Made by a program: the position numbers and the translations under genes
Source of the DNA: Promethearchaeota archaeon
Lineage (GTDB): Archaea > Asgardarchaeota > Lokiarchaeia > Sigyniarchaeales > SOKP01
Direction of reading: 5' to 3'
Length of the DNA: 64,000 nucleotides
Assembly: GCA_016839585.1 (NCBI GenBank)
Contig: JAEOTZ010000015.1
Location: 1,000-64,999 of the forward strand
In this document: one piece after another, positions 1-64,000 of the stretch
How positions within the stretch are numbered: position 1 is the stretch's first letter
How the letters are laid out: each line of letters opens with the position of its first letter
Notes under the pieces: model-generated
Seen by the model: the letters and a program-made list of their open reading frames with translations, nothing else
What the model was told of the DNA's origin: nothing
Databases searched by the model: none

Positions 1-2303
1 TTTGGGAATCTCCAGAAAAGGCAGCTTCAGTTTTAGCAATTCATTTAATTAGGGGATATAGCTCTTTGGTTTATTTAAATACTTTATTAGAAGGTGGAAA
101 GTATAAAAAGGCTCTGGAAAAGATAAATAATGTAGTTATGGATATAGAAAAGTACACTGCAACACCAATCGTATTACTTAATAATGGTTCAGATCATCGA
201 GAGGCATACCCAGAAATTCCTGAAATAGTTAAACAATGGAATGAGTTAAATCCTGATGTATTGTTAGAGCAAAATGACTTTGAGTATTACATTGATAAAG
301 TTCTTTCTGTAAAGCCAAAATTAAGATCCTTTCAAGGTGAACTCAGAGGTAGTAAATACTCACCTATTCTATCTGGAGTATTGTCTGCTAGAATGTGGAT
401 AAAACAAAGAAATACAAAAATAGAATATTTATTTGAAAAATATGCTGAGCCAATTTCAGCCATCACAATGGTTCTTGATAAATATCAAAAATTTGCTTAC
501 CCAGACTCCTATATTCGCAGCGGGTTAAAATGGTTAATTAAAAATCATCCTCATGATTCGATCTGTGGATGTAGTATTGATCAAGTTCACAATGAAATGG
601 AAACAAGATTTGATTGGGCTGAGCAAATAGGAATTGAAGTATTTAATCTCTCATTTATGCGTCTTTCTAATTTAATTAATTTTAAACCTCAAGAAAATAA
701 TAGAATTGTTTTAATAATCTTTAATCCCTTACCATGGAAACGTAAAGATATTGTAATTTTCAATGGAATTTCAAAAGTAAGCAATCTACAAAAAAAGTTT
801 CCAAAAGATTTTAAGTTAATAGATTCAGATCACAATGAAATTGAATATCAAGGTTATTTTCTGCCAGGAGAACCTAGATTTTCTAGAGAAAATGATATAA
901 ATTATCAATTCTCATTTTTAGCGGATGTTCCTGCATGTGGTTATAAAGTGTATTATGTAATTCTCGAAGAAGCAGCTAAAAAAATTAGTATTAATGAAAC
1001 TGATTTTATTCTGGGTGAAAATTCAATTGAGAATGAATTTTATAAGGTTGAGGTAAAAAATACTGGACAAATCAATATCCTTGATAAAAATAGAATGATA
1101 CAGTTTGAAAATGTATGTAAATTTGAGGATGTAGCTGACTGGGGAGATGAATATGACTACTCAGGACCGACACGTAAACAAGTAGATAAAAAATATACAA
1201 CCAAGAATGCTGAAATTGTAGAATTTATGCCTTTCCTAAATGGTTCTTCTCAAAAATCAATAAAAATCAAAATGATCCTGAAATTACCAGTGTCATTATC
1301 ACCAGATCGTTCGCAAAGAGAAAATAATCTTATTGAAAATGTCATTAATCTGTATATTTCATTATATAAAGGGATTAATCGCATAGATTTTAAAATAGAT
1401 TTGGAAAATAAGAGTAAAGATCACCGGATTAGAGTACTGTTCCCCTCAAACATTATATCAGATACAGTATTGTGTGATGGTCATTTTTTTATTGTCCCTA
1501 GAGATGTTATTTTACCAAATGGTAAGCATTGGGCACAAAAACCTTCAAGAACAAACCATCAAAAGGATTTTATAGCATTAAATGATGAATCAAAATGTTT
1601 TGCTATTCTAAATCGAGGATTACCAGAATATGAAGCAATAAAGAACCATGATGGTGCAATTACGATAGCCTTAACTCTTTTACGTAGTATTGGTTGGCTT
1701 TCAAGACCTAATTTAGATTCAAGAAGAAATGATGCTGGTCCAAGTCTTAAAACTCCTGATGCCCAATGTATTGGGAACTATACTTTTGAACTATCATTAG
1801 TTATAGAAGATTACCAGAAATATTGGCTTGATTCAAAAGTCCATATTAAGGGAAAGGAATTTAATTGTCCTTTAAAACCTATATTTCCGTTAATGTTAAC
1901 ATCAACTTTAAAGAGAACAGATTTACTAATGTTATCGCGAATGGGTTTATTATCTGATTCAAAAAAATTTCCAGATAAAAACATAGCCCCTTACTTATCG
2001 AGTGAATTAAGCTTTCTTGAAATAGATAATGATAATATCATTCTAAGCGCTTTAAAAAAATCAGAAAAAGGAGATTATTTAATTCTTCGAGTTTATAATA
2101 TCTCTCCTTCCTTACAAAAGGCGAGATTGAATTTTTTTAAGGACATTTCGATAAAGAATGCTGAAATTGTAAATTTCTTAGAAGAAAAACCAAAAAACGA
2201 GATCAAGGCAAAAATTGATAGATTTTACCAAAATGAACTTACAATTACAATGGAACCACATGTTATTGCTACAATTAAGTTTGAGTTTAATTCCTTAGAG
2301 TGA
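1..2303 (+). CDS. GH38-family alpha-mannosidase, 5' end outside window
   Basis: The frame is open from nt 3 with no stop before the tracked TTG at 66, so the window edge cuts the gene. The signature NHPHDSICGCSIDQVHNEMETRF and the long beta-rich C-terminal region (HRIRVLFP, GLPEYEA) match glycoside hydrolase family 38 mannosidases. Confidence 0.8.
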   Translation, partial: WESPEKAASVLAIHLIRGYSSLVYLNTLLEGGKYKKALEKINNVVMDIEKYTATPIVLLNNGSDHREAYPEIPEIVKQWNELNPDVLLEQNDFEYYIDKVLSVKPKLRSFQGELRGSKYSPILSGVLSARMWIKQRNTKIEYLFEKYAEPISAITMVLDKYQKFAYPDSYIRSGLKWLIKNHPHDSICGCSIDQVHNEMETRFDWAEQIGIEVFNLSFMRLSNLINFKPQENNRIVLIIFNPLPWKRKDIVIFNGISKVSNLQKKFPKDFKLIDSDHNEIEYQGYFLPGEPRFSRENDINYQFSFLADVPACGYKVYYVILEEAAKKISINETDFILGENSIENEFYKVEVKNTGQINILDKNRMIQFENVCKFEDVADWGDEYDYSGPTRKQVDKKYTTKNAEIVEFMPFLNGSSQKSIKIKMILKLPVSLSPDRSQRENNLIENVINLYISLYKGINRIDFKIDLENKSKDHRIRVLFPSNIISDTVLCDGHFFIVPRDVILPNGKHWAQKPSRTNHQKDFIALNDESKCFAILNRGLPEYEAIKNHDGAITIALTLLRSIGWLSRPNLDSRRNDAGPSLKTPDAQCIGNYTFELSLVIEDYQKYWLDSKVHIKGKEFNCPLKPIFPLMLTSTLKRTDLLMLSRMGLLSDSKKFPDKNIAPYLSSELSFLEIDNDNIILSALKKSEKGDYLILRVYNISPSLQKARLNFFKDISIKNAEIVNFLEEKPKNEIKAKIDRFYQNELTITMEPHVIATIKFEFNSLE

Positions 2304-2411
2304 TTACAAAATATATTGATAATTATATGAGAATTATTTTCTAATAGTTAAGAATATTGAACATCTGAATTTACTTTTATTTTAAAAAAAATTTAAATAT
2401 TATACAATTAA

Positions 2412-3494
2412 GTGAAGTGCTTTTTAATGAAATTTACTGAATATGCTAAGAATTATATCCCTAAGATTAACGATGCAATTAAGTTAATTTATGATAAGAA
2501 ATTAAATAGTATGGAAAATTCTTTTCTAAAAGATTATTATTCTGAATTGAAGGACTACTTTTTATCAGGAGGTAAAAGAATTCGTCCTTTATTATGCATA
2601 GCTACGTTTAACGCTTTTACAACTAATGTTGATAATAAGATTATATTTCCAAGTGTTGGAACAGAATTTCTTCATAATGCATCGTTAATTCATGATGATA
2701 TTATTGATAAAGATGATTTTCGAAGAGGAAAACCAGCTTTTCATTTCAGATTTCGAAAATATCATCAAAAATACAATTTAAAAAAGATGAATGCGCTAGA
2801 TTTTGGTAATTCTATTGGGATAATTGGGGGTGATTCTGCCTTTTTCTTGGGGCTGGAAGCTTATTTATTCAACGAATTTGAGCGAGATATAAACTTAAAA
2901 GCGATCCAATATTATGAGCAAGCATTTATAGAAGTAGCTAATGGAGTGTTGATTGAAACAGATATGGTAAACAAGAAAAATCTTACAATCTCAGATTATA
3001 TAAATATGATTTCACTTAAGACGGGAGCGTTAATTGAAAAATCAATATTGATAGGCGCTAATTACGCAAGAATAGATGATGAATACCTTTCATATCTTTC
3101 TACCTATGGTATTAATCTAGGAATTATCTTCCAAATAATTGATGATATATTAGGAACTTTTGGAGATGAAAAAGTCACTGGAAAACCAACAGATGGAGAT
3201 ATTAGGGAAGGAAAGAAGACATGCTTATTAATAGAAGCCCTTAATAAATTAGGAGATGATAAAAAGAAGATACTTGAAGATATTATTGAAAAATCAGAAA
3301 TGGAAGATGAAGATGTTCAGGAAGTAAAAAACTTATTTCTTGAAGCAAATGTAGTTGATTCATCTAAAAATTTGGCGATTTCCTATTTCAATGAAGCTAA
3401 AAGCGCATTAAATAAATTAACTCCGATAATCAACAAATCCGAATCAGAGTTTTTTGAAGATCTATTGAACTTTGTAATAAATAGGAGTTTTTGA
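2412..3494 (+). CDS. idsA: Short-chain trans-prenyl diphosphate synthase (geranylgeranyl diphosphate synthase type)
   Basis: GGKRIRP, first Asp-rich motif LIHDDIIDKDDFRRGKP, second Asp-rich motif FQIIDDILGTFGD, and GKPTDGDIREGKKT. The start may be GTG 2412 or ATG 2427. Product chain length cannot be decided by eye. Confidence 0.85.
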   Translation: MKCFLMKFTEYAKNYIPKINDAIKLIYDKKLNSMENSFLKDYYSELKDYFLSGGKRIRPLLCIATFNAFTTNVDNKIIFPSVGTEFLHNASLIHDDIIDKDDFRRGKPAFHFRFRKYHQKYNLKKMNALDFGNSIGIIGGDSAFFLGLEAYLFNEFERDINLKAIQYYEQAFIEVANGVLIETDMVNKKNLTISDYINMISLKTGALIEKSILIGANYARIDDEYLSYLSTYGINLGIIFQIIDDILGTFGDEKVTGKPTDGDIREGKKTCLLIEALNKLGDDKKKILEDIIEKSEMEDEDVQEVKNLFLEANVVDSSKNLAISYFNEAKSALNKLTPIINKSESEFFEDLLNFVINRSF

Positions 3495-3586
3495 AAAACA
3501 AATTAATTAAAAAAATTAATATAGGAAAAATATAAGAATTTGAAAAATAAAACAAAAAATATAAGAAAAAAAAGTGATATAGTTAA

Positions 3587-4135
3587 GTGTTAATTGCAAT
3601 TACTGGTGCTTCTGGCGTCCAAATAGCCATTAAATTACTAGAAAATCTAAATAAGAAGAAGGTGATGACTGAACTGATAATTTCAAAAATCGCTGAGGAA
3701 ATAATCAATATTGAAACGGATATTAGTATCTCCGATATTCGAAAATTAGCTGATAAAAACTATAATGTTGAAGATTTAACAGCTCCTCCTGCGAGTGGTT
3801 CGTATAAGATAGATACAATGGTTATTGTTCCATGTTCGATGAAAACATTGGCGGCTATTGCTAACGGATACGCAGATAACCTGATAACTAGAGCTGCTGA
3901 TGTGATGATAAAAGAAAAAAGAAAACTTATCCTTGTAGTGAGGGAAAGTCCTCTAAGTGCAATTCATCTTGAGAATATGCTTAAATTAGCAAAACTTGGA
4001 GTTGTAATAGCACCACCAGTTCCTTCCTATTACATCAAACCTAAAAGTGTGGATGATTTAATTGAATATACTGTTGGAAGGTTATTAGATCAGATGGGTA
4101 TAGAAAGTGATATAAAACGATGGGGAAATGAGTAA
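3587..4135 (+). CDS. ubiX: Flavin prenyltransferase UbiX (prenylated-FMN synthase)
   Basis: IAITGASG N-terminus, VIVPCSMKTLAAIANGYADNLITRAADV and LILVVRESPLS. At 182 aa it has typical UbiX size. It presumably supplies prFMN to the UbiD-type decarboxylase at 9984-11294. Confidence 0.9.
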   Translation: MLIAITGASGVQIAIKLLENLNKKKVMTELIISKIAEEIINIETDISISDIRKLADKNYNVEDLTAPPASGSYKIDTMVIVPCSMKTLAAIANGYADNLITRAADVMIKEKRKLILVVRESPLSAIHLENMLKLAKLGVVIAPPVPSYYIKPKSVDDLIEYTVGRLLDQMGIESDIKRWGNE

Positions 4136-4349
4136 GTTGTATATACCAATTCAAGAAGATATTGCACTCCAAATCTGTGAAGAAATTAGAGAAAAAAACA
4201 AGAAAAAAAAATTTAGCTTCGCAAAAGGGCAATGTTGGGGATGTATGAAATATTCTAATAAAAAAGGTGATATCAAACATCGATGTATATTTGTAAAAGA
4301 GGACAATAGAGGTTGCCATTTAGTTAATAAAGTTTTTGATACTAAATAG
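4128..4349 (+). CDS. Small Cys/His-rich protein, unknown function
   Basis: The ATG overlaps the ubiX stop (ATGAGTAA), which suggests translational coupling. A Lys-rich stretch is followed by CWGC, HRC and GCH, which are possible metal ligands. No family recognised; it could be spurious. Confidence 0.35.
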   Translation: MSKLYIPIQEDIALQICEEIREKNKKKKFSFAKGQCWGCMKYSNKKGDIKHRCIFVKEDNRGCHLVNKVFDTK

Positions 4350-4371
4350 TAAAAAGGATAATTCTATAAAC

Positions 4372-6264
4372 CTATTGATTTATCCACTGAGAAAGTTTTC
4401 CAGTAATTACTCTTTTATTTTTGTTCCCCTTTAAAGCATTAATGTCTTTTAGGTTTAAGAGCCAGAGACAAGATTTTAACTCATTTTTGAGAGTCTTTAT
4501 TTCTTTTATAGTATTAGAAATGGATCCTTGTTGTTGATCAATCAATGAAGATTTTAAAAATTTAAATGCAAATCCTCCGATATCAGCACCCAATACAATA
4601 CTTTTTGCAATATCTACTCCAGTTCTTAACCCTCCTGTAGCAATTATTAGTTTTTTAGATACATTTCTAACATTTAGCACACTAACAGGTGTAGGGATAC
4701 CCCATTCTCTAAAAACATCTGATAATTTACGATTAAATATATTACTGCCATTTTTATTACGATAGGATTCAATGGCTGCAAAACTAGTACCTCCTGCACC
4801 TCCAACATCAAATCCATCAAAACCAAGGTCATCTAGTGATTTAGCAAGTTCCTTGTTGAATCCTGATCCCACTTCTTTTGCTACTATTGGAACATTAGTA
4901 GATTCACGAATTTTTTTAAAATTTTCTTTAAATAGTCTAAAAGATATATCTCCTTTATCCTGAACCAATTCATGTAAAGCATTAAAATGAATTGCCATAG
5001 CATCAGCATTTATCATATCAATACATCCTGTGAAATCCTCTAGTTTAAAATCTGAACTTCCAACTTGCCCAATGCCAATATTTCCAATAATAGGGATATT
5101 AGGAGCTACTTTTCTTACAATTTGAAATGATTCTTGATTCTCAGGATTAATTAGTCCAGCACGTTGACTTCCAACACTCATGATTATATTTTCTTTTTCA
5201 GCTGAGGTTGCGAGGATCTCATTCAAATCTTTTGATAAGGGATGTCCTCCTGTTATTGCAGCAATACAAATCGGAGCAGATACAAATTTATTAAAAAAGT
5301 TCACAGATAGGTCAATTTCATTAAGATCAACTTCAGGTAAGGAATGATGAATTAACTCTATATATCTAAAATAATTTTTGAAATGTTGAACATTATATTT
5401 GATGGGTATTTTGAGATGTTCTATCTTTCTATTACTAATAATTTGATTTTCATCATGTTTTGATGGTTTAATTTCTGTGCATTTAATTTTCTGGCCTTTT
5501 AAGGCTTTATATATATTTTGATTTTCTAATCCATTAATAATTTGAACAGGAATATTATCTTTGCATATTTCTTTTATAGTGTTTATTTTTCCTCTAATAC
5601 CTCCAGTAACATCAATTTTTTGTCCCAGAGCTGCTAATTCTAAACTTTCTAATTCGTTGGAATTGCATTCTGTAACCAATTTACTTTTTTCATTATTATC
5701 TTGAATATATAACCCATCAGTTTCCATCGTAAATATGACTTTTGAAACGCTGTACTTATTTAAATTTTCACATAATTCAAAAATTATCCTATCTCCAGAA
5801 ATTATTGAAAACGAGCCTGGCTTCTCAAGAATAATATCACCATATAGAATAGGTAATATATTAAGATCCAAGGCAGTTTCAATAATATCAATAGAATATG
5901 TTGAGATAATTTGAGAATCTTTGATAAAAATACTGGAAGTTTGAACAGATAAGGCAGGATATTTATGTTCTAAAAATAAATTAATTATATAAGAATTAAA
6001 TTTATTCATTGATTGGTGAGTTTCTGAAAGTCCAAGAATTTGATTTGAGATAGATGAATCAATTCCTGTAGAAATATTATATTTTTTAGCAAGTGGATGA
6101 CCAAATGATCCTCCTCCATGAATCAATATTATTTTTTTATTAGCATCAATTATTTGCTGAACTACGCTTCTTACAACATTTTCTCTAATAGAAAAAGGTT
6201 TATTTTTATCAGTTAATATACTTCCACCTAATTTTAAGAGAATTATTTCATTACTATTTTTCAA
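4372..6264 (-). CDS. Fusion: isopentenyl phosphate kinase (N-terminal) + type 2 FMN-dependent isopentenyl-diphosphate isomerase (C-terminal)
   Basis: The N-terminal ~260 aa form an amino-acid-kinase fold with ILLKLGGSILTDK and IHGGGSFGH (IPK hallmarks). The C-terminal ~350 aa carry ITGG, SVGSQR, AIHFNALHELVQ, VAKEVGSGF, GGAGGTSFAAIE and ATGGLRTGVDIAKSIVLGAD (IDI-2 hallmarks). It is one uninterrupted 630-codon frame. Confidence 0.85.
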   Translation of the reverse strand: MKNSNEIILLKLGGSILTDKNKPFSIRENVVRSVVQQIIDANKKIILIHGGGSFGHPLAKKYNISTGIDSSISNQILGLSETHQSMNKFNSYIINLFLEHKYPALSVQTSSIFIKDSQIISTYSIDIIETALDLNILPILYGDIILEKPGSFSIISGDRIIFELCENLNKYSVSKVIFTMETDGLYIQDNNEKSKLVTECNSNELESLELAALGQKIDVTGGIRGKINTIKEICKDNIPVQIINGLENQNIYKALKGQKIKCTEIKPSKHDENQIISNRKIEHLKIPIKYNVQHFKNYFRYIELIHHSLPEVDLNEIDLSVNFFNKFVSAPICIAAITGGHPLSKDLNEILATSAEKENIIMSVGSQRAGLINPENQESFQIVRKVAPNIPIIGNIGIGQVGSSDFKLEDFTGCIDMINADAMAIHFNALHELVQDKGDISFRLFKENFKKIRESTNVPIVAKEVGSGFNKELAKSLDDLGFDGFDVGGAGGTSFAAIESYRNKNGSNIFNRKLSDVFREWGIPTPVSVLNVRNVSKKLIIATGGLRTGVDIAKSIVLGADIGGFAFKFLKSSLIDQQQGSISNTIKEIKTLKNELKSCLWLLNLKDINALKGNKNKRVITGKLSQWINQ

Positions 6265-6277
6265 TTTTCTATCCCTC

Positions 6278-7225
6278 TCATCCGATCATTGTTCTCCAGG
6301 CATCAAATCCTTCTTTTTCAATAGCCTTTGCTATTTTTTCTTGAATTTCTTCATTTTCAGCTAAAGCAATAACTAAGCCACCTCGTCCAGTTCCAGTCAT
6401 TTTAGCTCCAATTGCCCCGTTTTTAAGAGCTATCTTAACTAATTTATCATTTAACTCCCCAGAAACCGTGATCTCTTGTAGTAATTTGTGATTTTGATCC
6501 ATTAAATTGCCAATAGCTACTATATCTCCGTCAAGCAACGATTTTTTTGCTTTCTCTGCTAAATTTTTATATTTACTAAATATTTTATCAAACTTTTTTG
6601 GATTTTCTTCTTTTAATCTTCGAACATCAGCAACAACTTCTGTTGTAGAAGCTGTTATTCCTGAATTTATTATTACTAAAGGCATTTTCTTTGGTGATTG
6701 TAGAAGTTTCATCGTATTTTCCCCCCCTCTCAAGTTTTTAACAAACCAAATTAGACCACCATAAGTAGAGGCTGTATTATCAATACCTGAAGGAGTACCA
6801 TGATAGGCTTTCTCTCCTTCATATGCTGCTTTATTTATCTCTTTTTCAGTTAATTTGAGATTAAATGTGTCACTTATAGCTCGAGAAAGTGATGTACATT
6901 GAGCAGCTGAAGCACCTACTCCGCTCGCGGCAATCAGATCCCCAGCAAATGTTATTTCAAGTTTTTGTTTCTCGATATCTACTCTCAAATACTCAATTAT
7001 ATTTGTAATTGATTTTACTGCCTCATTAAATTTTTTCTTTTTATATCCCGGTGTGGCTAATCTTTTATCATCAACTATAAAGCCTTTGCCCTCAACTACT
7101 TTAACTTCTGCAATCGTAGAAGATCCTAACGCTGATGCAATTGCTGGAAGACCATACACAACAAAATGTTTGCGTTTATTTCTGAAATAAGAAATAAATT
7201 TCGCCAAAAAGTATGGTCTTTCCAT
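6278..7225 (-). CDS. mvk: Mevalonate kinase (GHMP kinase)
   Basis: HFVVYGLPAIASAL, the GHMP motif ASGVGASAA, HGTPSGIDNTASTYGG (catalytic Asp region) and KMTGTGRGG. The N-terminal PGK..GEH motif looks divergent (AKFISYFRNKRKH). Confidence 0.8.
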   Translation of the reverse strand: MERPYFLAKFISYFRNKRKHFVVYGLPAIASALGSSTIAEVKVVEGKGFIVDDKRLATPGYKKKKFNEAVKSITNIIEYLRVDIEKQKLEITFAGDLIAASGVGASAAQCTSLSRAISDTFNLKLTEKEINKAAYEGEKAYHGTPSGIDNTASTYGGLIWFVKNLRGGENTMKLLQSPKKMPLVIINSGITASTTEVVADVRRLKEENPKKFDKIFSKYKNLAEKAKKSLLDGDIVAIGNLMDQNHKLLQEITVSGELNDKLVKIALKNGAIGAKMTGTGRGGLVIALAENEEIQEKIAKAIEKEGFDAWRTMIG

Positions 7226-7357
7226 ATCCTTTTCCAGTTCCCAAATTTTTCACCAATTATACTCGTATAATATGATAAAGTTTGAAAATATACAAATTTT
7301 TATTAATATCTCAATCTTTGACTTAGTTAAATAATTTTTAACTTTATTTAAGTTGTA

Positions 7358-8377
7358 TTAAAATAAATGTTCATTAGTTGTATAAGAATCGTTAGCAGGC
7401 CTTACAAGAATGGTTTTTTCGATACCTTCAATATTTTCCAAGATATTTTGAACATATTCAATGATTTCTGGTCGGCATAAACAGTGTACATTTGGTCCTG
7501 CATCGATGGTAAAGAAGCAATCTAAATTTTCAGATTTTCGTAAATATAATACTTTCTTTATTACTTTTAAAGTAATTGGACTCCAATAAAATAATGCTGG
7601 TTCGGATGTCATCATTACTGAATGCATAAACATACAATTTTTTTCAGCAATCATTCCGACCTTCTTAAAATCATCATTTAGAATAGCAGCTTTGATTTCA
7701 ACAGCTTGTTCATGGGATTTTTTAATTCTTATTGGATTAAAAATACTAGTTTTTGCCAATTCGTGACCTAAATCAGAGGTAACATCCTTTTTTCCTTCAT
7801 CTATTATGGCAATAATAGCATTTATGTCGAAATCATATGAACCGCATATCTTTTCTGCATAAGAGGTTTCATGGGAGATGCCCTGATACCAATATACAAA
7901 TCCACCATGAATTGAACGTGCTGCAGAACCAGAACCTAATCTCGCATATGTGGACAATTCCTCTTGTGTTAAATCCAAACTTAATGCTTTTGCTGCGGCA
8001 ATAGTAAGTGCAGCAAAACCAGCAGCGGAAGAAGCTAAGCCTGCTTGGGTAGGAAAATCATTAAAACTCATCATTTTGAATTTATAATCAATCTTTTTTA
8101 AGTTTCTTAATGGATTAATAATTTTTAGAATTCTTTCCATATCTCTTCCTTTTAAGGGATTATTATTTAATATTGCCTCGTTTTCCTTAAAATCTTCTGA
8201 AAATTCTATTGTTGTATGAGTTTGTAAGTGAATACTTTCCGAAAATCCATATTTCGTCATGCTTACACTATCATTTAAAGGTATATTTAACTTTGGGGAC
8301 ACTTTATCCCAATTACCCCAATATTTTATCAGTGCTATATTTGAATGAGCAATTGCAGAAGATTTCATAAACACCAA
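7358..8377 (-). CDS. Diphosphomevalonate decarboxylase-family enzyme; substrate (mevalonate 5-phosphate, 5-diphosphate or 3,5-bisphosphate) not decidable by eye
   Basis: NIALIKYWGN, GLASSAAGFAAL, RLGSGSAARSIHGGFV and FFTIDAGPNVH, with the catalytic Asp position retained. These are MDD/PMD family hallmarks. Confidence 0.8.
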   Translation of the reverse strand: MVFMKSSAIAHSNIALIKYWGNWDKVSPKLNIPLNDSVSMTKYGFSESIHLQTHTTIEFSEDFKENEAILNNNPLKGRDMERILKIINPLRNLKKIDYKFKMMSFNDFPTQAGLASSAAGFAALTIAAAKALSLDLTQEELSTYARLGSGSAARSIHGGFVYWYQGISHETSYAEKICGSYDFDINAIIAIIDEGKKDVTSDLGHELAKTSIFNPIRIKKSHEQAVEIKAAILNDDFKKVGMIAEKNCMFMHSVMMTSEPALFYWSPITLKVIKKVLYLRKSENLDCFFTIDAGPNVHCLCRPEIIEYVQNILENIEGIEKTILVRPANDSYTTNEHLF

Positions 8378-8382
8378 AAAAA

Positions 8383-8775
8383 CTAATCTATTATTTCGAT
8401 AGTTCCTTCTGAACCATTAACAATGAGTCTTTGCCCCGTTTTTATGTTAGTAGTATCAATTTTATCCACACAAGGAATTTCACTGATTATACACCCTACT
8501 GCAACAATTGTATCAATTTGCTTATTAACAATTGCTGCTGGAGCCATGTTATTTTTCTTCATTCTATACATTGTGTATGATCCAACTGTTGAACCTTTAC
8601 CAGTTGGAAATACTAGAACTTTTCCAGTTATAGATTCACCTTCAAGTTCATGTCCAACCTCAACAACTTTGCCAGTATCAGGATCAACACCCCCATAAAA
8701 CGAAATAGCATCTTTGGTTACAATAGCTTCTGCTTCAGCAGTTCCTTTATATATTTTTCTCCCTTCTAACTTCAT
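8383..8775 (-). CDS. Phosphomevalonate dehydratase small subunit (aconitase X swivel domain)
   Basis: 130 aa with GTAEAEAIVTKDAISFYGGVDPDTGKV and VLVFPTGKGSTVGSY. Its start overlaps the stop of the large-subunit gene by 4 nt. Confidence 0.8.
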   Translation of the reverse strand: MKLEGRKIYKGTAEAEAIVTKDAISFYGGVDPDTGKVVEVGHELEGESITGKVLVFPTGKGSTVGSYTMYRMKKNNMAPAAIVNKQIDTIVAVGCIISEIPCVDKIDTTNIKTGQRLIVNGSEGTIEIID

Positions 8776-9980
8776 TTTATCGCCTCTTCAACACATGCTT
8801 CAATTGATCCAATTTTTACTTTAAATTTATTCTTTGCACGTCCATAATAACATGCCTTTGCAGAATCCACCATTATTCCCTTGAAGCGTTCCTTAATTGG
8901 GGCTACAACACAGCAAGTATCTGCTGCAAACTTTGCTCCAGCATCTTCAATAATTTTAGAATAACCAACTTCATCTGCAATTTTTTTTGTAGGTCGAGCA
9001 GTTGTTATCCAAAATTCTTTTTTTACTGTTTTTCCTCTTAATAAATTCGCTATTTTCGCAATTTCGTGAATTGAAGCGTGAGGACAACCAATACTTACAA
9101 AATCTATTTCAATATCGTCATCAGTTAGTTCAGCACGAGTTTTATCTAAGTCATCTTGATTAATTTCAAACACAATATTGCTAGGTTTAGGGTATTTATT
9201 GTACTCTGGAGTTATTTCTTCCATATGGAATAATGCTGTTCCACCATAAGTAGCAACGGAAGCACAAAATGACTTAAGTTCTTCAACAGTAGCGGAAGGA
9301 ATTCCCGTGATATAAGGTATTTTTTTTCCTAATTTGACCAATTTATCGCCAATTATTTTTCCCAATACGCCAAATTCGTCAGTACCTTTAACTGGTGCAT
9401 TTATCTTAAAGAGAACTTGAGCATGACGATTTTCATCCAAATGATAACCGTATTTAGGAGTTTTTCCAATTAGAGCCGCTGCTAATGCGCTTGGTCCCCC
9501 CTCACGATTCGTTCGAGCTCCAATAACTGAGTTAGAATAGCAAACAGCACTGCTTTCAGCCCAAGCAATATGTTGTCCATAATGAGGTGCATTTCCAATT
9601 AAATATGGTGTACAAGAACACGTTGTAATTATACCCATTTTAGCAAAGGCATCTATTGCACGATTCTGATTTTTAGCAAACTCTCTATCAATTCCTAATG
9701 CTTGCCAATTTTCGCGATCCATTCCAGCGGGATTTAAAGTAGTTAATACTCTAACCCTTCCATCTTCTGACATTTCGCTTAGAAAATCCAGTCCCGCTTC
9801 ACCAAGATTATCGTAAGAAACTCCAGCTATCTGAACGCCATGAACATCAACCATGCATTCAGCATCAAATATTTCGCCTAATGTAGTTAAGATTTCCATA
9901 GATTTTTTGGTGGCTTTTCCATACCTGCCATCCAGCATATCTTGCTCTTCTTGAGTTAATTTCATTTTCATCAACTTCAA
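8772..9980 (-). CDS. Phosphomevalonate dehydratase large subunit (aconitase X catalytic domain, DUF521-type)
   Basis: N-terminus LTQEEQDMLDGRYGKATKKSM, HGVQIAGVSY, and Cys-containing segments TTCSCTP and SIGCPHAS typical of AcnX Fe-S proteins. It is tightly packed between the UbiD-like gene and the small-subunit gene. Confidence 0.8.
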   Translation of the reverse strand: MKLMKMKLTQEEQDMLDGRYGKATKKSMEILTTLGEIFDAECMVDVHGVQIAGVSYDNLGEAGLDFLSEMSEDGRVRVLTTLNPAGMDRENWQALGIDREFAKNQNRAIDAFAKMGIITTCSCTPYLIGNAPHYGQHIAWAESSAVCYSNSVIGARTNREGGPSALAAALIGKTPKYGYHLDENRHAQVLFKINAPVKGTDEFGVLGKIIGDKLVKLGKKIPYITGIPSATVEELKSFCASVATYGGTALFHMEEITPEYNKYPKPSNIVFEINQDDLDKTRAELTDDDIEIDFVSIGCPHASIHEIAKIANLLRGKTVKKEFWITTARPTKKIADEVGYSKIIEDAGAKFAADTCCVVAPIKERFKGIMVDSAKACYYGRAKNKFKVKIGSIEACVEEAIK

Positions 9981-9983
9981 ACA

Positions 9984-11294
9984 TTAAAAATATTTGTTAA
10001 TATCCACTTTTGGAAATTCTGCTATATCAAAACTCTTCCCTTTGGCTACGAGTGGTTTAGTCAAATCAAAACCAATTTTTGTCGTCATTTTTGTACCAGG
10101 TTCAGCACTTGGATCTAAACTACTTCCAGGTTCTTTATCTTTAATGACCATTCTAAAATCTCCTTGAAAGCGAGTTGCCATTGCCCATTCTACCGAAAGA
10201 GGATCATAAATATTTATGTCTTTATCTACAATAAATACATGTTTACAACTTGTATGGCCCGTAAAAGCACCTTCTATTGCCTTTTTGCCATCATCTTCAG
10301 ATTTTTTATCAATTTGGATAATTGCATGTAACCAAGAACATCCACCAGGATTAACATTCACATCTAAGCACTTAACACCTGCCTTATTTACCTCATTAAA
10401 AATGGTAGGCTCACGAGGCATTCCCATTAATATTTTATGTTCAAGTGCCCCTGGTAATAAGGCTTGCCAAATTGCATCCTTTCTATGCGTAATTTTCTTC
10501 ACTTCAAAAATAGGTTCTTCTCTAACTATGTCATATGTCTCAGTAAGATCAACAAAAGGACCTTCAGAATGTTTTTCTTCCAAGTAAACACGTCCTTCTA
10601 AGACAAATTCAGCTTCTGCGGGAATTAAAAGATCAACTGAATTCGCTTTTACAATATTGATAGGTTCTAATGCATTAGCAATATATAATTCATCAACTCC
10701 AATGTCTACAGAGGTGGCCCCTGCAATCAGAATGTTAGGAGTATTACCAATACAAAAGGCAACCTCTAATTCACCATTTTTTTCTAGAAATGTATGAAAA
10801 TGTCGACCTCTAACTATACGAGTGGAAAATTTATCTTTAAAAAACTGCATTGCTCTATGAAAATCCATATTTTGTCCATAATCAGGGTCTCTTGTTATAA
10901 CAACTGCAGAACTAATGTAATTTCCTCCGTCTTTTTCACAATGGAACAAAATTGGCAATTTATCTAAATCTACATTTGATTCGATTACTTCTTGACAAGG
11001 AGCTTTTGATACAACCTCTGGTTCCGAGTATTCGGATATTGCTTTAGAAAGCATTGGTATGAGATCAGCAGGAGAAACACCAAAGTATGACGCAATTACA
11101 TTCTTAGTACAGATCATATTGCCAACAACCCGAAATTCAGATTCTTTAACATTATTGAACATTACTGGAGTTGGCTCTATCTCTTTTAGAATTCCAGAAA
11201 TCTCCAATTTCTTCGAAACTTCAACATCTACTTTTCGTAGATGTCCCTCTTCATCAATTTTTTTTAAATATTCTCTAAATCCCATAAAATTCAT
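9984..11294 (-). CDS. UbiD-family prFMN-dependent decarboxylase, probable trans-anhydromevalonate 5-phosphate decarboxylase
   Basis: UbiD-like N-terminus (FREYLKKIDEEGHLRKVDVEVSKKLEISGI, PVMFNNVKESEFRVVGNM) and 436 aa length. Substrate is inferred from its position 3 nt from the AcnX genes and from ubiX in the same cluster. Confidence 0.75.
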   Translation of the reverse strand: MNFMGFREYLKKIDEEGHLRKVDVEVSKKLEISGILKEIEPTPVMFNNVKESEFRVVGNMICTKNVIASYFGVSPADLIPMLSKAISEYSEPEVVSKAPCQEVIESNVDLDKLPILFHCEKDGGNYISSAVVITRDPDYGQNMDFHRAMQFFKDKFSTRIVRGRHFHTFLEKNGELEVAFCIGNTPNILIAGATSVDIGVDELYIANALEPINIVKANSVDLLIPAEAEFVLEGRVYLEEKHSEGPFVDLTETYDIVREEPIFEVKKITHRKDAIWQALLPGALEHKILMGMPREPTIFNEVNKAGVKCLDVNVNPGGCSWLHAIIQIDKKSEDDGKKAIEGAFTGHTSCKHVFIVDKDINIYDPLSVEWAMATRFQGDFRMVIKDKEPGSSLDPSAEPGTKMTTKIGFDLTKPLVAKGKSFDIAEFPKVDINKYF

Positions 11295-11375
11295 CTTTTA
11301 AACTTTTTTATCATAATAAAATTATCAACATCAGTGATTTCCCTTAGAAGAGTTATAGAAACACATTTTATAAAT

Positions 11376-12662
11376 CTAAAGGTTTTCACCATCTTCTATT
11401 TTTTTTAAAATTTCTTTAGCATAATCTACTCTAATTTTTTTATCTTCTACTAATATTCTGGCAACTTTTTCAATTAAATCGTCCGGGATGCCAGCAATTT
11501 TAGCAATATTTCGAGAATGTAGAGCCATATGACCTTCTTGAATACCTTCAGAAGCTAAGGCCCTTAAAGCAGCAACATTCTGGGCAAGTCCTAAAGCAGC
11601 TGCGATTTGTGAAAGTTCTTCAGCACTCTTAACATTTAAGATTTTTAAAGCTATTCGAGCCATTGGATGGATTTTCGTCATACCACCAATAATTCCTAGA
11701 GCTAAAGGTATTTCTATTTCTCCCACTAAATTTCCTCCTGAATCGACTTTAAATTTTGTTAATGGAGAATATCTTCCTTTTAAAGAAGCATAAGCATGAG
11801 CCCCTGCCTCAACTGCTCGTGTATCATTCCCAGTTGCTAAACTTAATGCGACGATACCATTCATTATACCTTTATTATGCGTAGTTGCTCTATAAGGATC
11901 TGCTAGAGCGAATTCGTATGCATTTAAAATCCCTTCAACTATTTCTTTTCCACCTAGCAGTTCTTTATCAAAAGTGGCTTTACTTCTAGCCAAGCGATGA
12001 GTAGCTAAATTGGATACAATTCGGAGATAAATCTTTCCTCCACAGATCTCTTCTATATAAGGACTAATAGATTCAGCCATAGTATTTACTACATTTGCAC
12101 CCATTGCATCTAGAACATTTACTAATAAATGAAGAATAATCATCTTCCCCTTATTAGTATTAATTTCTCTTATCTCTATGTCCTGAGCTCCCCCACCTAA
12201 CTTATTTAATACAGGATCCTGCTCATTAGCTATCTTTATTAGGCTTTTTTTATTCTTTTTTAGAGCTTTTTTAGCTATTTCAATATCATTTAATTTTGTT
12301 AATTGAATCTGAGAAATCATAATTGATTTTACTTCTTCTGAGTGAAATCCACCATGTTTTCGGGCCATCTTCGCTGCATTTGAGGCAGCTGCAACCACAG
12401 AAGGCTCTTCTATAACCATAGGGATAATATAATCTCTATCATTTATTTTAAAATTAAAAGCAAGACCAAATGGTAATTGATAACTTCCTATCACATTTTC
12501 AATTAAAGAATCAATCTGAGTAGGAGTGAAATAGCCTAAATCCTTTAATATTTTTACTTCCTCTGGATTTAAATTAACTAAATTAGATAATAATTTTATA
12601 CGCTCATCCATTGATAACTTGTAAAACCCAGAAATATCTGAACGAAATTCCTTCATTACCAT
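11376..12662 (-). CDS. hmgA: HMG-CoA reductase, class II type (soluble, 428 aa)
   Basis: IENVIGSYQLP, PMVIEEPSVVAAASNAAKMAR (class II form, where class I has TTEGCLVAS), VLDAMGANVVN and GHMALHSRNIA. There is no membrane domain. Confidence 0.85.
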   Translation of the reverse strand: MVMKEFRSDISGFYKLSMDERIKLLSNLVNLNPEEVKILKDLGYFTPTQIDSLIENVIGSYQLPFGLAFNFKINDRDYIIPMVIEEPSVVAAASNAAKMARKHGGFHSEEVKSIMISQIQLTKLNDIEIAKKALKKNKKSLIKIANEQDPVLNKLGGGAQDIEIREINTNKGKMIILHLLVNVLDAMGANVVNTMAESISPYIEEICGGKIYLRIVSNLATHRLARSKATFDKELLGGKEIVEGILNAYEFALADPYRATTHNKGIMNGIVALSLATGNDTRAVEAGAHAYASLKGRYSPLTKFKVDSGGNLVGEIEIPLALGIIGGMTKIHPMARIALKILNVKSAEELSQIAAALGLAQNVAALRALASEGIQEGHMALHSRNIAKIAGIPDDLIEKVARILVEDKKIRVDYAKEILKKIEDGENL

Positions 12663-12769
12663 TTCACTAATTCAAAAACTAATAAATTTTACTAAATCTT
12701 TTCGCAATTTTTTTGCAAAGGGAGATTTATGATTATCAAGGTAATAATTAATCAATATAGGAATTTGAG

Positions 12770-14404
12770 TTAATATATGTGGTGAACAGGAATAGGTATA
12801 TAAACGGGAATCCAGTTCAATAACCCTTTTGCGTTTATGTTTTCTTCATATTCACTTTTGACCCTTCTGACTTCGTATTCTAAGGAATTACCCTTGTTAA
12901 CATGACCAGCTACTCTTACATATCCTTTATTTAAATAACTAAAATCATTAAATTCATGATGACCAACTAGTTCAGATGCCAATACAGCAAATAGAGGAAA
13001 AAATCTTTTATGTAATCCTGAGTGTCCCTTAGGACAGTGATCTAATCCCTCAATATTTGGGATAATACATCCCTCATCACAAAAATGAAGTGTAAAACCT
13101 CTATTTTTGTTTTGTTTGTGTTCAGTAATTCGCCCTAATAAAACGATTGGTTTAACGTCACCATTTTTTATTAGTTCATATTCTAAAACACTTCTCTTTT
13201 TCTTTAAGTGAATATAATCATTTATTTTTGGTCCCTTTTGAACAATTTCTTTAAACCTATCCTTAACTTTTAAAAGACCAGAAATACATGTAGCTCCTGA
13301 ACCATATGAACCAAAATAAATTATATCATTAACGTGAGCATGATTTTCGAGAAGGAAAACGATCTGAGCCCAAACACTAGCATTGTACATATTTCCAAAA
13401 TGCATAGGAACTCGTAGTTGCGGTAATACTCTCGCTTTCACATTTGTGTTCAACCAATTTGAAAGTCTTTCTAAAGTTGCCGAAGAAAATCCTTTTTCAT
13501 TAAGTTTTAAATAAATATATTCTGGAAGGACGATAACATCATGTAAGAATGAATCAATTTTTCTCAAAATTGATGACGTAAAGCTGTTTCGTTCAAATCT
13601 CGTTAAATCACTTATATGTTTTATCCAACGTTTTAATATGATTTGTTGCATACATTTCAAGGGTAATTTAGAATATGGAGCGTGAAACGAGTAAAAATCG
13701 GCATGAAAATCTCCAATATTGCTAATTAAGTTATCGTAAGCTTTTAATTGAAAGTCAAGATATGTATCTTGAGAATATTTACCAAAAGCGCTCGCATTTT
13801 TGTCATTTGCAGGTCTGAAAAAGTCATTTACATTTCCAGAGACTTTTCCGAACCGTTTAGAAAATGTTGCAATCCGCGGATTCTTGGAAATTACAAGTCC
13901 AATTGCTCCTGAACCCTGTGTTGGTTCGCCGGGGGAGCCTAGATGATATGAAGAAATATCACTACTGATTACTAGGGCTTTATTTATGATTTCTTTTTCA
14001 ATCATTGCGATAGCATTAAGAATTGCTAGCGTACCGCCAGCACAGGCATTGTAAACATCCATTGTAAGCGCATTGGGCGAAATGGACAACATTTCAGCGA
14101 AAATATTCGATATGCTCTTCGCTGCATATACTTCGGTTTCCGTTCCTACGAATAATGCGTCAATACTCTTAGGAACAATTTTCCCCCTCTGTAAAGCATT
14201 ATACCCTGCTTTTAATCCGAGAGAGATAATATCTTCATCCACTTCAGGGATTCGTATTTCTTTAGATAGAAGCCCTTTACTATATTTAGCTGGATCTACA
14301 TTTCTTTTCAGCGCTAGTTCTGCTAATTTCAAATAAGATCTTGGAGCTGCGAAAGAAGCACTATCAATCCCTATGTCTCCAAATAAATAATCATTGCTTA
14401 TCAT
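12770..14404 (-). CDS. HMG-CoA synthase (MvaS-like) with ~150 aa Cys/His-containing C-terminal extension
   Basis: GIDSASFAAPRSYLKLAELALKRNVDPAKY, VGTETEVYAAKS (Glu), VYNACAGGT (catalytic Cys), FHAPYSKL (His) and GNMYNASVW. At 544 aa it is longer than the ~350-390 aa typical for the enzyme. The tail carries HFCDEGC and HCPKGH followed by beta-rich sequence. Confidence 0.8.
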   Translation of the reverse strand: MISNDYLFGDIGIDSASFAAPRSYLKLAELALKRNVDPAKYSKGLLSKEIRIPEVDEDIISLGLKAGYNALQRGKIVPKSIDALFVGTETEVYAAKSISNIFAEMLSISPNALTMDVYNACAGGTLAILNAIAMIEKEIINKALVISSDISSYHLGSPGEPTQGSGAIGLVISKNPRIATFSKRFGKVSGNVNDFFRPANDKNASAFGKYSQDTYLDFQLKAYDNLISNIGDFHADFYSFHAPYSKLPLKCMQQIILKRWIKHISDLTRFERNSFTSSILRKIDSFLHDVIVLPEYIYLKLNEKGFSSATLERLSNWLNTNVKARVLPQLRVPMHFGNMYNASVWAQIVFLLENHAHVNDIIYFGSYGSGATCISGLLKVKDRFKEIVQKGPKINDYIHLKKKRSVLEYELIKNGDVKPIVLLGRITEHKQNKNRGFTLHFCDEGCIIPNIEGLDHCPKGHSGLHKRFFPLFAVLASELVGHHEFNDFSYLNKGYVRVAGHVNKGNSLEYEVRRVKSEYEENINAKGLLNWIPVYIPIPVHHIY

Positions 14405-14736
14405 TACCGTTATTGCTCGTTTTTATGTACAATGCTTTTAAATTTTAAATAAAGTCAAAATTTTTGGTTTTGATTAAATAAATTTCTAATAAATTAAATA
14501 AAATTCTATTAAAAGTTTTAAAGAACCTACCGTTAAATATCTTTTCTTTTTATTCTCAGACTCTTAAGAATATCAACAGTTCATATTATTATATATAGTG
14601 AATCCAAAATTTTAACAAAAGTGCTTGGTCAAAATCATAGAATTGAAGATCACCATAGATGATTAGTATATCATAAAATTATATATGAATTATTCATATT
14701 CTTATTTGTAGTAAATTGCAATTTTAGGTAAAAATT

Positions 14737-15462
14737 TTGGAAGAATTCAAGAACGTAGATAGGGATAAATTACCTAAACATATTGGTTTGATCCTCGATG
14801 GGAATCGCCGTTGGGCAAGAGAAAATAACATGGCTACTCATTTAGGTCATTTAGTAGGATATAGAACATTAAGGGAGAGATTATTTGATTTTTTTGATGC
14901 TGGGATTCGATATCTAACAATATATGCCCTCTCACTTGAAAATGCTAGAAAGAGGAGCCCTAAAGAATTAAAGTATATCTATAAAATTATATTAAAAGCT
15001 GTTGATACTGTTATAAAAGAATCAATAATAAGAGAAGAGAAAATAAAAATAAATGTTATTGGAAGATTATCTGTATTACCCAACAATGTTCAGGAAAAAA
15101 TTAAAAAGTTAAATGAATTTACTAAGGACCATGACCATGCATTTTTGAATGTATGTATTATGTATGACGGACAAGAAGAAATCGTAGATGCTGTAAAAAA
15201 GATTATTAAGGATAATATTAATGAGGACGATATTAATCGAGAATTAATTAAAAACTATCTCTATACTAATAATTTTCCAGAATTAGATTATTTAATCCGA
15301 ACTGGGATGGAAGACGGTGCTAGAATTTCAGGATTTTTATTGTGGGATGCTTCCTATGCGGAATTTAAATTTCGATCTGATTATTGGCCGGATTATAGTA
15401 GAGAAATGCTTATTGAAGATCTAAAAGACTATATTAAAAGAGTTAGGCGAAAGGGAGAATAA
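14737..15462 (+). CDS. uppS: cis-Prenyltransferase (undecaprenyl/dolichyl-type polyprenyl diphosphate synthase)
   Basis: HIGLILDGNRRWA, YLTIYALSLEN and DYLIRTGMEDGARISGFLLWDASYAEFKF. TTG start. Transcribed divergently from the mevalonate operon. Confidence 0.9.
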   Translation: MEEFKNVDRDKLPKHIGLILDGNRRWARENNMATHLGHLVGYRTLRERLFDFFDAGIRYLTIYALSLENARKRSPKELKYIYKIILKAVDTVIKESIIREEKIKINVIGRLSVLPNNVQEKIKKLNEFTKDHDHAFLNVCIMYDGQEEIVDAVKKIIKDNINEDDINRELIKNYLYTNNFPELDYLIRTGMEDGARISGFLLWDASYAEFKFRSDYWPDYSREMLIEDLKDYIKRVRRKGE

Positions 15463-15627
15463 AATCTTTTTATTATATAATAAGGATATTGAGTTCTTGT
15501 TTTAAACTACTTTTTTGAAACTACTCAAGCTCACTGAAATGTCATGGTAATAATACTTAAACCTAAAAAAGTATGCGATATTTTCGATTAATATAGTAAA
15601 AAAGAATAAAAAAATAAATCGTTAAAT

Positions 15628-17355
15628 ATGTCAAATGCTAGTAACGTTATTTCTTTGAATATTACACAGTTTCCTCAAAATCTTATAATTCCTAATGTAG
15701 CCAATGTTGTTTCAATACAAGCAATAAACAATTCAAGTAAAAGTGAAAATTATCAGTTTACTTTTGAGGGAGAAAATTTAAGTATTAATGTTAAACCAGA
15801 CGAATTAAATGGACAAGTTGAATTTGGACCTGGAGAAACTAAAAATATAGAATTGAGATTAACTCCTACTGCTGATGGTTTTGGAAAATTAACTATTAAT
15901 GCTAATTGGTTAAAGATCGTTCAATACACGGTTAAAGTACAAAGAGTAAGAGATACTGCATCTACAAATAAAATAAACCAGATTTTAGGAAAAAAAGAAT
16001 ATAATCTCTCCAAGAAAATTGATAAATTGAATCCAAATGAATACATTATTTCGATAGATAAAAATGAGTTAAAACAATTAGAAAGACAATATAACTCAAT
16101 GAAAAAAAGTCCAGAGAGTTCTATTCAAGAAATAGAAAGTATGATTAAGCAATTAGCAAAAGGATATCTAGCAGATAACAATCCCCAGAAAGCATTAGAG
16201 TTCGCTCTGCAAATATCAGACGATACCGAAAAAATGAACTTCTATTATAACTTAATTAGAGCATATGCATCAATTAATTTTGACTATACTTTTCAAATGG
16301 TTCAAAGTATAACTGATATAAGTCTTAAGCAAACATTGCTTCATTACCTTGCATTTGATCAAATAGGCATAGATATTTCACAAGCCACCAGTATTTCTAA
16401 TCTCATTGGCGATGAGATATTAAGAGCTAAATTACTTTTTTACATCTCTAAAAAATTCTATGAAATAAATAATAATTTAGAAATTGTTAACAATTTAAAC
16501 CAAATTATCTCTATCGTTGCGAAATCTATAGTACTTAATTCTGATAGCAAAAAAATAAAGAATAAATCTTATGATTTTCTTAAGGATGCTATTTGGATTT
16601 TAGCAGAAATCAATAGTCCTCAAACTGCAGATGCTATTATTGAAGCAATACCATCACAAGAACTAAAAGAAAAAGTTGCTATGGATTTATTTAATGTTAT
16701 TTATGAGATGGTGGATGAGATTAAAACTAAAGTAGAATCTACGCTCGTTTCTTCTCAATATTTTATGCTAAATACTTATGTATCGACAGCTAATGGAAAT
16801 CTGAAAAACTTTTCCCTCATTGGTGGAAACGTGAGTAATAATATTTTAGTAAAGGACTTCAAGTTTAACGTCGCATTACTTTCTTTATTTAGCTTTGATT
16901 TTAGTATTTTTCCTATTTTAGATAGAGTGTATAATGACTTACGATATAGCTTAAATAAATCAATTGCATATTATATCCTCCCTTCAAAAGAGAATTACAA
17001 CGAAAGTGAATTAGGAGTCTTAAATTATACTTTAAAACTGTTTTTTAACAATTTAACAAGGAGCTCGAGTCAAATATTTGTATATAATTTGGACTTTATT
17101 CCCTATTTAGGAAAACCAACTATAATTGTATCATCTGAACAAGATATATTTGATAATATCAAATCTAAACTAAAAAAACTTGGAGATTCTGTTAATCTGA
17201 TAATAGATGATTCATTATTTAAGGGAGGTAAGATTGTTGAGAACTTAAATCAGGTGTTACCTCCTAATAAATGCAGAGTTATTAATTTAGTTTTATCTTA
17301 TGAATTCATTAATGATTATAATACATTTAAAGCCTTTATTCAATCACTAATTTAG
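15628..17355 (+). CDS. Hypothetical protein (N-terminal beta-sandwich-like ~110 aa, then helical region)
   Basis: Long clean ORF of 575 aa. The N-terminus alternates short beta-like segments (ISLNITQFPQNLIIP, VSIQAINN, YQFTFEG, NIELRLTP, KLTINANW). The rest is helix-rich. No family recognised. Confidence 0.55.
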   Translation: MSNASNVISLNITQFPQNLIIPNVANVVSIQAINNSSKSENYQFTFEGENLSINVKPDELNGQVEFGPGETKNIELRLTPTADGFGKLTINANWLKIVQYTVKVQRVRDTASTNKINQILGKKEYNLSKKIDKLNPNEYIISIDKNELKQLERQYNSMKKSPESSIQEIESMIKQLAKGYLADNNPQKALEFALQISDDTEKMNFYYNLIRAYASINFDYTFQMVQSITDISLKQTLLHYLAFDQIGIDISQATSISNLIGDEILRAKLLFYISKKFYEINNNLEIVNNLNQIISIVAKSIVLNSDSKKIKNKSYDFLKDAIWILAEINSPQTADAIIEAIPSQELKEKVAMDLFNVIYEMVDEIKTKVESTLVSSQYFMLNTYVSTANGNLKNFSLIGGNVSNNILVKDFKFNVALLSLFSFDFSIFPILDRVYNDLRYSLNKSIAYYILPSKENYNESELGVLNYTLKLFFNNLTRSSSQIFVYNLDFIPYLGKPTIIVSSEQDIFDNIKSKLKKLGDSVNLIIDDSLFKGGKIVENLNQVLPPNKCRVINLVLSYEFINDYNTFKAFIQSLI

Positions 17356-17465
17356 CAAATAATTTATTGAACAAAAGTATTTATTAAAATTCTATTATAT
17401 ATATTGTAAAATTTTGACAATAAAAAATATAAATAAAAGAAGTACAAAATAAAGGGCACCCCTCT

Positions 17466-19130
17466 ATGGCAAAAGATAAGAAAAAGAAGCAGAAAAAAGA
17501 AAAGAAAAAGAAAAGTAAAGGTAGTGGCGATATATTTGCACATACAAAGGCTCAAAAAGGTAAAGCCGCAGCTGGAGCATGGTATACGCTCGGCAATCCT
17601 ATTGATAAATCTCATGATAAATTGTTTCTAGGTACAGATTATAGAGAAGTGTATATTAATGAGCGTCCATGGTCAGAAATGCTTGCTGATGTGCAGTACT
17701 GGACACCCCTACCTTTTACACATGGAATTGAAATGGAACTGATTATAGCGGATGATAATGGAAATTACCCCCCTGGAGATGAAATGGTTTTTCGGATGAA
17801 AGAAATTGTTAAAGATGCCATCAAGATAATGGATCAAATTCTCTATGAAGGGAGATCTGATTTTCTTCCGGTTCCAGAGTATATCCATCAAAAAGTTCTA
17901 GCTAGACCTTGGGGACGAGATGATATTGAAAAGGGATATGCCATGAATATACGCTACGCTCTAGGAGGTTCTTCTGTAGATATTGATACTTTTGCTCGAG
18001 ATGGGAATGTAACTGCAATCACTTATATATTAGAGCTTGTTACACCTCCATGTGAATATGTAGAAGAACTTGCCTATTGGGCATCCACATTATTTCTTTT
18101 AGCTAAAGCTACATTACCAAAAGATCTGCATATTATAGCTTCTGCTATAAATCCTGCGACTCGTGAGTATATGCGAGGAGTCTCCCAGGCCGACCATAGT
18201 CATCTGGGCACTTTTCAATCTGAGACAGAGAAAATTCAAGCATATTGCATGATAAGGAATTTTATACCCCATATTATCGCTCTCACTTGCAATTCTCCCA
18301 TTCTAAATAACAAACCCACAGATGTTGTTAAAGTGATTAATGGAAGGATCACTGCACCAAACTGCGTACGTTCTTTAAGGCTAAAAAATAACACTACGAT
18401 GTTAAGTAATAACGATCCAAATCACTTTATCCCTTATTTAACATCAACGGATCAAAATTCGATGAATTATTTCCTCCAAGTTGTTCAAAAAGCTAGCTTA
18501 GAAGACGGGCGCTTCCAAGACGTCTTTCCTTTTACAGATTGGGGGACCATTGAAGTACGGATTAGTGATGCTCAAATTTCAATCTGTCGAAGGATAGGAA
18601 TAGGCTTGTTGCTTCAAGCTATGTGCTATAAAGCAAGAAAGTTGTTAGCAAAAGAGGTGTGGGTTCCTGATGCGGGAAGTGCTACAATAGCATATAATAG
18701 AAAAGGGGCCATAGAAAGGGGTTTAATTGCACTCTTTAGACCACAAAATCTTACACGAGAACATCTTGCTAAATATGATCGCGAGTTTGCAGAGCAATAT
18801 CTAGGTCCAGCAAATCAACCTATAAGATATTTAGCTCAGGCAGTGCAACGAATGTTCTTTTATCTAAAAGAAGAACTTAAAGAGTTAGGCTTCCTATACA
18901 GCCCATTTATGAAACCATTGTTGCAATCTGTTTTTGGAAGTGTAAGCTATGCTGAACCACCTATAACCGAAGCAGAATATCAGCTAAGTTTATATAAATA
19001 CAAATTAGATAATGGTGAAAATCCAAATATCTTATATGATTTGATCTATTTTACTATTCAGTATTGTCAAGATCCTTTAAATAATCCGCTTACGGGGGTT
19101 TTGACTCTTCCAAAAGAAATGCGAGATTAA
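17466..19130 (+). CDS. YbdK/GCS2-family carboxylate-amine ligase with poly-Lys N-terminal tail
   Basis: FTHGIEMELIIADDNG, NFIPHIIALTCNSPIL and WGTIEVRISDAQ align to the E. coli YbdK motifs as I recall them (GIELEM, FVPHFIALSASSPY, GTVEVRVMD). The N-terminus is AKDKKKKQKKEKKKKSKGS. Confidence 0.75.
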   Translation: MAKDKKKKQKKEKKKKSKGSGDIFAHTKAQKGKAAAGAWYTLGNPIDKSHDKLFLGTDYREVYINERPWSEMLADVQYWTPLPFTHGIEMELIIADDNGNYPPGDEMVFRMKEIVKDAIKIMDQILYEGRSDFLPVPEYIHQKVLARPWGRDDIEKGYAMNIRYALGGSSVDIDTFARDGNVTAITYILELVTPPCEYVEELAYWASTLFLLAKATLPKDLHIIASAINPATREYMRGVSQADHSHLGTFQSETEKIQAYCMIRNFIPHIIALTCNSPILNNKPTDVVKVINGRITAPNCVRSLRLKNNTTMLSNNDPNHFIPYLTSTDQNSMNYFLQVVQKASLEDGRFQDVFPFTDWGTIEVRISDAQISICRRIGIGLLLQAMCYKARKLLAKEVWVPDAGSATIAYNRKGAIERGLIALFRPQNLTREHLAKYDREFAEQYLGPANQPIRYLAQAVQRMFFYLKEELKELGFLYSPFMKPLLQSVFGSVSYAEPPITEAEYQLSLYKYKLDNGENPNILYDLIYFTIQYCQDPLNNPLTGVLTLPKEMRD

Positions 19131-19160
19131 AATAAATAAAAAAGTTTTTGAGTCAAAGCA

Positions 19161-20708
19161 ATGCTTACAGCAACAATAGAACAAGATGGGAAAAAAAGAG
19201 TAGAGCATGTATTTGTAGTTGACGCCCATTCACATTTAGGTCAAGATGTAGATGGTGCTACGATGATGAACCCTTTGGCACCTGGAAGTGGTACATTTGA
19301 CTTCTGGGGTAATGTTCAAGGAAAAATTAAAGCAGATTGGAAAAAAACTGGGGAGCAAGCATTTACTACAACGATAAATGGTAAGTTTACAAAAATATCT
19401 TGGTCATTTACACCATATCCTTTTACAGATCATTTATATATTGCTCTACAAAAAATTGGAAAAAGACATTCTGATTTGAAAGAAAAATCAAAATTTTATT
19501 CCTTTATTGATCAAGGTGTTGTTTTTCCTTTCCAAGACGTTTTTCGAGCTAAACATCCAGAAGCGTTATATCGAGCAAGTAATATAAATGTTTCACGTTT
19601 TACAACCCGTTTTCCTTTCTCAATGAAATTGATTGGGTATGGTCGTTGTGATCCAATGGAAGGAGAAAAAGCGGTAAATGAAGTAAAATATGCACGGGAG
19701 GTTTTGGGACTTCGAGGTTTAAAATTGCATCCCCGCTCAGAAGGATATATTGATAAGATGACTTCTGAAAAAGTAATTAATGTTCTTATTGAGGCGGCAT
19801 CATACTCTATGCCAGTTATTTTTGATACAAGAGGTAGAGGCTCAATTTTGGAAATTGGAAAATTGATAAGATCTGCAAGAAATGTTATTCAATCGAGTTA
19901 TCCTGATTTATTACCTCATTTTAAAGTTATTATTGCTCATTTTGCTCAAGGGAATATTGATGATTATGAAGTATATAATACCATAGTTCAGCCAAATACA
20001 TATGGAGATCTTTCAATGTTGCATGGAGCTGGTGCTGGCAATTTTTTTGAGAGCTTTCGAAGATGGTTTCAATCAAATCGTAAAGAAAGTGTAGATAATC
20101 GTATTTGGTCTGAATATCTCCTTTATGCTTCTGATTATCCTTATTTTGGAGATGTTCATGCCGAAAAACTTATAATATACGTTATTAATAAACAATTCTT
20201 TGACACTGGTGGAACTCTTCAAGATGTTAGAAATATTCTTGGATTAAACCAGTTAAGAGTTTTACCTGAATATAACCTCCCTCAACTTTCAAAGGATTCT
20301 AAAACCCCACCAAGCTTAATGGTCTCTAATCCCTTATTTCAACAAAATAATATGAGTACCTATGATATATCAATTAGAGCTCTGGCTAAATTAATTGTGG
20401 ATAACAAGATTGATATTAAAAAATTCTGTTTGCAATTTAAAGATTCTTGGGATGCCCTAAGTGAGGATATTTTAATGACTACAATATCTAATAGTAAAAA
20501 ACAAGAAATCAATATCTTATTCATGAATTTAGTGAGAGATAAAATATCTTTATTTGCTCCTTTACAGCCTAAGATAGCTTGGAAAAAATTCGGTTACAAA
20601 TATTTTAATCCCGAAGATCGAGCTTTCTTTGCATCAGTATTTAAACAAAATTATTTATCAATGGATCTTGATAAAACATCAGAAATGTTAGCACAGATTT
20701 ATACATAA
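19161..20708 (+). CDS. Metal-dependent amidohydrolase-fold (TIM barrel) protein
   Basis: FVVDAHSHLGQD, LRGLKLHPRSEG, IIAHFAQG and YASDYPYFGD are typical of amidohydrolase_2-type hydrolases. It starts 30 nt downstream of the GCS2-like gene. Confidence 0.7.
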   Translation: MLTATIEQDGKKRVEHVFVVDAHSHLGQDVDGATMMNPLAPGSGTFDFWGNVQGKIKADWKKTGEQAFTTTINGKFTKISWSFTPYPFTDHLYIALQKIGKRHSDLKEKSKFYSFIDQGVVFPFQDVFRAKHPEALYRASNINVSRFTTRFPFSMKLIGYGRCDPMEGEKAVNEVKYAREVLGLRGLKLHPRSEGYIDKMTSEKVINVLIEAASYSMPVIFDTRGRGSILEIGKLIRSARNVIQSSYPDLLPHFKVIIAHFAQGNIDDYEVYNTIVQPNTYGDLSMLHGAGAGNFFESFRRWFQSNRKESVDNRIWSEYLLYASDYPYFGDVHAEKLIIYVINKQFFDTGGTLQDVRNILGLNQLRVLPEYNLPQLSKDSKTPPSLMVSNPLFQQNNMSTYDISIRALAKLIVDNKIDIKKFCLQFKDSWDALSEDILMTTISNSKKQEINILFMNLVRDKISLFAPLQPKIAWKKFGYKYFNPEDRAFFASVFKQNYLSMDLDKTSEMLAQIYT

Positions 20709-21016
20709 CATCTCTTCTTATTTAAACTTAAATTTCATTAAAATTTTATTATACTTTAGTAATTTCATTCTTTAATTCTACTTATTAAAAAATAATAAAA
20801 GAATAATTTAGGAAGTAAAAGTCTTCCTCAAAATCATTATTTAGTACGTACTAAACGTCAAATACAACAATATAAATATATCTACTTTTTTTAAATAGTT
20901 ACTTAAATTATAATTTTTTACCAAAAGGGTTAGGTTGAAAAAAGGATTAAATTAAAGTAATTAATGAGAAAATTAATTTAGATTAATTAGATTTTCCAGA
21001 GGAGACGATTAATTAA

Positions 21017-23443
21017 TTGGAACAACTAGATAATAATTCAAATAGTGTTGGAAATGTGTCACAAGATCTTTTTGAAGAAAACCCTATATCACTTTGGGAA
21101 GAAGACATTTCTGAAATTAAAAAATTTATTGATCAGTTAAAAAATTCAGGAGTGAATGACTTTCGCGCCTATTTTGAACAAAATCCAGATGTAATTAATA
21201 AATTACTCTCAATGGTAAAAATAGTTAAAGTTAATAAAAAAACGATTCAAATTTACGAAGTTTCTAAAAAAGAGAAGTTAATCAATAATTTAAAACGAAC
21301 TCTTACTAATGAATCATTAGAAGCATTTAGAGAAGAAATTATTGCATTTTCAGAAGGTAAAAATACTTTTGAATCCGAAACAAATACTAAGACATTAAAA
21401 AATAAAGAGAAAAATATATATATGAAAGTATCTATTGTTCCGGGTTATGAAAATACATGGTCAAGGGTAATAGTTTATATTATTGATAATTCTAAATTGA
21501 AGGAATTAGAAAATAAGCTTCAAGATACCGAAGAAAGGCTTAAAGAGATAACATCATCTATTCCAGAAATTCGTTTTTGGCATTTATTCAACCCAAAAGA
21601 GTATGAAGTAGCATTGCGAAAATCATATGAGATAATACAGATTGTTATGAACAATATTCCACAATATATATATTGGAAAGATACTAATTCTGCGTATTTA
21701 GGGTGTAATCGTAATTATGCTAAATTTTTAGGTCTTGAAAACACAAAAGATATAATAGGTAAAAAAGATGGTGATCTTATAATTAATGAAGAAAGAGTGA
21801 AACAACTTAAAGAACGTGAATCCAATGTAATAATAAAAAGAAAGCCTGAATATAACATAACTGAAAAGCAGATTTTAGAAAATGGGAATATTATTTGGTT
21901 AAACACATGTAGGATACCCCTTTTTGACTCAAAAAAAAATGTTGTTGGAATTCTTGTTGCTTCTGAAGATATTACTGAAAAACGATTGGTAATACAAAAA
22001 TTAAAAGAATCCGAAGAGAAATATCGAACCGTAGTGGAAAAATCACTTCAGGGAATTGGTATACTTCAAGATGTTAAAATTGTATTTGCTAATAATGCAT
22101 TAGCTGAAATCTTGGGATATACAGTTAAAGAATTATATTCTTTGTCGGCTGAAGAAGTAGTGAATCTTATTTACATTGAGGATAGAGATTTAGTGTTGAA
22201 ACGTCATAAAGAGCGTTTAAATGGTAAAAAAGTTCCATCACATTATACCTTTCGAGTCATTCGAAAAAATAATCAAATTAGATGGGTAGATATGTATGCT
22301 AGTCTCATTGAATATGGTGGAAAGCCTACTGTGCAGGAAGTCTTTATCGATATCACTGATAAGAAAAATGCAGAACGAAAATTGAAAGAATCAGAATCAA
22401 AATATCGTGATTTAGTTGAATCTTCTTCAATGGGTCTTTTAGAGATTGATGTAATAAATAATAGGGTTGCCTATATTAATCCAAAATTATTGGAAATAAT
22501 CGGTTACTCTAGAGATGAATTAAATGATGAAAATATATTTCCTAAGATAATACACCACGAAGATTTCAAAGATATATTTCAAAATCGTGAAGAAGGAGTT
22601 CTAGAATTTAGAATTATTACAAAAGATAGAAAATTAAAATGGTTAGCAGGCGATAGGAAACACCATTATGATGTGAAAGGTGAATTAGCTAACTTAAGAT
22701 TATGGTTACGAGATATTACAAAGGAAAAAGAGTTAGAAGAAATTAAATCTAATTTAATTACTCGATTTTCACATGAATTTAAGACACCACTTATCTCTAT
22801 TAAGGGATTCACACAATTTTTATTAACAGAATATAGACAAAATCTAGATGATGGAATGATTTCATTTCTGAGTAAAATCATGGATGGTAGCGAAAAGTTG
22901 AAAACACTTATAGATTCTTTCATCGAAAGTTCCCAATTAAATGAAGATGTTGTAAAGGTAACCATTAAACAAGAAAATCTTTCTGATGTGATTAAAATGG
23001 GTTTAGAAGAAATGGAGGGTATGATTAAAATAAGAAACCACAAAATAAATTTAAATATTAAAGAGAACCTAATTGTTAATTTTAATAGAGAAAAGATATA
23101 TATCGTCTTCACAAATCTATTGCTAAATTCAATTAAATATACACCTAAAGGAGGAAAAATTTCAATTCAATCACATATCACAGATAACTTTATAACTATT
23201 ACTTTAAAAGATAATGGCGTTGGTCTAAATGAAGAGGAAAAACTAAAATTATTTAAACCCTTTGGAAAAATTGAAAGATATGGTCAAGGATGGGATGTGA
23301 TTACAGATGGAATGGGGATGGGATTATATATTTCAAAGGAAATAATAGATTTACATGGAGGTAAAATTTGGGTGGAATCTGAGGGAAGAAACAGAGGAAG
23401 CATTTTCAATTTTTCACTCCCTGCTAGTAAAAATCAGAGTTGA
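21017..23443 (+). CDS. Multi-PAS sensor histidine kinase
   Basis: Repeated PAS-like blocks each end in ITEKR or ITDKK type linkers. H-box FSHEFKTPLISIKGF, N-box LLLNSIKYT, DNGVGL, and G2 GMGMGLYISKEIIDLHGGKIWVES. Confidence 0.9.
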   Translation: MEQLDNNSNSVGNVSQDLFEENPISLWEEDISEIKKFIDQLKNSGVNDFRAYFEQNPDVINKLLSMVKIVKVNKKTIQIYEVSKKEKLINNLKRTLTNESLEAFREEIIAFSEGKNTFESETNTKTLKNKEKNIYMKVSIVPGYENTWSRVIVYIIDNSKLKELENKLQDTEERLKEITSSIPEIRFWHLFNPKEYEVALRKSYEIIQIVMNNIPQYIYWKDTNSAYLGCNRNYAKFLGLENTKDIIGKKDGDLIINEERVKQLKERESNVIIKRKPEYNITEKQILENGNIIWLNTCRIPLFDSKKNVVGILVASEDITEKRLVIQKLKESEEKYRTVVEKSLQGIGILQDVKIVFANNALAEILGYTVKELYSLSAEEVVNLIYIEDRDLVLKRHKERLNGKKVPSHYTFRVIRKNNQIRWVDMYASLIEYGGKPTVQEVFIDITDKKNAERKLKESESKYRDLVESSSMGLLEIDVINNRVAYINPKLLEIIGYSRDELNDENIFPKIIHHEDFKDIFQNREEGVLEFRIITKDRKLKWLAGDRKHHYDVKGELANLRLWLRDITKEKELEEIKSNLITRFSHEFKTPLISIKGFTQFLLTEYRQNLDDGMISFLSKIMDGSEKLKTLIDSFIESSQLNEDVVKVTIKQENLSDVIKMGLEEMEGMIKIRNHKINLNIKENLIVNFNREKIYIVFTNLLLNSIKYTPKGGKISIQSHITDNFITITLKDNGVGLNEEEKLKLFKPFGKIERYGQGWDVITDGMGMGLYISKEIIDLHGGKIWVESEGRNRGSIFNFSLPASKNQS

Positions 23444-23490
23444 AAGATAATAAAAAGCTTGTTATAAAAATGAAATTTTTATTTAACTCC

Positions 23491-24336
23491 TTATGATAAA
23501 TAATTATATAAAAAGTCGAAATCAGTGAGATCAAAAGGTTTTAATATATAACCATCTGCTTTTGTTTCTTCCATATGCTTCTCAACATCAGAAACCGTCA
23601 CTGCTGTTATATAAATGATGGGTATATTTTTAAACCTTTCATTGGATTTAACTTCTTTACAAATTTCATAACCACTAATATCAGGTAAAATTATATCTAA
23701 TAAAATTAGTTTTGGTGCATTAAAATTCAATTCCTCAATTGCTTTTAATCCTGTCATCACTCCCTTACAAGAATAACCCTTTACCTCAAAATAGTTGGAA
23801 ATTAGATTTACAGTTGATAAATCATCTTCTACTAAAAGGATATCATACTTAGCAGTCTTAATTTTGGGCTTCTCTAATTTCTTTATTAGACTCTCTTCTA
23901 AACTTTTACTTTCATTCAATACATTATCAATAATTGAAATTATTTCGTCATTTAGGTTAGCACCATACTTTTCAAGAACTAATTGTAAATAACCTTTTAT
24001 AGTTGTTAATCGTTGCTTTAAATTGTGAGAGAAACTTGCTACATCTCCGCTCATAAAGGTAGATTTTTCTTCAATGAAATAGTCTACACTGTTTCTAATT
24101 AGTTTAGAAATTGATGAAATATTACTTTTTTGAATGAAATCCAACCATTCTTTTTCTGTTTCATTACTAACGTATACTGAAATTCTCTTCTTACCGGCGT
24201 AATAATCTTTTTTACCATTTTTCCAATCTTCAAACCCTTTAGTTATCTTCCCATGCCAAATTGCTTTTTTTCCTGTCTCTTGTTCATATTGCTCCATTTC
24301 CTTGGATTTTTGTTTATTATTAGATATGAAAATCAC
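23491..24336 (-). CDS. Response regulator with N-terminal RHH-like segment and DHp (HisKA-like) helix
   Basis: C-terminal receiver: ILLVEDD, LILLDIILPDISGYE, IIYITAV, YILKPF. Middle H-box-like FSHNLKQRLTTIKGYLQLV with no ATPase domain following. N-terminal RISVYVSNETEKEWLDFIQKSNISSISKLIRNSVDYFI resembles a ribbon-helix-helix. Confidence 0.8.
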   Translation of the reverse strand: MIFISNNKQKSKEMEQYEQETGKKAIWHGKITKGFEDWKNGKKDYYAGKKRISVYVSNETEKEWLDFIQKSNISSISKLIRNSVDYFIEEKSTFMSGDVASFSHNLKQRLTTIKGYLQLVLEKYGANLNDEIISIIDNVLNESKSLEESLIKKLEKPKIKTAKYDILLVEDDLSTVNLISNYFEVKGYSCKGVMTGLKAIEELNFNAPKLILLDIILPDISGYEICKEVKSNERFKNIPIIYITAVTVSDVEKHMEETKADGYILKPFDLTDFDFLYNYLS

Positions 24337-24550
24337 CTAAAAGTCCTTTTTTACTAAAATTTCATGAATCATTACTATTACTTATATTGAATATTACCTA
24401 AACTAATATTTATATGTGATTAAATTTAGTAGATAAATACAAGTAGTCAAACCGAAATATCTACTATATGAAAAATCCTTTTTTGCCTTTCATCCTTATT
24501 CCGTATCAATTATTTGAGTTTTCTAAAAAATTTAACAAAATATTAAAAAC

Positions 24551-26023
24551 TTAACGTGTAACTAATCCACGTTTCTTAAACATTTCTTTTAATTCTGAAA
24601 TTATCTCTCGCCTTCCAGCTCCAGGACCAATTTCTACTTCAGGTAAGACCTTTTGCGGAGGAGGTGGAGGTTTAAGGGATTCTTTGTTAATAACATTTGG
24701 AGCAGATGGTGGAGTTGTTGAATCTGATATTGGTGGTGAATCTTTGGGGGATTGTTGTTTCAGAGATTTTTTAACTTTTTGAATTTTTTCTTTAGTTAAT
24801 TTTCCTTTTTCTTTTAGTTCTCTTGAATCTTCTTTTAAAGCAGGATGAGCAGACAATCGCTTTGGCGGACCAACAACTTTCGATTTTTTCTTTACTTTAG
24901 ATTCATCTTCTTTACACTTCTTTTTTTTTCTCTCTTTCATCTCTTGAATAGAAGAAATATAATCAATGGGAACTTTTTCAAAGGGAACAGAGAATAGAGA
25001 TTGTGAGATGTCCGAAGGTGATAATCTATACAATACCCTTTTAACTTCTGATAACTCTGATACAACTTTATCTAATAAATTTAAGTTGATGTCCAGTATT
25101 TTTTGAAGTTTTTTCTCAATATCAGGAATCATTAAATCTTTCTCTGGTTTTTCTTGAGATTTAGAAAAAATACTTTTAATACTTTTTACAATCTCCGGTT
25201 CATTAAGATAAAAATTGTAAATACTTGTCGGTATCATTTCAAAATTCCAAGGATTATTGGTATTACTAAAAACTTCTGATATTTTCCCTGTCAAATATTC
25301 AGCTTTAATCTGATAATCAGGATCCTTCACCATGTCAAAATCTGCTTTATTTAGCAATATTACAATATAAGGATTCTCATTTAGAAATTCAAGAATATTA
25401 ATTAAATCATTTAAGTATTTAACTGCTTCATCATATCTAGCATTATCTTGGGTATCAAATACAAATATAAGAACGTCTATTTGAATAAAGAATCTTTCAG
25501 GAGATTCAAGATACTCATTAATATTATCTTTTTGACCCCCTAAATCCCATAGAATTAAATCTAACTTATCTGATTGATATTCTTCTACATTAGCACCGAT
25601 TGTAGGTTCTAAATTAATCATATCATTATAATTATAGTCATTTAATAATCGGTTAATAAGAGATGTTTTTCCTGCATAATCTAAACCTGCAATTACAACC
25701 TTGAGTTTAGGTTTTTTTAGATAAAGATTTCTCTTATTCCATGCATTATTTATTAAGTTGAAAGCTATTAAAGCATTATTCAAACTAATTTCACTAATTT
25801 TTGTCTCTTTAGGGAGATTCTCATAATCAAAATTCTCTAATTTTGAGAGATCTCTTATGGTCAATATTTCAAACTCCTTAAATTTTTTTAAATCATCCTT
25901 ATTTATATTTTTTAGATTACTTAGCTGCAGATCTAATATGTCTTTTAAAGTCTCCGGGTAATAATCCAAATCTAAAAATCGATCACTGAAATACCTTATT
26001 ATAGTTCTAGCTGATTCTGACAT
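24551..26023 (-). CDS. Arf-family-like small GTPase with N- and C-terminal extensions
   Basis: G1 IAGLDYAGKTSL, switch I LEPTIGANVEE (Arf PTIGFNVE-like), G3 LWDLGGQ and G4 LLNKAD. A ~105 aa N-terminal extension precedes the core. A ~200 aa Lys/Pro-rich tail ends PPPPPQKV...REIISELKEMFKKRGLVTR. Confidence 0.8.
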   Translation of the reverse strand: MSESARTIIRYFSDRFLDLDYYPETLKDILDLQLSNLKNINKDDLKKFKEFEILTIRDLSKLENFDYENLPKETKISEISLNNALIAFNLINNAWNKRNLYLKKPKLKVVIAGLDYAGKTSLINRLLNDYNYNDMINLEPTIGANVEEYQSDKLDLILWDLGGQKDNINEYLESPERFFIQIDVLIFVFDTQDNARYDEAVKYLNDLINILEFLNENPYIVILLNKADFDMVKDPDYQIKAEYLTGKISEVFSNTNNPWNFEMIPTSIYNFYLNEPEIVKSIKSIFSKSQEKPEKDLMIPDIEKKLQKILDINLNLLDKVVSELSEVKRVLYRLSPSDISQSLFSVPFEKVPIDYISSIQEMKERKKKKCKEDESKVKKKSKVVGPPKRLSAHPALKEDSRELKEKGKLTKEKIQKVKKSLKQQSPKDSPPISDSTTPPSAPNVINKESLKPPPPPQKVLPEVEIGPGAGRREIISELKEMFKKRGLVTR

Positions 26024-26276
26024 ACCATAATAATGTACTTGATCTTTTTAAATTTTTACTAAACGATAGACTTTCTTTTATTTTTTGTACTAATGATACA
26101 TATATTATACAATTACAAAAGATTAAAAGTGAATACTCTTATTATTTTTTTAAAAAAATCCCTATAAAATCTATTTATTATCAAAAAATAATATCAGTGT
26201 TATGAAATAGCACAAGATAAAATAATAATTTTTCAAAATGAAATAAGCAGAAATAGAATAAAGATGAGAAAAAAAA

Positions 26277-26957
26277 ATGATTCAGAATAACAAATTTAAT
26301 GAAGAAACTGATGAAGAGGCAATGAATCTTTATAAGAATTTTAAAGAAGCATTAGAGAGATACCCATTTATCTTAATTATTGGAAAATATGATCATGTTT
26401 TAGGACCAAGAGCATTATATTCATCAGTTCATCTTAAAGGAGAAGCATTTATTAGAAATCTTCTCAGAGACGCTTTGAATACCAAAAATAAATTTGTTAT
26501 TTTAGATTTTAATCAATTTTATTCTCAGATTTACAAGATTGAAATTGAAGACACTTCTGCCCGAGGACGAAAACAAATATATGCTATTATTTTACTTCGA
26601 GATGTGGCATATCCGATAATACCAATTCTTCATTTTAAAAGAATAGGAATGATCTTTCATAGAATTGAGCATAAAAAGATTTTAGCTGATGATGCGATAG
26701 CATTTGAGAGTTTCTTTAAAGAAGTTAGAGATATTTATATGAATAAAGATGAGATTTTACCTCTTGAATCCATTAATATGCAGATAAGAAGTGGAATTAA
26801 TACCATACAAGGTTTCTGTGAATTAATTTTAGAACAAATCAGGAAGAATGTACAAGTTCCAAAACAAGATATAAGTAGTTTTATTGAAATGATGTTAGAT
26901 TCCTGTAAAGATATTATGGATGCTTTAGAAAAACCATTTTCAACAGCAAGTAAATAA
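26277..26957 (+). CDS. Hypothetical protein with C-terminal degenerate DHp-like helix lacking the phospho-acceptor His
   Basis: NMQIRSGINTIQGFCELILEQ aligns to the H-box MSHELRTPLNAIIGFAELL of the neighbouring kinase, with Gln in place of His. The N-terminal ~130 aa alpha/beta domain is unassigned. Confidence 0.6.
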   Translation: MIQNNKFNEETDEEAMNLYKNFKEALERYPFILIIGKYDHVLGPRALYSSVHLKGEAFIRNLLRDALNTKNKFVILDFNQFYSQIYKIEIEDTSARGRKQIYAIILLRDVAYPIIPILHFKRIGMIFHRIEHKKILADDAIAFESFFKEVRDIYMNKDEILPLESINMQIRSGINTIQGFCELILEQIRKNVQVPKQDISSFIEMMLDSCKDIMDALEKPFSTASK

Positions 26958-26984
26958 TCATAACAAAATAGAGAGATAAAATAA

Positions 26985-27866
26985 ATGAATCAAAACAAAA
27001 AAATTGTTCTCATAGGCCCTCCCAATGCTGGAAAATCTACAATTAAAAAAGTATTTTTCGAAAAAGAAAACCCAATTTCTCTTTTAAATAAACCACTATT
27101 GCCTTCAAGAGGAATTGGTTCAAATATTTATTCTATTTTCAAATCTAAATTAGGTGTTTTTGATTTAGCAGGACAAGAAAATCATTTTTGGTTTTCTAAT
27201 AAAGCTAATGAGATTTTTAGAGAATCTAATATTATTATTTGCATTTTTGATATAACAAATCATTTGGAATCAATTATCAGTTTCTTAGTAAATATATATA
27301 AAATAAAAAAAGAACTAAATTTATACAATTGCCAAATATCAGCCTTTTTGCATAAAATTGATCTAGTTAATACTTCTTACGTTAATCAAAAATTCAAAAT
27401 AGTAAAAGATTTTATTACATACCAACATCCAAAAGGAAGAGATTTTAAAATATATACAACCTCTATAACTAAAGATTTCTTTTTTGACACGTATTATATT
27501 TTTACAAAAATTTTGAACTCATTGTGTCAAAAAAACCTAATTCAAATTAGTATTAATGAATTAGAGAAATTAAAAACTGAAATACTTATCCTTCTAAAGA
27601 ATGAGGTTTTCGTTAAATATCATAAAAATAAATTGATACATCAGTTTGATCTTAGTTCAAATGAAGCAGAAAACCACTTAAAAAGATTGCAAAAATTAGG
27701 TTTTATAAAAACTTATGAGAATTTTAACTATTTCCTACTAAACGAAAGAGCTAAAATTCTTAAAAGTAGTATAAATAAAGAATTGAATAAAATTAATTAT
27801 GTCGGAATTAAAGAAGGTGTTGAATTGTTTCATACATTTCTTGACTTAACTAAAATGAATGTATGA
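26985..27866 (+). CDS. Rag/Gtr1-like small GTPase with C-terminal winged-helix-like domain
   Basis: G1 GPPNAGKST, G3 VFDLAGQE, and G4 FLHKIDL (HKxD as in Rag/Gtr GTPases rather than NKxD). The C-terminus NEAENHLKRLQKLGFIKTYENFNYFLLNERAKIL is wHTH-like. Confidence 0.75.
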   Translation: MNQNKKIVLIGPPNAGKSTIKKVFFEKENPISLLNKPLLPSRGIGSNIYSIFKSKLGVFDLAGQENHFWFSNKANEIFRESNIIICIFDITNHLESIISFLVNIYKIKKELNLYNCQISAFLHKIDLVNTSYVNQKFKIVKDFITYQHPKGRDFKIYTTSITKDFFFDTYYIFTKILNSLCQKNLIQISINELEKLKTEILILLKNEVFVKYHKNKLIHQFDLSSNEAENHLKRLQKLGFIKTYENFNYFLLNERAKILKSSINKELNKINYVGIKEGVELFHTFLDLTKMNV

Positions 27867-27914
27867 CTTTATTTTTTAATTAGAAATTAAATACTATATA
27901 TTATAGAAATAAAC

Positions 27915-28455
27915 ATGACTTCTACGTTTAAGGATTATAAGATTTCAAATTATAAAGAATTATTTCTTGTTTTGTTTGAACAGATAATATCTACAATGAA
28001 ACCTTTACTTGATTCAAAACCTATCAATTTTAACCTAAAAGGTCTAAAAAAACAAAAATTACTTCAAGCTAATCGAAATAAATTTAAGCAAATAGTATAT
28101 AATCTATTAAATAATGCTATAAAATTTACTGAAAATGGGAGTGTTACTCTAGAATTAATAGAAAAAAAAGAACAGTGGGAATTTTCTGTTTCAGATACTG
28201 GGATAGGTATTTAAAAAAAAAGACTTTAATATAATATTTAGCGATTTTAAAAGAGTCAAATCAGATTATGTGGCTTCTAAACCTGGTAATGGACTTGGAC
28301 TTGCTCTCACAAAAAGGATTGTTGAATTACATGGGGGAAAAATTTGGTTTAAAAGTAAAATTGGAAAAGGGTCAACTTTTGTTTTCACTATTCCAAAAGA
28401 TTTTACCTCAAATAAATTTGGAATGAGTACAGAATATTTTTTAAAACTATTATAA
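27915..28455 (+). pseudogene. Histidine-kinase ATPase (CA) domain fragment interrupted by a +1 frameshift at an A9 run
   Basis: Frame A gives LLNNAIKFTENGSVTL...VSDTGIGI and then TAA at 28212-28214. Reading from 28213 in the +1 frame gives [46 protein letters not shown]. This is colinear with TGIGIARKDFPLIFKEFKRV...GTGLGLSLTKRLIELHGG of the kinase at 28487. No DHp domain lies upstream. Confidence 0.65.
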
Positions 28456-28486
28456 AATTTTCAATTATGAGGAAAAGTTATGAAAT

Positions 28487-30634
28487 ATGGTTTACATCGA
28501 AAATAAAAAATCAAGAGAAAATGAAAACTTGTTAAAAAAACAAGATATCACTTTAACCAATTGGTTAGATTTAGAAACTCTAATTCTATCTATAGCATCT
28601 CGTTTCTTAGGAGATTTAGATCTTAATGAAGCTATTAATGGGTCTTTAAGAGATATAGGAATTATAAGTGAAGTTAGTCATTCATTTATATTTCTATTCA
28701 ATAAAGATAAATCTCAAATAAAAAATACACATGAATGGTGTAATGAAGGATGTGATTCCCAAATTAAGGCTCTCAGGAAATTAAAATCTAAAGACTTCCC
28801 ATGGTTAATCGAGCAACTTATAAGTGGAAAATCGATTCAGATAGATAATGTATTGAACTTACCTTATGAAGCTAGTAGTATAAAAGAGTTATTTGAAATT
28901 CTAAAAATAAAATCAATATTAATATTTCCCTTTTATGCAAAAAAGGAATTAAGTGGATTTATCGGTTTTGATGTAGTAGATAAAGCAAGGGTTTGGAGGT
29001 ATTTGGACTTTTCTATTTTGCGACTGTCCTCACAAATCATTGGAAACGCCTTAGAACGATTAAAAATTGAACAACTCTTAGAGGAATCAAAAGATAAATA
29101 CCGATTGATTATAGAAAACATTGACAACATAATATTTATCCTAGATTTAAGACTGAAATTTGAATATATAAATCAAAATACAGTTTTTAAATTATTAGGA
29201 TATAAAGAAAAAGAAATTTTAAGAAATTTTATTTTAAGTTTTGTCCATTCAAATGATTGTGATTTAATAGTAGAAAAATTAAGTCAAAAATCCCAGAATA
29301 ATAAATCCAATTTAGAAATTAGGCTTAGACATAAGAATGGAAAATTTATATGGTTTGAATGTGAAAGTCAGTCTTTCATTGATAATAATAAAAAATCTAA
29401 ATGGTTACTACTTCTAAGAGATATTTCAGATCGAAAAATTGCTGAAGAAAAATATAAAAGTTTATTTGAGAATTCTCCAAATGCTATATTATTAATTGAT
29501 TTTAAAGGTATTATCGTAGATTGCAATTCTACAGCAAAATATTTATTTAATCGTGATAAACAATATTTCATTAATAAATCAATTAATCAATTAAATGACA
29601 TATTTTCTTTAGATCTAAAAAAATATTTTAAAGATATTTTCCAAGCTTCTTTTAAGAATGATTTTCCTAAACCTCTTGAAGTTAAAATTAAAGAACAGGG
29701 AAATAATCTAGTTTGGTTCGAAGTCCAGGCTTCTTCAGTAAAACAAGCCCATAAAACACTAATTCAACTAATCTTTCAAGACATAAGTCAAAAGAAAAGA
29801 GCTGAAATTTTAGAAAAGAAATTCACAGAAGAATTAGAGAAAAAAGTAGACGAAAGAACACAGGAATTATATGATGCACTCGAAAAGCAGAATTTATACT
29901 TAGATCAAATCCTTAAATCTTCTCAATTTAAAACAGAATTTATGGCTACAATGTCACATGAATTACGAACCCCGTTAAATGCTATTATTGGTTTTGCAGA
30001 ACTACTTGTGGAAGGTTTTTATGGACAATTAAATGAAGAACAAAAAGAATTCATAATTGATATTAAGAGTTCGGCTGAACATCAATTTGAGATGATCAAG
30101 CACATTTTAGATATATCTAAAATTGAATCTGGGCAAATAACATTAAATGTCCAGCAATTTTCTTTAAATGCAATGCTAGAACAATTAAAATCAAGTTTAA
30201 GACCTTTATATAGTAAAAAAGGCTTAAAATTTAAGGTTAAAGGATTAGATACTGAAAAATATATTAATGCAGATCCTATAAGATTTAGAGAGATCTTATT
30301 AAATCTTTTAAGCAATGCGATAAAGTTTACGATGGATGGGAAGGTAACATTAAAAGTTGATGAAAAATATAATTATTGGCTATTTAAAGTAACAGATACA
30401 GGAATTGGAATTGCTCGAAAAGATTTTCCTTTAATTTTTAAGGAATTTAAAAGAGTTAATTCTCCTTATGTGCGTTCTGTTCCTGGAACGGGACTGGGCC
30501 TCTCATTGACAAAACGACTTATCGAATTACATGGAGGAGAAATCAGTTTTACAAGTCTTTTAGGAGCAGGTTCAACTTTTACATTTTCTATTTCCAAAAA
30601 ATTAGAAGAAAAATATCATAAATTAAAAGATTAA
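28487..30634 (+). CDS. GAF/PAS sensor histidine kinase
   Basis: N-terminal GAF-like region and two PAS-like blocks. H-box MSHELRTPLNAIIGFAELL, N-box LLSNAIKFT, VTDTGIGI, and G2 GTGLGLSLTKRLIELHGG. Confidence 0.9.
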   Translation: MVYIENKKSRENENLLKKQDITLTNWLDLETLILSIASRFLGDLDLNEAINGSLRDIGIISEVSHSFIFLFNKDKSQIKNTHEWCNEGCDSQIKALRKLKSKDFPWLIEQLISGKSIQIDNVLNLPYEASSIKELFEILKIKSILIFPFYAKKELSGFIGFDVVDKARVWRYLDFSILRLSSQIIGNALERLKIEQLLEESKDKYRLIIENIDNIIFILDLRLKFEYINQNTVFKLLGYKEKEILRNFILSFVHSNDCDLIVEKLSQKSQNNKSNLEIRLRHKNGKFIWFECESQSFIDNNKKSKWLLLLRDISDRKIAEEKYKSLFENSPNAILLIDFKGIIVDCNSTAKYLFNRDKQYFINKSINQLNDIFSLDLKKYFKDIFQASFKNDFPKPLEVKIKEQGNNLVWFEVQASSVKQAHKTLIQLIFQDISQKKRAEILEKKFTEELEKKVDERTQELYDALEKQNLYLDQILKSSQFKTEFMATMSHELRTPLNAIIGFAELLVEGFYGQLNEEQKEFIIDIKSSAEHQFEMIKHILDISKIESGQITLNVQQFSLNAMLEQLKSSLRPLYSKKGLKFKVKGLDTEKYINADPIRFREILLNLLSNAIKFTMDGKVTLKVDEKYNYWLFKVTDTGIGIARKDFPLIFKEFKRVNSPYVRSVPGTGLGLSLTKRLIELHGGEISFTSLLGAGSTFTFSISKKLEEKYHKLKD

Positions 30635-32169
30635 GTTGAATATTTTGTTCTTATTTCTTCAGCAATTTTAGCAATTTTCTTAAGTTCTTCGAAGTTATTT
30701 TCTAAAATTGATTTCATTACACTAACTTTCAATTTTTTAATTTTTTCGAGAGTAATAGAAAATTGTTTACTGATTTCATTATAAAGTCCATCAATCTTAC
30801 TGTAAAGATCTTTAGCCTGTTTATTATCAAAAATCTCTGAATTAATAACCTTGCTTTGATAAGAATCATTCAGCTCACTTAACCATTTTCTACCTTCCTT
30901 CATTGCTGGGTAAAGGTTGTCAATTTGTCCTGTTATAACACTTTTTTCAAATTCAGTCTTATATTTATCAAATAGATTCTTAAAACAGTTGTTAATCTTA
31001 TTTTCTATAGCTTTAATATTAACATCTGGATTCATAAAGATAGTAACTGTATAATCTTCAAACCCAAAAACATGCATTTTTAAGTTTGTTCCCTTTAAAC
31101 TAAATCCAGTTAAATCTTGAATATTTAACTCTAAAGAAAATTTTTCTAATGCACTAATGAACATTGGAATAAGATCTAGTTCAACTGGAACAATACTACC
31201 ATCTGTTGGAACATTATTAGAAATGAATTCCTCAAGTGCATTTTCAAATAATTCTAATTTTGATAAATTTTTTCCATCCTTATCTGCTATAAACGCACCT
31301 ATAAATGGAGGTAATTTTCGATCAAGAGATGATTCTGAAATTATAGATTCTTCTCCAACGTTTGTTAAAATACTTGAAGAAAATTTTTGAAAAATGTCTT
31401 TATAAATATTTTTACCCTTCTCTGTTAAACTAAGTAATTCTTTTCCTTCTACATTAGAAACTTCAATATGTTTTTTTCTAACTAGACTTTCTATTAAGTA
31501 ATTAATCAATTTTTTAGGGCGATTCAACTTCTCACTAAGATTTTCTTTTGGAAGAACTACCTCTTTATCAATTTGATGTATTAACTTTAAAGATTCATCA
31601 ATTATATTGAAAAGTAATCCCTCATCACTAATCAGATCATGAAGACAAATTTTCATTATATCAATAAAATAGGAAAATGTTTTTGTAAAGTATTTTTTTT
31701 TTAAACTAGTAAATAAGAAACTTAATAATTTTTCTTTTAAGAACTCACTTTTAATGATTGATTTATAATCCCTAATTCGCTTTTGACTCACTAAATCGAT
31801 CTTATGTAAAAATACATAGATGATTGTAGAGGGAGTTAAATTATTTCTTATTTCTATTACTTTTTTGATAAATGCTGTGATATCATCGAAATTTGTTGTA
31901 ATGTCAATAACGATTAAAATTAATTTACTATCGTAAAAAATAGCTTTCTCATCTGTGTCTAACCATCTTTCATTCTCTTGACCTGCTAAATCAAATATTC
32001 CAACATCTTGATTTATACCTGGTAATCTTAGTATCAGCGATTCTTCGCCATATGTGGGCTCTAAAGTATACTCTAACAATTTATTTGAATTTTCCCCTTC
32101 AAAAAAGATTTTACGTAATGTAGTTTTTCCTGCACCAGAGGGTCCAATGAAAATTATTTTTTTACTCAT
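30631..32169 (-). CDS. Rag/Gtr1-like GTPase + winged-helix + roadblock/longin-like module + coiled coil
   Basis: G1 GPSGAGKTT, G3 IFDLAGQE and G4 FLHKIDL. Mid-region LINYLIESLVRKKHIEVSNVEGKELLSLTEKGKNIY is wHTH-like. FIGAFIADKDGKNL, IPMFISALEKFSLEL and YTVTIFMNPD form an alpha/beta module. The C-terminus is heptad-rich. Its ATG overlaps the stop of the upstream gene by 8 nt. Confidence 0.75.
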   Translation of the reverse strand: MSKKIIFIGPSGAGKTTLRKIFFEGENSNKLLEYTLEPTYGEESLILRLPGINQDVGIFDLAGQENERWLDTDEKAIFYDSKLILIVIDITTNFDDITAFIKKVIEIRNNLTPSTIIYVFLHKIDLVSQKRIRDYKSIIKSEFLKEKLLSFLFTSLKKKYFTKTFSYFIDIMKICLHDLISDEGLLFNIIDESLKLIHQIDKEVVLPKENLSEKLNRPKKLINYLIESLVRKKHIEVSNVEGKELLSLTEKGKNIYKDIFQKFSSSILTNVGEESIISESSLDRKLPPFIGAFIADKDGKNLSKLELFENALEEFISNNVPTDGSIVPVELDLIPMFISALEKFSLELNIQDLTGFSLKGTNLKMHVFGFEDYTVTIFMNPDVNIKAIENKINNCFKNLFDKYKTEFEKSVITGQIDNLYPAMKEGRKWLSELNDSYQSKVINSEIFDNKQAKDLYSKIDGLYNEISKQFSITLEKIKKLKVSVMKSILENNFEELKKIAKIAEEIRTKYST

Positions 32170-33490
32170 TTTTTTCGATTTTTTTTGAGTTTAAATAATA
32201 CAATTTTGTCAAATTCATTCTAATTTGACCAACAAGTCCAATTAACTTATTACTACTAAGGGATTCAGATATACATATTAAATTCTTAAGATTAAATCTT
32301 GGCAGGTTTAAATAATTCATAATTATATTAAGATTCATTGAACCTGAAATAATGAAATGTTCAATATTATCATTTAAAGACATTTCTTCAAAAGTTTGAT
32401 TTAATTGTGCAACAAGTTTATGAGAATGGTTTATGATTGTGGTATTGAAATCTTTAGACATAGCTTGAGCTATTATATTATCATTTTCGTTAGTTATAAA
32501 AAACATCGTTTTAGGTATATCAGTTATCAAATCATTCAATATTTCTTTTAAATAAATCGTCTCCCTTGAAAAGCTACTTAATATATCGTAGAATGCGTTA
32601 TATAAGCTATAAATTAAATTTGGATATATGCTAGTATAGAAAATTGGATATTTAAATTGATTTTTAATCAATTGAGTTATTTCAGAAAATTCATTTTTTC
32701 TATCTTCTTTCCTAATTAAATCGATTTTATGTATAAACAGCTTTATATTTATATCAAATGATTTTTCTTTAATAATATCAGAAATTCTCTTGATATCGTG
32801 AATAATCTCCTGTTGATTTGAAATCCATGTCGGATAATCAAAAAGATAAATAACTACATCAGTTCCCTCAAATGCCAAGATATGATCGTTATCATTCTCA
32901 TTCTCTAATAAATAGTTTAATTCCTGCCCAGAGGTATCGAATAAACCTAAAGTTAAATCTAACCATGAATACACTGAAGGAGATATTCCACGAGTAGGTT
33001 CAAGGGGATTATAGATTAAATCTTTGGGATTAAATCCTTCAAAAATGATTTTTTTAATACTTGTTTTTCCAGTTCCAGCTCTGCCTAATAATAAGATCTT
33101 CTTTGAAGTTGTTTTCTTAAAAAATTTGTCAATATTTCCTTGAAAAAAATCCTTTCTCTTATCTTTTTTTTTTTTTATAATATCTTTAGAAAATTCTAAG
33201 AATTGTTTCTTGATGTTAAATAGATTAAGTCTTTCTTTCTCTTCAATAATAAGCGTAATTATTTCATATCCAACTTCAGGAACACGGGATTTATCACAGT
33301 ATGATAAAATTGTTTGATTATCATAGTTAATCTCAATTAATTCTTCTTTATTAAAATCTTCATCATAAGCATGAGTCATATATATTTTATTAATCAGATG
33401 ATCTGAAAGTTTCAGGTTCTCGGGATATTTAAAATCTAAGATAGACCCGATTTTTTGATCCCAACTAAAAACTGCTAATCCTAAAATCAT
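32162..33490 (-). CDS. Longin-like N-domain + Rag/Gtr1-like GTPase + C-terminal Roadblock-like domain
   Basis: The N-terminus MILGLAVFSWDQKIGSILDFKYPENL is shared with ORFs 34297 and 44432. G1 GRAGTGKTS, G3 LFDTSGQE and G4 FIHKIDL. The C-terminus TMFFITNENDNIIAQAM, IEHFIISGSMNLNIIMNYL and NLICISESLSSNKLIGLVGQI is Roadblock-like. Confidence 0.75.
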   Translation of the reverse strand: MILGLAVFSWDQKIGSILDFKYPENLKLSDHLINKIYMTHAYDEDFNKEELIEINYDNQTILSYCDKSRVPEVGYEIITLIIEEKERLNLFNIKKQFLEFSKDIIKKKKDKRKDFFQGNIDKFFKKTTSKKILLLGRAGTGKTSIKKIIFEGFNPKDLIYNPLEPTRGISPSVYSWLDLTLGLFDTSGQELNYLLENENDNDHILAFEGTDVVIYLFDYPTWISNQQEIIHDIKRISDIIKEKSFDINIKLFIHKIDLIRKEDRKNEFSEITQLIKNQFKYPIFYTSIYPNLIYSLYNAFYDILSSFSRETIYLKEILNDLITDIPKTMFFITNENDNIIAQAMSKDFNTTIINHSHKLVAQLNQTFEEMSLNDNIEHFIISGSMNLNIIMNYLNLPRFNLKNLICISESLSSNKLIGLVGQIRMNLTKLYYLNSKKIEKNE

Positions 33491-33682
33491 AATACTGTGC
33501 CGAAATTATAATAAATTGAATTCTTCTTATCAGAAAACATAAATATAAATAATTATAATAGAATTTATATTTAAACATATCTAAAATAGCAATTTTTGTA
33601 TTCCGATTACAGTTAATATATACACAGATTTTTAAAATAAATTGAAACTAATATAAATCAGATTAAAATTAACGGTCTAATA

Positions 33683-34057
33683 TTGGTATATATGACAAAA
33701 AATGTGTATGTTATTGAGGATAATGAAAAAAATATGAAATTATTCAGAGCGATTTTAAAATTAATACCCGATTTAGAAATTTTTGAAGAAACCCGTGGAG
33801 ATCTAGGATTAGAATTAATAAAATCTGGAGAACCAGATTTGATTATCTTGGATATACAACTTCCTGAAATGAGTGGTATTGAAATTTGTGAAGAACTTAG
33901 GAAAATTGAGAAATTTAAAAGCACACCAATTATTGCAGTTACTTCCTTTGCTATGAAAGGAGATAAAGAAAGGATATTATCAGCAGGTTTTAATGAATAT
34001 ATATCAAAACCCATAAAAGTAAAAGAATTTAGAGAATTGGTAAACAGTTATATCTAG
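33683..34057 (+). CDS. Single-domain CheY-like response regulator
   Basis: VYVIEDNEKN, DLIILDIQLPEMSGIE, IIAVTSFAMKGD and YISKPI. At 124 aa it is a receiver domain only. Confidence 0.9.
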   Translation: MVYMTKNVYVIEDNEKNMKLFRAILKLIPDLEIFEETRGDLGLELIKSGEPDLIILDIQLPEMSGIEICEELRKIEKFKSTPIIAVTSFAMKGDKERILSAGFNEYISKPIKVKEFRELVNSYI

Positions 34058-34296
34058 TATATTCATTAAATATCAATAATTTCACTCTCTTTTAAAAGTA
34101 AACCTTCAAACGGATTAAATTTTTTAGTTAAATTTAATTTTGATTGAAAACCTCCTTAATTATATGAGTTTAATAAAAACTTAAAATAAAATCTAGATAT
34201 TAAAAGGTTCAATGAATTATATGTAATTAATGTTTTAATGATGATTTAATATAAAAACTAGAAATCTTTAAACCAAAAACCTCAAGTGTTTAAAAT

Positions 34297-35355
34297 TTGA
34301 AAGGAATTGTGATTTTAAATCTAGATAAAAAATCAGAACCGACCATAAATGCTCAATATCCACAAAATATTAGTGACGAATTAGGGGTTACAGATTCAAT
34401 GCTGGCAACTGTCTTCGATGAACATAAAAGTGTAAGGACAGGTCCTAATTATCTTGAAATGCAAATAAAACGGGATCTTAGTGTAGCAAGTTTCTTTACT
34501 GGTCATTCCTCAAAACACTTTATAGGGAAAGGAGATCATGTTATTACCATCTTTCTTTCTGACGAGGATATCATCCCTAGAAATTTTGAAGGCCAAGTTA
34601 GAAGAATCGCTTTTGAATTATTGCCTAAAAGAAAGGAAAAAGACTTTAAAAATCTATTAGCAAAATACTATGAATTATTAAATAAAGGAGAATTAGATGC
34701 ATATTGGCAGGAACGACAGGAATTGGAGCAAGATATAGTTGGAAAAAAAGAAAGAATAGATGATCTTGCTCAAAAAGTCTCTATGTTAGTATCTGATAGA
34801 TCAGAACATCTTAGAAACGTTCAAGCATTAAAAAATGAAGTAACTGAGTTATATAATAAATTAGAAAATTGGAGTTTACAAATGGCAGAACTTAATGAAT
34901 ATAATGCAAATTTAACAGCAAAAACAAGAGAATTAACTAAATTAACAAATAGTCAAAAACAGGAATTAGAACAAAAGGATGATCAGATCATAAAATTAAG
35001 AAAAATCTTAAGAGATAAAGATGAAATTGAGGAAGGAGCCGAAAAATTACTTGAACAAATTAAAAGATTTAAAGCTGAAAATGAAAATCTTAAAAACGAG
35101 ATAGAGAAAATGAATAAAACAAATAAAGATTTAAAATTTCAAGTTTTAAAATCAAATCGAGAGAGAGATTCCCATTTAGATACAATTACAGATCTAAAAT
35201 TAGATATGAGAAATCTAAAAGGACAAATATCATCTGAAGGGACTTTAAAAAATAAATTGAATGAAGAAATTGTTAATTTGAAAAAAGATTTAAAGGTTAT
35301 AAGGAGAGAAAGAGACCATTATCAAAAATTAGTGAAAAAACATAACCTCCTTTAA
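34297..35355 (+). CDS. Longin-like N-domain protein with ~210 aa C-terminal coiled coil
   Basis: N-terminal IVILNLDKKSEPTINAQYPQNI and LSVASFFTGHSSKH are homologous to ORF 44432 (GFIITEWTEDRGLAVTLNYPESL, SNVASFFTGMESERP). The C-terminal half is heptad-rich (LKNEVTELYNKLENW, KRFKAENENLKNEIEKMNK). No TM segment. Confidence 0.7.
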   Translation: MKGIVILNLDKKSEPTINAQYPQNISDELGVTDSMLATVFDEHKSVRTGPNYLEMQIKRDLSVASFFTGHSSKHFIGKGDHVITIFLSDEDIIPRNFEGQVRRIAFELLPKRKEKDFKNLLAKYYELLNKGELDAYWQERQELEQDIVGKKERIDDLAQKVSMLVSDRSEHLRNVQALKNEVTELYNKLENWSLQMAELNEYNANLTAKTRELTKLTNSQKQELEQKDDQIIKLRKILRDKDEIEEGAEKLLEQIKRFKAENENLKNEIEKMNKTNKDLKFQVLKSNRERDSHLDTITDLKLDMRNLKGQISSEGTLKNKLNEEIVNLKKDLKVIRRERDHYQKLVKKHNLL

Positions 35356-35562
35356 ATTATTAAAAAGCTTTTACAAAAAAGTTTGATTTTCATTAGATTA
35401 TGAAAAAATTTCCTATTTTCCTATTTTTCCTATGCCTTACTTGATGAATTTAAGTGAGAAAAAGTCAGTATTAATAAAACATAATTTTTTATACTTCGAG
35501 TTTTTATTATTATAATAATTATAAGTTTAAATTGGATAATATCATATTAAATATCAAAATAA

Positions 35563-36033
35563 GATTGGTGTATTAAAATTTCAATTGATACCAAAAGTTT
35601 TGATAATATTCTCAGTAAGATTATAAAGAGTGAGAGCGGAATTAAAAAGGTTATTTTAGTTGATAGAACTGGATTAACGATAGCAAGTGTCTCAAAATTT
35701 TCCTATTTCCCTGCTGATGTAGATGGTATCGGTGCAATAGCATCTGCAGTATTCTGTGCTTCAGAAGAACAAGGAAAAAATCTAGAACTCGGCGAATTAG
35801 ATATAGTAACCTCAGAATTTAGTGGAGGCAAGATATTTGCGGCCAGTTGTGGCCCAAAAGGTGTATTGACCTTAATTAGTGATCCAGACATCAATATAGG
35901 GTTAATTAGACTTATCTTAAAGAGATCAGGTGATGAATTAAAGGAAATTCTGGATGAATTTCTCGCAGAAATTCCAGAAACACTTGATTCTGGATTAGAT
36001 TTGAGTGATTTAGACGAATTAACTCCAGATTAA
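35563..36033 (+). CDS. Roadblock/LC7 (MglB-like) domain protein; no canonical start codon; missing from the ORF track
   Basis: The open frame after TAA 35560-35562 translates as DWCIKISIDTKSFDNILSKIIKSESGIKKVILVDRTGLTIASVSKFSYFPADVDGIGAIASAVFCASEEQGKNLELGELDIVTSEFSGGKIFAASCGPKGVLTLISDPDINIGLIRLILKRSGDE..., a textbook Roadblock pattern. The first in-frame ATG/GTG/TTG is TTG at about 35866, far too late. In-frame ATT codons lie at 35572, 35578 and 35584. Confidence 0.7.
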   Translation, partial: DWCIKISIDTKSFDNILSKIIKSESGIKKVILVDRTGLTIASVSKFSYFPADVDGIGAIASAVFCASEEQGKNLELGELDIVTSEFSGGKIFAASCGPKGVLTLISDPDINIGLIRLILKRSGDELKEILDEFLAEIPETLDSGLDLSDLDELTPD

Positions 36034-36245
36034 TTTATTTTAATCTACTTCAATCAAATTTGTACAAATTTCTTGAAAATAGTTTTTACCTAATTTTAGA
36101 TTTCTTATCTTATAAAGAAGATTTTTAGAAATTTTTCTCTTTCTTTTGATTTATAAAACCAATCTTGCTATTGCTATTAATTTAAATGTGATGCTAAAAT
36201 TATTTTAAATTAAATAATTCATGTAAAGGTTCATAGAAAATAAAT

Positions 36246-37049
36246 ATGAAATTAGGATTAGAAAATAAAGTTGCTTTAATCTTAGCGTCGAGTAAGGGAT
36301 TGGGATTTGCTTGTGCTCAGGGTCTTTATACAGAGGGTGCTAATGTAGTTATTTGTAGTCGTTCAATGGAAAATTTAGAAATGGCTAAGAAAGAAATGGA
36401 GAAAACAAAGTCTTTTAATTCAGATAACAGGGTTTATCCTATTGTTGCGGATTTGATGTATGAAGATCAAATTGAAAGCCTAGTAAATAAGACTCTTAGC
36501 AAATTTGGAAAGATAGATATTTTGGTTCATAATGCAGGGGGTCCTCCATCAGGACCAATCTATAAAATAACAAAAGAAGATTGGGCGAATTCAATTAACT
36601 TAAATCTACTATCTTTCATTAGAATTACAAATTTAGTAATCCCAATTATGGAAAAGCAAAAAAATGGTAGAATTATAGCAATAACATCGGTTTCAGTAAA
36701 ACAACCTTTAAATAATCTTGTATTATCTAATACTACTCGACTAGGGGTTGTAGGATATGCCAAGACTTTAGCAAATGAATACGGGAAAGATAATATTTTA
36801 GTTAATGTTGTATGTCCTGGTCCAACTCTAACAGATCGAATGAAAGAATTAATCAGTAAAACTTCTCAAGAAACCGGTAAATCTGAAAAGGAAATTACAA
36901 AATCTTGGATAGAACCGATCCCTTTAGGACGGTTAGGAAAACCAGAAGAATTAGCTAATTTAGTTGTCTTTCTTGCCTCAGAAAAAGCCAGTTACATTAC
37001 TGGAACAGTTATTCAAGTAGATGGAGGATTTGTAAAAAGTCCCTTTTGA
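36246..37049 (+). CDS. Short-chain dehydrogenase/reductase family oxidoreductase (atypical active-site variant)
   Basis: Rossmann N-terminus VALILASSKGLGFACA, HNAGGPP and VNVVCPGPTLTDRM. The usual YxxxK region reads SNTTRLGVVGYAKTLANE (S/R variant). Confidence 0.8.
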   Translation: MKLGLENKVALILASSKGLGFACAQGLYTEGANVVICSRSMENLEMAKKEMEKTKSFNSDNRVYPIVADLMYEDQIESLVNKTLSKFGKIDILVHNAGGPPSGPIYKITKEDWANSINLNLLSFIRITNLVIPIMEKQKNGRIIAITSVSVKQPLNNLVLSNTTRLGVVGYAKTLANEYGKDNILVNVVCPGPTLTDRMKELISKTSQETGKSEKEITKSWIEPIPLGRLGKPEELANLVVFLASEKASYITGTVIQVDGGFVKSPF

Positions 37050-37249
37050 ATTTCCTCTTAAAAAAGTATTAAGTAAATATCATATTAATGTTAAGAAGAT
37101 TTTTATATTCCATAATTATACTAATTATCTATATAGATAATTGAATAATACTATTTACACAATTAGGAAATTAATAGTAAATTTGAATATTCATAAAGTA
37201 TAAAATTTTGAATTACATCAATCGTATAACCAGATAGTGAATCACAAAT

Positions 37250-38827
37250 TTGCCACGTAAAAAAATTATAATTGTGTGCTTAATAGGATTAATTGCAGTT
37301 GGTTCATTAGCATATGTATCATTTCTCTTTCTTTCACCCACACCAACACCTTCTAAACAATGGCTCGAAAATCCTAATTTTGATTCACCAATAGAACCGG
37401 TTTGGTTTTGGACTAATGGTACCCTAGGGGATAATTCAGATATAGACGCAACAACAAGCCCCGGTCAAATCAATCTTAGAGTTTTAGGAGAAAAGCAAAC
37501 GGTTACATTAATTTCAGGAACTCCAAATATGTCAAGATCACCAGGTTGGAAAAAAGTTCAAAATGGAATATATCAATATCCTGATACTGCTATCATCAAT
37601 TCTCAAGGATGTTATGTATCGCATGATTGGGCAGAAGATACAAACCAATTCCCAAGTGTTCACTTTAGAACTAACGTTAGTACAAATGTAGATATGTCAG
37701 ATTATCAAATTACTTCTGTAATGCTTAATGTTGAATTTAATGCTTCTATTGATGTTAATGTTGATACTCCAAATGATAATGGAGCAGGTTCAGATTTTTG
37801 GGAATATTTTGGAACAGGAGATTATATTGAATTTTATACTGAGATTTCTGATATTAATTACATTGAATCCTATGTTGTAGCATATAATAGAACAAGATAT
37901 TTAGGACAGAATAGCCCTCAATATACAATAATTAATAACAGTTATCTTTTTACTTATAATCAAAGTATTTTAATTGATGCTTTAAACACAGCACTCAAAA
38001 AAGATCCTAACTATTCTAATTTTACAATAATATTAGGAATAAATATATATTCGGAAGATAATATACAGGGTACTGATCCAGATGATTATGATGATTTGTA
38101 TATAAAAACTTGTAATTTAACAATAACTTACAAGAAAATTGTTAATGAATTTACCACTATCTCTTGGAATCAGATTAGTGATCCAATTGAAGGTAAAAAC
38201 CTTAGAATAAGTAAAGCTAATTTTAATTTTAAATATATGATTAATAAACTTTGGCCTGATCAAGCTCCACTTTCAGAATTAAGATTTTATATTAACAATA
38301 AATTGTACAGTGAAGAAACAATTAAATTAATTTCTGCTAATATGTCTTTTAAAGAAGTAAAAGATGGCGGATTTGATGTAACCACTTATCTGGAGAAAGA
38401 TATTGATATTTTGATTTCAATTGAACTGTTTTTGAAAGAGACTTTTGAATTAGAAGAAATATTTACTATATCATTTGATGATGTGTATCTTTATATAAAA
38501 ATAGTTGAAATTGAGGCAGAAATGAGTCCAATAGTTTACCTTTTGGGAGGTGCAATTGTTGGGCTTTTGGTAGCTTTTGGATTGTATTTTAAAATTTTTC
38601 AATATCCCCCATTAGTAAGAAAGATTAGGAAAATAAATTCAAAAATTAGAAAAGGAAGAAAAACAAAGCCTTTATTAATTGCTCAACGGCAAACTATTGT
38701 AGAGAATAATTTCCAAGAAACAATAAAAGCCCTAAATATAGCAACCATTGAAGATAAAAAGCTTAATAATTCTGATAAAAAAGAACAAGATAAAATAATT
38801 AAAAAGGAGGGAGAAATTTCTCTCTAA
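37250..38827 (+). CDS. Bitopic sequon-rich surface protein, paralog 1, with conserved basic cytoplasmic tail
   Basis: N-terminal hydrophobic segment IIIVCLIGLIAVGSLAYVSFLF and many N-x-S/T sequons. The ectodomain ends ISFDDVYLYIKIV. C-terminal TM PIVYLLGGAIVGLLVAFGLYF is followed by the tail YPPLVRKIRKINSKIRKGRKTKPLLIAQRQTIVENNFQETIKALNI. Confidence 0.75.
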   Translation: MPRKKIIIVCLIGLIAVGSLAYVSFLFLSPTPTPSKQWLENPNFDSPIEPVWFWTNGTLGDNSDIDATTSPGQINLRVLGEKQTVTLISGTPNMSRSPGWKKVQNGIYQYPDTAIINSQGCYVSHDWAEDTNQFPSVHFRTNVSTNVDMSDYQITSVMLNVEFNASIDVNVDTPNDNGAGSDFWEYFGTGDYIEFYTEISDINYIESYVVAYNRTRYLGQNSPQYTIINNSYLFTYNQSILIDALNTALKKDPNYSNFTIILGINIYSEDNIQGTDPDDYDDLYIKTCNLTITYKKIVNEFTTISWNQISDPIEGKNLRISKANFNFKYMINKLWPDQAPLSELRFYINNKLYSEETIKLISANMSFKEVKDGGFDVTTYLEKDIDILISIELFLKETFELEEIFTISFDDVYLYIKIVEIEAEMSPIVYLLGGAIVGLLVAFGLYFKIFQYPPLVRKIRKINSKIRKGRKTKPLLIAQRQTIVENNFQETIKALNIATIEDKKLNNSDKKEQDKIIKKEGEISL

Positions 38828-38851
38828 ATAATATTAATTGAGTGAGTTAAA

Positions 38852-40423
38852 TTGAATCAAAAAATAAGCAAAATTTTTAGCATTATGATCTTATTTGTTC
38901 TTATTACAATCACTTTTCAATATCGTAATTTTTATCAGAATAAAGGGAATTTAGATAATGTAAATTTAGAAAAGGAAATTAATATTTCAGCAGGAGGAGA
39001 GTGGTTAAAAAATAACGATTTTTCTTCTGATGAATATTGGAATTTTATTGAAGGTGAGAAAGGAGATTGTTCCGCAATTAATTCAAGTACAATTGGAGGT
39101 ACAGCAAATATTGAGATCTTAGGAGAAATGAAAAATATAACATTAATTTCAGAAACACCAAATAAATCTAGTTCTCCTGCTTGGGATATATTTACAAATA
39201 AGAATTTTTTATTACCTAAGACAAGAGAGATTAATGATGATGGATGTTATGTATCACATTTTTTGGATGAAAATATTGGTGGCGATCAAATAAATAACTA
39301 TCCCAGTATTCATTTTAAAAAGAACATCAGTTTAACTGACGATATGTCAAAATATGTAATAACTTCAGTTTCGCTGAATGTTATTGTAAATGCAAGTGTA
39401 GATGCGGATGTAGATACTCCAAATGATGATTATTCTGGTCCAGATCCTGATCAAAAAGCAATTCTAGGTGATTCCATTACCTTTTATGTTGAGATTACTG
39501 ATTTAGAAAATAGCTATACCTTTCGTTTAGCAGAAAATAAAACCACATATTTGGGACAACAAAGAACTGGTTACCCAACAATTTTAAACATAACAGACAG
39601 TCCGTTAGATAATAAAGATCAGCAATTTTTAATATCTGCTTTAACTTCAGTTTTTGAATCAGATAACCACAATTTTACTATCATATTAGGAATGGATATT
39701 TATTGTGAAGATAATGATACAGGAGGAGATCAAGATACATGGAACTATTTAATTATTAAAAGTTGTGATTTAATTATTACCTATGAAAGAAAAATTGAAA
39801 AATTCACTTCTATATCATTAAATCAAATAGGCAATAAAATAATTGGAACTAATATCCAAATTAAAGCAGGATCATTTAATTTTAAATATAAAATAGATCA
39901 GTCTTGGCCAAGCGATTTATCTCCATTCTCAGAAGTCAGAACCCTACTTAATAATAATCCATATGTAGAGACCATCAAATTATCTTCTGCTAATGGTTCC
40001 TTTCAAGATGCTAAAGCAGGTGGATATGATGTTAAATCCCTAATTTTAAAAGATGTTAATATATCCGTTTCAATTGAATTCTATATAGCAAATACATTCG
40101 CTCTTAATAGAACAATAACTATTTCAATTGATGATGTTTCCCTTGTTATTTCTTATGTTTCTATTAAACCTGGGATTGATATGACTCCATATATTATTGG
40201 ATTAACTTCTGGAATTATTGGACTTGTTACTGCTTTTAGCTTATATCAATTTCATTTCAAATATCCTCCATTTGTAAGAAAAATAAGAAAATTAAAAAAA
40301 AAAGTTGGAAAGGCAAAAAAACTAAAACCAATTATTGTTAGTGCACATAATGAGATTATTAAAAATAATTTTCAAGATCAAATTAAAATTTTAAATATAG
40401 AATTACCTCAACTGAAAAAATAA
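38852..40423 (+). CDS. Bitopic sequon-rich surface protein, paralog 2, with conserved basic cytoplasmic tail
   Basis: Colinear with paralog 1: GCYVSH, YPSIHF, NASVDADVDTPNDD, NFTIILGMDIY and ISIDDVSLVISYV. C-terminal TM, then the tail YPPFVRKIRKLKKKVGKAKKLKPIIVSAHNEIIKNNFQDQIKILNI. Confidence 0.75.
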   Translation: MNQKISKIFSIMILFVLITITFQYRNFYQNKGNLDNVNLEKEINISAGGEWLKNNDFSSDEYWNFIEGEKGDCSAINSSTIGGTANIEILGEMKNITLISETPNKSSSPAWDIFTNKNFLLPKTREINDDGCYVSHFLDENIGGDQINNYPSIHFKKNISLTDDMSKYVITSVSLNVIVNASVDADVDTPNDDYSGPDPDQKAILGDSITFYVEITDLENSYTFRLAENKTTYLGQQRTGYPTILNITDSPLDNKDQQFLISALTSVFESDNHNFTIILGMDIYCEDNDTGGDQDTWNYLIIKSCDLIITYERKIEKFTSISLNQIGNKIIGTNIQIKAGSFNFKYKIDQSWPSDLSPFSEVRTLLNNNPYVETIKLSSANGSFQDAKAGGYDVKSLILKDVNISVSIEFYIANTFALNRTITISIDDVSLVISYVSIKPGIDMTPYIIGLTSGIIGLVTAFSLYQFHFKYPPFVRKIRKLKKKVGKAKKLKPIIVSAHNEIIKNNFQDQIKILNIELPQLKK

Positions 40424-40693
40424 AAATTAAAAAGATAAAAAATCATAAAACCAGAATAAATGAAATTTAATAAATTAATATAGATAAAAATTAACGAGAG
40501 AGCAAAAACAATATTAGTGAGATTTATTTGAACATTATTTTTTGGTTAAATACATATAAAAAGATTTTTATATACCATAATTTATTTTTTATTCGTTATT
40601 TAAAAGTTTTATATAAAATAAAAATCAATATATCAATATTTAAAAAATAAATAATAAAAAATGTCGATATTTTGTATTTCTTGAGGGATTTAA

Positions 40694-43600
40694 ATGAAGA
40701 AGAATAATATTAGGGTTAAAGGTCTGATAATATTACTTTGCATAGTTTTATCTTCGTTTCCACTTTCTTATTTGCTTCCAATAAGTACTTCAAATGATTC
40801 GAATGATGTTGAAGGGATTCCCCCTTCTGAAGAAATACCCAATATTTTTACTTCTGATACTTTAGCTACTGATAATTCTTTCACAGGTATAGGTGCTCCT
40901 TGGAACGTAACTCATTATGCTAATTATACAAAATCAAATTTAGGAGTTAGTTTTTATAATAATTCTTATGATGATACTCATGCAAAAGTAGAATTATATG
41001 GATGGAATGGATACCAATTAAATTCTACAATAAAGAATTTATACGATACACGAAATTGGATTAATGGGACTTTTCATTGTGGTTCCTATGGAGGATCACC
41101 ATCTGGATCTGATGATAGTGAATATGTTGCTAATTGGACATTCCATGATGGAGATATTGATGACCCTAATCCTACAAGTGGAAATTATTTTGATGGTTCA
41201 ACTTCTATATCTGATTATGAAGATAGCTTGGAATTAAGGGTTGATGAATATGGTAGTGGTAATTATGATGTTGGGGATAAATGTTGGTGGGAAACTAGTA
41301 TTCAAATAGATAGAGGGGATGTAGATGAAGCATGGTTAAATTTTGCAGTATATCCAAAATATAGTGATGGTTATAATAACCACTGGGTACTACAAATTAT
41401 TATCAATGGTAAAATCATTTGGGGTACTGGTCTTCAATCAATGATAGATGCATCTGGTAATTCTAATGGTCAATGGTATAATCCATATCCTATCTACTTA
41501 GATGGTAATGATGAACAATTATTTCCTGAAGGAGTTAAAAATCTCAATGTTACTTTCGAATTTAAAAGAGTTAGTGGAACTGCTCCGGGTGCTTATTGGG
41601 ATTACTATACTGTACTCTTTGATAATGTTTCGTTAATTGTAAAATCTAAAGCAAAACCATCTCAACTAGAATTGCAATTAAACAATGAAGATGTAAAAGA
41701 TAATGTTAATTATGGTGAAGGTAATCTTGGTATTACAGGTAATTGGAATGGAAGTATCCAATCATCAGTAGTTGCTAATTTTAGTAGTGATCTGAATTGG
41801 CCTTTAACTTATGAAGAAGACGGGAGTTGGATAAGTTATAAAATAGAACTTGAGACAGATTTGAATTTGTTTACAAATAAATTTAGCCCTGAAACCTATT
41901 ATACAGCTGATCCAGATCTAAATTATCAAGGCTCAGCTTTTATTGTATCTAATAATAGCAATGTGAATTGGACAACGTATGCACATATGGAGATTCCAGC
42001 AGGATATGAAGAAACAAATATGACTGTTGAATACTCTTCAGATTACAATTTAATAGGCGTATTCTTCTCTCAAAATCCTAATTCTATTTCTCAAACTACT
42101 ATAACAGAATATGGAAACAAAAAGATTTTAAATATTCCAGTAAGTTCCATAACAAGTAATACAAATGGATTTTGGAAGTTAACAGCAGTATCACCTAATT
42201 ATTGTTCAGAGTTAAATATGTATGCCGGTCCTACTGCTACTGGACCGTGGGTGCTTAATAATAAATTCCTAAGTGGAGAATATATTAACATTACTGGAGA
42301 CATTTATAATTCCGCTTTGGTTTCTGGATATATTCAACAAACCAAGGCCCAGCTTCAAATACGATTTCCAAATGGTTCGATATGGACATCAAGAACTCAA
42401 ACAAAACTAGTTGATAATACCGGAACGGTCTATTTTGATCCTATTATGATCCCTGATAATGTTCCAAATTATAAAGCAGGAGAATATGATGCGGTTATCA
42501 CTTGGAATAACTCATATTCATCCTTTGGTTCAAATGAAACAGGGATTATTTATAAAAAGTTTACAGTAATCCATGATTCTCTTCTTTATCCTGATGAAGG
42601 TGTATATTTCATTGAAAATGTAATTGACGATAGAATAATTAATATTAAAGTATCATTTAGAGATTTAATAGATGGTACAGCTATTGCAAATGCATATGTA
42701 TATACAGATTTTACAGGAGTCGATGAATCATTAATCCAAACTAGTCCAGGATTTTATTTATATGAATTTAATGCTTCTAAAGCTGAGGCAGGAAACAATA
42801 CTGTAACGATTTATGCTAATTCAAGCTATTATTTGAATAAAACCATAAATATTACAATTGATGTAATTAAAGAGACAATTTTGACGGTTGAAACTGATTT
42901 TTTCACTACTCCTTGGAAACAAAATTTTACTGTGCGATTTAATTATACAGAAAAAAATAATCCTCTAAATTGGATTGATACAACAGACATTACTATTGAT
43001 GAATGGCTTGGTGATTATCATTTAACACAACCTAGCGTTGGGCATTATGAATTAGAATGTAATACATCTGCTTATGCTGCACTCACACTTCAATCCTTCA
43101 TTATTTCAATAGATCCGTACAAATATGAACCCCAATCTGTTCTAATTAGAGTCCAAATTACTGAATTATCGTCTTCTTTAAAATTATTATTAAATGGTAA
43201 TGAAACATCTAATAATGGTAAAATTACAGTTGAACTTGATGCCGTCATAAATGTGTCTATAACTTTCAGTGATCAGTTAACAGGTAAACATCTACCAAAT
43301 GCAACAGTTAGTTTAATAGGAATAGGACCAAATAGATATTTTGATGAAAAAAATAACTATTACAATTATAGTATAAAAGCTACTGATTTAGGTGAAGGAA
43401 TTACTGTATTAACTGTATTTGCAGAAGTCCTTAATTATCAGCCTCAAACCATACAATTTTGGATTGAAGTGGGTAAAAGATCCTCGCAATTACAATTATT
43501 TTTAGACGGTGATCTTAAAACAGATGATCTAGTCATCTATGAAATTACAATAAAAGAATTCTTAAATATAACTGTGAAATACATGGATAATGGATCACAA

Positions 43601-44431
43601 CATATTACCAATGCAACAGTACAATTGACAGTACAATTGATAGGAGGGAAATTAAATTTCAATTTAACAGAACATACTGGCTTAGGGCAATATTATATCC
43701 CAGGCGGTCTTGATACAACTATTTTAGGTACTGGAGCATATGAATTTTCAATTATCGCTTATGCACCCAATTATATACCTAAGACTACAGGAGGAGTAAT
43801 TACTATCACTAAAATAGTTGGAACTATTAGCCGAGAAGATGGAGGTGCTCAAATAGAAGTTGATGTCGGAGAAGATGTATTATTAAAAATTGTCTTAAAA
43901 GATCCTTCAAATAATACTATAAAGGGTGCCACTGTAACATATAGTTGGGCTTTTGGACAGGGAGAACTTGATGATCCTGATAATGATGGGATTTACAATG
44001 TAACTATATTTGATGTTCCAGAAGGAGTTCGTGACATAACAATAAATGCTATTATCGGAGATGATTATGCTTTTCAAGAGTATAAAATAACATTGATAGT
44101 AAGTAGACCATCAGTATCTCCTGGACCTAATTTAGGTTGGCTTATTTCTTTATTAGTTTATGGATTTATTGGTGTAATAGTAGTTGTTGGTACGATTTTT
44201 ACCCTATATATTAAACGTTGGCGATTCCCGCCTTTAGTTAGGAAGATAAGAGCTCTAAGGAAAAAGGTTAGTAAAGCAAAAAAGACAAAACCAGTTATGA
44301 TAAATAAGCGAGAAGAGATTATAAAAAATAATCTGCAAGATAGTGTGAAAATTTTAAGTTTAGAATTAATACAACCTGAGAAAATTGATAAAATTGAAAA
44401 TTTTAATATAAAAAAAGAGGAAGTGAATTAA
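40694..44431 (+). CDS. Large (1245 aa) bitopic sequon-rich surface protein, paralog 3, with the same cytoplasmic tail
   Basis: Signal/anchor LIILLCIVLSSFPLSYLL. An N-terminal jelly-roll-like module ends VLFDNVSLIVKS. Long beta-rich (Ig-like repeat-like) region with dense N-x-S/T sequons. TM LISLLVYGFIGVIVVVGTIFTLY is followed by the tail FPPLVRKIRALRKKVSKAKKTKPVMINKREEIIKNNLQDSVKILSL. Confidence 0.75.
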   Translation: MKKNNIRVKGLIILLCIVLSSFPLSYLLPISTSNDSNDVEGIPPSEEIPNIFTSDTLATDNSFTGIGAPWNVTHYANYTKSNLGVSFYNNSYDDTHAKVELYGWNGYQLNSTIKNLYDTRNWINGTFHCGSYGGSPSGSDDSEYVANWTFHDGDIDDPNPTSGNYFDGSTSISDYEDSLELRVDEYGSGNYDVGDKCWWETSIQIDRGDVDEAWLNFAVYPKYSDGYNNHWVLQIIINGKIIWGTGLQSMIDASGNSNGQWYNPYPIYLDGNDEQLFPEGVKNLNVTFEFKRVSGTAPGAYWDYYTVLFDNVSLIVKSKAKPSQLELQLNNEDVKDNVNYGEGNLGITGNWNGSIQSSVVANFSSDLNWPLTYEEDGSWISYKIELETDLNLFTNKFSPETYYTADPDLNYQGSAFIVSNNSNVNWTTYAHMEIPAGYEETNMTVEYSSDYNLIGVFFSQNPNSISQTTITEYGNKKILNIPVSSITSNTNGFWKLTAVSPNYCSELNMYAGPTATGPWVLNNKFLSGEYINITGDIYNSALVSGYIQQTKAQLQIRFPNGSIWTSRTQTKLVDNTGTVYFDPIMIPDNVPNYKAGEYDAVITWNNSYSSFGSNETGIIYKKFTVIHDSLLYPDEGVYFIENVIDDRIINIKVSFRDLIDGTAIANAYVYTDFTGVDESLIQTSPGFYLYEFNASKAEAGNNTVTIYANSSYYLNKTINITIDVIKETILTVETDFFTTPWKQNFTVRFNYTEKNNPLNWIDTTDITIDEWLGDYHLTQPSVGHYELECNTSAYAALTLQSFIISIDPYKYEPQSVLIRVQITELSSSLKLLLNGNETSNNGKITVELDAVINVSITFSDQLTGKHLPNATVSLIGIGPNRYFDEKNNYYNYSIKATDLGEGITVLTVFAEVLNYQPQTIQFWIEVGKRSSQLQLFLDGDLKTDDLVIYEITIKEFLNITVKYMDNGSQHITNATVQLTVQLIGGKLNFNLTEHTGLGQYYIPGGLDTTILGTGAYEFSIIAYAPNYIPKTTGGVITITKIVGTISREDGGAQIEVDVGEDVLLKIVLKDPSNNTIKGATVTYSWAFGQGELDDPDNDGIYNVTIFDVPEGVRDITINAIIGDDYAFQEYKITLIVSRPSVSPGPNLGWLISLLVYGFIGVIVVVGTIFTLYIKRWRFPPLVRKIRALRKKVSKAKKTKPVMINKREEIIKNNLQDSVKILSLELIQPEKIDKIENFNIKKEEVN

Positions 44432-45559
44432 ATGCCAAGAGGATTTATAATAACTGAATGGACTGAAGATCGAGGTTTAGCTGTTACGCTAAATTATCCT
44501 GAAAGCTTGGATATTGATTTAGATGATATGATGCGTATTTTCTATGCCCATATAACGGGGGCAGGAGAAGCTGGAAATGTCTTAGTGAGATTAGAAAAAG
44601 CACGTTCTAATGTGGCGAGTTTTTTTACCGGAATGGAATCTGAAAGGCCTATAATGGTAAATTTAATGTTAGAGTTAGGAGAAGACCCTGACATGTTTGG
44701 TGAAGCAGTAATTCGAGAAATTAATGAAACAACATTAACTTATCTCCGACAAATGGGAACAAGTGTTTCCCAAACTTATGACATTGTAAACGAATTAAAA
44801 AACTATCTAAAAAACGCATTATTTCTTTTAGAGAGGTTGAAAAATTTAACAAAGGAACAAAGATTAGCACAAATTTATACTAGTGAAAAGGGTAGAAAAA
44901 TTTTAGAGGTTTTACAAGATAGACCATTATCCAGGAAAGAATTACAAGCTATTCTAGAAGAAAAATTGAGCAAAATAATATCGAATATTGAAGTTACATT
45001 AGATCCTTTTGTAAAAACGGGAATTATCAAACAAGATTGGATTGAGGGTGATTCAGATATTTCATTATTTTTACTTTCTGATTTTACTATTTTCAGAGCA
45101 CCTGTAGCTAAACTAGTTGAGGACGCGAGAAAAAAGCTTCCTAATCCCGAATTAGCTACAATATATCTCGAAGAGGTTAATAATTTCTTTAAAACCTACA
45201 AACCCAGCTTAGAGGATAATCTAAAGATAGCTAAAAATATGATAAATCCTGACAAATATGATTTTATTACGCTTTTTAGAGAACGAGCGTATCCCATAAA
45301 TAAAATTCCTAAAGGACCTGGTGAAAGCGTTGAGCAAATTGGGGAATTTTTAAAGAGTATGGAGCAAGATCAAATTATAAAACTAATAAGGGATAGCAAA
45401 GGTACTTTATGGGTATTCTTATTTACTGATGTTGTAATTCCAACATTTTATCCTGAATATATCATTGAGAAAATTCGACAGCATCGCGTGGACGGGGCAC
45501 TTAAAAAAGAATATGCAATTAAACATTTAGAATTACTCGAAGAAGCATATAAGAAATAA
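44432..45559 (+). CDS. Cytoplasmic longin-like N-domain + winged-helix-like protein
   Basis: The ATG directly abuts the stop of the 1245-aa gene. The N-terminus is homologous to ORFs 34297 and 32162-33490. Mid-region GRKILEVLQDRPLSRKELQAILEEKLSKIISNIEVTLDPFVKTGIIKQ is wHTH-like. Confidence 0.65.
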   Translation: MPRGFIITEWTEDRGLAVTLNYPESLDIDLDDMMRIFYAHITGAGEAGNVLVRLEKARSNVASFFTGMESERPIMVNLMLELGEDPDMFGEAVIREINETTLTYLRQMGTSVSQTYDIVNELKNYLKNALFLLERLKNLTKEQRLAQIYTSEKGRKILEVLQDRPLSRKELQAILEEKLSKIISNIEVTLDPFVKTGIIKQDWIEGDSDISLFLLSDFTIFRAPVAKLVEDARKKLPNPELATIYLEEVNNFFKTYKPSLEDNLKIAKNMINPDKYDFITLFRERAYPINKIPKGPGESVEQIGEFLKSMEQDQIIKLIRDSKGTLWVFLFTDVVIPTFYPEYIIEKIRQHRVDGALKKEYAIKHLELLEEAYKK

Positions 45560-45577
45560 TCAGGTGGTATATTAAAG

Positions 45578-47497
45578 GTGTCGCATGAAGTAGTATCAGC
45601 AACAAAACATGTTTTAGAACTTATTGGATTAGCGCATGATGAAGTTGAGACTTATTTTAAAATAACGGGAAGAGGTCCCGTAATGACTGGTGAAATTGCA
45701 TTACTAGCTGATGTTGATGAAGAAAGAGCAGTACAAATAGCAAATAATTTATTTGAAAAGGGTTTAGTTAGAGAAATTCCCGGAAAAACACCATTTTATA
45801 TGGCTTTACCTCCATATGCCGCGCTTTTAAATCAAATTCACTATTTCAAAGATACAATTAAAACATTTCAGCAAGTTTCTCCTATAAATTTGCAAGCACG
45901 ATTCGATTCCATGGAAGAACACTCAGCAAAATTGAAAAAATTGGATGATTATAAAACTTATATTCAGGTTATGAAAACTAAGCTTCCTGCTCAAATTAAA
46001 ACTCAGTTTGATAGATTTGAGAGTGAACTTGAACAAGTAAAGAGATTCCATGATGTTAAAAGATTTATTTTAAACTTAAAAGAGATTGTACCAGCAGATA
46101 TTGAGAAAGAATTTGGAATAATGGAAACCAAATTAGAAACAATTAAATCCGAGATTTCAAATAAGTTTGAAACTCAATTTCGAATTGGAGCATTAAAAGC
46201 CATGGCTGAAAAAATTGTTTCTCGTGTTGTTTCTGAACAATTTAGTGAATTAACAGATTATTTTAAAACCAAATTCGTCGGAACGACACAAAATATGCTT
46301 GATCAAGTTATTAATCAATTGGGGAGTCTTTCTGATACTGCTGGTGAAATAAGCATAGATTTAGGTACTGTATTTATAGATATAGAATCTGGATTAAAAA
46401 ATACTTTAGAAGATCTAGAAAGCAGAGTTACTGGTGTATATGATGACATTATAGCAGGTATTGCTGAATTAAAGAATTTATTCCAGAAAGAAATTTTTGA
46501 AACTCTTCAAACCGATATAATAAATAATATCATTACTCAACTAGATGGCGCTGAAGCAACAATGCAAGAATTCTGGGATCGTTCTAAGGAAGCTTCAATG
46601 TTAAGTTTTAAAGATGTATGGTTTGTAAGGAGTATCGAGGGAATGAGAGCACAAATTAATGAAGCAATCCCTCGGGTTAAAATGAGAATTTATATTATTG
46701 CACCAAAACTAGAAGATGTTGACTTCATTGCTCTTTCTAAGGTAAAAAAACATGTAAACGTGAGGATTTCAACTAATTTTGATTTAAGTAATGCTGATGA
46801 TGTTAATATCTTAAATCAAATCAGCCAATTTCCTAATTTTGATGTAAGATATTATCCAAGAGAAAATATATGGTCAATAAATAGAGATTTTGAAGAAGTA
46901 ATAGTTTGTGTAATTTCTAAAGATATAGACCTTGGAACTATGCAAGTAGCAGGTATGGGTTCTGTGCTTGATGAGCATATTAAACTATTTGCTGGCTTAC
47001 TTGAAGATGTGTGGATGCAAAGTAAAAAAATGGATCAGATTGGATTTGTACCTCAACAATATCAACAACCCATAAAGCCAGAGATATCAAAAGAACCAGA
47101 GCGAAGGGTTTCAATACCAAAAGAAAAACCTGAAGTCAAAGCAGAAGAGATTATTAAACCAGAACCCGTTAAACCTATCGAAATACCCTTGGAAAAAATA
47201 GAAGTTAAGTCCCAGACAGAGACTTATACCGGTACTATTAGTCCAGCTGAAGCTACTCTTTCATATCAATTCGATAGTATAATAAAAAATCTAGAAACAC
47301 TACCTGGATATGAATTAGCTGCAGGTTTACACAATCTACAAGACGAAATTCTCGAAAAAAAAGGTTTTAGTGCTATTCTACGACAAATAAGAATAGAGGT
47401 CACTGCTCTCAAATCTATACCTAAGATATTAGACCTTTCCGAGAAAGATATGTTATTAAAAAAAATTACATTTTGGAGAAGTAAATTACAAATATAA
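45578..47497 (+). CDS. TrmB-like HTH protein with long coiled-coil insertion, TrmB-C-like domain, and Pro/Glu/Lys-rich linker
   Basis: N-terminus LIGLAHDEVETYFKITGRGPVMTGEIALLADVDEERAVQIANNLFEKGLVREIPGKTPFYMALPP matches the TrmB-type wHTH pattern. About 250 aa of heptad-rich sequence follow. RIYIIAPKLEDVDFIALSKVKKHVNVRIST resembles the TrmB C-domain. The linker reads KPEISKEPERRVSIPKEKPEVKAEEIIKPEPVKPIEIP. GTG start. Confidence 0.7.
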   Translation: MSHEVVSATKHVLELIGLAHDEVETYFKITGRGPVMTGEIALLADVDEERAVQIANNLFEKGLVREIPGKTPFYMALPPYAALLNQIHYFKDTIKTFQQVSPINLQARFDSMEEHSAKLKKLDDYKTYIQVMKTKLPAQIKTQFDRFESELEQVKRFHDVKRFILNLKEIVPADIEKEFGIMETKLETIKSEISNKFETQFRIGALKAMAEKIVSRVVSEQFSELTDYFKTKFVGTTQNMLDQVINQLGSLSDTAGEISIDLGTVFIDIESGLKNTLEDLESRVTGVYDDIIAGIAELKNLFQKEIFETLQTDIINNIITQLDGAEATMQEFWDRSKEASMLSFKDVWFVRSIEGMRAQINEAIPRVKMRIYIIAPKLEDVDFIALSKVKKHVNVRISTNFDLSNADDVNILNQISQFPNFDVRYYPRENIWSINRDFEEVIVCVISKDIDLGTMQVAGMGSVLDEHIKLFAGLLEDVWMQSKKMDQIGFVPQQYQQPIKPEISKEPERRVSIPKEKPEVKAEEIIKPEPVKPIEIPLEKIEVKSQTETYTGTISPAEATLSYQFDSIIKNLETLPGYELAAGLHNLQDEILEKKGFSAILRQIRIEVTALKSIPKILDLSEKDMLLKKITFWRSKLQI

Positions 47498-47536
47498 AAC
47501 TTATTTTTCTCTTATTTCCTTCTTTAATACTCCAAA

Positions 47537-48604
47537 TTAAAACAAGAAAGGATTATCTATCCCCAGATATTTTTCTATAACGTCTAGAATCTCTTCTTTT
47601 TTGCCAATATAACCAATTAATTGATGTGTTGCTTTACCATGAGAAGCATTATCAATTGTTTTAAATGGACTTAACTGAAGCTCAATTTCTCCATAATTTA
47701 AGAAAAATTTATCTGGAGATTCAGAATTATATGATTGGATAACCCCTATCTCAGAATCGGGATGATCTCTTGCAACATCAAAACACTCATCTTGACTTCT
47801 TGGAATATCGTCAGATATTTTAACCAAAAATCCATAATCTTCTGAATCTGGAATTTTAATTATATATCCAATCTTTGCTTTTTTTTCATAATCAATATCT
47901 TCAGGTCGAATTGCCAATTTGTAGATATCGTCCACATCGATTTTGTATGCTACATAATTTTCTCCAATTTTTAAACGAGTTGAAGGAATATTTCGAAAAT
48001 ATGATAAAGGATTTGGATTTGGATTAGTTGTTATGAGAACAGTGCCAGGATTATTAGAACCACCACTAATAATACATGCTAAAGACCAGCCATTCATTTT
48101 TAAATTTGGTTTATAAAAAACACAGTCATCTAAAAACTCTATACCACAATATTCAACACCAGTCCTAATAGGTTCCTCTATAAGTTTGAATTGGCGAGTG
48201 ATTTCCCCATTATATAATTCTTTAGTTCTCTGATTTAGAACTGAGATGGGACTTGAAACAGTACATGAATTAGAATTACTTGCTAAAATCTCATAATGTG
48301 CAGGATCTAACGAAGACTGGCAGAACCAATCTCTAAAATTCTCAGGATCTTTATAAAAGAAGTCACGTTCAGGGCTTATCCAATACCTGTCTCCTCCAAT
48401 TACTCTATTTCGTGTTTTGATGGCTTTTTTAATTTCAGAGTTTATCCACAATAAACTATAGCAATCTTCTCGTGGAAATAATCCTAAAGGACGCCCACCA
48501 TATTCAGATATAATAAATGAGCTTTTATTTTTATGTTTTAATTCAATAAGATTGGTAACATTCCCAACAGAGGAGAATAGAGCATCTTTAGTATAATAAT
48601 TCAT
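47537..48604 (-). CDS. Hypothetical protein (possibly galactose-mutarotase-like, DUF4380-like)
   Basis: Clean 355-aa ORF. GGRPLGLF and IGGDRYWISPE weakly recall the GGxRxWxxPE motif of DUF4380-type proteins. This is a weak assignment. Confidence 0.5.
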   Translation of the reverse strand: MNYYTKDALFSSVGNVTNLIELKHKNKSSFIISEYGGRPLGLFPREDCYSLLWINSEIKKAIKTRNRVIGGDRYWISPERDFFYKDPENFRDWFCQSSLDPAHYEILASNSNSCTVSSPISVLNQRTKELYNGEITRQFKLIEEPIRTGVEYCGIEFLDDCVFYKPNLKMNGWSLACIISGGSNNPGTVLITTNPNPNPLSYFRNIPSTRLKIGENYVAYKIDVDDIYKLAIRPEDIDYEKKAKIGYIIKIPDSEDYGFLVKISDDIPRSQDECFDVARDHPDSEIGVIQSYNSESPDKFFLNYGEIELQLSPFKTIDNASHGKATHQLIGYIGKKEEILDVIEKYLGIDNPFLF

Positions 48605-48701
48605 AATTAAAATTTGTAATTGAGGAATTTAAGGTTTTTTATTTTTTTGAAATCACTTCAATATCGTAATTTTTTTAAAACGCCAAAATAATTTTCTACT
48701 A

Positions 48702-49091
48702 TTGAAAATTGAGGTGATTAAAATCCCAAAAGTAGATCATTTTGAAATCAATGCTGATGACCCTTTAAGGGCAAAAAACTTTTATGAGAGTGTTTTCAAT
48801 TGGAAAATAGAAAAATGGGAAGGTCCTATTGAATACTGGGTAATTGAAGCAGGAGAGGAAAGTGAAGAAGGAATAAATGGTGGTTTACAAAAAAGAGAGG
48901 AACCAGAAGATCAGATTTTTAACTATGTTAAAGTTTCTTCGGTTGATGAAGTAAGTAAATTAATAGAAGATAATGGGGGTACTGTTATTTCACCAAAAAT
49001 TGCAGTACCAGGAGTCGGGTACTTTTATATGTTTAAAGATACTGAAGGAAACAAACTTGGCATAATGGAAGAAGATGAATCAGCAAAATAA
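48702..49091 (+). CDS. VOC/glyoxalase-bleomycin-resistance family protein
   Basis: VDHFEINADDPLRAKNFYESVFNWKIEKW and GVGYFYMFKDTEGNKLGIME. At 129 aa it is typical of a single VOC module pair. Confidence 0.8.
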   Translation: MKIEVIKIPKVDHFEINADDPLRAKNFYESVFNWKIEKWEGPIEYWVIEAGEESEEGINGGLQKREEPEDQIFNYVKVSSVDEVSKLIEDNGGTVISPKIAVPGVGYFYMFKDTEGNKLGIMEEDESAK

Positions 49092-49113
49092 TTTTAAAAA
49101 ATTATTTTTTTTA

Positions 49114-49896
49114 TTATTTCTCATACCCTACTTTTACTATCATTGATAATGTTTCATCAAAAGCGTGGCCCTCAACTGCGCATTTAAAAGACATTTCTTC
49201 TGAGTGAAATAATTCTGTGAAATAGCCTAACCAATATGAACTATATCGTTTATTTTGCCTATGTCGAAATAATAGATGATACTCATCTTCTTTTTCTTTT
49301 GTATACTCAATTGTATGAAAATAATTTGCGACAACCCAAATTTTCTTAATTGCTTGTATAATTTCTTCAATTGCGAGACTCCTAAGGGGTCTACCTGTAT
49401 ACCATAATATTATATCAATAGCTACATTTTTGTGCCAAGGCTTTGCTAAACTTTCTTCTGGAGCTCCAGCAGCAGCTATAAGCTGATTGAAAGTAGTTTT
49501 ACCTATAAGCATCATTTTCATCTCATCTCTAGCTCGAACCCATAGATCTCTATCAAGGTTTTTTTGCTCTCCATAATATTTAACTGCACGTTCTATAAAT
49601 GAAATATTAGACTCATCTTCTTCTATATATTTTTCGATAATAGCATGTATTTCAGGCGAAATTGAATTAAAATCATCATAACATTTAATTGCATTTTTTA
49701 TCAAGTCTGAGATAGTAGTACCTTGTTCCTTATATTTATCAATTAAATCCCTTGTTTCATCACTTACTTTTACATATATAGGTTTATCTTTAGACTCAGG
49801 CTCTTTAGTTTCGTCTTTTTGCGTATCATTACTTTTATCATCAGAAGTTTCGTTTTCTTTTGTGATAGAATCAACTCCTAAAATATTTTTTACCAA
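49114..49896 (-). CDS. Hypothetical protein; possible RHH-like segment and C-terminal V4R (Bet3/TRAPP-related)-like domain
   Basis: IYVKVSDETRDLIDKYKEQGTTISDLIKNAIKCY is RHH-like. The C-terminus SSYWLGYFTELFHSEEMSFKCAVEGHAFDETLSMIVKV resembles the terminal V4R motif (GYLxG ... E.xC ... G). Low-confidence pattern match. Confidence 0.5.
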   Translation of the reverse strand: MVKNILGVDSITKENETSDDKSNDTQKDETKEPESKDKPIYVKVSDETRDLIDKYKEQGTTISDLIKNAIKCYDDFNSISPEIHAIIEKYIEEDESNISFIERAVKYYGEQKNLDRDLWVRARDEMKMMLIGKTTFNQLIAAAGAPEESLAKPWHKNVAIDIILWYTGRPLRSLAIEEIIQAIKKIWVVANYFHTIEYTKEKEDEYHLLFRHRQNKRYSSYWLGYFTELFHSEEMSFKCAVEGHAFDETLSMIVKVGYEK

Positions 49897-50400
49897 TGTC
49901 TCAATTTGAATATATATTTTTATATTTAAATACTTTAATCTTAATATATAAAGGAAATGATGGGATTAAAAAATGTTTTTTTTTATATATAAAGTTATAT
50001 ATGATCATTCTTCTATTTATTTTTACTTCAATTAATTTTATTTCAAATCATTTAATTTTGTCATTAATTGGATTATGTAAAAATTTGGTCCTTATGGATT
50101 TATATGGAATATAATTTTATTTTTCTCTAATACAAAATCAATTGAGTCTAATAGAGAACGAAATCCAATGTTAGACTCAGATTATCTTTTTTTCTCTTTT
50201 AAAGCATTTTTATAAAGTATTTCTCTCTGAATCAAATTATTCATATAGTAATTATATATAAATATATATATCTAAATACTCAATTTAGATAGTTAGAGCT
50301 CTTATTTTTTCAAAGTCATGAATTGATCATAACATTTAAATATATGGTTATATAAATATATATATGGGATAATTTAAAATATAAAAAGATATAAAAATAT

Positions 50401-50895
50401 ATGAGAAAAAAAATGGCATGGATGATACCAATTATAGATAATAGGCGAAATCGAAGTGCTCACCATAAAATTGGTGGATTAATCTCCCTTATCTTGCTAT
50501 TTCTGGGACTTGGCATTTTCTTTTTTAGTTTTCTTAGTTATTCCAAATTCGATGGCTTTGCGATTCATTCAATATGGATTATTGGAGGTATAGTCTTTTT
50601 ATTATCGATTTTTGTTATTATCGGTATTATCGCTGCAGTAGCGAGTGTGAATTCTAAAACAGCGAATATCAATGGATATAAGCAAAATCCATACCGATCT
50701 AAAAACGAAAGTCTTAAAAAAAATCCTTACATACTTCGAAGCCCCGTACAAGTTAACCAGGAAGCACTTTTATTTGATAAACCTGAAAGCACTATTCCTG
50801 TCCATCAAGAAATTCAATATTGCAGATATTGCGGGGAGAAACTAGAGAAAGATGCAAAATTTTGTCATCAATGTGGAATTAAAATTGAGAAGTAA
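50401..50895 (+). CDS. Membrane protein with C-terminal zinc-ribbon
   Basis: Two hydrophobic segments (LISLILLFLGLGIFFFSFL, IWIIGGIVFLLSIFVIIGIIAAVA) and a C-terminal YCRYCGEKLEKDAKFCHQCG zinc-ribbon pattern. Confidence 0.7.
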   Translation: MRKKMAWMIPIIDNRRNRSAHHKIGGLISLILLFLGLGIFFFSFLSYSKFDGFAIHSIWIIGGIVFLLSIFVIIGIIAAVASVNSKTANINGYKQNPYRSKNESLKKNPYILRSPVQVNQEALLFDKPESTIPVHQEIQYCRYCGEKLEKDAKFCHQCGIKIEK

Positions 50896-50938
50896 TAGTA
50901 TTTTTTTGAAATTCTTTTAATATAATTAAATTTGTCAA

Positions 50939-51907
50939 ATGATTAGAAAATCCACGATAAATAGATTTAGGAATATACGTTGGAAGAGAAAAGATACATT
51001 TGCGATAGTTTCAATTTTCTTTATTGGAACAATCATGACTTCAGTGAGTTTTTCTTTTAACCAACTTTATGATATTTTTTTTAGCATTTGTTTAGGTTTA
51101 TTTATCGGGGGGATTCTATTGTCTATTATATCAATATATTTAGCTCAAATGGAATCTAGTCTTTCAGGAGAAGGTGAATTGGATGTTGAGATGGATGTAG
51201 ATGCTGATATTGATGTAGATGTTGATGCAGATATTGACGTAGATGTTGATGCTGATATTGATGTGGATATTGATGTCGATGTTGATGCAGATATCGACGT
51301 GGATATTGATGCTGACGTCGATGTTGATATTGATTATGATATGGGGGTGGAAATAGAATTTGATGCGGTTGAAATTGATGCGGATGTTGACGTGGATGCG
51401 GGGGTAGAAGTGGATTCGGATATGGATATTGATATGGAAGTTGAGACTGAAATTGATACTAGCTTATCCGATATTACCCCCGCACCAATAATGCTCTTAT
51501 TATCCACAGCATTTTTAGTTTTTGGTATTTCTGGTATAATATTGTATTATTCTGTCAACGAAACAGTAAAATTTGTGATACTTTTTATAACACCCCTATT
51601 AGCATATATATTTCTAAAGTGTGTTAATTATGGGTGGAAAAAACTAGCAAAGTCGAGATACTATAGCATATTATCAACCCTGAACTTAATTGGAAGAAAG
51701 GGAGAGATTATTTTACCGGTTGATGAGAGGGGAGGAGTCATAAAAGTTCTCTCCAATACACCTATGAAATATGAAAGGTTACATGTTAAACCGTTAATTG
51801 AGGGATCTGAATTTGAAAGAGGGGATACTGTTTATATTTGTGATACAAAAAATGGTTATTTGTTAGTTGATAATAATAAAAAATTAATTAAAAATAGGAG
51901 GTGGTAA
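50939..51907 (+). CDS. NfeD/YqiJ-like membrane protein with long alternating Asp-hydrophobic repeat
   Basis: N-terminal TM segments, then ~95 aa of (D/E)-(V/I/A/M) dipeptides. More TM segments follow, then a C-terminal OB-like NfeD domain (GRKGEIILPVDERGGVIKV, GDTVYICDTKNGYLLV). It lies upstream of an SPFH gene, the classical NfeD-SPFH pairing. Confidence 0.7.
   Translation: MIRKSTINRFRNIRWKRKDTFAIVSIFFIGTIMTSVSFSFNQLYDIFFSICLGLFIGGILLSIISIYLAQMESSLSGEGELDVEMDVDADIDVDVDADIDVDVDADIDVDIDVDVDADIDVDIDADVDVDIDYDMGVEIEFDAVEIDADVDVDAGVEVDSDMDIDMEVETEIDTSLSDITPAPIMLLLSTAFLVFGISGIILYYSVNETVKFVILFITPLLAYIFLKCVNYGWKKLAKSRYYSILSTLNLIGRKGEIILPVDERGGVIKVLSNTPMKYERLHVKPLIEGSEFERGDTVYICDTKNGYLLVDNNKKLIKNRRW
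51176..51462 (+). repeat. Coding tandem repeat, 6-nt period (GAT-NTN) with a ~24-36 nt higher-order unit
   Basis: gatgtagatgttgatgcagatattgac-type units recur across this span. They translate to DVDADIDVDVDADIDVDVDADIDVDIDVDVDADIDVDIDADVDVDIDYD and degenerate toward the 3' end (EIEFDAVEIDADVDVDAGVEVDSDMDIDMEVETEID). Confidence 0.9.
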
Positions 51908-51911
51908 AGAA

Positions 51912-52145
51912 ATGAGTGTTAAAGAAGAAATATTGGATAAGATAATAATTATTGAAAATTTGAATGAAAAAAATGAAGAATCCTTGAAGGATCATAGGAG
52001 AAAAGTTAGAAAACAGCAAATTTTTAGAGGTCATAGATTAAAACCTAAATTCGTTTTTACTTTTGTAATGTACATTTTATTGATATTAACGTTTATGATT
52101 GTCCCTTTGATGATAACATTATTAATTACCGAATTTGGAGGATAA
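51912..52145 (+). CDS. Small membrane protein (operon partner of NfeD/SPFH)
   Basis: Starts 4 nt after the NfeD-like stop. It has one strong hydrophobic segment, FVFTFVMYILLILTFMIVPLMITLLI. No family recognised. Confidence 0.5.
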   Translation: MSVKEEILDKIIIIENLNEKNEESLKDHRRKVRKQQIFRGHRLKPKFVFTFVMYILLILTFMIVPLMITLLITEFGG

Positions 52146-52241
52146 GTCCAATCTTTTAAATGGATTAATAATGAAATCTGATAAAAAAAGTATAAAAAAA
52201 TTTTATGAAAATTAAAAAAAAGGAGGTTTGAAAAGAAAAAG

Positions 52242-53411
52242 TTGTTATTTGTAGAATTAAATCCATGGTTTGTAGGTTTAGGAGTTGCAATTCCCATAAT
52301 CCTCTTCTTGTTTATAATATTCTTTGCCGCAAGATACAGGAAGTTCAAAACGAATCAATTTGTTATCCATTTACGAAATGGTAAAGTAAAAAGTGCTGGC
52401 TTAGGAGGTAGTTTAATATTATTGCCATTAATCGATGAGTATATAGTCATTCCAACTACAAGTATCCAGACTATCCTTGAGGCTCATGATCAAGTAGTTT
52501 CAAAAGAATACCAGAACATAGAAGTCGTAGGAATGATTATCTGGAAAGTTATTGATCCTGAGAAAGCGTTTAGTGCGGTTTCATGGATACCTAGAGATGA
52601 AAACTATGTGGAAAAAATATTAAAAGGTGCTGCTGAGGCAATTATACGTACCACGTGTGCGAATATGCCACTTGAACTAATTATTAGAGAAAGAAGAGAA
52701 ATAATTGATCATGTTTCAAAAGATTTACACGAATTAACTGCTGATTGGGGTGTAATAATAGAGACCTTTGAGATATTAGAAGTTATTATTCAAGAGCCAG
52801 AATTAAAGAAAAACATGGAAGCGACTAAACAAGCTATTGAATATAGAAAAGCTCGTATTGGTAGAGCTGAAGCTGAAAGGGAATCAAAAATAAGAGAGTT
52901 AGAAGTAAAAAATGATATTGGAATTCAAGAACAACTTGTTGAAAGAGAAATTGAGTTGCGAAGAAAAGAAAAAGAAATTGCTATTGCTGAGCAGGAAAGA
53001 GAACGCAAAAAAATTGAAGCTGATGGTGAAAGGCAGAAGAAAGTTATTGAAGCTGACGCAGATGCACAACAAATAAAAAGAAAGTTAATTGCTCAGGCTG
53101 AAGGTGAAGCTGAAAACATAAAACAACAGATGCTTGCCCAAGCTGAAGGTTTTCTAAAACAAGTAGAAGCGATGAGTAGTGCTGATGAGCGATTTTTAGC
53201 AGTACAATTAACAAATATTTTACCAGAAATTTTCAAGAATTTAAGTCCTGATAAAATGTTTATAATGGGGGAAGGAAATGAGGCATTTACATCACTTTCA
53301 AGAGCAATTATGCCATTTTTACAACTTTTACCGGAATATTCTGATAAAATTAAGGATTTCTTTAATAATGGGGGCACAAAAAAACTTAAAGAAATTCTTG
53401 TTAAGAAATAA
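52242..53411 (+). CDS. SPFH/band-7 protein, flotillin (YqiK)-like
   Basis: N-terminal TM, then an SPFH core (VIHLRNGKV, VVGMIIWKVIDPEKAF, DWGVIIETFEILEV). An Ala/Glu-rich flotillin-type coiled coil follows (RIGRAEAERESKIRELE, AQAEGEAENIKQQMLAQAEGF). Confidence 0.85.
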   Translation: MLFVELNPWFVGLGVAIPIILFLFIIFFAARYRKFKTNQFVIHLRNGKVKSAGLGGSLILLPLIDEYIVIPTTSIQTILEAHDQVVSKEYQNIEVVGMIIWKVIDPEKAFSAVSWIPRDENYVEKILKGAAEAIIRTTCANMPLELIIRERREIIDHVSKDLHELTADWGVIIETFEILEVIIQEPELKKNMEATKQAIEYRKARIGRAEAERESKIRELEVKNDIGIQEQLVEREIELRRKEKEIAIAEQERERKKIEADGERQKKVIEADADAQQIKRKLIAQAEGEAENIKQQMLAQAEGFLKQVEAMSSADERFLAVQLTNILPEIFKNLSPDKMFIMGEGNEAFTSLSRAIMPFLQLLPEYSDKIKDFFNNGGTKKLKEILVKK

Positions 53412-53738
53412 ATTCTGTAAATCAAAAACTAAATAAGGATTTTTAATGAAATTCAGTGATCTATGGGTAAATAAATAAAAAATAATCTTTTTTTTTTTAA
53501 TTTTTAATAAATTAGAATTTTAAATTAATGATAAAATTAGAATATATAATCGCTATTATGCTTATTGGAGGGGTTGTTTTAAAATCAATAATTTTTTGTT
53601 AATTTTCTTAATAAGATTAAAAGAATAAGAATGGGTCTAAAGGAAGCTATGAGAATATGTAATTTTTAATAAAAAATTATTTAAACCTTTAATTCTTAGT
53701 GGATAATTACTAAAAAACACTTTTTAGATGGAAAAAAT

Positions 53739-54398
53739 ATGAGTCTATACCTCTTTATGGTTTGTGTTTTCATTTTTGCAGCCTTAGAAATTTATGGTGA
53801 GTATAAAGATAATGATACATTAATCACAGGCTTTAAGCCGCTCGTATTGCCTTTTATTATTCTGTTTTATATATTTGGAGCTCATGCTAACATTGATTGG
53901 CTAATAGTGGTTGCTCTACTATGTGGATGGGCTGGGGATTTTTTCTTGATGTTAAAGAATGAAAAATGGTTTTTATATGGTATGGTGGCATTTTTATTAA
54001 ACCAAATATTCTTTATAATTTCATTTATCATATCCATAAGTGATATCTCTGATTTTAATATTTGGGGGCTATTCTTGCTTGGGCCTGTAATTTTGATTAT
54101 GTTATTTACAGTTCCAAGATTTATCAATAAAACTGGAGATTTAAAGATTCCCGTATTAGTCTACATGGCTGCTCTACTGATAATGCATATTACCGCGGTT
54201 TTACGGTTAGCTGAATTTGTAGGATTAGAATTTATTTTTATTTACGTTGGCTCTATATTTTTTATCTTTTCTGATGCTTTCCTTGCTTTAAATAAATGGG
54301 ATGAAGCAGCCAAGCAAAAAAGAATAATTAATATGGTAACATATTTTCTAGCGCAATTCTACATCGGTTTAGGTGCTATATTTACCAGTTTAGTGTAA
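53739..54398 (+). CDS. YhhN-family (lysoplasmalogenase/TMEM86-like) membrane protein
   Basis: Polytopic membrane protein, 219 aa, with the motifs LLCGWAGDFFLM and IFFIFSDAFLALNKW, characteristic of the YhhN family. Confidence 0.75.
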   Translation: MSLYLFMVCVFIFAALEIYGEYKDNDTLITGFKPLVLPFIILFYIFGAHANIDWLIVVALLCGWAGDFFLMLKNEKWFLYGMVAFLLNQIFFIISFIISISDISDFNIWGLFLLGPVILIMLFTVPRFINKTGDLKIPVLVYMAALLIMHITAVLRLAEFVGLEFIFIYVGSIFFIFSDAFLALNKWDEAAKQKRIINMVTYFLAQFYIGLGAIFTSLV

Positions 54399-54417
54399 TC
54401 AATTTTCTTTTTTTTTA

Positions 54418-54810
54418 TTATTTTTCAATAAACTTTGTTAATATTTTTTTGAATCTTTTAAATATTGAAGTATCACCATCAAAAGCTATTAAATTCATTC
54501 TAAATTCTTCTATGAATAATTCTTCTAATTTTTTTAGATAACCATTAATATCTTTTTCTTTATCTCTATTAGCGGATTTTAATACAAAGTATATATCATA
54601 AAGTTGATTGCAGAGAAAGTTATAATTAATATCTCCTATTCTAATAATACTACGATATTTTTCCTTATTCTTATCAACAAAGGTTTTGGCAAATGATTGA
54701 ATTGCTGAAAAAAACCCACTTTTTATCTCCGCATTCAATTCTTCATCAGGAGAGAACTTGAAAAGAGTTAATCCCTCTGAATTAATTATTAAAAACTCAC
54801 TAATATACAT
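54418..54810 (-). CDS. Small longin/roadblock-like alpha-beta domain protein
   Basis: 130 aa. ISEFLIINSEGLTLFKF (beta hairpin), IKSGFFSAIQSFAKTF (helix), IIRIGDINYNFLCNQLYDIYFVLKS (beta strands) and a terminal helix. The same pattern occurs in the C-terminal module of ORF 30631-32169. Confidence 0.55.
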   Translation of the reverse strand: MYISEFLIINSEGLTLFKFSPDEELNAEIKSGFFSAIQSFAKTFVDKNKEKYRSIIRIGDINYNFLCNQLYDIYFVLKSANRDKEKDINGYLKKLEELFIEEFRMNLIAFDGDTSIFKRFKKILTKFIEK

Positions 54811-55063
54811 TTTCTAATTCAAATTTCTCCTTTACTCTTGCAATGAATTATATCATTAATTAATTGTAAATTACTCAAATAGCCTCCATTCTTATATTTA
54901 AACTTTTTTTATTAAACATTTATTTCAATTAAAAGAACGAACATAGATTACCAAATATTATTTTGAAAAAATTACATATTGAGCCCTTTTTAAAAGAATT
55001 AGCAATTGCTCTGAATTATTTAAAATTGAGAGAACATTAAAAAAATTTTTAATTTAGGAAAAA

Positions 55064-55077
55064 TTAAGATATTTAAC
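55064..55077 (+). promoter_or_regulatory. Possible TATA-like box upstream of the tRNA pair
   Basis: ttaagatatttaac is centred about 20 nt upstream of tRNA position 1. The background is AT-rich, so specificity is low. Confidence 0.2.
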
Positions 55078-55090
55078 AACGATATTTGAA

Positions 55091-55193
55091 GCCTCTGTTG
55101 CTTAGCCGGTAGAGCGTTGCCTTGGTAAGGCAAAAGATCGGAGCACATCACTTCGAACTGCTAGGGTCGCGGGTTCAATTCCCGCCGGGGGCT
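55091..55193 (+). tRNA. tRNA-Thr (anticodon GGU) with a ~30-nt intron at a non-canonical position (variable-loop region)
   Basis: Acceptor GCCTCTG/CGGGGGC. D-arm GCTT-AGCCGGTA-GAGC. Anticodon arm TTGCC-TTGGTAA-GGCAA with GGT at 55124-55126. T-arm GCGGG-TTCAATT-CCCGC. Discriminator T at 55193. There are 35 nt (55134-55168) between the anticodon stem and the T-stem, where 5 are expected. Confidence 0.85.
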
Positions 55194-55209
55194 TAAAATT
55201 CATTGGATT

Positions 55210-55343
55210 GCCGGTGTGGCTTAGCTGGTTATAAAGCCTTGGTGATTATGCTTGATCACAGCGCCAGACTCATAATCCTTCTGAAAAATTGGGTCAGACT
55301 GGATGTACTCTGGAGGTCGTGGGCTCGAATCCCACCACCGGCA
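55210..55343 (+). tRNA. tRNA with CAU anticodon (elongator Met or Ile2) carrying two introns (~27 nt in D-arm/position 26 region, ~33 nt in the anticodon loop)
   Basis: Acceptor GCCGGTG/CACCGGC. D-stem GCTT with loop AGCTGGTTA. Anticodon stem CCAGA (55264-55268) pairs with TCTGG (55309-55313). Loop CTCATA with CAT at 55271-55273. Variable AGGTC. T-arm GTGGG-CTCGAAT-CCCAC. Discriminator A at 55343. The gene is 134 nt against ~74 expected. The G1:C72 pair argues against an initiator. Confidence 0.8.
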
Positions 55344-55349
55344 TTTTTA
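55344..55349 (+). terminator. Oligo-T tract immediately after the second tRNA
   Basis: TTTTT begins directly after the discriminator base. Archaeal RNA polymerase terminates at oligo-T runs, but such runs are common in this AT-rich DNA. Confidence 0.3.
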
Positions 55350-55413
55350 TTCTTTATTTTTATCTAAACCCTCTAGGGATTGAAACTAAAAAAAATGAAT
55401 TAGAATAACTGAG

Positions 55414-56226
55414 CTATTTTTCTTTAACGAGAGTACTTCCCGCTCGATTTTCTGCTCTTTTTTTAAAGGAAGCTTGGAATCCTGGTTTATAATTCATATA
55501 TTTAGGAATAGGATATCTCAACCCTGCTTTATGAGTTGCTTCTAAACCATCAATCATCATTTCCAATTTACTTTTAGGAATAGAGAACATCACTTCATAA
55601 TCTTCTGCGCCTCCCCATACTCTATCTCCATTTCCTAAAATTATTAGTTGAGGTTTATCAGTTTGATAGGTTTTAATCACGCCAAGGTGGCAAGATCCAA
55701 ACCGACCTGCATCAGTAAACTCTAGTACTCCACCTTCCATATAAAGATATGCTTGGGTTAATCGCATTGCTTGAGCAGGTAGACAGTAGATTTGAACAAC
55801 ATCTGGTTCTACTTTAGTTCTCGTTAAGGGTGAAATTACAAGCCCCATAAATTCATTATTTAGGAAGTATAGATGATTTTGAATTTTTGCGGATGTTGCT
55901 AAATCTTTTGCGTATAGACCTATATTGAATTTTTGACCCCATTCAGCCATCTCTTCTGTAAATAAATCCCAGCCATAAACGGCTCTAGCTAACTTGCAGA
56001 TGCAATCTTTTTCTGTGACTACCATTGTCCAACCGTAAGTACGTACAATTTTAAAATTTTGACAGAGAAAATTTTGCAATTTCAATGTTGAACTAGGTTG
56101 TTTACAATCTGGTGGAATTTCTTCTTCGCTTTTAATCAATTTGATAGCAATTGGAAATGTAAGAGGTCTTAAATATTCTTCAAAATTTTTTCCAAAGTCG
56201 TGATATAATTTCAAATTCTCACTCAT
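55414..56226 (-). CDS. DUF169-like protein (uncharacterised conserved archaeal/bacterial family)
   Basis: 270 aa. The N-terminal LRPLTFPIAIKLIKSEEEIP pattern and conserved Cys-containing core (CICKLARA, GSCHLG) resemble DUF169/COG2043 proteins. Recalled from memory, not verified. Confidence 0.5.
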   Translation of the reverse strand: MSENLKLYHDFGKNFEEYLRPLTFPIAIKLIKSEEEIPPDCKQPSSTLKLQNFLCQNFKIVRTYGWTMVVTEKDCICKLARAVYGWDLFTEEMAEWGQKFNIGLYAKDLATSAKIQNHLYFLNNEFMGLVISPLTRTKVEPDVVQIYCLPAQAMRLTQAYLYMEGGVLEFTDAGRFGSCHLGVIKTYQTDKPQLIILGNGDRVWGGAEDYEVMFSIPKSKLEMMIDGLEATHKAGLRYPIPKYMNYKPGFQASFKKRAENRAGSTLVKEK

Positions 56227-56356
56227 TTTTTAAACCAGTTGACTAAATTATTATTATTTATTATTATTAAGAAATGAATAATGATCACTTATTTTTAATT
56301 AATATTTAGTTTTAACCTAAAAGGTTTTTTATTTCAAAATCTTAAATTAAATTGTT

Positions 56357-57928
56357 ATGAAACCATTTAATTCTAAAAAAATCACTTCTGAAGAGATGGC
56401 AATTTTAGATAATAACTCGGAATGGTTGGGCATTCCAAAAAGTTATTTAATGGAATGTGCAGGCTATTCTTTCGCAAGTGAAGTTATTAATCGAGGTTAC
56501 TTAGAAACTAGTTCGAAAGTAGCTATTTTTTGCGGAACTGGTAATAATGGAGGGGATGGTTTTGTTATAGCAAGGCATTTATCTTCCTATGGAGTTAGAT
56601 CTATAGTTATTTTAATAGGAGCTCCTGATAACATTAGGACTAATGAGGCACAATTGAATTGGAGTATAATTTTTAATAGTCTTAATTATTCAATAGATAT
56701 AGAAATTATTAGGGATTTAAAAGATTTAAGCCATATTAATAATATTATTAAAAAAGATAAAGAATATCAAATAATTGTAGATGGAATATTAGGAACAGGG
56801 ATTAAGGGTAATATTAGGGAACCAATAGCTTCTACGATAGATCTAATTAATGATCTTAAAAAAGCAGAACCGGAAAGATTTAAAGTTGTTTCGATCGATG
56901 TTCCTTCTGGCTTAGATCCAAATACCGGAAAAGTTACCGATAAAGCAGTAAAATCAGATTTAGTTATAACATTTCATAGGGCTAAAATCGGAATGTCTAG
57001 AACTAATGAATACATGAAAGAAATATTAGAAAAATCAATAGGCATTCCACAAGAAGCTAGGTTATTTGTTGGAAGAGGTGATCTAATCCCTACATTAAAA
57101 GTAAGAAAGGTTGATGCTTATAAAGGCCAATTTGGAAAAACTCTAATAATAGGTGGTTCAAAAAAATATTCTGGAGCACCTGCTTATGCTTCTCTAACAG
57201 GAATTCATTTTGGATGTGATTTAGTAATAACCTATGTACCAGAAGTTATCGGTAATGTTATTAGAAGTTATTCACCGAATATGATCGTTAGAACTAATCC
57301 AGGAAATTGGTTAAACATAAAAGCCTTAGAAGAAATAAAAGAGTTGATAGATTGGTCTAATGCAATAGTAATTGGTCCAGGTTTAGGTATAGAAAAAGAA
57401 ACAGAAGAATTAATAGTAAAACTTCTAGGATATTTAAAAGAGAAAAGGAAATCCTATGTTCTTGATGCCGATGCATTAAAATTAGTCAAGAATCATCTTG
57501 ATTTAATTAAAGGTGAGAGAGCTATCTTAACACCTCATCAAGGGGAATTAAAAATAATGGCTAATTTAGATTTACCTTCTTATGATAAAATAGAAGAAAG
57601 AGCAAATATGATTTTTGATCTGGCAAAAAAGCTTAATACTACTTTTTTAGTAAAAGGTCCATATGATTATATTACAAATGGTAAAAAACTAAAAATTAAT
57701 AGAACAGGTTGCCCTGAAATGTCAATTGGAGGAACTGGCGATGTTTTAGCAGGATTATGTGCCTCTTTTCTAGCAACAAATAACGATCCTTTTGAATCTG
57801 CGTGTTCAGCAGCATTTCTTAATGGTTATATAGGAGAATATTGCAAAAAAAATTTAGGAGAACGCTTTACAACAACAGATATGATAGCTAATATTAATGA
57901 TGCAATTGATAGCATAATCAGTTCTTAA
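56357..57928 (+). CDS. nnr: Bifunctional NAD(P)H-hydrate repair enzyme (epimerase + ADP-dependent dehydratase)
   Basis: YjeF-N part: MECAGYSFA, IFCGTGNNGGDGFVIARHL. C-terminal carbohydrate-kinase part: KGQFGKTLIIGGSKKYSGAPAYA, IGPGLG, LTPHQGE, GGTGDVLAGL. Confidence 0.9.
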   Translation: MKPFNSKKITSEEMAILDNNSEWLGIPKSYLMECAGYSFASEVINRGYLETSSKVAIFCGTGNNGGDGFVIARHLSSYGVRSIVILIGAPDNIRTNEAQLNWSIIFNSLNYSIDIEIIRDLKDLSHINNIIKKDKEYQIIVDGILGTGIKGNIREPIASTIDLINDLKKAEPERFKVVSIDVPSGLDPNTGKVTDKAVKSDLVITFHRAKIGMSRTNEYMKEILEKSIGIPQEARLFVGRGDLIPTLKVRKVDAYKGQFGKTLIIGGSKKYSGAPAYASLTGIHFGCDLVITYVPEVIGNVIRSYSPNMIVRTNPGNWLNIKALEEIKELIDWSNAIVIGPGLGIEKETEELIVKLLGYLKEKRKSYVLDADALKLVKNHLDLIKGERAILTPHQGELKIMANLDLPSYDKIEERANMIFDLAKKLNTTFLVKGPYDYITNGKKLKINRTGCPEMSIGGTGDVLAGLCASFLATNNDPFESACSAAFLNGYIGEYCKKNLGERFTTTDMIANINDAIDSIISS

Positions 57929-58066
57929 CATTTTTGAAAAAAATTAAAAGTAATTAAAAAAATATAAGATTGTTAGGGAGTGAATTTTTGTTAAAATAAA
58001 AGTTTATTAACTCCTAATATTATTATATACTTAATTAATTATAATGAATCTTTGAGTTGAGGTAAA

Positions 58067-58912
58067 GTGGTTGGACTTCAAGTTTTCAAAATTCTTCCCG
58101 ATGGTACGACTACTGAAATTATTACCGATAGACCGATAAAAGACGTTTTAGAAACTAGTGAGTGCTACGTTATTGTTGCTGATGAAGTTAGAAAAGTATA
58201 TCTCTGGAAAGGAATCACAAGTAGCGTTAGATCCAAATTCATTGGAGCTAAACGAAGCCAAGAAATCAGAGGACAAGTTGGTTTACATTATGCTGTACTT
58301 CCACTTGATGAGGGTGAAGAAGAACCAGAATTTATACGGTTGATTGGCGGAAAGACAGAAGCAGGTCATGCAAAAGAGATTAAAGCTGAACCAGGTACTC
58401 AAGCATCAGCTCCAGCGGTGCATCCTTTAAGGGAAAAAAATATTTTTGGTACTCCAAGACCAGCTGAAGGGATGAATATAGCAGGAAGCAAAGAACGTGC
58501 TGCTTTAAATAGAGGACCTTTATATACTGGAGAAGGTTCCATGGCAGCTCTTATGCGAGATGAAAGCCAAGTAGATTTTCAAGGTGTTATGAAAAAATTA
58601 GAAGAAATTCAGATACCTGCTGGTTTTGAAAGAGAACTTATCATTATTGGAAATCAAGCATATTCTGTTGTTGAAAAGGTTCAGCAATTTTTAGGTAAAA
58701 AAGAAGTTACAAAAGAGATATCAAAAGTAGGGTCCATTCCAGAAGGCATCTTTTTTGCTGAGGACTACTCACCTCGCATTTTGTCAGAAAACGGAAAAAT
58801 AATTGCTATTGAATTTTTAAAACGCGCTGGCGCACTAATAAAACCAGTACAACCAAAGGATAAAAGAGAACTTTTAAAAGAACAAATTAAAGAACAACTT
58901 GGTGGAAATTAG
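58067..58912 (+). CDS. Gelsolin-domain protein (one gelsolin-like domain plus an uncharacterised C-terminal domain)
   Basis: N-terminal ~95 aa: ETSECYVIVADEVRKVYLWKGITSSVRSKFIGAKRSQEIRGQVG, EPEFIRLIGG. This follows the gelsolin-repeat pattern (cYil...iyvWqG..ss..ek..a). The rest is unassigned. GTG start. Confidence 0.7.
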   Translation: MVGLQVFKILPDGTTTEIITDRPIKDVLETSECYVIVADEVRKVYLWKGITSSVRSKFIGAKRSQEIRGQVGLHYAVLPLDEGEEEPEFIRLIGGKTEAGHAKEIKAEPGTQASAPAVHPLREKNIFGTPRPAEGMNIAGSKERAALNRGPLYTGEGSMAALMRDESQVDFQGVMKKLEEIQIPAGFERELIIIGNQAYSVVEKVQQFLGKKEVTKEISKVGSIPEGIFFAEDYSPRILSENGKIIAIEFLKRAGALIKPVQPKDKRELLKEQIKEQLGGN

Positions 58913-59137
58913 AAATAATATTCCTTCCAGCTTCTAATTTCTTATTAAATAATTCTAAAATAAATGATTATTAAAAACTAATTCTTAAACTTATTTTCTC
59001 TTAATTGATTTGATTAAAATCTTCAATTAGATTAAGAAAACTATAACTAAACTTTTAAGTATAACTAGGATTTAAAATTTGAGATATAAATTTTTAAACC
59101 CAAAACACTTTATAATTATTAATTGAATTAAAAATAA

Positions 59138-59542
59138 TTGTTGCAACCAAAATTGTCCGATTTATCACCACAAGAAGCTCAAAGTTTAAGTAAGTTTTTA
59201 GGTAGTATAACTGAATACACAGAGTTAGAAGCCCTAGCTTTGGTGACTCGTGAAGGCTTACGCTTAGCATTTTCATGTGTTCCGGGGTATAACATTGATC
59301 CTGATTTATTTTCAAGCCTTAGTGCTGTAGTTATGCAATCTGGCTATGATGCAGTTAATTCTCTTGGATATACTCATATGCTTGAAGTAGTATTGAGAGG
59401 AGAAAATGGATTTATAATTCTCTCAGCAGCCGGAAGTTTCTTTCTCATGGGTGCATCAAGACAATCTGCAGATTTGGGTAAAGTAGTCACAGTATTCAGA
59501 TATTACGCAGGAGAGATCGCTAAACGATACCCAATGTCATAA
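59138..59542 (+). CDS. Roadblock/LC7 (MglB-like) domain protein
   Basis: LEALALVTREGLRLAFS, PDLFSSLSAVVMQSGYDAVNSLG, MLEVVLRGENGFIILSAAGSFFLMGASRQSADLGKV. This is the canonical Roadblock topology. TTG start. Confidence 0.8.
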   Translation: MLQPKLSDLSPQEAQSLSKFLGSITEYTELEALALVTREGLRLAFSCVPGYNIDPDLFSSLSAVVMQSGYDAVNSLGYTHMLEVVLRGENGFIILSAAGSFFLMGASRQSADLGKVVTVFRYYAGEIAKRYPMS

Positions 59543-59732
59543 TTTTTTAACCTTTGTTAAAAAAATCATTAAAAAAAATTTTAGTAGAATATCTGTTAGG
59601 AATTAAAATTTTAGTATCAATTATGATTTTCAAGCTAAATCCCCATTATTGTGTTATTATAAAAACACTTATTTTAAAAAAGATAAATATATTAATTTAT
59701 AGATAGTATAAAAATAAATTTGAGATTTTATC

Positions 59733-61901
59733 ATGCTAGAAATTAAAATTTTTGTCGATGTGAATGAAGAAATTACAAATAAAGTTGTAATCTGTCAATC
59801 AAATGCCGATAAATTAGGAGTTAAAAATGGGGGGTCAATAGAAGTTGTAAATCCTGATAATAACTTAAAGAAAACTGCAACTTTGGAGATATCTGATATG
59901 GTTTTAGATTTTGCAGGGCAAGTTGCCAAAAATGTACTTGAGGATTTACAATTTAGCGGAGTTGAATTAGCTATTCGCCCAGTAAGTGCAGCAGCATCCC
60001 TTACACCTATGTTAAAAATTCCAAAAGTTCCAGCACCAAAATCAACTCCAACACCTCAACCAACCCAACCATCTACATTATCTCCATTACCTACACCACC
60101 ACCTAGTGTAGCTCCATCCCTTCAACCTACACATGAACCAACTCTTACACCCGCTCCTGTCCCCCAACCCATACCAACTCCACAACCGGCACCAGTACCT
60201 CAGTTCAAGCCACCTCCCCAACCCACACCCACCCCTCAACCATCATTATCCCCTTTGCCTACTCCCCCTCCTCAGCCAACTCCTGCCCAATTCACTCAAC
60301 CATCTATGGGACAGCCTTCAATAGAACCCGGAGCTCCAGCAGAACCATATCCAAATAGAATAGATATAAATATGTTACAAAGTCAGAAAAATGGAATAAT
60401 TTTAACACCAGTTATTGATAATTCTATAGAAGGAGGGCGAATACAACTGAGTAATTCCATTATTCAACGATTAGGTCTAGGACGAGGAATGCTTATAGCC
60501 TGGGAAGATCCATTAACACGAGCTATGGGCTCAGCAAGAATAGATGCCGCAAACATTTTAGATACTCAAATTAAAATGAGTTATGATACTAAAGAAGATA
60601 CAAACATTCACTCACAACAAATTATTGTTTACTCCACAGAACCTCCAATACAAAAAGCTTCGGAAATAATGCTAGAGGTTCAATCACAACCTAATTTGAT
60701 GGGACATGCCTTAGTTAGCCCAAGAACTCAATATACACTTTCAATAATGCAAGATGATATACTTGCATTTGAAGATGAATTAACAGGAGCGATTGGAGCT
60801 GGTAAAGTTGAAATCTTAGAATCAGTACCAGATAATACAATTATTATCGACAGTGAAATTCTTGAAGCCTCAGGTATCGGGAGCTTTGAGGTTAAAATTT
60901 CAAAAAATCAAAGAGCTATTATCCCTCTACAAAATATTTCGCTAGGAATTTCCCCTATTTCGGGTGAAAATATGTGGGAAATTATAAGTACTGCTCGACA
61001 AAATGTAGCATCCTTAAAAGGCTGGATCTCGAATTATATTATTTTCAAAGGTATTAAACTTAGATGGTCTGCAGTGAATATTGCTTGTTCAATACTAAAT
61101 ACTGTTCCTGATCTAACTGGAGATATATTTGCTAAGGTAACAGAAAATACAGCATTAAGTTTAAGTCCAACAGGGTTGGTCCCTTTTAATGCTATTTTGA
61201 TAATTGATATCAGTCGGTCAATGATGGCAAGGGATGTCTTTGTTACCAATATTGCTCCTGCAATAGAAGGAATTAAAGCCGCTATGGAATCTAGAGAAAT
61301 TCAAGAATTTTTAAAGCACTTCAAAGATGGCATATACATACCCCGTAGAATATCAGCAGCATTTGCAGCGGTCCTTTTCTTAAGTGAAAAGGTTGGAAGA
61401 GGCTTTGGAGAAAAAGTCTCTGTAATACGCTTCGCCGATGAAGCACAAATACTCCCTTTCGGAGATTCCTTCTATATGGATTCTGCAAGTGGTAAAAAAG
61501 GTGTTCTTGAAGATGCAGCAAGGTTAATTGTTGATAGGATTGGTAATTCATATGGGCAAGCTACTAATATGGGCCCTGCATTGCTTTCAGCACAGCAGGT
61601 ATTAGCTGAATTTGATAGATTAAGTCCAGATCAACCAACGATGATAGTCTTCCTTACAGACGGCGTTCCAACAGACGGAGACGCTTTTTTCAATGAAATT
61701 AAGAAATTGGCAGATAACCCGAATATTGTTGTATATCTTGTTGGAATGGGAAATCCAGATGATGAATTGATGACTAGAGCTGCAGCCTTATGTGGTGGTG
61801 AATACTTCAAACCGGAAGATGCTGGAGAACTGTTAATCTGGTATTCAAAGCGAGCAAGAGATCTAACAGTTAAACTTAAAGCTCATAAAGGAGGGTTATA
61901 A
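59733..61901 (+). CDS. Multidomain protein: three small beta-barrel (CDC48-N/AbrB-like) repeats, Pro/Thr-rich linker, C-terminal von Willebrand A domain
   Basis: vWA with an intact MIDAS: ILIIDISRSMM (DxSxS), QATNMGPAL, VFLTDGVPTDGD. The repeat pattern VVICQSNADKLGVKNGGSIEVVNP / RIQLSNSIIQRLGLGRGMLIAWEDP / ALVSPRTQYTLSIMQDDILAFEDE resembles swapped-hairpin or double-psi barrels. The linker spans aa ~97-205. Confidence 0.75.
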   Translation: MLEIKIFVDVNEEITNKVVICQSNADKLGVKNGGSIEVVNPDNNLKKTATLEISDMVLDFAGQVAKNVLEDLQFSGVELAIRPVSAAASLTPMLKIPKVPAPKSTPTPQPTQPSTLSPLPTPPPSVAPSLQPTHEPTLTPAPVPQPIPTPQPAPVPQFKPPPQPTPTPQPSLSPLPTPPPQPTPAQFTQPSMGQPSIEPGAPAEPYPNRIDINMLQSQKNGIILTPVIDNSIEGGRIQLSNSIIQRLGLGRGMLIAWEDPLTRAMGSARIDAANILDTQIKMSYDTKEDTNIHSQQIIVYSTEPPIQKASEIMLEVQSQPNLMGHALVSPRTQYTLSIMQDDILAFEDELTGAIGAGKVEILESVPDNTIIIDSEILEASGIGSFEVKISKNQRAIIPLQNISLGISPISGENMWEIISTARQNVASLKGWISNYIIFKGIKLRWSAVNIACSILNTVPDLTGDIFAKVTENTALSLSPTGLVPFNAILIIDISRSMMARDVFVTNIAPAIEGIKAAMESREIQEFLKHFKDGIYIPRRISAAFAAVLFLSEKVGRGFGEKVSVIRFADEAQILPFGDSFYMDSASGKKGVLEDAARLIVDRIGNSYGQATNMGPALLSAQQVLAEFDRLSPDQPTMIVFLTDGVPTDGDAFFNEIKKLADNPNIVVYLVGMGNPDDELMTRAAALCGGEYFKPEDAGELLIWYSKRARDLTVKLKAHKGGL
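60021..60350 (+). repeat. Pro/Thr/Gln-rich low-complexity coding segment with an internal duplication (local GC-rich patch)
   Basis: The translation contains TPTPQPTQPSTLSPLPTPPPSVAP and later TPTPQPSLSPLPTPPPQPTPA. The C-rich DNA stands out from the AT-rich surroundings and produces a spurious alternate-frame ORF (60133-60324). Confidence 0.8.
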
Positions 61902-61968
61902 GTTTTCTGGGATTTTTTTTAATTTTAAATATTGTAATAAGAGTTATAAATTCAAATTTTAGGTTATT

Positions 61969-62607
61969 TTGAGTTTTTACTTATTAATTGATTTCTCGCA
62001 AATAAATAATATAATCAAAAAATTAGAGGTAACGGTAAAGAAAAAACATTATTCTGAACTCTCTGCTTTATATCAAAGTATTTGGGATCAAGTACGATTA
62101 TCTCATAAAAAAGCTGAAAAATTAGTTCCTGTAGTCCTGTATATATTCTTTAAAATAAAATGTATCAAAATTAGCTCAAAAAAAATTATTGAGGCTTCAA
62201 ATCTTCCAGAGAAAAAATTTAGAAATTATTTGTTAGAAGCTGTAAGATATTGTCCCGAATATCTATCTCGGGATCGTACCAAGGTTGTTCAGAAACTTTT
62301 ACTTTATGTAATAAACCACTTCCACTTTGATCATGACTTTGTACAAGTATCCAATTCTCTTTTAAGGAAATTTTGGAATAGACTTACCAATACAACGGAT
62401 AGTAATATTGCGGGAGTCATTTGTATACTAACCATGATAAAATTAGATGTAAATTCAGTTAGCTACAATGCGATCTGTAGAAAATTAGGAATTCGAATGA
62501 GTAGTGTGTTTTATCAAGTAAAACATCGTATCTTAAGAAGTGAAACTGCTGAAAAGTTCACAGGATTTAAACGAAGCAGAAATTTATTGAAACCACTATT
62601 AACATAA
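61969..62607 (+). CDS. Possible TFB/TFIIB-core-like (cyclin-fold) protein lacking Zn-ribbon
   Basis: Two helical repeats each end in an HTH-like segment (KISSKKIIEASNLPEKKFRNYLLEAVRY and NIAGVICILTMIKLDVNSVSYNAICRKLGIRMSSVFYQVKHRI), reminiscent of TFIIB core cyclin repeats. Weak, by-eye assignment. TTG start. Confidence 0.4.
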   Translation: MSFYLLIDFSQINNIIKKLEVTVKKKHYSELSALYQSIWDQVRLSHKKAEKLVPVVLYIFFKIKCIKISSKKIIEASNLPEKKFRNYLLEAVRYCPEYLSRDRTKVVQKLLLYVINHFHFDHDFVQVSNSLLRKFWNRLTNTTDSNIAGVICILTMIKLDVNSVSYNAICRKLGIRMSSVFYQVKHRILRSETAEKFTGFKRSRNLLKPLLT

Positions 62608-62676
62608 TTAGAGTCTCTTTAATATAACAATATAGACATACTTCAAGTAATTTTTCTTTAAATAACTAGAAAAACA

Positions 62677-63423
62677 ATGTATATAAACCCAACTTTTGTG
62701 ATAATAAAAATGGCAGATAGTCATAATAAGAGCTTCTTTGGACAGAAAAATGCCCTGATACTAGATAGTCCCTCGAAGAACACTTCCTTCATTTTTTTTA
62801 CTTGTATTAAAAAGAAGGAAAATGGAACATGGGAAAAAATCTCTAAAAATGAAGGCAAGAAGGTAAAATGTGAATTAGAAGACATGGTAATGATATTAGA
62901 AGTCTTATCTCAAAAAAGTGATGCATGGAGCACCGTTCACACCTTTAACGAAGAAAAAACAACAATTTCGTTCAAATGGGATAAAGAAAAGAATCATACT
63001 TTATGGCTAAATATTGGGAATTATTCCAAGATGCTAAACTTTACTCAAGTTAAGATATTTAAATTATTATTAAAACATATTTTAAAAGAGAAAATTGCGT
63101 TTGCTACCGTTCCTAAAAATCTAAAACCTTTTGAAAAGACAAATAATAATAAACAAATTCCAGTAAAACCCCAAGATTTTTTTGAAGATAAGAAAAATAA
63201 CGATTTAATTGTGGTCGAGCAAGTAGACGTAGAAAATGAAACCAGCAATGTGAAGGCTATAATTACAGGTGAGACTCAAAAAGCACTTCTTCTTTTATAT
63301 AATGGAGCAGAAGAAGTGTGGACTCCTAAGTCCATAATACACTCTAAATATGAATCAACAAAAGGAGTAACGCAAACCTTTTCAATTGAGAACTGGTTTC
63401 TAAAGAAAAATAATATTAAATAG
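62677..63423 (+). CDS. Hypothetical protein
   Basis: Clean 248-aa ORF with coding-like composition. No motif recognised. Confidence 0.5.
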   Translation: MYINPTFVIIKMADSHNKSFFGQKNALILDSPSKNTSFIFFTCIKKKENGTWEKISKNEGKKVKCELEDMVMILEVLSQKSDAWSTVHTFNEEKTTISFKWDKEKNHTLWLNIGNYSKMLNFTQVKIFKLLLKHILKEKIAFATVPKNLKPFEKTNNNKQIPVKPQDFFEDKKNNDLIVVEQVDVENETSNVKAIITGETQKALLLLYNGAEEVWTPKSIIHSKYESTKGVTQTFSIENWFLKKNNIK

Positions 63424-63435
63424 AGAGGTAAAAAA

Positions 63436-63702
63436 ATGATAATAATTAAAGGGGAAAAAACGCTTTTCGGTAAAGAAATAAAGACACCAGAAGAATTTAT
63501 TGAGGACTTGTGCGAACGAATTACTCGTATTTATAACTTAGCAATGGAAGAAAATTTAGTGAGTAAAGATAAGAAAGTTAAAATCGTAATATATCAAGGT
63601 CACATACACATAATAAACTTTAACGACGATATAAAAGATAAAAAGCAAAATCTGATTGAAAGAAATACTGAGAATAGTGGGGAAGGTTGTTCAATTCAAT
63701 AA
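63436..63702 (+). CDS. Hypothetical small protein
   Basis: 88-aa ORF starting 12 nt after the previous gene, preceded by a purine-rich stretch (agagaggtaaaaaa). No motif recognised. Confidence 0.4.
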   Translation: MIIIKGEKTLFGKEIKTPEEFIEDLCERITRIYNLAMEENLVSKDKKVKIVIYQGHIHIINFNDDIKDKKQNLIERNTENSGEGCSIQ

Positions 63703-64000
63703 TTCTTCAATATCCTTAATTCTTTCTAACATCCACTTTTTAAATTTTGAAAAATCATGAATAGAGGGTAATTCAATAGTCTCCTTGGGTAAATTACTTT
63801 TATCTCCTCTTTGATCTTTGACTATAGTTTTGCCAAATAAATTAGTAATAATCCCAATTGGTAACTTTAACTTCTGAAATATAACTTGAAAATCATTTAA
63901 GTCATTTTCAGATAAAGTATATTTGGAAATCCTCATCTGTACCCATTCCTGTAAAAACTCTTCGGCAATGCCATCTTTCCAGTGGTGATTTCGTAAATAG
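63691..64000 (-). CDS. Hypothetical protein, N-terminus outside window
   Basis: The minus-strand frame stays open upstream of the tracked ATG (63936) to the window edge (...YLRNHHWKDGIAEEFLQEWVQMRISKY...). The real start is probably beyond nt 64000. Confidence 0.45.
   Translation of the reverse strand, partial: YLRNHHWKDGIAEEFLQEWVQMRISKYTLSENDLNDFQVIFQKLKLPIGIITNLFGKTIVKDQRGDKSNLPKETIELPSIHDFSKFKKWMLERIKDIEELLN

Follow-up and report, generated by a model that had tools for sequence, protein, structure and literature searches.

We found that a 64,000-nucleotide stretch of a Promethearchaeota archaeon contig (hereafter the window) carries a Lokiarchaeia isoprenoid-precursor operon in which genes of the archaeal mevalonate route are accompanied by an ATP-dependent decarboxylase gene of the MDD family. 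Since the MDD homolog has residues resembling those of phosphomevalonate decarboxylase (PMD), no phosphomevalonate kinase (PMK) was detected, IPK is encoded in the operon and AcnX and UbiD/UbiX appear intact, the genome most likely encodes two routes from mevalonate 5-phosphate to isopentenyl phosphate. The arrangement is confirmed as real but was already known, having been published in 2024 for the same archaeal order.

Organization of the isoprenoid cluster

Pfam and NCBIfam models gave family assignments for all cluster genes (Table 1) and recovered in place all eleven isoprenoid genes that an earlier note on this DNA had listed. The eight minus-strand genes are separated by gaps of -4 to 132 nt, and their order, HMGS-HMGR-UbiD-AcnXL-AcnXS-MDD-MVK-IPK/IDI2, is repeated on independent public Promethearchaeota MAG contigs; therefore, the cluster is not an assembly artefact. 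IPK and IDI2 are fused in G000, G012, G061 and G067 but separate in G079, G022 and L023. For the trans-prenyl diphosphate synthase, the top NCBIfam models were GGPP synthase types, none of which reached its equivalog cut-off, and the HMG-CoA synthase is extended at its C terminus by about 150 aa (residues 395-544 without Pfam match). Acetoacetyl-CoA thiolase is absent from the cluster, as noted earlier, and thiolase genes are located elsewhere in the genome.

Table 1. Features of the isoprenoid cluster, numbered by position in the window
Feature	Position	Strand	Model match
GGPPS-like short-chain trans-prenyl diphosphate synthase	2412..3494	+	PF00348, about 1e-55
UbiX flavin prenyltransferase	3587..4135	+	TIGR00421, 255 bits (cut-off 109)
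IPK (aa 8-265)/IDI2 (aa 278-615) fusion	4372..6264	-	NF040647, 217 bits (cut-off 120); TIGR02151, 348 bits (cut-off 281)
Mevalonate kinase (MVK)	6278..7225 (called ORF); 6278..7244 (with probable start)	-	TIGR00549, 211 bits (cut-off 163)
Hairpin insert of 31 nt in MVK active-site motif, candidate BHB-type (tRNA-type) mini-intron	7169..7199	-	
MDD-family decarboxylase "type A", probable PMD	7358..8377	-	TIGR01240, 233 bits (cut-off 171)
Phosphomevalonate dehydratase small subunit (AcnX swivel domain)	8383..8775	-	PF01989, 8e-36; NF003046, 180 bits (cut-off 163)
Phosphomevalonate dehydratase large subunit (type II AcnX)	8772..9980	-	PF04412, 504 bits
UbiD-family decarboxylase, presumed AMPD	9984..11294	-	three UbiD Pfam domains; TIGR00148, 368 bits
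Class II HMG-CoA reductase	11376..12662	-	TIGR00532, 473 bits (cut-off 260)
HMG-CoA synthase	12770..14404	-	PF01154 and PF08540; TIGR01835, 223 bits (under cut-off)
cis-Prenyltransferase (UppS family)	14737..15462	+	TIGR00055, 198 bits (cut-off 110)

The archaeal-route genes AcnX, UbiD, UbiX and IPK do lie together in the cluster. The AcnX large subunit best matched the type II AcnX of T. kodakarensis in the PDB (7cnr, 1e-99; type I, 3e-57), and Cys123, Cys299, Cys356, Glu142 and Lys375 align with Tk Cys110, Cys283, Cys342, Glu129 and Lys361; all Fe-S ligands and catalytic residues of the aconitase-X dehydratase (PMC8184944, PMC10040528) are kept. The UbiD gene, presumed from its context to encode AMPD, runs in the same direction as AcnXL and stops 3 nt short of its start; in relatives it is 83-89% identical. 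The AcnX/UbiD/UbiX set looks intact.

In MVK, the called ORF begins with an ATG and the probable true start is a TTG near 7244; the N-terminal motif, GKTILFGE / HFVVYG, is divided between two reading frames. Excision of the hairpin insert restores the motif GKTILFGEHFVVYG. The insert folds into a GCG/CGC helix, an AAA bulge and a 9-bp stem, and relatives show the compensatory changes GCG/CGC to GUG/CAC and CU/AG to CC/GG; MVK of G079 has no insert.

Relationships and residues of the MDD-family decarboxylase

The motif FFTIDAGPNVH, previously noted in the MDD-family gene inside the operon, is present with Asp292 as the catalytic Asp, and Ser149, Ser151 and Arg154 are also retained. Every phosphoryl-transfer and decarboxylation residue is in place. 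Translation probably begins at codon 4 (ATG, position 8368). The best PDB match was Anaerolinea thermophila PMD (6n0x, 4e-66), with solved DMDs giving 6e-55 or weaker (bacterial) and 2e-34 or weaker (eukaryotic). Mutagenesis is reported to switch specificity from PMD to DMD (PMC9254496), and the changes N24K and H198M distinguish the variant structure 6n0z from 6n0x. At both positions the MDD homolog has the PMD state (Asn22 and His205), in contrast to Lys and Met in all 79 classical DMD representatives sampled; in addition, it has the acidic Asp202 where these carry Arg (in many cases) or Thr. The phylogeny suggested in the earlier note agreed with this active-site comparison, placing the homolog within a clade of 15 His-type sequences (SH-aLRT 96), which is nested in a 75-row group holding Anaerolineales relatives of AthPMD.

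Several features count against a PMD. Asn31 occupies the position of Roseiflexus Arg83, for which Dellas et al. (2013, PMC3857490) suggested a role in binding the single phosphate, and the surrounding loop (residues 23-31) exceeds that of Chloroflexi PMD relatives by 3 residues. In addition, the sequence scores above the cut-off of the curated DMD model TIGR01240 and fails the haloarchaeal PMD model NF040704 (193 bits; cut-off 475). Orthologs of the gene share 84-87% identity with it, similar to the values for the adjacent AcnXL (85-87%) and UbiD (83-88%), and its GC3 of 0.22 is like that of neighbouring genes. With IPK in the operon and no PMK found in six genomes of the genus, these residues and relationships support the earlier suggestion that the MDD homolog is probably a phosphomevalonate decarboxylase giving an ATP-dependent bypass; it may have dual PMD/DMD specificity, because the Arg of the Roseiflexus enzyme is not shared.

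The earlier observation that the window has no PMK extends to the whole genome (99% complete), in which no sequence scored over any cut-off of the PMK models, and to five further type-A genomes of relatives. The best matches to these models were the operon MVK and sugar-kinase paralogs. However, the bacterial PMK model missed its own cut-off in a Lactococcus control genome, and the test of absence is therefore softer than it appears. A search of the genome for a Thermoplasma-type mevalonate 3-kinase also found none.

Predicted routes and alternative readings

In the model that we propose, acetoacetyl-CoA from thiolase encoded outside the cluster would be converted by HMG-CoA synthase and class II HMG-CoA reductase to mevalonate, and by MVK to mevalonate 5-phosphate. 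From there, an ATP-free archaeal route would proceed through the [4Fe-4S] AcnX dehydratase and the prFMN-dependent UbiD decarboxylase, with the cofactor supplied by UbiX, while the MDD-family enzyme, acting as a PMD, would reach isopentenyl phosphate in a single ATP-dependent step; the fused IPK-IDI2 would then yield IPP and DMAPP, feeding both prenyltransferases. The PMD may serve as a backup that needs neither the oxygen-labile Fe-S cluster nor prFMN. Oxygen sensitivity of the dehydratase has been reported (PMC12547664). We regard this model, taken as a whole, as moderately probable.

The distribution of the genes bears on whether both routes work. Three distinct decarboxylase lineages occur in the family: type A immediately follows the AcnX small subunit, type B lies between HMGS and HMGR, and A2 is found at varied locations. 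AcnX is co-present in 13/13 type A/A2 and 20/22 type B genomes of the family. In many f1 genomes only AcnX and UbiD are present, and in the sister family f2 (MK-D1-like) only the decarboxylase; the same sediments also hold relatives without a decarboxylase. The decarboxylase is a variable, optional add-on to a conserved operon. The genomes with one set only would fit a single working route, with either AcnX/UbiD or the MDD homolog being a relic or re-purposed, and the operon a snapshot of pathway replacement rather than of redundancy. We consider this unlikely, as both sets retain their catalytic residues, are conserved about as well as adjacent essential genes, and occur together in 33 of the family's 35 genomes that carry a decarboxylase (this one counted), which is unlike the remains of a brief transition.

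A decidedly unlikely alternative is that the MDD homolog is a DMD or dual-specificity enzyme in a partial eukaryote-type route, paired with unrecognised PMK activity such as might come from a promiscuous MVK or from some non-homologous kinase. The TIGR01240 score, the agreement of Asn31 and Ser201 with MDD-like states (Table 4 of PMC3857490) and the PMD-DMD intermediate with dual specificity suggested by Zhu et al. (2024) are consistent with it. However, both the Lys and the Met of the 79 Lys/Met-type representatives are replaced, Asp202 is acidic where many of them carry Arg, no PMK-like gene was found in the six genomes, and the GHMP paralogs are located in sugar-nucleotide contexts. That the homolog has another main job (another 3-hydroxy acid phosphate, salvage or regulation), with its place in the operon reflecting co-regulation, is most improbable: MDD-family functions have shifted before, to mevalonate 3-kinase and bisphosphate decarboxylase (PMC9254496), and the 23-31 loop is longer in this clade, but the full set of catalytic residues is present, at least 13 genomes or contigs carry the gene at one fixed site, flanked by the dehydratase genes and MVK, and our search for partner enzymes of another route using the homolog found none. 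Two parallel routes, with the homolog as the PMD, thus remain the reading that we prefer.

Comparison with known systems

The archaeal mevalonate pathway of Aeropyrum pernix and Methanosarcina mazei consists of PMDh, AMPD, UbiX and IPK. The present cluster resembles it in having a two-subunit type II AcnX with three Cys ligands, the same 3-nt spacing of UbiD and AcnXL, and UbiX, MVK and IPK in one cluster, but differs in the inserted ATP-dependent MDD-family gene, which that pathway does not need. The MDD homolog itself resembles the PMDs of Chloroflexota (Roseiflexus castenholzii, PMC3857490; A. thermophila, 6n0x, its best solved relative), with which it shares Asn in place of Lys21, His in place of Met and the catalytic Asp, Ser and Arg, and whose hosts likewise have IPK and no PMK. 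Identity to A. thermophila PMD is roughly 45% over the aligned region, estimated by eye, and 40-44% to Anaerolineales-group representatives. In contrast to these enzymes, the homolog lacks the Arg of Roseiflexus PMD and has Asp202 in place of Thr, Ser or Phe, and its host also encodes the archaeal route.

Prometheoarchaeum MK-D1 and its family f2, of the same order as this archaeon, have a haloarchaea-type pathway (MVK, PMD and IPK) in a cluster ordered HMGS-decarboxylase-HMGR-MVK-IPK-IDI2, with no PMK, as here, but with neither AcnX nor UbiD. Their decarboxylase is the distant type B, which is about 25-31% identical to the present MDD homolog and scores about equally against PMD (6n0x) and bisphosphate decarboxylase (7t71).

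The closest precedent is the report of "chimeric" mevalonate pathways in the Lokiarchaeia order CR-4 (Zhu et al. 2024, Microorganisms 12:707, PMC11052028). As far as its accessible text and Table S3 go, five Lokiarchaeia genomes have HMGS, HMGR2, MVK, IPK, IDI2 and a DMD homolog together with AcnX1, AcnX2 and AMPD, and no PMK, the same gene pattern in the same lineage as this cluster; the same motif argument, that Lys is lost and His kept as in Chloroflexota, led those authors also to propose PMD-like or dual activity and to view the genes as an evolutionary intermediate. The three decarboxylase lineages and the decarboxylase-free sediment relatives are not described in that accessible portion. 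New here are the variability of the decarboxylase as an add-on, its three lineages, its two fixed sites in the operon and the occurrence of decarboxylase-free relatives in the same sediments.

Operon structure and the archaeal route

The isoprenoid genes lie on contig C87. The genome measures 3.45 Mb at 99% completeness, with a G+C content of about 30%, and the nearest relatives of the proteins encoded in the window belong to MAGs labelled Promethearchaeota. Every gene that an earlier note had named from the sequence was recovered at its coordinates with Pfam and NCBIfam models. Eight of them, encoding HMG-CoA synthase (HMGS), class II HMG-CoA reductase (HMGR), a UbiD-type decarboxylase, the large and small subunits of aconitase X (AcnX), an MDD-family protein, mevalonate kinase (MVK) and a fusion of isopentenyl phosphate kinase with IDI2 (IPK-IDI2), occupy the minus strand with intergenic gaps of -4 to 132 nt, and are flanked by the genes for a GGPPS-like synthase and UbiX on one side and for a cis-prenyltransferase on the other. 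This order was seen again in further genomes from the genus as well as in five public MAG contigs, indicating that the arrangement is real.

Coordinates of the features discussed (positions in the window unless a contig is named)
Feature	Location	Strand	Detail
Isoprenoid genes	2412-15462		
UbiX gene	3587-4135		
IPK-IDI2 fusion gene	4372-6264	-	
Hairpin insert in MVK gene	7169-7199	-	31 nt
ATG of the called MVK ORF	7225		
MDD-family gene	7358-8377	-	protein P0001
HMGS gene	12770-14404	-	C-terminal extension, residues 395-544
tRNA	55091-55193	+	103 nt
Thiolase and DUF35 genes	contig C67, L015:1480-3178		
HMGS-like/DUF35 and acetyltransferase genes	contig C47, L016:18-2661		

We found that the AcnX subunits, which are separate proteins, have the features of a type II enzyme, that is, of a predicted phosphomevalonate dehydratase (PMDh). 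The large subunit was much nearer to type II (1e-99 to 7cnr, the Thermococcus enzyme in complex with mevalonate 5-phosphate) than to the proline dehydratases of type I (3e-57), and its Cys123, Cys299, Cys356, Glu142 and Lys375 correspond to Cys110, Cys283, Cys342, Glu129 and Lys361 of the Thermococcus (Tk) enzyme, in which the three cysteines are cluster ligands and Glu129 and Lys361 lie near the fourth iron (PMC8184944; A. pernix equivalents in PMC10040528). The stop codon of the UbiD gene is located 3 nt before the start of the large-subunit gene; its product contains all three UbiD family domains, is 83-89% identical to its counterparts in relatives, and has as its closest PDB match 6h6v, another UbiD enzyme. 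Since there is neither a curated model nor a solved structure of anhydromevalonate phosphate decarboxylase (AMPD), we assigned the UbiD gene as a putative AMPD from context only, namely its fold, the neighbouring PMDh and the presence of UbiX. IPK, required by any monophosphate route, scored 217 bits with NF040647 against a cut-off of 120.

The IPK and IDI2 portions are fused in the window's genome and in three relatives (G012, G061 and G067), and form two genes in two others (G079 and G022) and on the public contig L023. The latter (DATKTW010000113.1) carries the lokiarchaeal operon with 86% protein identity and was deposited as 'Candidatus Nanopelagicaceae bacterium', a name that probably reflects an error in binning or labelling. 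Elsewhere in the window, Rfam detected a tRNA that ARAGORN missed, presumably an intron-containing archaeal tRNA. In the MVK gene, the hairpin insert, which shifts the reading frame by one, splits the motif between GKTILFGE and HFVVYG; because the unspliced frame stays open in the window's genome, the insert is hidden in the called ORF, which lacks the motif. Compensatory changes were seen in relatives (GCG/CGC to GUG/CAC and CU/AG to CC/GG), and MVK of G079, from another genus, has no insert. We regard it as a candidate BHB mini-intron.

As the earlier note had also observed, acetoacetyl-CoA thiolase is not part of the cluster; our genome search located thiolases on contigs C67 and C47. On C67, the gene for an archaeal-type thiolase adjoins that of a DUF35 protein, and on C47, the gene for an acetyl-CoA acetyltransferase is next to one that encodes a second HMGS-like protein, of archaeal type and carrying a fused DUF35 domain (zinc ribbon and OB), suggesting that the genome may have two HMG-CoA synthase systems. 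The HMGS of the operon is extended at its C terminus by about 150 aa; this segment contains a Cys/His motif (CDEGC ... HCPKGH), gave no Pfam match, and is kept in relatives including the sister family (proteins of 540-573 aa); it is possibly a DUF35-like scaffold.

Predicted substrate specificity of the MDD-family protein

The MDD-family protein P0001 (339 aa; its relatives begin at P0001 codon 4) matches PF22700 and PF18376, which describe the MDD/GHMP fold, and retains the residue set for phosphate transfer, with its catalytic Asp292 and Ser149, Ser151 and Arg154 aligning with those of the solved enzymes. It passed the curated model of diphosphomevalonate decarboxylase (DMD), TIGR01240, with 233 bits versus 171, a model that cannot separate DMD from phosphomevalonate decarboxylase (PMD) because databases give the name DMD to characterised-type Chloroflexi PMDs as well. 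The scores of P0001 were under the cut-offs of the haloarchaeal MvaD model (NF040704, 193 bits versus 475), the bisphosphate decarboxylase model of the Thermoplasma-type route (NF040847, 54.8 bits versus 560) and the mevalonate 3-kinase model. Among solved structures, the best match was the PMD of Anaerolinea thermophila (6n0x, 4e-66), followed by bacterial DMDs (6e-55 and weaker), the Saccharolobus DMD (3e-39), eukaryotic DMDs (2e-34 and weaker) and mevalonate 3-kinase (3e-7).

The entry 6n0z is a variant of the A. thermophila PMD that differs from 6n0x, over the aligned residues, in two substitutions only, N24K and H198M. From these two sequences, together with a statement in PMC9254496 that the specificity of this PMD was switched to that of DMD by mutagenesis, we infer that N24 and H198 are specificity positions. 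P0001 has Asn22 at the position of Lys21 in S. epidermidis and His205 at the position of A. thermophila His198, the combination expected of a PMD. When 150 sequences obtained by searching 1.84 billion representatives were aligned, the Lys/Met pair was invariant at both positions in 79, and His occupied the second position in 65, with Asn, Lys, Arg, Gln or other residues at the first. In addition, P0001 has Asp202 versus Arg or Thr in the Lys/Met group. Arg83 of the Roseiflexus PMD is the proposed binding residue for the single phosphate (PMC3857490, Table 4; Dellas et al. 2013); at this position Arg is replaced by Asn31 in P0001, and by Asn in its whole clade, and is present in the Anaerolineales relatives and in the type B proteins described below.

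In a maximum-likelihood tree, which was anchored indirectly by cluster names and one PDB match (a single-protein search of public genomes gave five close relatives and no named distant anchors), P0001 fell within a clade of 15 sequences, all of them His-type (SH-aLRT 96), comprising Loki, Bathyarchaeota-labelled and a few bacterial-labelled sequences. This clade was nested in a group of 75 sequences, 61 of which are His-type and which also includes Anaerolineales proteins, one of them with 363 bits in a comparison with the solved PMD; of the 79 Lys/Met sequences, 69 fell outside the group. The earlier note had proposed that the MDD homologue may be a PMD, and both the tree, with its His-type clade and Anaerolineales relatives, and the active-site pair Asn22/His205 point to a PMD-like enzyme.

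A classical DMD (EC 4.1.1.33) would be expected to have Lys21, the Met and a phosphomevalonate kinase (PMK) partner, none of which was found in P0001 or its genome. The absence of PMK, first noted for the window, extended to the genome: a six-frame search of the whole genome with bacterial and archaeal GHMP-type models gave no PMK match over the cut-off, nor was there one in five related genomes with the same decarboxylase (six genomes in total), the bacterial model staying below its own cut-off even in the Lactococcus control; the animal-type model PF04275 had no match in the genome, but also none in any control genome. The top matches to the PMK models were the operon MVK and three paralogs, none of the latter being closer to PMK than to MVK; one immediately precedes a gene for a sugar-1-phosphate nucleotidyltransferase and one is HddA-like. 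For mevalonate 3-kinase, the only match to the model in the whole genome was the MDD gene itself (40.7 bits). Judged by sequence, P0001 is probably a phosphomevalonate decarboxylase (EC 4.1.1.99) of the Chloroflexi, PMD-like type.

Distribution of the decarboxylase

In a sample of 121 genomes from the order, three forms of MDD-family gene accompanied the mevalonate genes.

MDD-family genes in the order
Type	TIGR01240 score	Protein	Position	Genomes
A (as in the window)	233 bits or more	about 340 aa	directly after AcnX small subunit	8
A2	213-264 bits	longer frame	varies	5
B	92-147 bits	about 400 aa, 31% identity to type A	between HMGS and HMGR	35 (22 in the window's family, 13 in the sister family)

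The distance from type B to AcnX was constant, 3.74 kb, in 14 genomes. In the window's family, AcnX accompanied type A or A2 in 13 of 13 genomes and type B in 20 of 22; in the sister (MK-D1-like) family, which includes a closed 4.3-Mb genome, type B occurred in 13 of 14 genomes and an AcnX match in one only. The window's genus itself holds three states of the operon: one without a decarboxylase, in which the AcnX small subunit and MVK genes are 20 nt apart; one with type A between these two genes; and one in which type B lies between HMGS and HMGR. In two sediment metagenomes where the window sequence is also present, there are contigs in which the end of the AcnX small subunit gene is joined almost directly to the MVK start and the decarboxylase is skipped; relatives free of the gene therefore share this kind of habitat.

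In the genus, seeming double absences of AcnX and MDD proved to be assembly gaps (a contig end in G037 and 219 N in G095); three further genomes (G113, G114 and G118) had no HMGR match, and the operon was not recovered from their assemblies. None of the five was counted as an absence. Remnants of type A were not found in those genomes without it that were checked. Recent horizontal transfer of the decarboxylase gene was rejected, since its composition is like that of its neighbours; its conservation is also about equal to theirs.

Proposed role and relation to published work

Mevalonate 5-phosphate would be converted to isopentenyl phosphate either by the ATP-free pair of dehydratase and decarboxylase or by a single ATP-dependent step of the MDD-family enzyme, with both routes feeding the fused IPK-IDI2. 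The UbiD step would rely on prFMN, which is made from dimethylallyl phosphate, itself a product of the pathway, so that the archaeal route alone could not start from zero. The dehydratase is inactivated by oxidation (PMC12547664, PMC10040528). A bypass free of both the Fe-S dehydratase and prFMN would offer a robust backup at the cost of one ATP. Three separate MDD-family lineages accompany mevalonate genes in one Lokiarchaeia family, two of them at fixed, differing positions in the operon, and carriers and non-carriers of the decarboxylase occur in the same sediments. It is a tentative and rather doubtful suggestion that the ATP-dependent decarboxylase serves as a strain-variable, repeatedly acquired safety module, sustaining isoprenoid synthesis if the oxygen-labile [4Fe-4S] dehydratase fails or prFMN becomes limiting.

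[quoted passage not shown] The window provides a clean, complete, well-conserved example for cloning and assay, and the patchy presence of the gene in close relatives supplies a natural comparison with which to ask why an anaerobe should spend one more ATP on each isoprene unit. For bioproduction, the ATP-free archaeal route is attractive but sensitive to oxygen (PMC12547664); an operon in which nature combines this route with a robust bypass may be useful as a design.

The observation of two routes from phosphomevalonate is correct and its interpretation reasonable, and both have already been published at the genomic level (PMC11052028). Table S3 of that study (Zhu et al. 2024) includes five Lokiarchaeia genomes with a DMD homologue, AcnX1, AcnX2, AMPD and IPK and with no PMK. 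Its passages on the CR-4 genomes describe DMD homologues without PMK, which lack the DMD lysine and have the PMD histidine, as in Chloroflexota, and for which a PMD-like or dual activity was proposed, and speak of 'chimeric' pathways in Asgard MAGs. According to its table, the same co-occurrence of genes is found in some Bathyarchaeia and Thermoplasmata.

Follow-up and report, generated by a model that had tools for sequence, protein, structure and literature searches.

Systems in which kinases or receivers are wired to Roadblock proteins and GTPases have been characterised in bacteria, namely the conservons (CvnA-D) and the MglA/MglB-RomR-Frz system. In Asgard archaea, Liu et al. described fusions of NPRL2-like longins with two-component domains and suggested a regulation that is centred on two-component systems and involves eukaryote-like regulators (bioRxiv 10.1101/2020.10.19.343400). 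For MK-D1, Tran et al. predicted that its one Rag-like operon pair encodes a Gtr1/Gtr2-like heterodimer (PMC10933270).

The window analysed here is a 64-kb stretch of DNA from a Lokiarchaeia-type Asgard genome. Positions 21017-36033 of it (~15 kb) are filled by 12 back-to-back genes, in order HK1, RR1, G1, LD, G2, HKx, HK2, G3, G4, CheY, LCC and RB. The original prediction, that every gene in this block is a signalling part, was borne out by Pfam searches and a gap check, which recovered all of the genes that it had listed: each of the 12 is a His-Asp part, a Rag/Arf-like GTPase or a longin/Roadblock regulator, and the intergenic gaps of 27-253 nt, or overlaps, leave no space for additional genes. 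No GTPase, kinase or receiver genes were found in the remainder of the window, and the single further Roadblock gene (59138-59542) is unlinked. Sensor kinases and receivers of bacterial style thus share the block with GTPases that resemble those of eukaryotes. On balance, we think it probable that these genes make up a single conserved system with functional linkage, in which a His-Asp phosphorelay is coupled to Rag/Arf-like GTPases via longin/Roadblock regulators.

All four GTPases retain the P-loop and the DxxGQ motif, and the sequence motif known as G4 reads HKID in G2, G3 and the gene product G4, and NKAD in G1. The Arf-like GTPase foreseen at this locus is G1 (24551-26023, minus strand), which matches the Arf (3e-23) and Gtr1_RagA (1e-22) families of Pfam, has intact GLDYAGKT, DLGGQ and NKAD motifs, and carries an N-terminal extension of ~100 aa and a Lys/Pro-rich C-terminal tail. 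G2 (26985-27866, plus strand) was predicted as a Rag-like GTPase with a wHTH; the first part is confirmed by matches to Gtr1_RagA (4e-14) and, at the profile level, to Gtr1 (7e-15), whereas for the C-terminal wHTH-like domain, as for that of G3, the HMM support is weak. G2 and G3 have the GTPase and wHTH-like region in common (hhalign 1.5e-51, 252 columns). G3 (30631-32169, minus strand; Gtr1_RagA 3e-14) additionally contains a conserved, putatively Roadblock-like C-terminal domain, which weakly resembles RB (E 0.024), and after it a coiled coil, and its profile matches RagA (3e-12) and MarR-family wHTH proteins (8.5e-4 to 0.04). In G4 (32162-33490, minus strand) a longin-like N-domain with a WD-x3-G motif precedes a Rag/Gtr GTPase and a C-terminal Roadblock dimerisation domain; the Gtr1_RagA match is 1e-27, and the profile matches RagA (4.6e-19) and aligns to Gtr1 up to chain residue 296, CRD included. 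More than 240 full-length G4 homologues were found in Lokiarchaeia, and residues W10, D11 and G15 are invariant. The GTPase domains of G3 and G4 are paralogous (hhalign 1.3e-25), and the two genes, anticipated as overlapping Rag-like GTPases, share 8 nt. Taken together, the profile matches support homology of G2, G3 and G4 to Rag.

Conservation of the arrangement in related genomes had been named at the outset as the point on which the prediction would stand or fall, and the arrangement is indeed conserved. Scoring covered 36 orthologous loci from other Lokiarchaeia genomes, all of them MAGs, with G4 at 53-65% identity. G4 followed by an adjacent, co-directional G3 is found in 28 of the 31 assessable loci; in L001, L008 and L009 this cassette has flipped without changing its place, and L011, L020 and L036 lack G3. 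Kinase tandems occur in 21 loci, LD and G2 are co-directional neighbours in nine, LD and G1 diverge in eight, and the neighbours CheY-LCC and LCC-RB recur in 11 and nine loci, respectively. Within 10 kb of G4, homologues of island-type signalling genes account for 136 of 226 ORFs (60%), as counted in the 13 loci that extend at least 8 kb to either side. Because HKx has decayed here, G3 is missing in three loci, and many loci lack RR1, G2 and LD, the composition of the island is flexible.

A neutral juxtaposition of abundant families, whose common order would be leftover synteny maintained without selection, has some grounds in its favour, as GTPase, Roadblock/longin and two-component genes are all numerous in Lokiarchaeia. 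MK-D1 carries 74 small-GTPase-like genes, and GTPases were reported to lie generally outside operons with Roadblock or longin genes (Tran et al., PMC10933270); the window itself holds the unlinked Roadblock gene, and a flanking SDR gene is likewise conserved in nine loci, among the closest relatives. Since some flanks of the closest relatives are also conserved, part of the synteny reflects plain shared ancestry. However, the cluster is retained at 53-57% protein identity between entirely different flanks, and its members stay together through inversions and relocations of internal segments. As the rest of the window is devoid of GTPase, kinase and receiver genes and the arrangement recurs in ~36 other genomes, the clustering exceeds chance, and the recurrence of the same block implies that its parts very probably work together. 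The conservation data have thus largely refuted chance juxtaposition, which we regard as very improbable.

The input of the system appears to be provided by soluble kinases. HK1 (21017-23443, plus strand), which had been noted as a multi-PAS kinase upstream of the block, consists of three PAS domains, HisKA and HATPase_c (Pfam), with no transmembrane segment found; HK1-like genes adjoin RR1 in loci L008, L022, L027 and L035. The second soluble sensor kinase, HK2 (28487-30634, plus strand), had been described as a GAF/PAS histidine kinase, and its two PAS domains, HisKA and HATPase_c were recovered, while its GAF-like region yields a weak GAF_2 match (E 0.04). HK2 orthologues are 50-65% identical and converge with G3 in 16 loci. 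Between G2 and HK2, the predicted frameshifted CA-domain fragment HKx (27915-28455, plus strand) proved to be a single HATPase_c domain broken into two halves that lie in different frames (27915-28214 and 28270-28455), a split that is also present in four independent Logan assemblies. By tblastn these halves match the C-terminal ~160 aa of kinases, 560-1295 aa long, that occupy the same position in relatives, which refines the identity of the fragment: relatives keep this second kinase intact, whereas here it has decayed to its C-terminal CA domain, which is HKx. Judged by domain content, HK1 and HK2, together with the HKx counterparts of relatives, are intact sensor kinases, predicted to respond to intracellular cues.

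The two kinds of parts meet within one protein in LD (26277-26957, plus strand). It was originally described as a pseudo-DHp protein, a label that holds for its His-less DHp-like helical hairpin and is incomplete for its N-terminal half, where the AF2 model (pLDDT 80, hairpin at 161-225) has longin topology. The top Foldseek matches in PDB are GATOR1 NPRL2/3, the FLCN GAP complex, DENND10, SEA and a Loki longin, with moderate E-values of 3.5e-4 to 2e-3. Residues Y38-D39-x3-G43-P44 and R96 are invariant, and the GP motif (as defined in PMC12290439) is located at the start of beta2, where the family HMM alignment reads kYDhiLGPra against YWDNILGPRV in the verified C9orf72 sequence. Since the whole-sequence similarity of LD to NPRL2 or C9orf72 is not significant (z 0.4-1.6; negative HMM scores), the assignment relies on fold and short motifs, and on the model the N-terminal half of LD is a longin domain of the GATOR1/FLCN type. 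R96 is a candidate arginine finger, with some ambiguity in the assignment. The H-box His is absent from every LD orthologue, the hairpin region matches the HisKA repeats of P0272, and in the relatives P0260 and P0262 the LD module is preceded by a PAS domain. Longin and two-component parts are thus tied within single polypeptides, both in LD itself and in the PAS-LD fusions. LD and G2, separated by 27 nt, are probably co-transcribed. The predicted wiring of His-Asp parts with GTPases therefore stands as far as functional linkage is concerned, which conservation and domain fusions make a well-supported reading; physical coupling, its direction and its output are inferred from gene order and fusion architecture.

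Two receivers accompany the kinases. RR1 (23491-24336, minus strand), predicted as an RHH-DHp-REC protein, has no CA domain and shows a REC match (1.9e-20) and an additional weak HisKA match, and its middle region aligns to the DHp of HK853, phospho-His included (E 0.0016). This His is retained in eight of 10 family members and replaced by Tyr in the other two, and the REC domain shows no variation at its Asp, Thr and Lys. The N-terminal segment is a putative RHH by its sequence pattern, with no HMM match found. CheY (33683-34057, plus strand) is a single-domain receiver, as expected (REC 3e-25), with orthologues 74-87% identical, and it is divergent from G4 here and in 23 of 34 loci. From their domain content, the receiver sites of both proteins are intact. 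A putative DNA-binding RHH beside DHp and REC, the frequency with which prokaryotic regulators lie beside the genes that they control, and the shared, possibly regulated intergenic regions of the divergent CheY/G4 and LD/G1 pairs would suit co-regulated but mechanistically separate modules, in which HK1 and HK2 act through RR1 only on the transcription of the GTPase, longin and Roadblock genes nearby, with no phosphorelay-GTPase coupling at the protein level. We consider this rather unlikely: RR1 is present in just seven of 37 loci as against 32 for CheY, which lacks an output domain and as a single-domain receiver has to work by protein contacts, and the fusion of a HisKA-derived hairpin to a GAP-type longin in LD and PAS-LD proteins argues for coupling between proteins.

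The island ends with LCC and RB. LCC (34297-35355, plus strand) has a conserved N-domain of ~135 aa followed by a ~215-aa coiled coil. Of its predicted description as a longin-like coiled-coil protein, the coiled coil holds, being the source of all database matches, and the N-domain is possibly longin-like, with an AF2 pLDDT of 44 and a weak but consistent profile similarity to G4 N-termini (E 0.03). RB (35578-36033, plus strand) is a Roadblock/LC7 protein of the MglB type whose C-terminal tail is acidic (Robl_LC7 3.7e-10; MAPKK1_Int (LAMTOR3) 28 bits, cut-off 25), 91-96% identical in relatives. The family agrees with the prediction and the start has been corrected to an ATT at 35578, which corresponds to ATG or TTG in orthologues; the RB ORF has no ATG, GTG or TTG before 35866. 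The nearest PDB chains of RB are the Roadblock/LC7 protein 9jue_D (7e-7), MglB (2e-5) and CvnB5 (0.18), and this proximity brings to mind a module for polarity or cell shape like that of MglA/MglB-Frz, in which the GTPases and Roadblock would set asymmetry (e.g. protrusions, membrane or cytoskeleton remodelling), the kinases and CheY would form a Frz-like input, and the HTH-like regions would not bind DNA. In Myxococcus the receivers RomR and FrzX/FrzZ gate MglA/MglB (PMC4316618; PMC9481161), the long coiled coils of LCC and the G3 C-terminus would suit a scaffold or cytoskeletal role, and the G1 tail could bind membrane. Against these points, no GTPase of the island belongs to the MglA family, each scoring best as Rag/Gtr or Arf, neither the island nor the orthologous loci contain CheA, CheW or MCP genes, and G2 and G3 both have a conserved wHTH-like region, so we consider such a module decidedly unlikely.

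For a phosphorelay coupled to the GTPases, the following scheme can be proposed. HK1 and HK2 would pass phosphate to CheY and, at its REC domain, to RR1, whose His-bearing DHp may relay phosphate or merely dimerise. LD would serve as an adaptor, its His-less HisKA-derived hairpin docking a receiver or a kinase DHp, and its GP-motif longin, with R96, would act on the neighbouring GTPases G2 and G1. Longin domains are known to pair, SMCR8 with C9orf72 and NPRL2 with NPRL3, and the LD longin may have a similar partner in the WD-x3-G longin domain of G4. From homology and the close linkage of their genes, G4 and G3 are predicted to dimerise in the manner of Gtr1/Gtr2 via their C-terminal Roadblock-type domains, with the nearly invariant RB and the coiled-coil LCC as a possible GAP or scaffold. 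More speculatively, the nucleotide state of G2 and G3 and the phosphorylation of RR1 could be read out as transcription through the weakly supported wHTH and the putative RHH.

Literature searches found no characterised archaeal example of kinase-GTPase wiring, in agreement with the original prediction. The idea of such coupling is itself not new, and its precedents are the Asgard fusions of longin and two-component domains, the Rag pair of MK-D1 and the bacterial conservons.

The region 21017-36033 contains 12 genes or gene remnants that overlap or are spaced by 27-253 nt, leaving no space for further genes. Pfam searches across this region agree, with corrections described below, with the original prediction of a signalling island (23491-36033) that mixes two-component parts with GTPases. 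The histidine kinase HK1 is composed of three PAS domains, HisKA and HATPase_c, and the kinase HK2 of two PAS domains, HisKA and HATPase_c, with a GAF-like N-terminus matched only at E 0.04. RR1 has a receiver (REC) domain and a weak HisKA match, CheY is a receiver, G1 matches Arf and Gtr1_RagA at equal score, the GTPases G2, G3 and G4 match Gtr1_RagA, RB matches Roadblock/LC7, and the kinase remnant HKx carries HATPase_c broken across two frames. No transmembrane segments were found in the island proteins, and no kinase, receiver or GTPase genes were found in the 64-kb window outside the island. A 118-aa low-complexity ORF lying antisense within the CheY gene (33658-34014, minus strand) is taken as spurious.

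The window has a G+C content of ~29%, and the nearest relatives of its proteins come from metagenome-assembled genomes labelled Lokiarchaeia, Promethearchaeia or Promethearchaeota. The rest of the window contains a mevalonate-pathway cluster, metabolic genes, genes of unknown function and one more Roadblock gene. The compact archaeal mevalonate/isoprenoid cluster (2412-15462) encodes a polyprenyl synthase, a UbiX-like flavoprotein, a GHMP kinase, an MVD-like protein, the small and large AcnX subunits, a UbiD-like decarboxylase, HMG-CoA reductase, HMG-CoA synthase and a cis-prenyltransferase, as well as a fusion of amino-acid kinase and FMN-dehydrogenase domains (4372-6264) that is possibly IPK-IDI2. 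Just downstream of the island, tandem paralogues of 525 and 523 aa (37250-40423; 46% identical) lack Pfam matches and have a hydrophobic anchor at the C-terminus; their homologues flank the island only in two orthologous loci, L002 and L019. They are followed by ORFs of 1245 and 375 aa (40694-45559), neither of which has a Pfam family. The second Roadblock/LC7 gene (59138-59542; Pfam 2.8e-6) has no adjoining GTPase gene; its neighbours are a gene for an uncharacterized protein of 281 aa (58067-58912) and one for a protein of 722 aa with a VWA domain (59733-61901).

Eukaryote-like small GTPases number in the dozens in Asgard genomes, and longin and Roadblock proteins are more numerous still. 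Conservation of the arrangement in related genomes was a check set beforehand, and the arrangement is kept. Full-length homologues of G4, 54-65% identical to it, number more than 240. Scanning one genome per GTDB species gave 37 orthologous and four paralogous loci; ORFs were called in all of them, each being assigned to the best-matching window protein, and scoring covered 36 of the orthologous loci. In 28 of the 31 loci with enough sequence G4 is directly followed by G3, and in 23 of 34 it faces a divergent CheY orthologue, several of the non-divergent loci having a receiver on the opposite side of the G4-G3 pair. Kinases stand in tandem in 21 loci, and a convergent G3/kinase pair occurs in 16; the coiled-coil protein gene LCC adjoins CheY in 11 loci and RB in nine, and LD, which encodes a longin-hairpin protein, adjoins G2 in nine and is divergent from G1 in eight. 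Homologues of the island signalling proteins account for 136 of the 226 ORFs in the 13 loci that extend at least 8 kb on each side.

The order within this neighbourhood is more fluid. Relative to the window and most loci, L001, L008 and L009 (around 8800-12900) have the G4-G3 cassette inverted at its usual place, all of its neighbours keeping their order; CheY and G1 have moved in L010, L020 and L036. The flanks vary by locus, and an SDR gene is kept only in nine close relatives. We regard chance or neutral synteny as very improbable. The members of the island stay together while their order shuffles, a pattern that usually marks selection for clustering. Functional linkage of the island parts is strongly supported by synteny and domain fusions. 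The proposed wiring of kinases to GTPases is thus supported in part, physical wiring between the proteins being hypothetical.

HK1 and HK2 have H-boxes FSHEFKTPL and MSHELRTPL in addition to HATPase_c, and so have the make-up of histidine kinases. CheY and RR1 score 88.9 and 73.5 bits, respectively, against the receiver model (cut-off 30.2), and the phospho-Asp, Thr and Lys are conserved in the alignments of both, as expected for two-component receivers. The middle region of RR1 aligns (E 0.0016) to the DHp domain of HK853 with its phospho-His, a residue retained in eight of ten family members. In one clade (L022, L027 and L035), two RR1-type paralogues flanking a kinase precede G4-G3, and in one of these paralogues Tyr replaces the DHp His. 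The frameshifted CA-domain fragment of the original prediction is real, and it belongs to a decayed second kinase: it corresponds to the last ~160 residues of a 560-1295-aa kinase sited between G2 and HK2 in relatives, mapping to the C-termini of these proteins. The two-frame remnant recurs in four independent assemblies, which indicates a genuine pseudogene rather than a sequencing error.

The N-terminus of RR1 has a sequence pattern suggestive of an RHH domain; it gave no significant Pfam match, and a profile of the N-terminal half compared with PDB recovered the DHp domain and no RHH. A DNA-binding RR1 would allow the two-component and GTPase parts to be coupled by transcription only, through this regulator. 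We consider this explanation unlikely, and it is weakened by the distribution of the receivers, since RR1 is found in just seven of 37 loci compared with 32 for CheY, which has no output domain.

The protein encoded at 26277-26957 had been described as a pseudo-DHp protein. The DHp-like hairpin is present, and a second domain had been missed, namely an N-terminal longin fold recognized by AF2 and Foldseek. The AF2 model of LD (alignment of 28 family members; pLDDT 80) comprises a beta-beta-alpha-beta-beta-beta-alpha domain at residues 32-128 followed by a helical hairpin at 161-225. Its best Foldseek matches in PDB are GATOR1 (NPRL2/NPRL3 chains), the active FLCN GAP complex, the yeast SEA complex, DENND10 and the Lokiarchaeota longin 8yqg, the top matches having E 3.5e-4 to 2e-3 and probability 1.00; the full-length matches are sensor-DHp kinases. 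GAP-active longins (SMCR8, C9orf72, FLCN, NPRL2) are characterized by a GP motif at the start of the second strand or in the loop just before it, and by an arginine finger, both also present in a class of Asgard longins (PMC12290439). The modelled domain of LD has a longin fold, and the position of its GP motif agrees with that definition: G43-P44 is invariant in the 28 family members, at the start of model strand 43-49. The invariant motif Y38-D39-x-x-L-G43-P44-R45 at the start of strand 2 is aligned by the LD-family HMM to Y32-W33-D34-N-I-L-G38-P39-R40 of C9orf72 and to L19-G20-P21 of NPRL2. The likewise invariant R96, in the beta4-beta5 loop just ahead of strand 5, resembles NPRL2 R78 in position and is a candidate arginine finger.

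Human NPRL2 and C9orf72 sequences were verified against PDB chains. Comparison of LD and the N-domains of G4 and LCC with NPRL2 1-89 and C9orf72 1-145 gave z up to 2.2 and negative HMM scores; as this overall similarity is not significant, only the short motif correspondence survives sequence tests, and modelled fold and motif position together point to homology of LD with the GAP longins. LD has neither a DENN nor an NPRL2-specific C-terminal domain; its C-terminus is the HisKA-like hairpin. P0272, a 556-aa protein of six tandem HisKA repeats, is matched in these repeats by the LD profile, which marks the hairpin as HisKA-derived, and no LD orthologue has His at the H-box position. LD thus combines a GAP-type longin and a kinase-derived hairpin within one chain. 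The family forms 34 clusters among 1.84 billion representatives, nearly all of ~200-240 aa and of one architecture, the extensions being N-terminal PAS domains only; two relatives, P0260 and P0262, are PAS-longin-hairpin proteins of ~390 aa. A truncated true kinase was ruled out for LD by this family architecture, no member having a CA domain. Exact look-up of LD (P0121) in the contig collection retrieved only short Logan contigs from four runs, and the exact G4 sequence was absent from that collection.

The P-loop and DxxGQ are intact in all four GTPases, and the nucleotide-binding motif known as G4 reads HKID (Rag-type HKxD) in G2, G3 and the G4 protein and NKAD in G1. G2, G3 and G4 score 52.9, 53.6 and 97.4 bits against Gtr1_RagA (Pfam cut-off 22), with profile matches to RagA/Gtr1 of 7e-15, 3e-12 and 4.6e-19, respectively; judged by domain score and closest solved relative, they belong to the Rag/Gtr family. 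The alignment of G4 to Gtr1 reaches chain residue 296, covering the C-terminal Roadblock domain. G4 also has a conserved 125-residue N-domain with invariant W10-D11-x3-G15, spaced as W33-D34 and G38 of C9orf72, and this domain is a hypothetical partner longin of LD. G2 is a close paralogue of G3 across the GTPase domain and the ~80-residue region after it (hhalign 1.5e-51), and for the latter region the G3 profile gives weak matches to MarR-type wHTH (8.5e-4 to 0.04). The C-terminus of G2 is wHTH-like, although it falls within the HMM envelope to Gtr1, and the C-terminal domain of G3 matches RB weakly (E 0.024). Pfam searches with the isolated C-domain of G3, N- and C-domains of G4 and N- and C-extensions of G1 gave nothing significant. 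The G3 and G4 genes overlap by 8 nt, and such translational coupling of neighbouring paralogous Rag genes is consistent with a heterodimer.

The RB ORF (35578-36033) has no ATG, GTG or TTG before 35866, i.e. before codon 97. It starts with ATT at 35578, where 11 orthologues, beginning (M/L)SIDTKSF, have ATG or TTG. RB is otherwise intact, with 91-96% identity to its orthologues, compared with 74-87% for CheY and 40-70% for G4, G3, HK2 and LD. RB is MglB-like, MglB being its closest characterised solved relative, and is weakly similar to CvnB5. The longin label proposed for LCC is putative: the AF2 model of its N-domain, from an alignment of nine sequences, has a pLDDT of 44, and the isolated domain had no significant Pfam match. 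The LCC N-domain has a weak but consistent profile similarity to the N-terminus of G4. In a small local database, the HMM of this domain gives a weak match (E 0.005) to the 375-aa protein downstream of the island (44432-45559).

The domain identities, intact catalytic motifs, fusions and conserved neighbourhood of the island are established, and from them we infer the interactions, their direction and the output. In a model that we hold to be on balance probable, soluble PAS/GAF kinases would signal to CheY and RR1, and LD would serve as an adaptor, its hairpin docking a receiver or kinase and its longin domain acting on G2 and G1, possibly paired with the N-terminal longin of G4. G4 and G3 would form a Gtr1/Gtr2-like pair working with RB and LCC, and the output would pass through the wHTH and RHH domains. 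If this coupling is true, eukaryote-type G-protein switches were under bacterial-type phosphorelay control before eukaryotes arose, and the island provides a concrete precursor for Rag/GATOR/Ragulator nutrient signalling. A bolder reading, tentative and in our estimate somewhat unlikely, takes the island as a prokaryotic forerunner of the Rag-GATOR1/FLCN-Ragulator switchboard: LD, a GP-motif longin GAP joined to the phosphorelay by its kinase-derived docking hairpin, would control a Rag-like G4/G3 heterodimer and its paralogues with an MglB/LAMTOR-like Roadblock, and the Rag-like GTPases would bind DNA via wHTH. A GTP-gated transcription switch would then be older than the recruitment of Rag to TOR signalling.

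Signalling units of GTPase, Roadblock and kinase are already known, and the parts and the general idea have been published. Liu et al. (bioRxiv 10.1101/2020.10.19.343400) described Asgard proteins in which an NPRL2-like longin is joined to two-component domains, and proposed growth control still centred on two-component systems with eukaryote-like regulators. Asgard GTPases are generally not found in operons with their regulators, operons not being a major regulatory feature, and this scarcity hampers the matching of regulators to GTPases (Tran et al. 2024, PMC10933270); whether ArfR/Arf-like or Rag GTPases partner the Asgard GP-motif longins is a question posed in PMC12290439. A full-text literature search found no description of a conserved multi-gene island of this type. 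What is new is an archaeal unit of this sort, made with a GAP-type longin and with GTPases that are Rag/Arf-like. The island supplies a short list of testable pairs for the question of which Asgard regulators serve which GTPases, and with which inputs. The candidate set consists of one GAP-type longin beside two GTPases, one Rag-like pair, one Roadblock protein, two or three sensor kinases and two receivers, and is open to tests in vitro and in cultured Lokiarchaeia.

The closest known systems resemble the island in part. The actinobacterial conservon, formed by the histidine kinase CvnA, the Roadblock/MglB protein CvnB, CvnC and the small GTPase CvnD (PMC13343842, PMC13621833, PMC4316618), likewise unites, in a conserved operon-like arrangement, a small GTPase of the Ras superfamily with a Roadblock protein of MglB type and a sensor histidine kinase. 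CvnA, however, sits in the membrane and has HAMP and an LPxR tail, whereas the island kinases are soluble PAS/GAF proteins; the island GTPases are of Rag/Arf rather than MglA type, and the island is archaeal, with receivers, longin proteins and four GTPases. CvnC/DUF742 was not found among the island proteins. Conservon membership was rejected, as the Roadblock alone matches, the GTPase and kinase types differ and CvnC is missing.

In the MglA/MglB-RomR/RomX-Frz system of Myxococcus, receiver domains control the Roadblock regulator of a small GTPase, a likeness that would suit a polarity module of MglAB-Frz type. We find such a role for the island improbable: it has no MglA-family GTPase and no CheA/CheW/MCP. 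Its genes are clustered whereas those of Myxococcus are dispersed, and its output is possibly transcriptional. Membership in MglA/MglB was rejected; RB is MglB-like, but G1-G4 all score as Rag/Gtr or Arf and none as MglA.

LD is of the same kind as the Asgard NPRL2-like longin-two-component fusions (Liu et al. 2020/2021) and the GP-motif longins (Traffic 2025, PMC12290439). Those papers give architectures and motifs rather than a conserved multi-gene island or partner GTPases, whereas LD is here a fixed neighbour of the genes for the Rag-like G2 and the Arf/Rag-like G1. A Rag-like counterpart by description is the single operon pair of 'Ca. Prometheoarchaeum syntrophicum' MK-D1, adjoining genes whose products are predicted by AF2 to heterodimerise via their Roadblock domains, like Gtr1/Gtr2 (PMC10933270). 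The longin-GTPase-RB architecture of Rag-like proteins was described in the same paper; around the pair it mentions neither kinases and receivers nor a longin-DHp protein or a Roadblock gene.

The eukaryotic Rag/Gtr system combines a RagA/C or Gtr1/2 heterodimer with a Ragulator/EGO Roadblock scaffold, the longin GAPs of GATOR1 (NPRL2/3) and FLCN-FNIP, and C9orf72-SMCR8. The island shares with it homologous GTPases with HKxD (G2, G3 and G4, of which G4 aligns to Gtr1 into the Roadblock domain at the C-terminus), a Roadblock protein, and a longin that has the GP motif and finds its top structural matches in GATOR1/FLCN. In contrast to the eukaryotic system, it lacks a TOR kinase, a lysosome and a DENN domain, G3 and G4 alike are closer to RagA/Gtr1 than to RagC/Gtr2, and its GTPases bear wHTH-like and additional longin-like domains. 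The C-terminus of its longin protein LD is a hairpin derived from a histidine kinase, and its input would be a His-Asp phosphorelay.

Follow-up and report, generated by a model that had tools for sequence, protein, structure and literature searches.

Two neighbouring genes for Rag-like GTPases in a lokiarchaeial genome raise the question of whether they encode the parts of a single molecular switch, and how such a switch would relate to the paired Rag GTPases of eukaryotes (RagA/B-RagC/D and Gtr1-Gtr2). In eukaryotes, Rag GTPases act as a nutrient switch upstream of TORC1; we know of no TOR, Ragulator or lysosome context in archaea. The genes lie on the minus strand of a 64,000-nucleotide stretch of contig JAEOTZ010000015.1 (hereafter the window), where an earlier note had described them as a translationally coupled pair. 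The upstream gene (P1; 32162..33490) encodes a protein of 442 amino acids and the downstream gene (P2; 30631..32169) one of 512 amino acids. As that note had read, they share 8 nt, ATGAGTAA (32162..32169), read directly from the sequence, within which lie the ATG of P2 (32167..32169) and the TAA of P1 (32162..32164). We regard both genes as real because P1 has homologues down to E = 2.6e-258 and a protein 100% identical to P2 exists amongst the homologues of the latter.

The P-loop, DxxGQE and HKxD motifs noted earlier in both products were all mapped from the translations. In P1 these are GRAGTGKT (33062..33085), DTSGQE (32921..32938) and HKID (32720..32731, within FIHKIDL), along with a TSI motif at 32627..32635, and in P2 GPSGAGKT (32122..32145), DLAGQE (31975..31992) and HKID (31795..31806, within FLHKIDL), along with TSL at 31702..31710. 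The motif residues are invariant in the alignments of 51 P1 homologues and 53 P2 homologues. Since P1 and P2 retain every nucleotide-binding motif, both should bind and hydrolyse GTP.

P1 and P2 are paralogous GTPases of the Rag/Gtr family, as the earlier note had proposed, and Pfam, PDB phmmer, Foldseek and family profiles agree on this point. Pfam PF04670 (Gtr1_RagA) was the best family, above its cut-off, for both proteins: P1 scored 97.4 bits over residues 131-347, against 18.1 for the next-best GTPase family, and P2 scored 53.6 bits, against 36.8 for Ras. The same family matched 51/51 P1 homologues and 52/53 P2 homologues. When the PDB was searched with phmmer, the best 20 matches to P1 were all RagA, Gtr1, Gtr2, RagC or RagD and the best match to P2 was Gtr1, while full-length RagA/Gtr1 ranked first in Foldseek for both AF2 models. 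Profiles of the two G domains were then scored against RagA, RagC, Arf, Sar, Rab, Ras, Rho, Ran and MglA, using reference sequences confirmed by exact look-up. The P1 profile gave 73.2 bits for RagA, 43.0 for RagC and no more than 15.3 for any other reference GTPase; the P2 profile gave 100.5 bits for P1, 55.5 for RagA, 27.5 for RagC and no more than 16.8 for all others. MglA, the prokaryotic type, scored -0.6 bits with the P1 profile and 8.7 bits with the P2 profile, and neither G domain resembles it. The HKID and TSI/TSL motifs align with HKMD/TSI of RagA and HKVD/TSI of RagC, and the switch II insert is visible in the alignment. P1 and P2 thus share with eukaryotic Rag/Gtr proteins the G-domain family, HKxD in place of NKxD, a TS(I/L) G5 motif, the switch II insert and the lack of a lipid-anchor motif, their C-termini (...KKIEKNE and ...IRTKYST) being devoid of cysteine and their N-termini (MILG and MSKK) of Gly2.

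The AF2 model of P1 (pLDDT 83.5, pTM 0.72) supports, at the level of predicted topology, the longin-G-roadblock layout suggested earlier. Residues 1-118 (33137..33490) follow the order beta-beta-alpha-beta-beta-beta-alpha-alpha, which is that of a longin domain; the longin call rests on this predicted topology because searches of Pfam and the PDB returned no sequence-level match for the domain. The G domain (residues ~126-306; 32573..33115; GRAGTGKT, PTRG, DTSGQE, HKID, TSI), placed by the mapped motifs, alignment A1, the AF2 model and the profile scores, is followed directly, as in eukaryotic Rag/Gtr proteins, by residues 309-433 (32192..32566), whose predicted order, alpha-beta-beta-alpha-beta-beta-beta-alpha, is that of a roadblock domain. 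Residues 6-297 of yeast Gtr1 were aligned by phmmer to P1 residues 127-398, extending through this C-terminal domain, and the best Foldseek matches, RagA and Gtr1, cover ~315 columns of the full-length proteins. In the model, P1 thus has the G domain and the C-terminal roadblock domain of a canonical Rag, with an extra N-terminal longin domain relative to the eukaryotic proteins.

P2 departs further from the eukaryotic architecture. Its G domain (residues 1-177; 31639..32169; GPSGAGKT, PTYG, DLAGQE, HKID, TSL) was placed by the mapped motifs, the invariant columns of alignment A2 and the profile scores. The remainder of the AF2 model (pLDDT 77, pTM 0.41) contains the winged helix and the roadblock/longin-like module that the earlier note had proposed, together with a helical tail where that note had read a coiled coil. 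The winged helix (residues 182-262; 31384..31626; helix, strand, helix, helix, two wing strands, helix) is also matched weakly by Pfam families across homologues (DUF6293_C in 15, HTH_34 in 14, HTH_45 in 8) and by the NCBIfam winged-HTH PRK14165 (E 0.0059). The module (residues 289-413; 30931..31305) lies beyond a disordered segment (residues 262-288) and is predicted with block mean pLDDT values mostly of 80-93 and a single dip to 56; its order, beta-beta-alpha-beta-beta-beta-alpha-alpha, is that of longin domains. Profile searches at the sequence level gave no match to it. The tail comprises long helices at residues 417-442, 449-489 and 493-510 (residues 417-510; 30640..30921) that possibly form a coiled coil. 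In Foldseek, the best matches to the P2 model were full-length Gtr1/RagA over 400+ columns spanning both the G domain and the longin-like module, with high rmsd. The predicted order in P2 is thus Rag-like G domain, winged helix, longin-like module of dimerisation type, helical tail; relative to the eukaryotic plan, the winged helix is inserted ahead of the module and the tail is added.

The earlier note had considered a cis-fused longin domain unusual, a view that does not hold within Asgard archaea. Rag-like GTPases fused to longin or roadblock domains have been reported in Lokiarchaeum (reviewed in PMC4917890), and for strain MK-D1 Tran et al. 2024 code such proteins as LGR, LG and GXLX, where 'L' stands for longin and LGR has the architecture of P1 (PMC10933270, supplement). 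By the secondary-structure order of their AF2 models, P1 fits LGR and P2 fits GXLX, and the G domain of P2 is 47% identical to the GXLX protein WP_147663498.1, whose sequence was taken from OCR text. Proteins of both types are therefore already described from the same phylum and family; the literature searched yielded no account of the conserved P1-P2 operon or of its two-component context. The operon pair of Tran et al. apparently consists of two GR proteins with consecutive accessions (WP_147663117/118) rather than LGR and GXLX (PMC10933270), and the solved LokiRag proteins (PDB 8yl2, 8zla), of ~300 aa, gave no sequence match to P1 at E <= 0.01.

The pairing itself is conserved. Of 37 related loci, 33 have P2 immediately after P1; the loci all come from Promethearchaeota except for one record labelled Odinarchaeota. 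The junction in orthologous loci mostly measures -8 to +17 nt, a few being wider, up to +38. While the 8-nt overlap per se is not conserved, tight same-strand adjacency is, and it is kept across proteins that are 42-66% identical. Gene order thus points to an operon of two genes that is conserved in Lokiarchaeia (NCBI phylum Promethearchaeota).

The pair is usually flanked by a receiver-only regulator and PAS histidine kinases. In the window, a receiver-only response regulator (33683..34057, plus strand; Pfam Response_reg, 88.9 bits) is divergent from P1, and a PAS-PAS-HisKA-HATPase_c histidine kinase (28487..30634, plus strand; Pfam) is convergent on P2, the stop codons of the two genes overlapping by 4 nt. 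Of 36 evaluable loci, 24 have a receiver gene divergent from P1 and less than 600 nt away, and another 8 have one at some other place in the locus; its product is 62-85% identical across loci. Kinase adjacency could be evaluated in 33 loci and holds in 25: the histidine kinase is convergent after P2 in 18 and upstream on the same strand in 7, the latter with kinase, P1 and P2 in that order on one strand and gaps of ~20 nt. Beyond the receiver gene, the plus strand encodes a 352-aa protein (34297..35355), found in 16 related loci, with a conserved N-terminal domain of ~130 aa and a long coiled coil, for which coiled-coil-type matches were the only ones obtained. A PDB profile search with the N-terminal domain gave no match; by hhalign it resembles the P1 longin domain at E 0.0018 over only 25 columns.

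The reading that we favour, at a probability of roughly 55%, is that P1 and P2 form a conserved Rag-family operon whose products constitute a hetero-oligomeric two-GTPase switch wired to a phosphorelay. P1 and P2 would be made together and would assemble through their roadblock/longin-type modules; the longin domain of P1 would give the GTPase, in cis, an integral platform comparable to those that MglB, FLCN-FNIP, Nprl2-Nprl3 and TRAPP supply in trans; and the assembled switch would be wired to the neighbouring phosphorelay, with the receiver-only regulator acting on it by protein contact. In Myxococcus, RomR and the Frz receivers act on MglA in this way. The MglA-MglB-RomR/RomX module of that organism, a small GTPase with a roadblock-fold partner under phosphorelay receiver proteins, offers an analogy for the proposed wiring; it differs in that the P1 and P2 G domains are not MglA-like and each roadblock/longin module shares a polypeptide with its GTPase, and the receiver link proposed here derives from gene neighbourhood. 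In the GAP/GEF complexes FLCN-FNIP, Nprl2-Nprl3, Mon1-Ccz1 and TRAPP (Levine et al. 2013, PMC3747258), a longin platform likewise stands beside a small GTPase, whereas the putative platform of P1, known from its predicted fold, is part of the GTPase polypeptide itself and showed no detectable similarity to these complexes in the Pfam and PDB sequence searches.

We infer a P1-P2 complex from the conserved adjacency of their genes, and adjacency and co-expression do not amount to proof of one. Oligomerisation as such has precedents in PDB 8yl2, a RagA-like GTPase from Lokiarchaeota described as a homotetramer, and in the roadblock/longin-mediated dimers that Tran et al. predict for MK-D1 relatives (PMC10933270). 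In encoding two paralogues together the locus resembles the eukaryotic Rag/Gtr GTPases; it differs from them in that the heterodimer is putative and the neighbours are two-component system genes. The link to the latter is similarly inferred from gene neighbourhood, in host genomes that are rich in both gene classes. The locus offers a concrete and conserved pair of Rag-family paralogues beside a phosphorelay, amenable to experiment and with a dimerisation-type module in each. Should P1 and P2 assemble, the paired-Rag design would have evolved on at least two occasions, and the question becomes which signal the archaeal switch responds to; should they not, the locus adds one more case to the large, already documented expansion of small GTPases with fused longin/roadblock domains in Lokiarchaeia.

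Rag-style pairing of the C-terminal domains is not guaranteed, because the helix that opens a roadblock domain is missing from the P2 module and because, in the AF2 model, the winged helix and the disordered linker separate it from the G domain. The two proteins might instead be co-transcribed and form a 2:2 assembly rather than a Rag-style 1:1 heterodimer, P1 dimerising through its roadblock domain and the P2 module binding the P1 longin domain in a pairing that would resemble FLCN-FNIP or Nprl2-Nprl3. The longin order of the P2 module is consistent with this proposal, as is the description of PDB 8yl2, a RagA-like GTPase from Lokiarchaeota, as a homotetramer. By hhalign, the P2 module matched the P1 longin domain at E 0.0013 over 39 columns and the P1 roadblock domain at E 0.039, both weak matches, but the corresponding probabilities are low (18% and 1%), such that the preference for longin is not significant, and Foldseek places the P2 module on the Rag C-terminal domain. 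We consider this arrangement unlikely.

A reading to which we give similar weight, and thus also think unlikely, is that P1 and P2 are independent switches, each forming homo-oligomers, by way of the roadblock domain in P1 and of the longin-like module with the helical tail in P2, and that they are co-expressed for one pathway, for example acting in sequence. P1 can stand without a neighbouring P2, as it does in 3 of 36 loci (L011, L020 and L036), and more distant LGR paralogues are solitary, with no GXLX gene following; both observations weaken the hetero-oligomer that we prefer. In addition, Tran et al. predict homodimers for the longin-containing GTPases of MK-D1 (PMC10933270), and the MK-D1 proteins that match P1 and P2 best lie far apart in accession number. 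Against independence stand the tight junction, retained in 33 of the 37 loci despite the divergence of the proteins, and the dimerisation-type module in each of them.

Returning to the hetero-oligomeric switch, a bolder version in which the PAS histidine kinases and the receiver-only regulator feed directly into a two-Rag hetero-oligomer, with either the P2 winged helix or the coiled-coil protein as output, strikes us as quite doubtful. If true, it would combine prokaryotic with eukaryote-type signalling in a single system, within the archaea most closely related to eukaryotes, and would amount to an independent invention of the paired-Rag design. Still more doubtful is the proposal that P2 is a GTP-controlled DNA-binding regulator, with the winged helix as its output and P1 as its partner or regulator. 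The predicted topology of the winged helix fits this proposal, as do the weak matches of P2 homologues to DNA-binding winged-helix families (HTH_34 in 14, HTH_45 in 8) and the JGI label 'predicted transcriptional regulator' on truncated homologues; the P2 winged helix would also supply the output domain that the flanking receiver-only regulator lacks. However, every winged-helix match falls under the curated cut-offs, the putative recognition helix (consensus xLxxxLIExLxxK) is not conserved as basic or polar, and winged helices often serve protein contacts.

To place the duplication that gave rise to the pair, we used a neighbour-joining tree rooted with MglA as outgroup, so that the position of MglA in it is not independent evidence, and with eukaryotic Rags represented by RagA and RagC only. 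Both G domains fall inside the Rag/Gtr clade, the archaeal proteins grouping with RagA and RagC at 64%, a moderate bootstrap value from a simple method with two eukaryotic Rags; together with the profile scores, this puts Arf, Sar, Rab, Ras, Rho, Ran and MglA outside the grouping. The archaeal set, P1 with P2, was monophyletic at 87% and RagA with RagC at 76%, which argues that the P1/P2 duplication was archaeal, lineage-restricted and independent of that of RagA and RagC. One-to-one orthology of P1 with RagA/Gtr1 and of P2 with RagC/Gtr2 finds no support, as the P1 group joined RagA in 0.7% and the P2 group RagC in 0% of replicates and both profiles favour RagA. The earlier suggestion that the pair is an archaeal heterodimeric precursor of RagA/B-RagC/D fits two paired, divergent Rag-family paralogues, but it is very improbable given these groupings, the greater similarity of P1 and P2 to each other than to RagA or RagC, the confinement of the related loci found to one Asgard phylum, bar the single Odinarchaeota record, and the finding reported by Vargova et al. 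that both Rag lineages of eukaryotes were already separate paralogues before LECA and nest among sequences from Asgard archaea.

The window encodes a third Rag-like GTPase of 293 aa (26985..27866, plus strand; Pfam Gtr1_RagA, 52.9 bits), with a G domain and a winged-helix-like C-terminus. In the neighbour-joining tree this GTPase family and that of P2 are sisters, joined at 93%, and orthologues of the third GTPase recur in related loci. A more distant locus (L042) carries six Gtr1_RagA genes along with a receiver gene and a kinase.

The window is AT-rich, with a G+C content of ~24-38% in 2-kb windows, and carries on its minus strand the upstream gene P1 (32162..33490, 442 aa) and its downstream partner P2 (30631..32169, 512 aa), whose junction reads AAAAATGAGTAAAAAA on that strand. 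The earlier note had described an 8-nt overlap between the two genes, and the sequence bears this out: the shared stretch is the 8 nt ATGAGTAA at 32162..32169, in which P2 starts (codon at 32167..32169) and P1 stops (TAA at 32162..32164). Neither gene is a chance ORF, as homologues of P1 reach E = 2.6e-258, while P2 has one 100% identical database protein and ~240 relatives of equal length. The P-loop, DxxGQE and HKxD motifs quoted for both proteins were all found and mapped, giving GRAGTGKT, PTRG, DTSGQE, FIHKIDL and TSI in P1, and GPSGAGKT, PTYG, DLAGQE, FLHKIDL and TSL in P2, and none of the mapped residues varies across the alignments of 51 P1 and 53 P2 homologues. At the level of sequence, P1 and P2 are established as nucleotide-binding-competent paralogues of the Rag family.

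Membership in the Rag/Gtr family, which the earlier note had proposed for both proteins, is upheld by Pfam, PDB matches, profile scores, Foldseek and phylogeny. The best Pfam model for each is PF04670 (Gtr1/RagA), which scores above its curated threshold against residues 131-347 of P1 (97.4 bits) and residues 4-145 of P2 (53.6 bits, compared with 36.8 bits for Ras), and is matched by 51 of 51 P1 and 52 of 53 P2 homologues. Among PDB sequences, all 20 matches of P1 are RagA, Gtr1, Gtr2, RagC or RagD (best 5.4e-15), with residues 127-398 aligning to yeast Gtr1 and running on through the C-terminal domain; for P2, S. pombe Gtr1 comes first (1e-6), with Rabs interspersed. We also scored ten reference GTPases, each checked by exact look-up with source names, against profiles of the P1 and P2 G domains. 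RagA reached 73.2 and 55.5 bits with the P1 and P2 profiles, respectively, and RagC 43.0 and 27.5 bits, compared with at most 15.3 and 16.8 bits for the remaining references; each profile scored higher still against the other paralogue (85.5 bits for the P1 profile against P2, 100.5 bits for the reverse). In the alignment, Rag-type HKxD and TS(I/L) motifs and a longer switch II region are common to P1, P2, RagA and RagC.

Structural models establish the predicted domain orders of the two proteins. The AlphaFold2 model of P1 (mean pLDDT 83.5, pTM 0.72) comprises a beta-beta-alpha-beta-beta-beta-alpha-alpha domain of longin order (residues 1-118), a G domain (residues ~126-306) and an alpha-beta-beta-alpha-beta-beta-beta-alpha domain of roadblock order (residues 309-433), in agreement with the extra N-terminal longin-like domain and C-terminal Roadblock-like domain read from the sequence. 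When this model was compared with the PDB using Foldseek, chains of RagA, Gtr1, RagC and Gtr2 came top (E down to 5e-16) in alignments of ~315 columns, corresponding to the G domain plus roadblock; the matches also include two recent entries described as Lokiarchaeota Rag-like GTPases, 8yl2 (a homotetramer) and 8zla (a monomer). For P2 (pLDDT 77, pTM 0.41), likewise as anticipated, the model gives a G domain (residues 1-177), a winged helix (residues 182-262) and, after a low-confidence linker (residues 262-288), a well-predicted beta-beta-alpha-beta-beta-beta-alpha-alpha module (residues 289-413) followed by long helices to residue 510. Its top Foldseek matches are Gtr1 and RagA (4.7e-13), over more than 400 columns of G domain and C-terminal module, at a high rmsd because the domains are placed differently. 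Many homologues give weak DUF6293_C, HTH_34 and HTH_45 matches that support the winged helix, as does a match to an NCBIfam winged-HTH model. Profile searches of PDB and Pfam gave nothing meaningful for the longin domain of P1, the longin-like module of P2 or the N-terminal domain of a neighbouring 352-aa protein, and local hhalign comparisons among these three small domains gave short, weak matches with probabilities of at most 18%. The fold calls therefore rest on AlphaFold2 topology and Foldseek matches to whole Rags, and we use 'longin' and 'roadblock' for predicted topologies.

A scan that took a single genome for each species gave 40 loci, labelled Promethearchaeota/Promethearchaeia or unclassified 'uncultured archaeon' with the single exception of one labelled Odinarchaeota; Promethearchaeota in NCBI taxonomy corresponds to the former Lokiarchaeota, Helarchaeales included. 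P2 lies directly downstream of a full-length P1 on the same strand in 33 of 37 loci (three are without P2 and one is truncated), and most distances between the P1 stop and the P2 start fall between -8 and +17 nt, which supports the view of P1 and P2 as an operon-like pair. The 8-nt overlap was found again in three loci; it is the tight coupling that is conserved, and not the overlap itself. Some loci depart from this arrangement. In L011, L020 and L036, P2 is missing from the locus and the P1 orthologue is flanked by a receiver gene on one side and a histidine kinase on the other; in L029, a further P2-like gene (4350..5813) lies upstream of P1; and longin-less G-roadblock relatives of P1 adjoin the pair in L021 (4402..5310), L024 (10156..10872) and L033 (11219..12133). 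The extra paralogues beside the pair in the latter four loci point to repeated local duplication.

The family is globally small. When 1.84 billion representatives were searched with a profile, 846 clusters matched at E <= 1e-3 and 94 passed the stricter E <= 1e-30, with the full longin-GTPase-roadblock (LGR) length in some 35 clusters by a rough count. Among the three representatives with names or assembly records (P0393, P0485 and P0416), P0393 and P0485 are from Promethearchaeota. No GXLX gene, the architecture of P2, follows P0485 or P0416 at their loci; that of P0485 contains six Gtr1_RagA genes, a receiver gene and kinases. At the more distant Promethearchaeota locus L042 (1..13335; GCA_054681365.1, BAAHGB010000040.1), six genes match Gtr1_RagA, three of them in one co-directional run with a receiver-only regulator at its end, and the locus also encodes an Arf/Ras-like GTPase, a V4R protein and histidine kinases. 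It therefore looks as if clusters of Rag-like genes are repeatedly associated with two-component genes.

Around the P1-P2 pair, both the co-directional adjacency and a phosphorelay neighbourhood are conserved. In the window, a receiver-only response regulator (33683..34057, plus strand), a histidine kinase (28487..30634, plus) and a 352-aa coiled-coil protein (34297..35355, plus) accompany the pair. A divergent receiver-only regulator lies less than 600 nt from P1 in 24 of 36 evaluable loci and elsewhere in the locus in 8 more. A PAS histidine kinase adjoins the pair in 25 of 33 evaluable loci, either convergent after P2 (18 loci) or upstream on the same strand, ~20 nt ahead of P1 (7 loci), and the 352-aa protein, with its conserved N-terminal domain and long coiled coil, recurs in 16 loci. 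In the window, the stop codons of P2 and the kinase overlap by 4 nt (30631..30634), so the two genes converge without a spacer. The regulator, which likely begins at the ATG at 33692, is mostly 73-85% identical across loci, compared with ~42-66% for P1 and P2, and appears to keep the acidic pocket, phospho-acceptor Asp, Thr and Lys of functional receivers. In the 352-aa protein, which adjoins the receiver gene, a conserved N-terminal domain of ~130 aa precedes ~220 aa of coiled coil; its N-terminus starts like the P1 longin (…G-I/L-x…YPxN…), a resemblance that is not significant by hhalign (E 0.0018, 25 columns).

We infer that P1 and P2 would be co-translated and assemble via their roadblock/longin-type modules into a two-GTPase switch, for which the cis longin domain of P1 may serve as a built-in GTPase platform and the receiver-only regulator may provide input. 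Dimers via roadblock/longin have been predicted for MK-D1 small GTPases (Tran et al. 2024, PMC10933270). An alternative is a 2:2 P1/P2 assembly with longin-longin pairing. P1 and P2 could also be independent homo-oligomers, and a further alternative is that the P2 winged helix binds DNA.

The remaining reading, that of the earlier note, in which the pair resembles a precursor of the RagA/B-RagC/D heterodimer, is disfavoured by a neighbour-joining tree (178 columns, 40 sequences, Kimura distance, 300 bootstrap replicates) in which the P1 group joins RagA in 0.7% of replicates and the P2 group joins RagC in 0%. The archaeal Rag-like proteins do cluster with RagA and RagC (64%), as the proposed family placement would have it, and within this cluster the archaeal set stands by itself (87%) and RagA joins RagC (76%). 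The P1 family groups with longin-less G-roadblock paralogues (99%) and the P2 family with G-winged-helix paralogues (93%). The G-domain profile scores agree with these groupings, and the P1/P2 duplication is therefore placed within the archaeal lineage, independent of the eukaryotic RagA/RagC split, a result of moderate strength given the simple method and minimal eukaryotic sampling. Vargova et al. found both eukaryotic Rag lineages nested among Asgard RagGtr sequences, which agrees with independent duplication.

Rag homologues, and roadblock/longin domains fused to small GTPases, were known from Lokiarchaeum by 2016 (reviewed in PMC4917890), and Tran et al. modelled all MK-D1 small GTPases, with LGR, LG, GR and GXLX among their architecture codes. 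The cis-fused longin domain is thus not unusual for Asgard archaea, and P1 and P2 add new members to a group that had been described there before. Tran et al. also reported that MK-D1 GTPase genes generally lie outside operons with roadblock or longin genes, and predicted a Gtr1/Gtr2-like heterodimer from one operon with two Rag-like genes. We considered whether that operon is of the P1-P2 type and rejected this, as the supplement indicates a pair of GR proteins whose accessions are consecutive; the MK-D1 pair appears to be GR+GR, whereas P1-P2 is LGR+GXLX. The closest MK-D1 matches are the GXLX protein WP_147663498.1 for the P2 G domain (47%) and the LG protein WP_147664208.1 for that of P1 (36%), identities that are approximate because of errors in the OCR text of the supplement; the two accession numbers are not adjacent. 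MK-D1 was not among the loci returned by our scan at one genome per species. A literature search of incomplete coverage turned up no account of either the conserved P1-P2 operon or its two-component neighbourhood. The conserved pairing and two-component context are what we add to existing knowledge, and because of them the locus offers a good starting point for experiments.

The pair belongs to a signalling island at 21 to 35 kb of the window, which also contains a further kinase, a HisKA-receiver protein, a 490-aa Arf/Rag-like GTPase, a 226-aa protein and a third Rag-like GTPase; several of these genes were found again near the pair in other genomes. The third Rag-like GTPase (26985..27866, plus strand, 293 aa; Gtr1_RagA 52.9 bits) has a G domain and a winged-helix-like tail. 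The 226-aa gene (26277..26957, plus) lies 27 nt upstream of it, an adjacency also seen in L015 and L026, and residues 73-111 of its product give a sub-threshold Pfam Folliculin match (16.8 bits, cut-off 23.3; E 0.0062). As eukaryotic Folliculin acts as a GAP for Rags, this match is a lead, though a weak one. The 490-aa protein (24551..26023, minus) combines a ~100-aa N-terminal extension, an Arf/Rag-like G domain (Arf 82.5 bits, Gtr1_RagA 81 bits) and a Pro/Lys-rich C-terminal tail, and also occurs near the P1-P2 pair in L010, L014, L024, L025 and L033. Two short plus-strand ORFs (27915..28214 and 28270..28455) together resemble a split histidine-kinase ATPase domain; immediately upstream of the intact kinase (28487..30634), they probably represent what is left of another kinase or a gene with a frameshift. 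Further along the window are three large paralogous proteins (37250..38827, 38852..40423 and 40694..44431, plus), each with a signal or membrane segment at the N-terminus and one C-terminal membrane helix. They have in common a basic tail on the cytoplasmic side, PP[LF]VRKIRxLxxKxxKAKKxKP, with a conserved helix after it.
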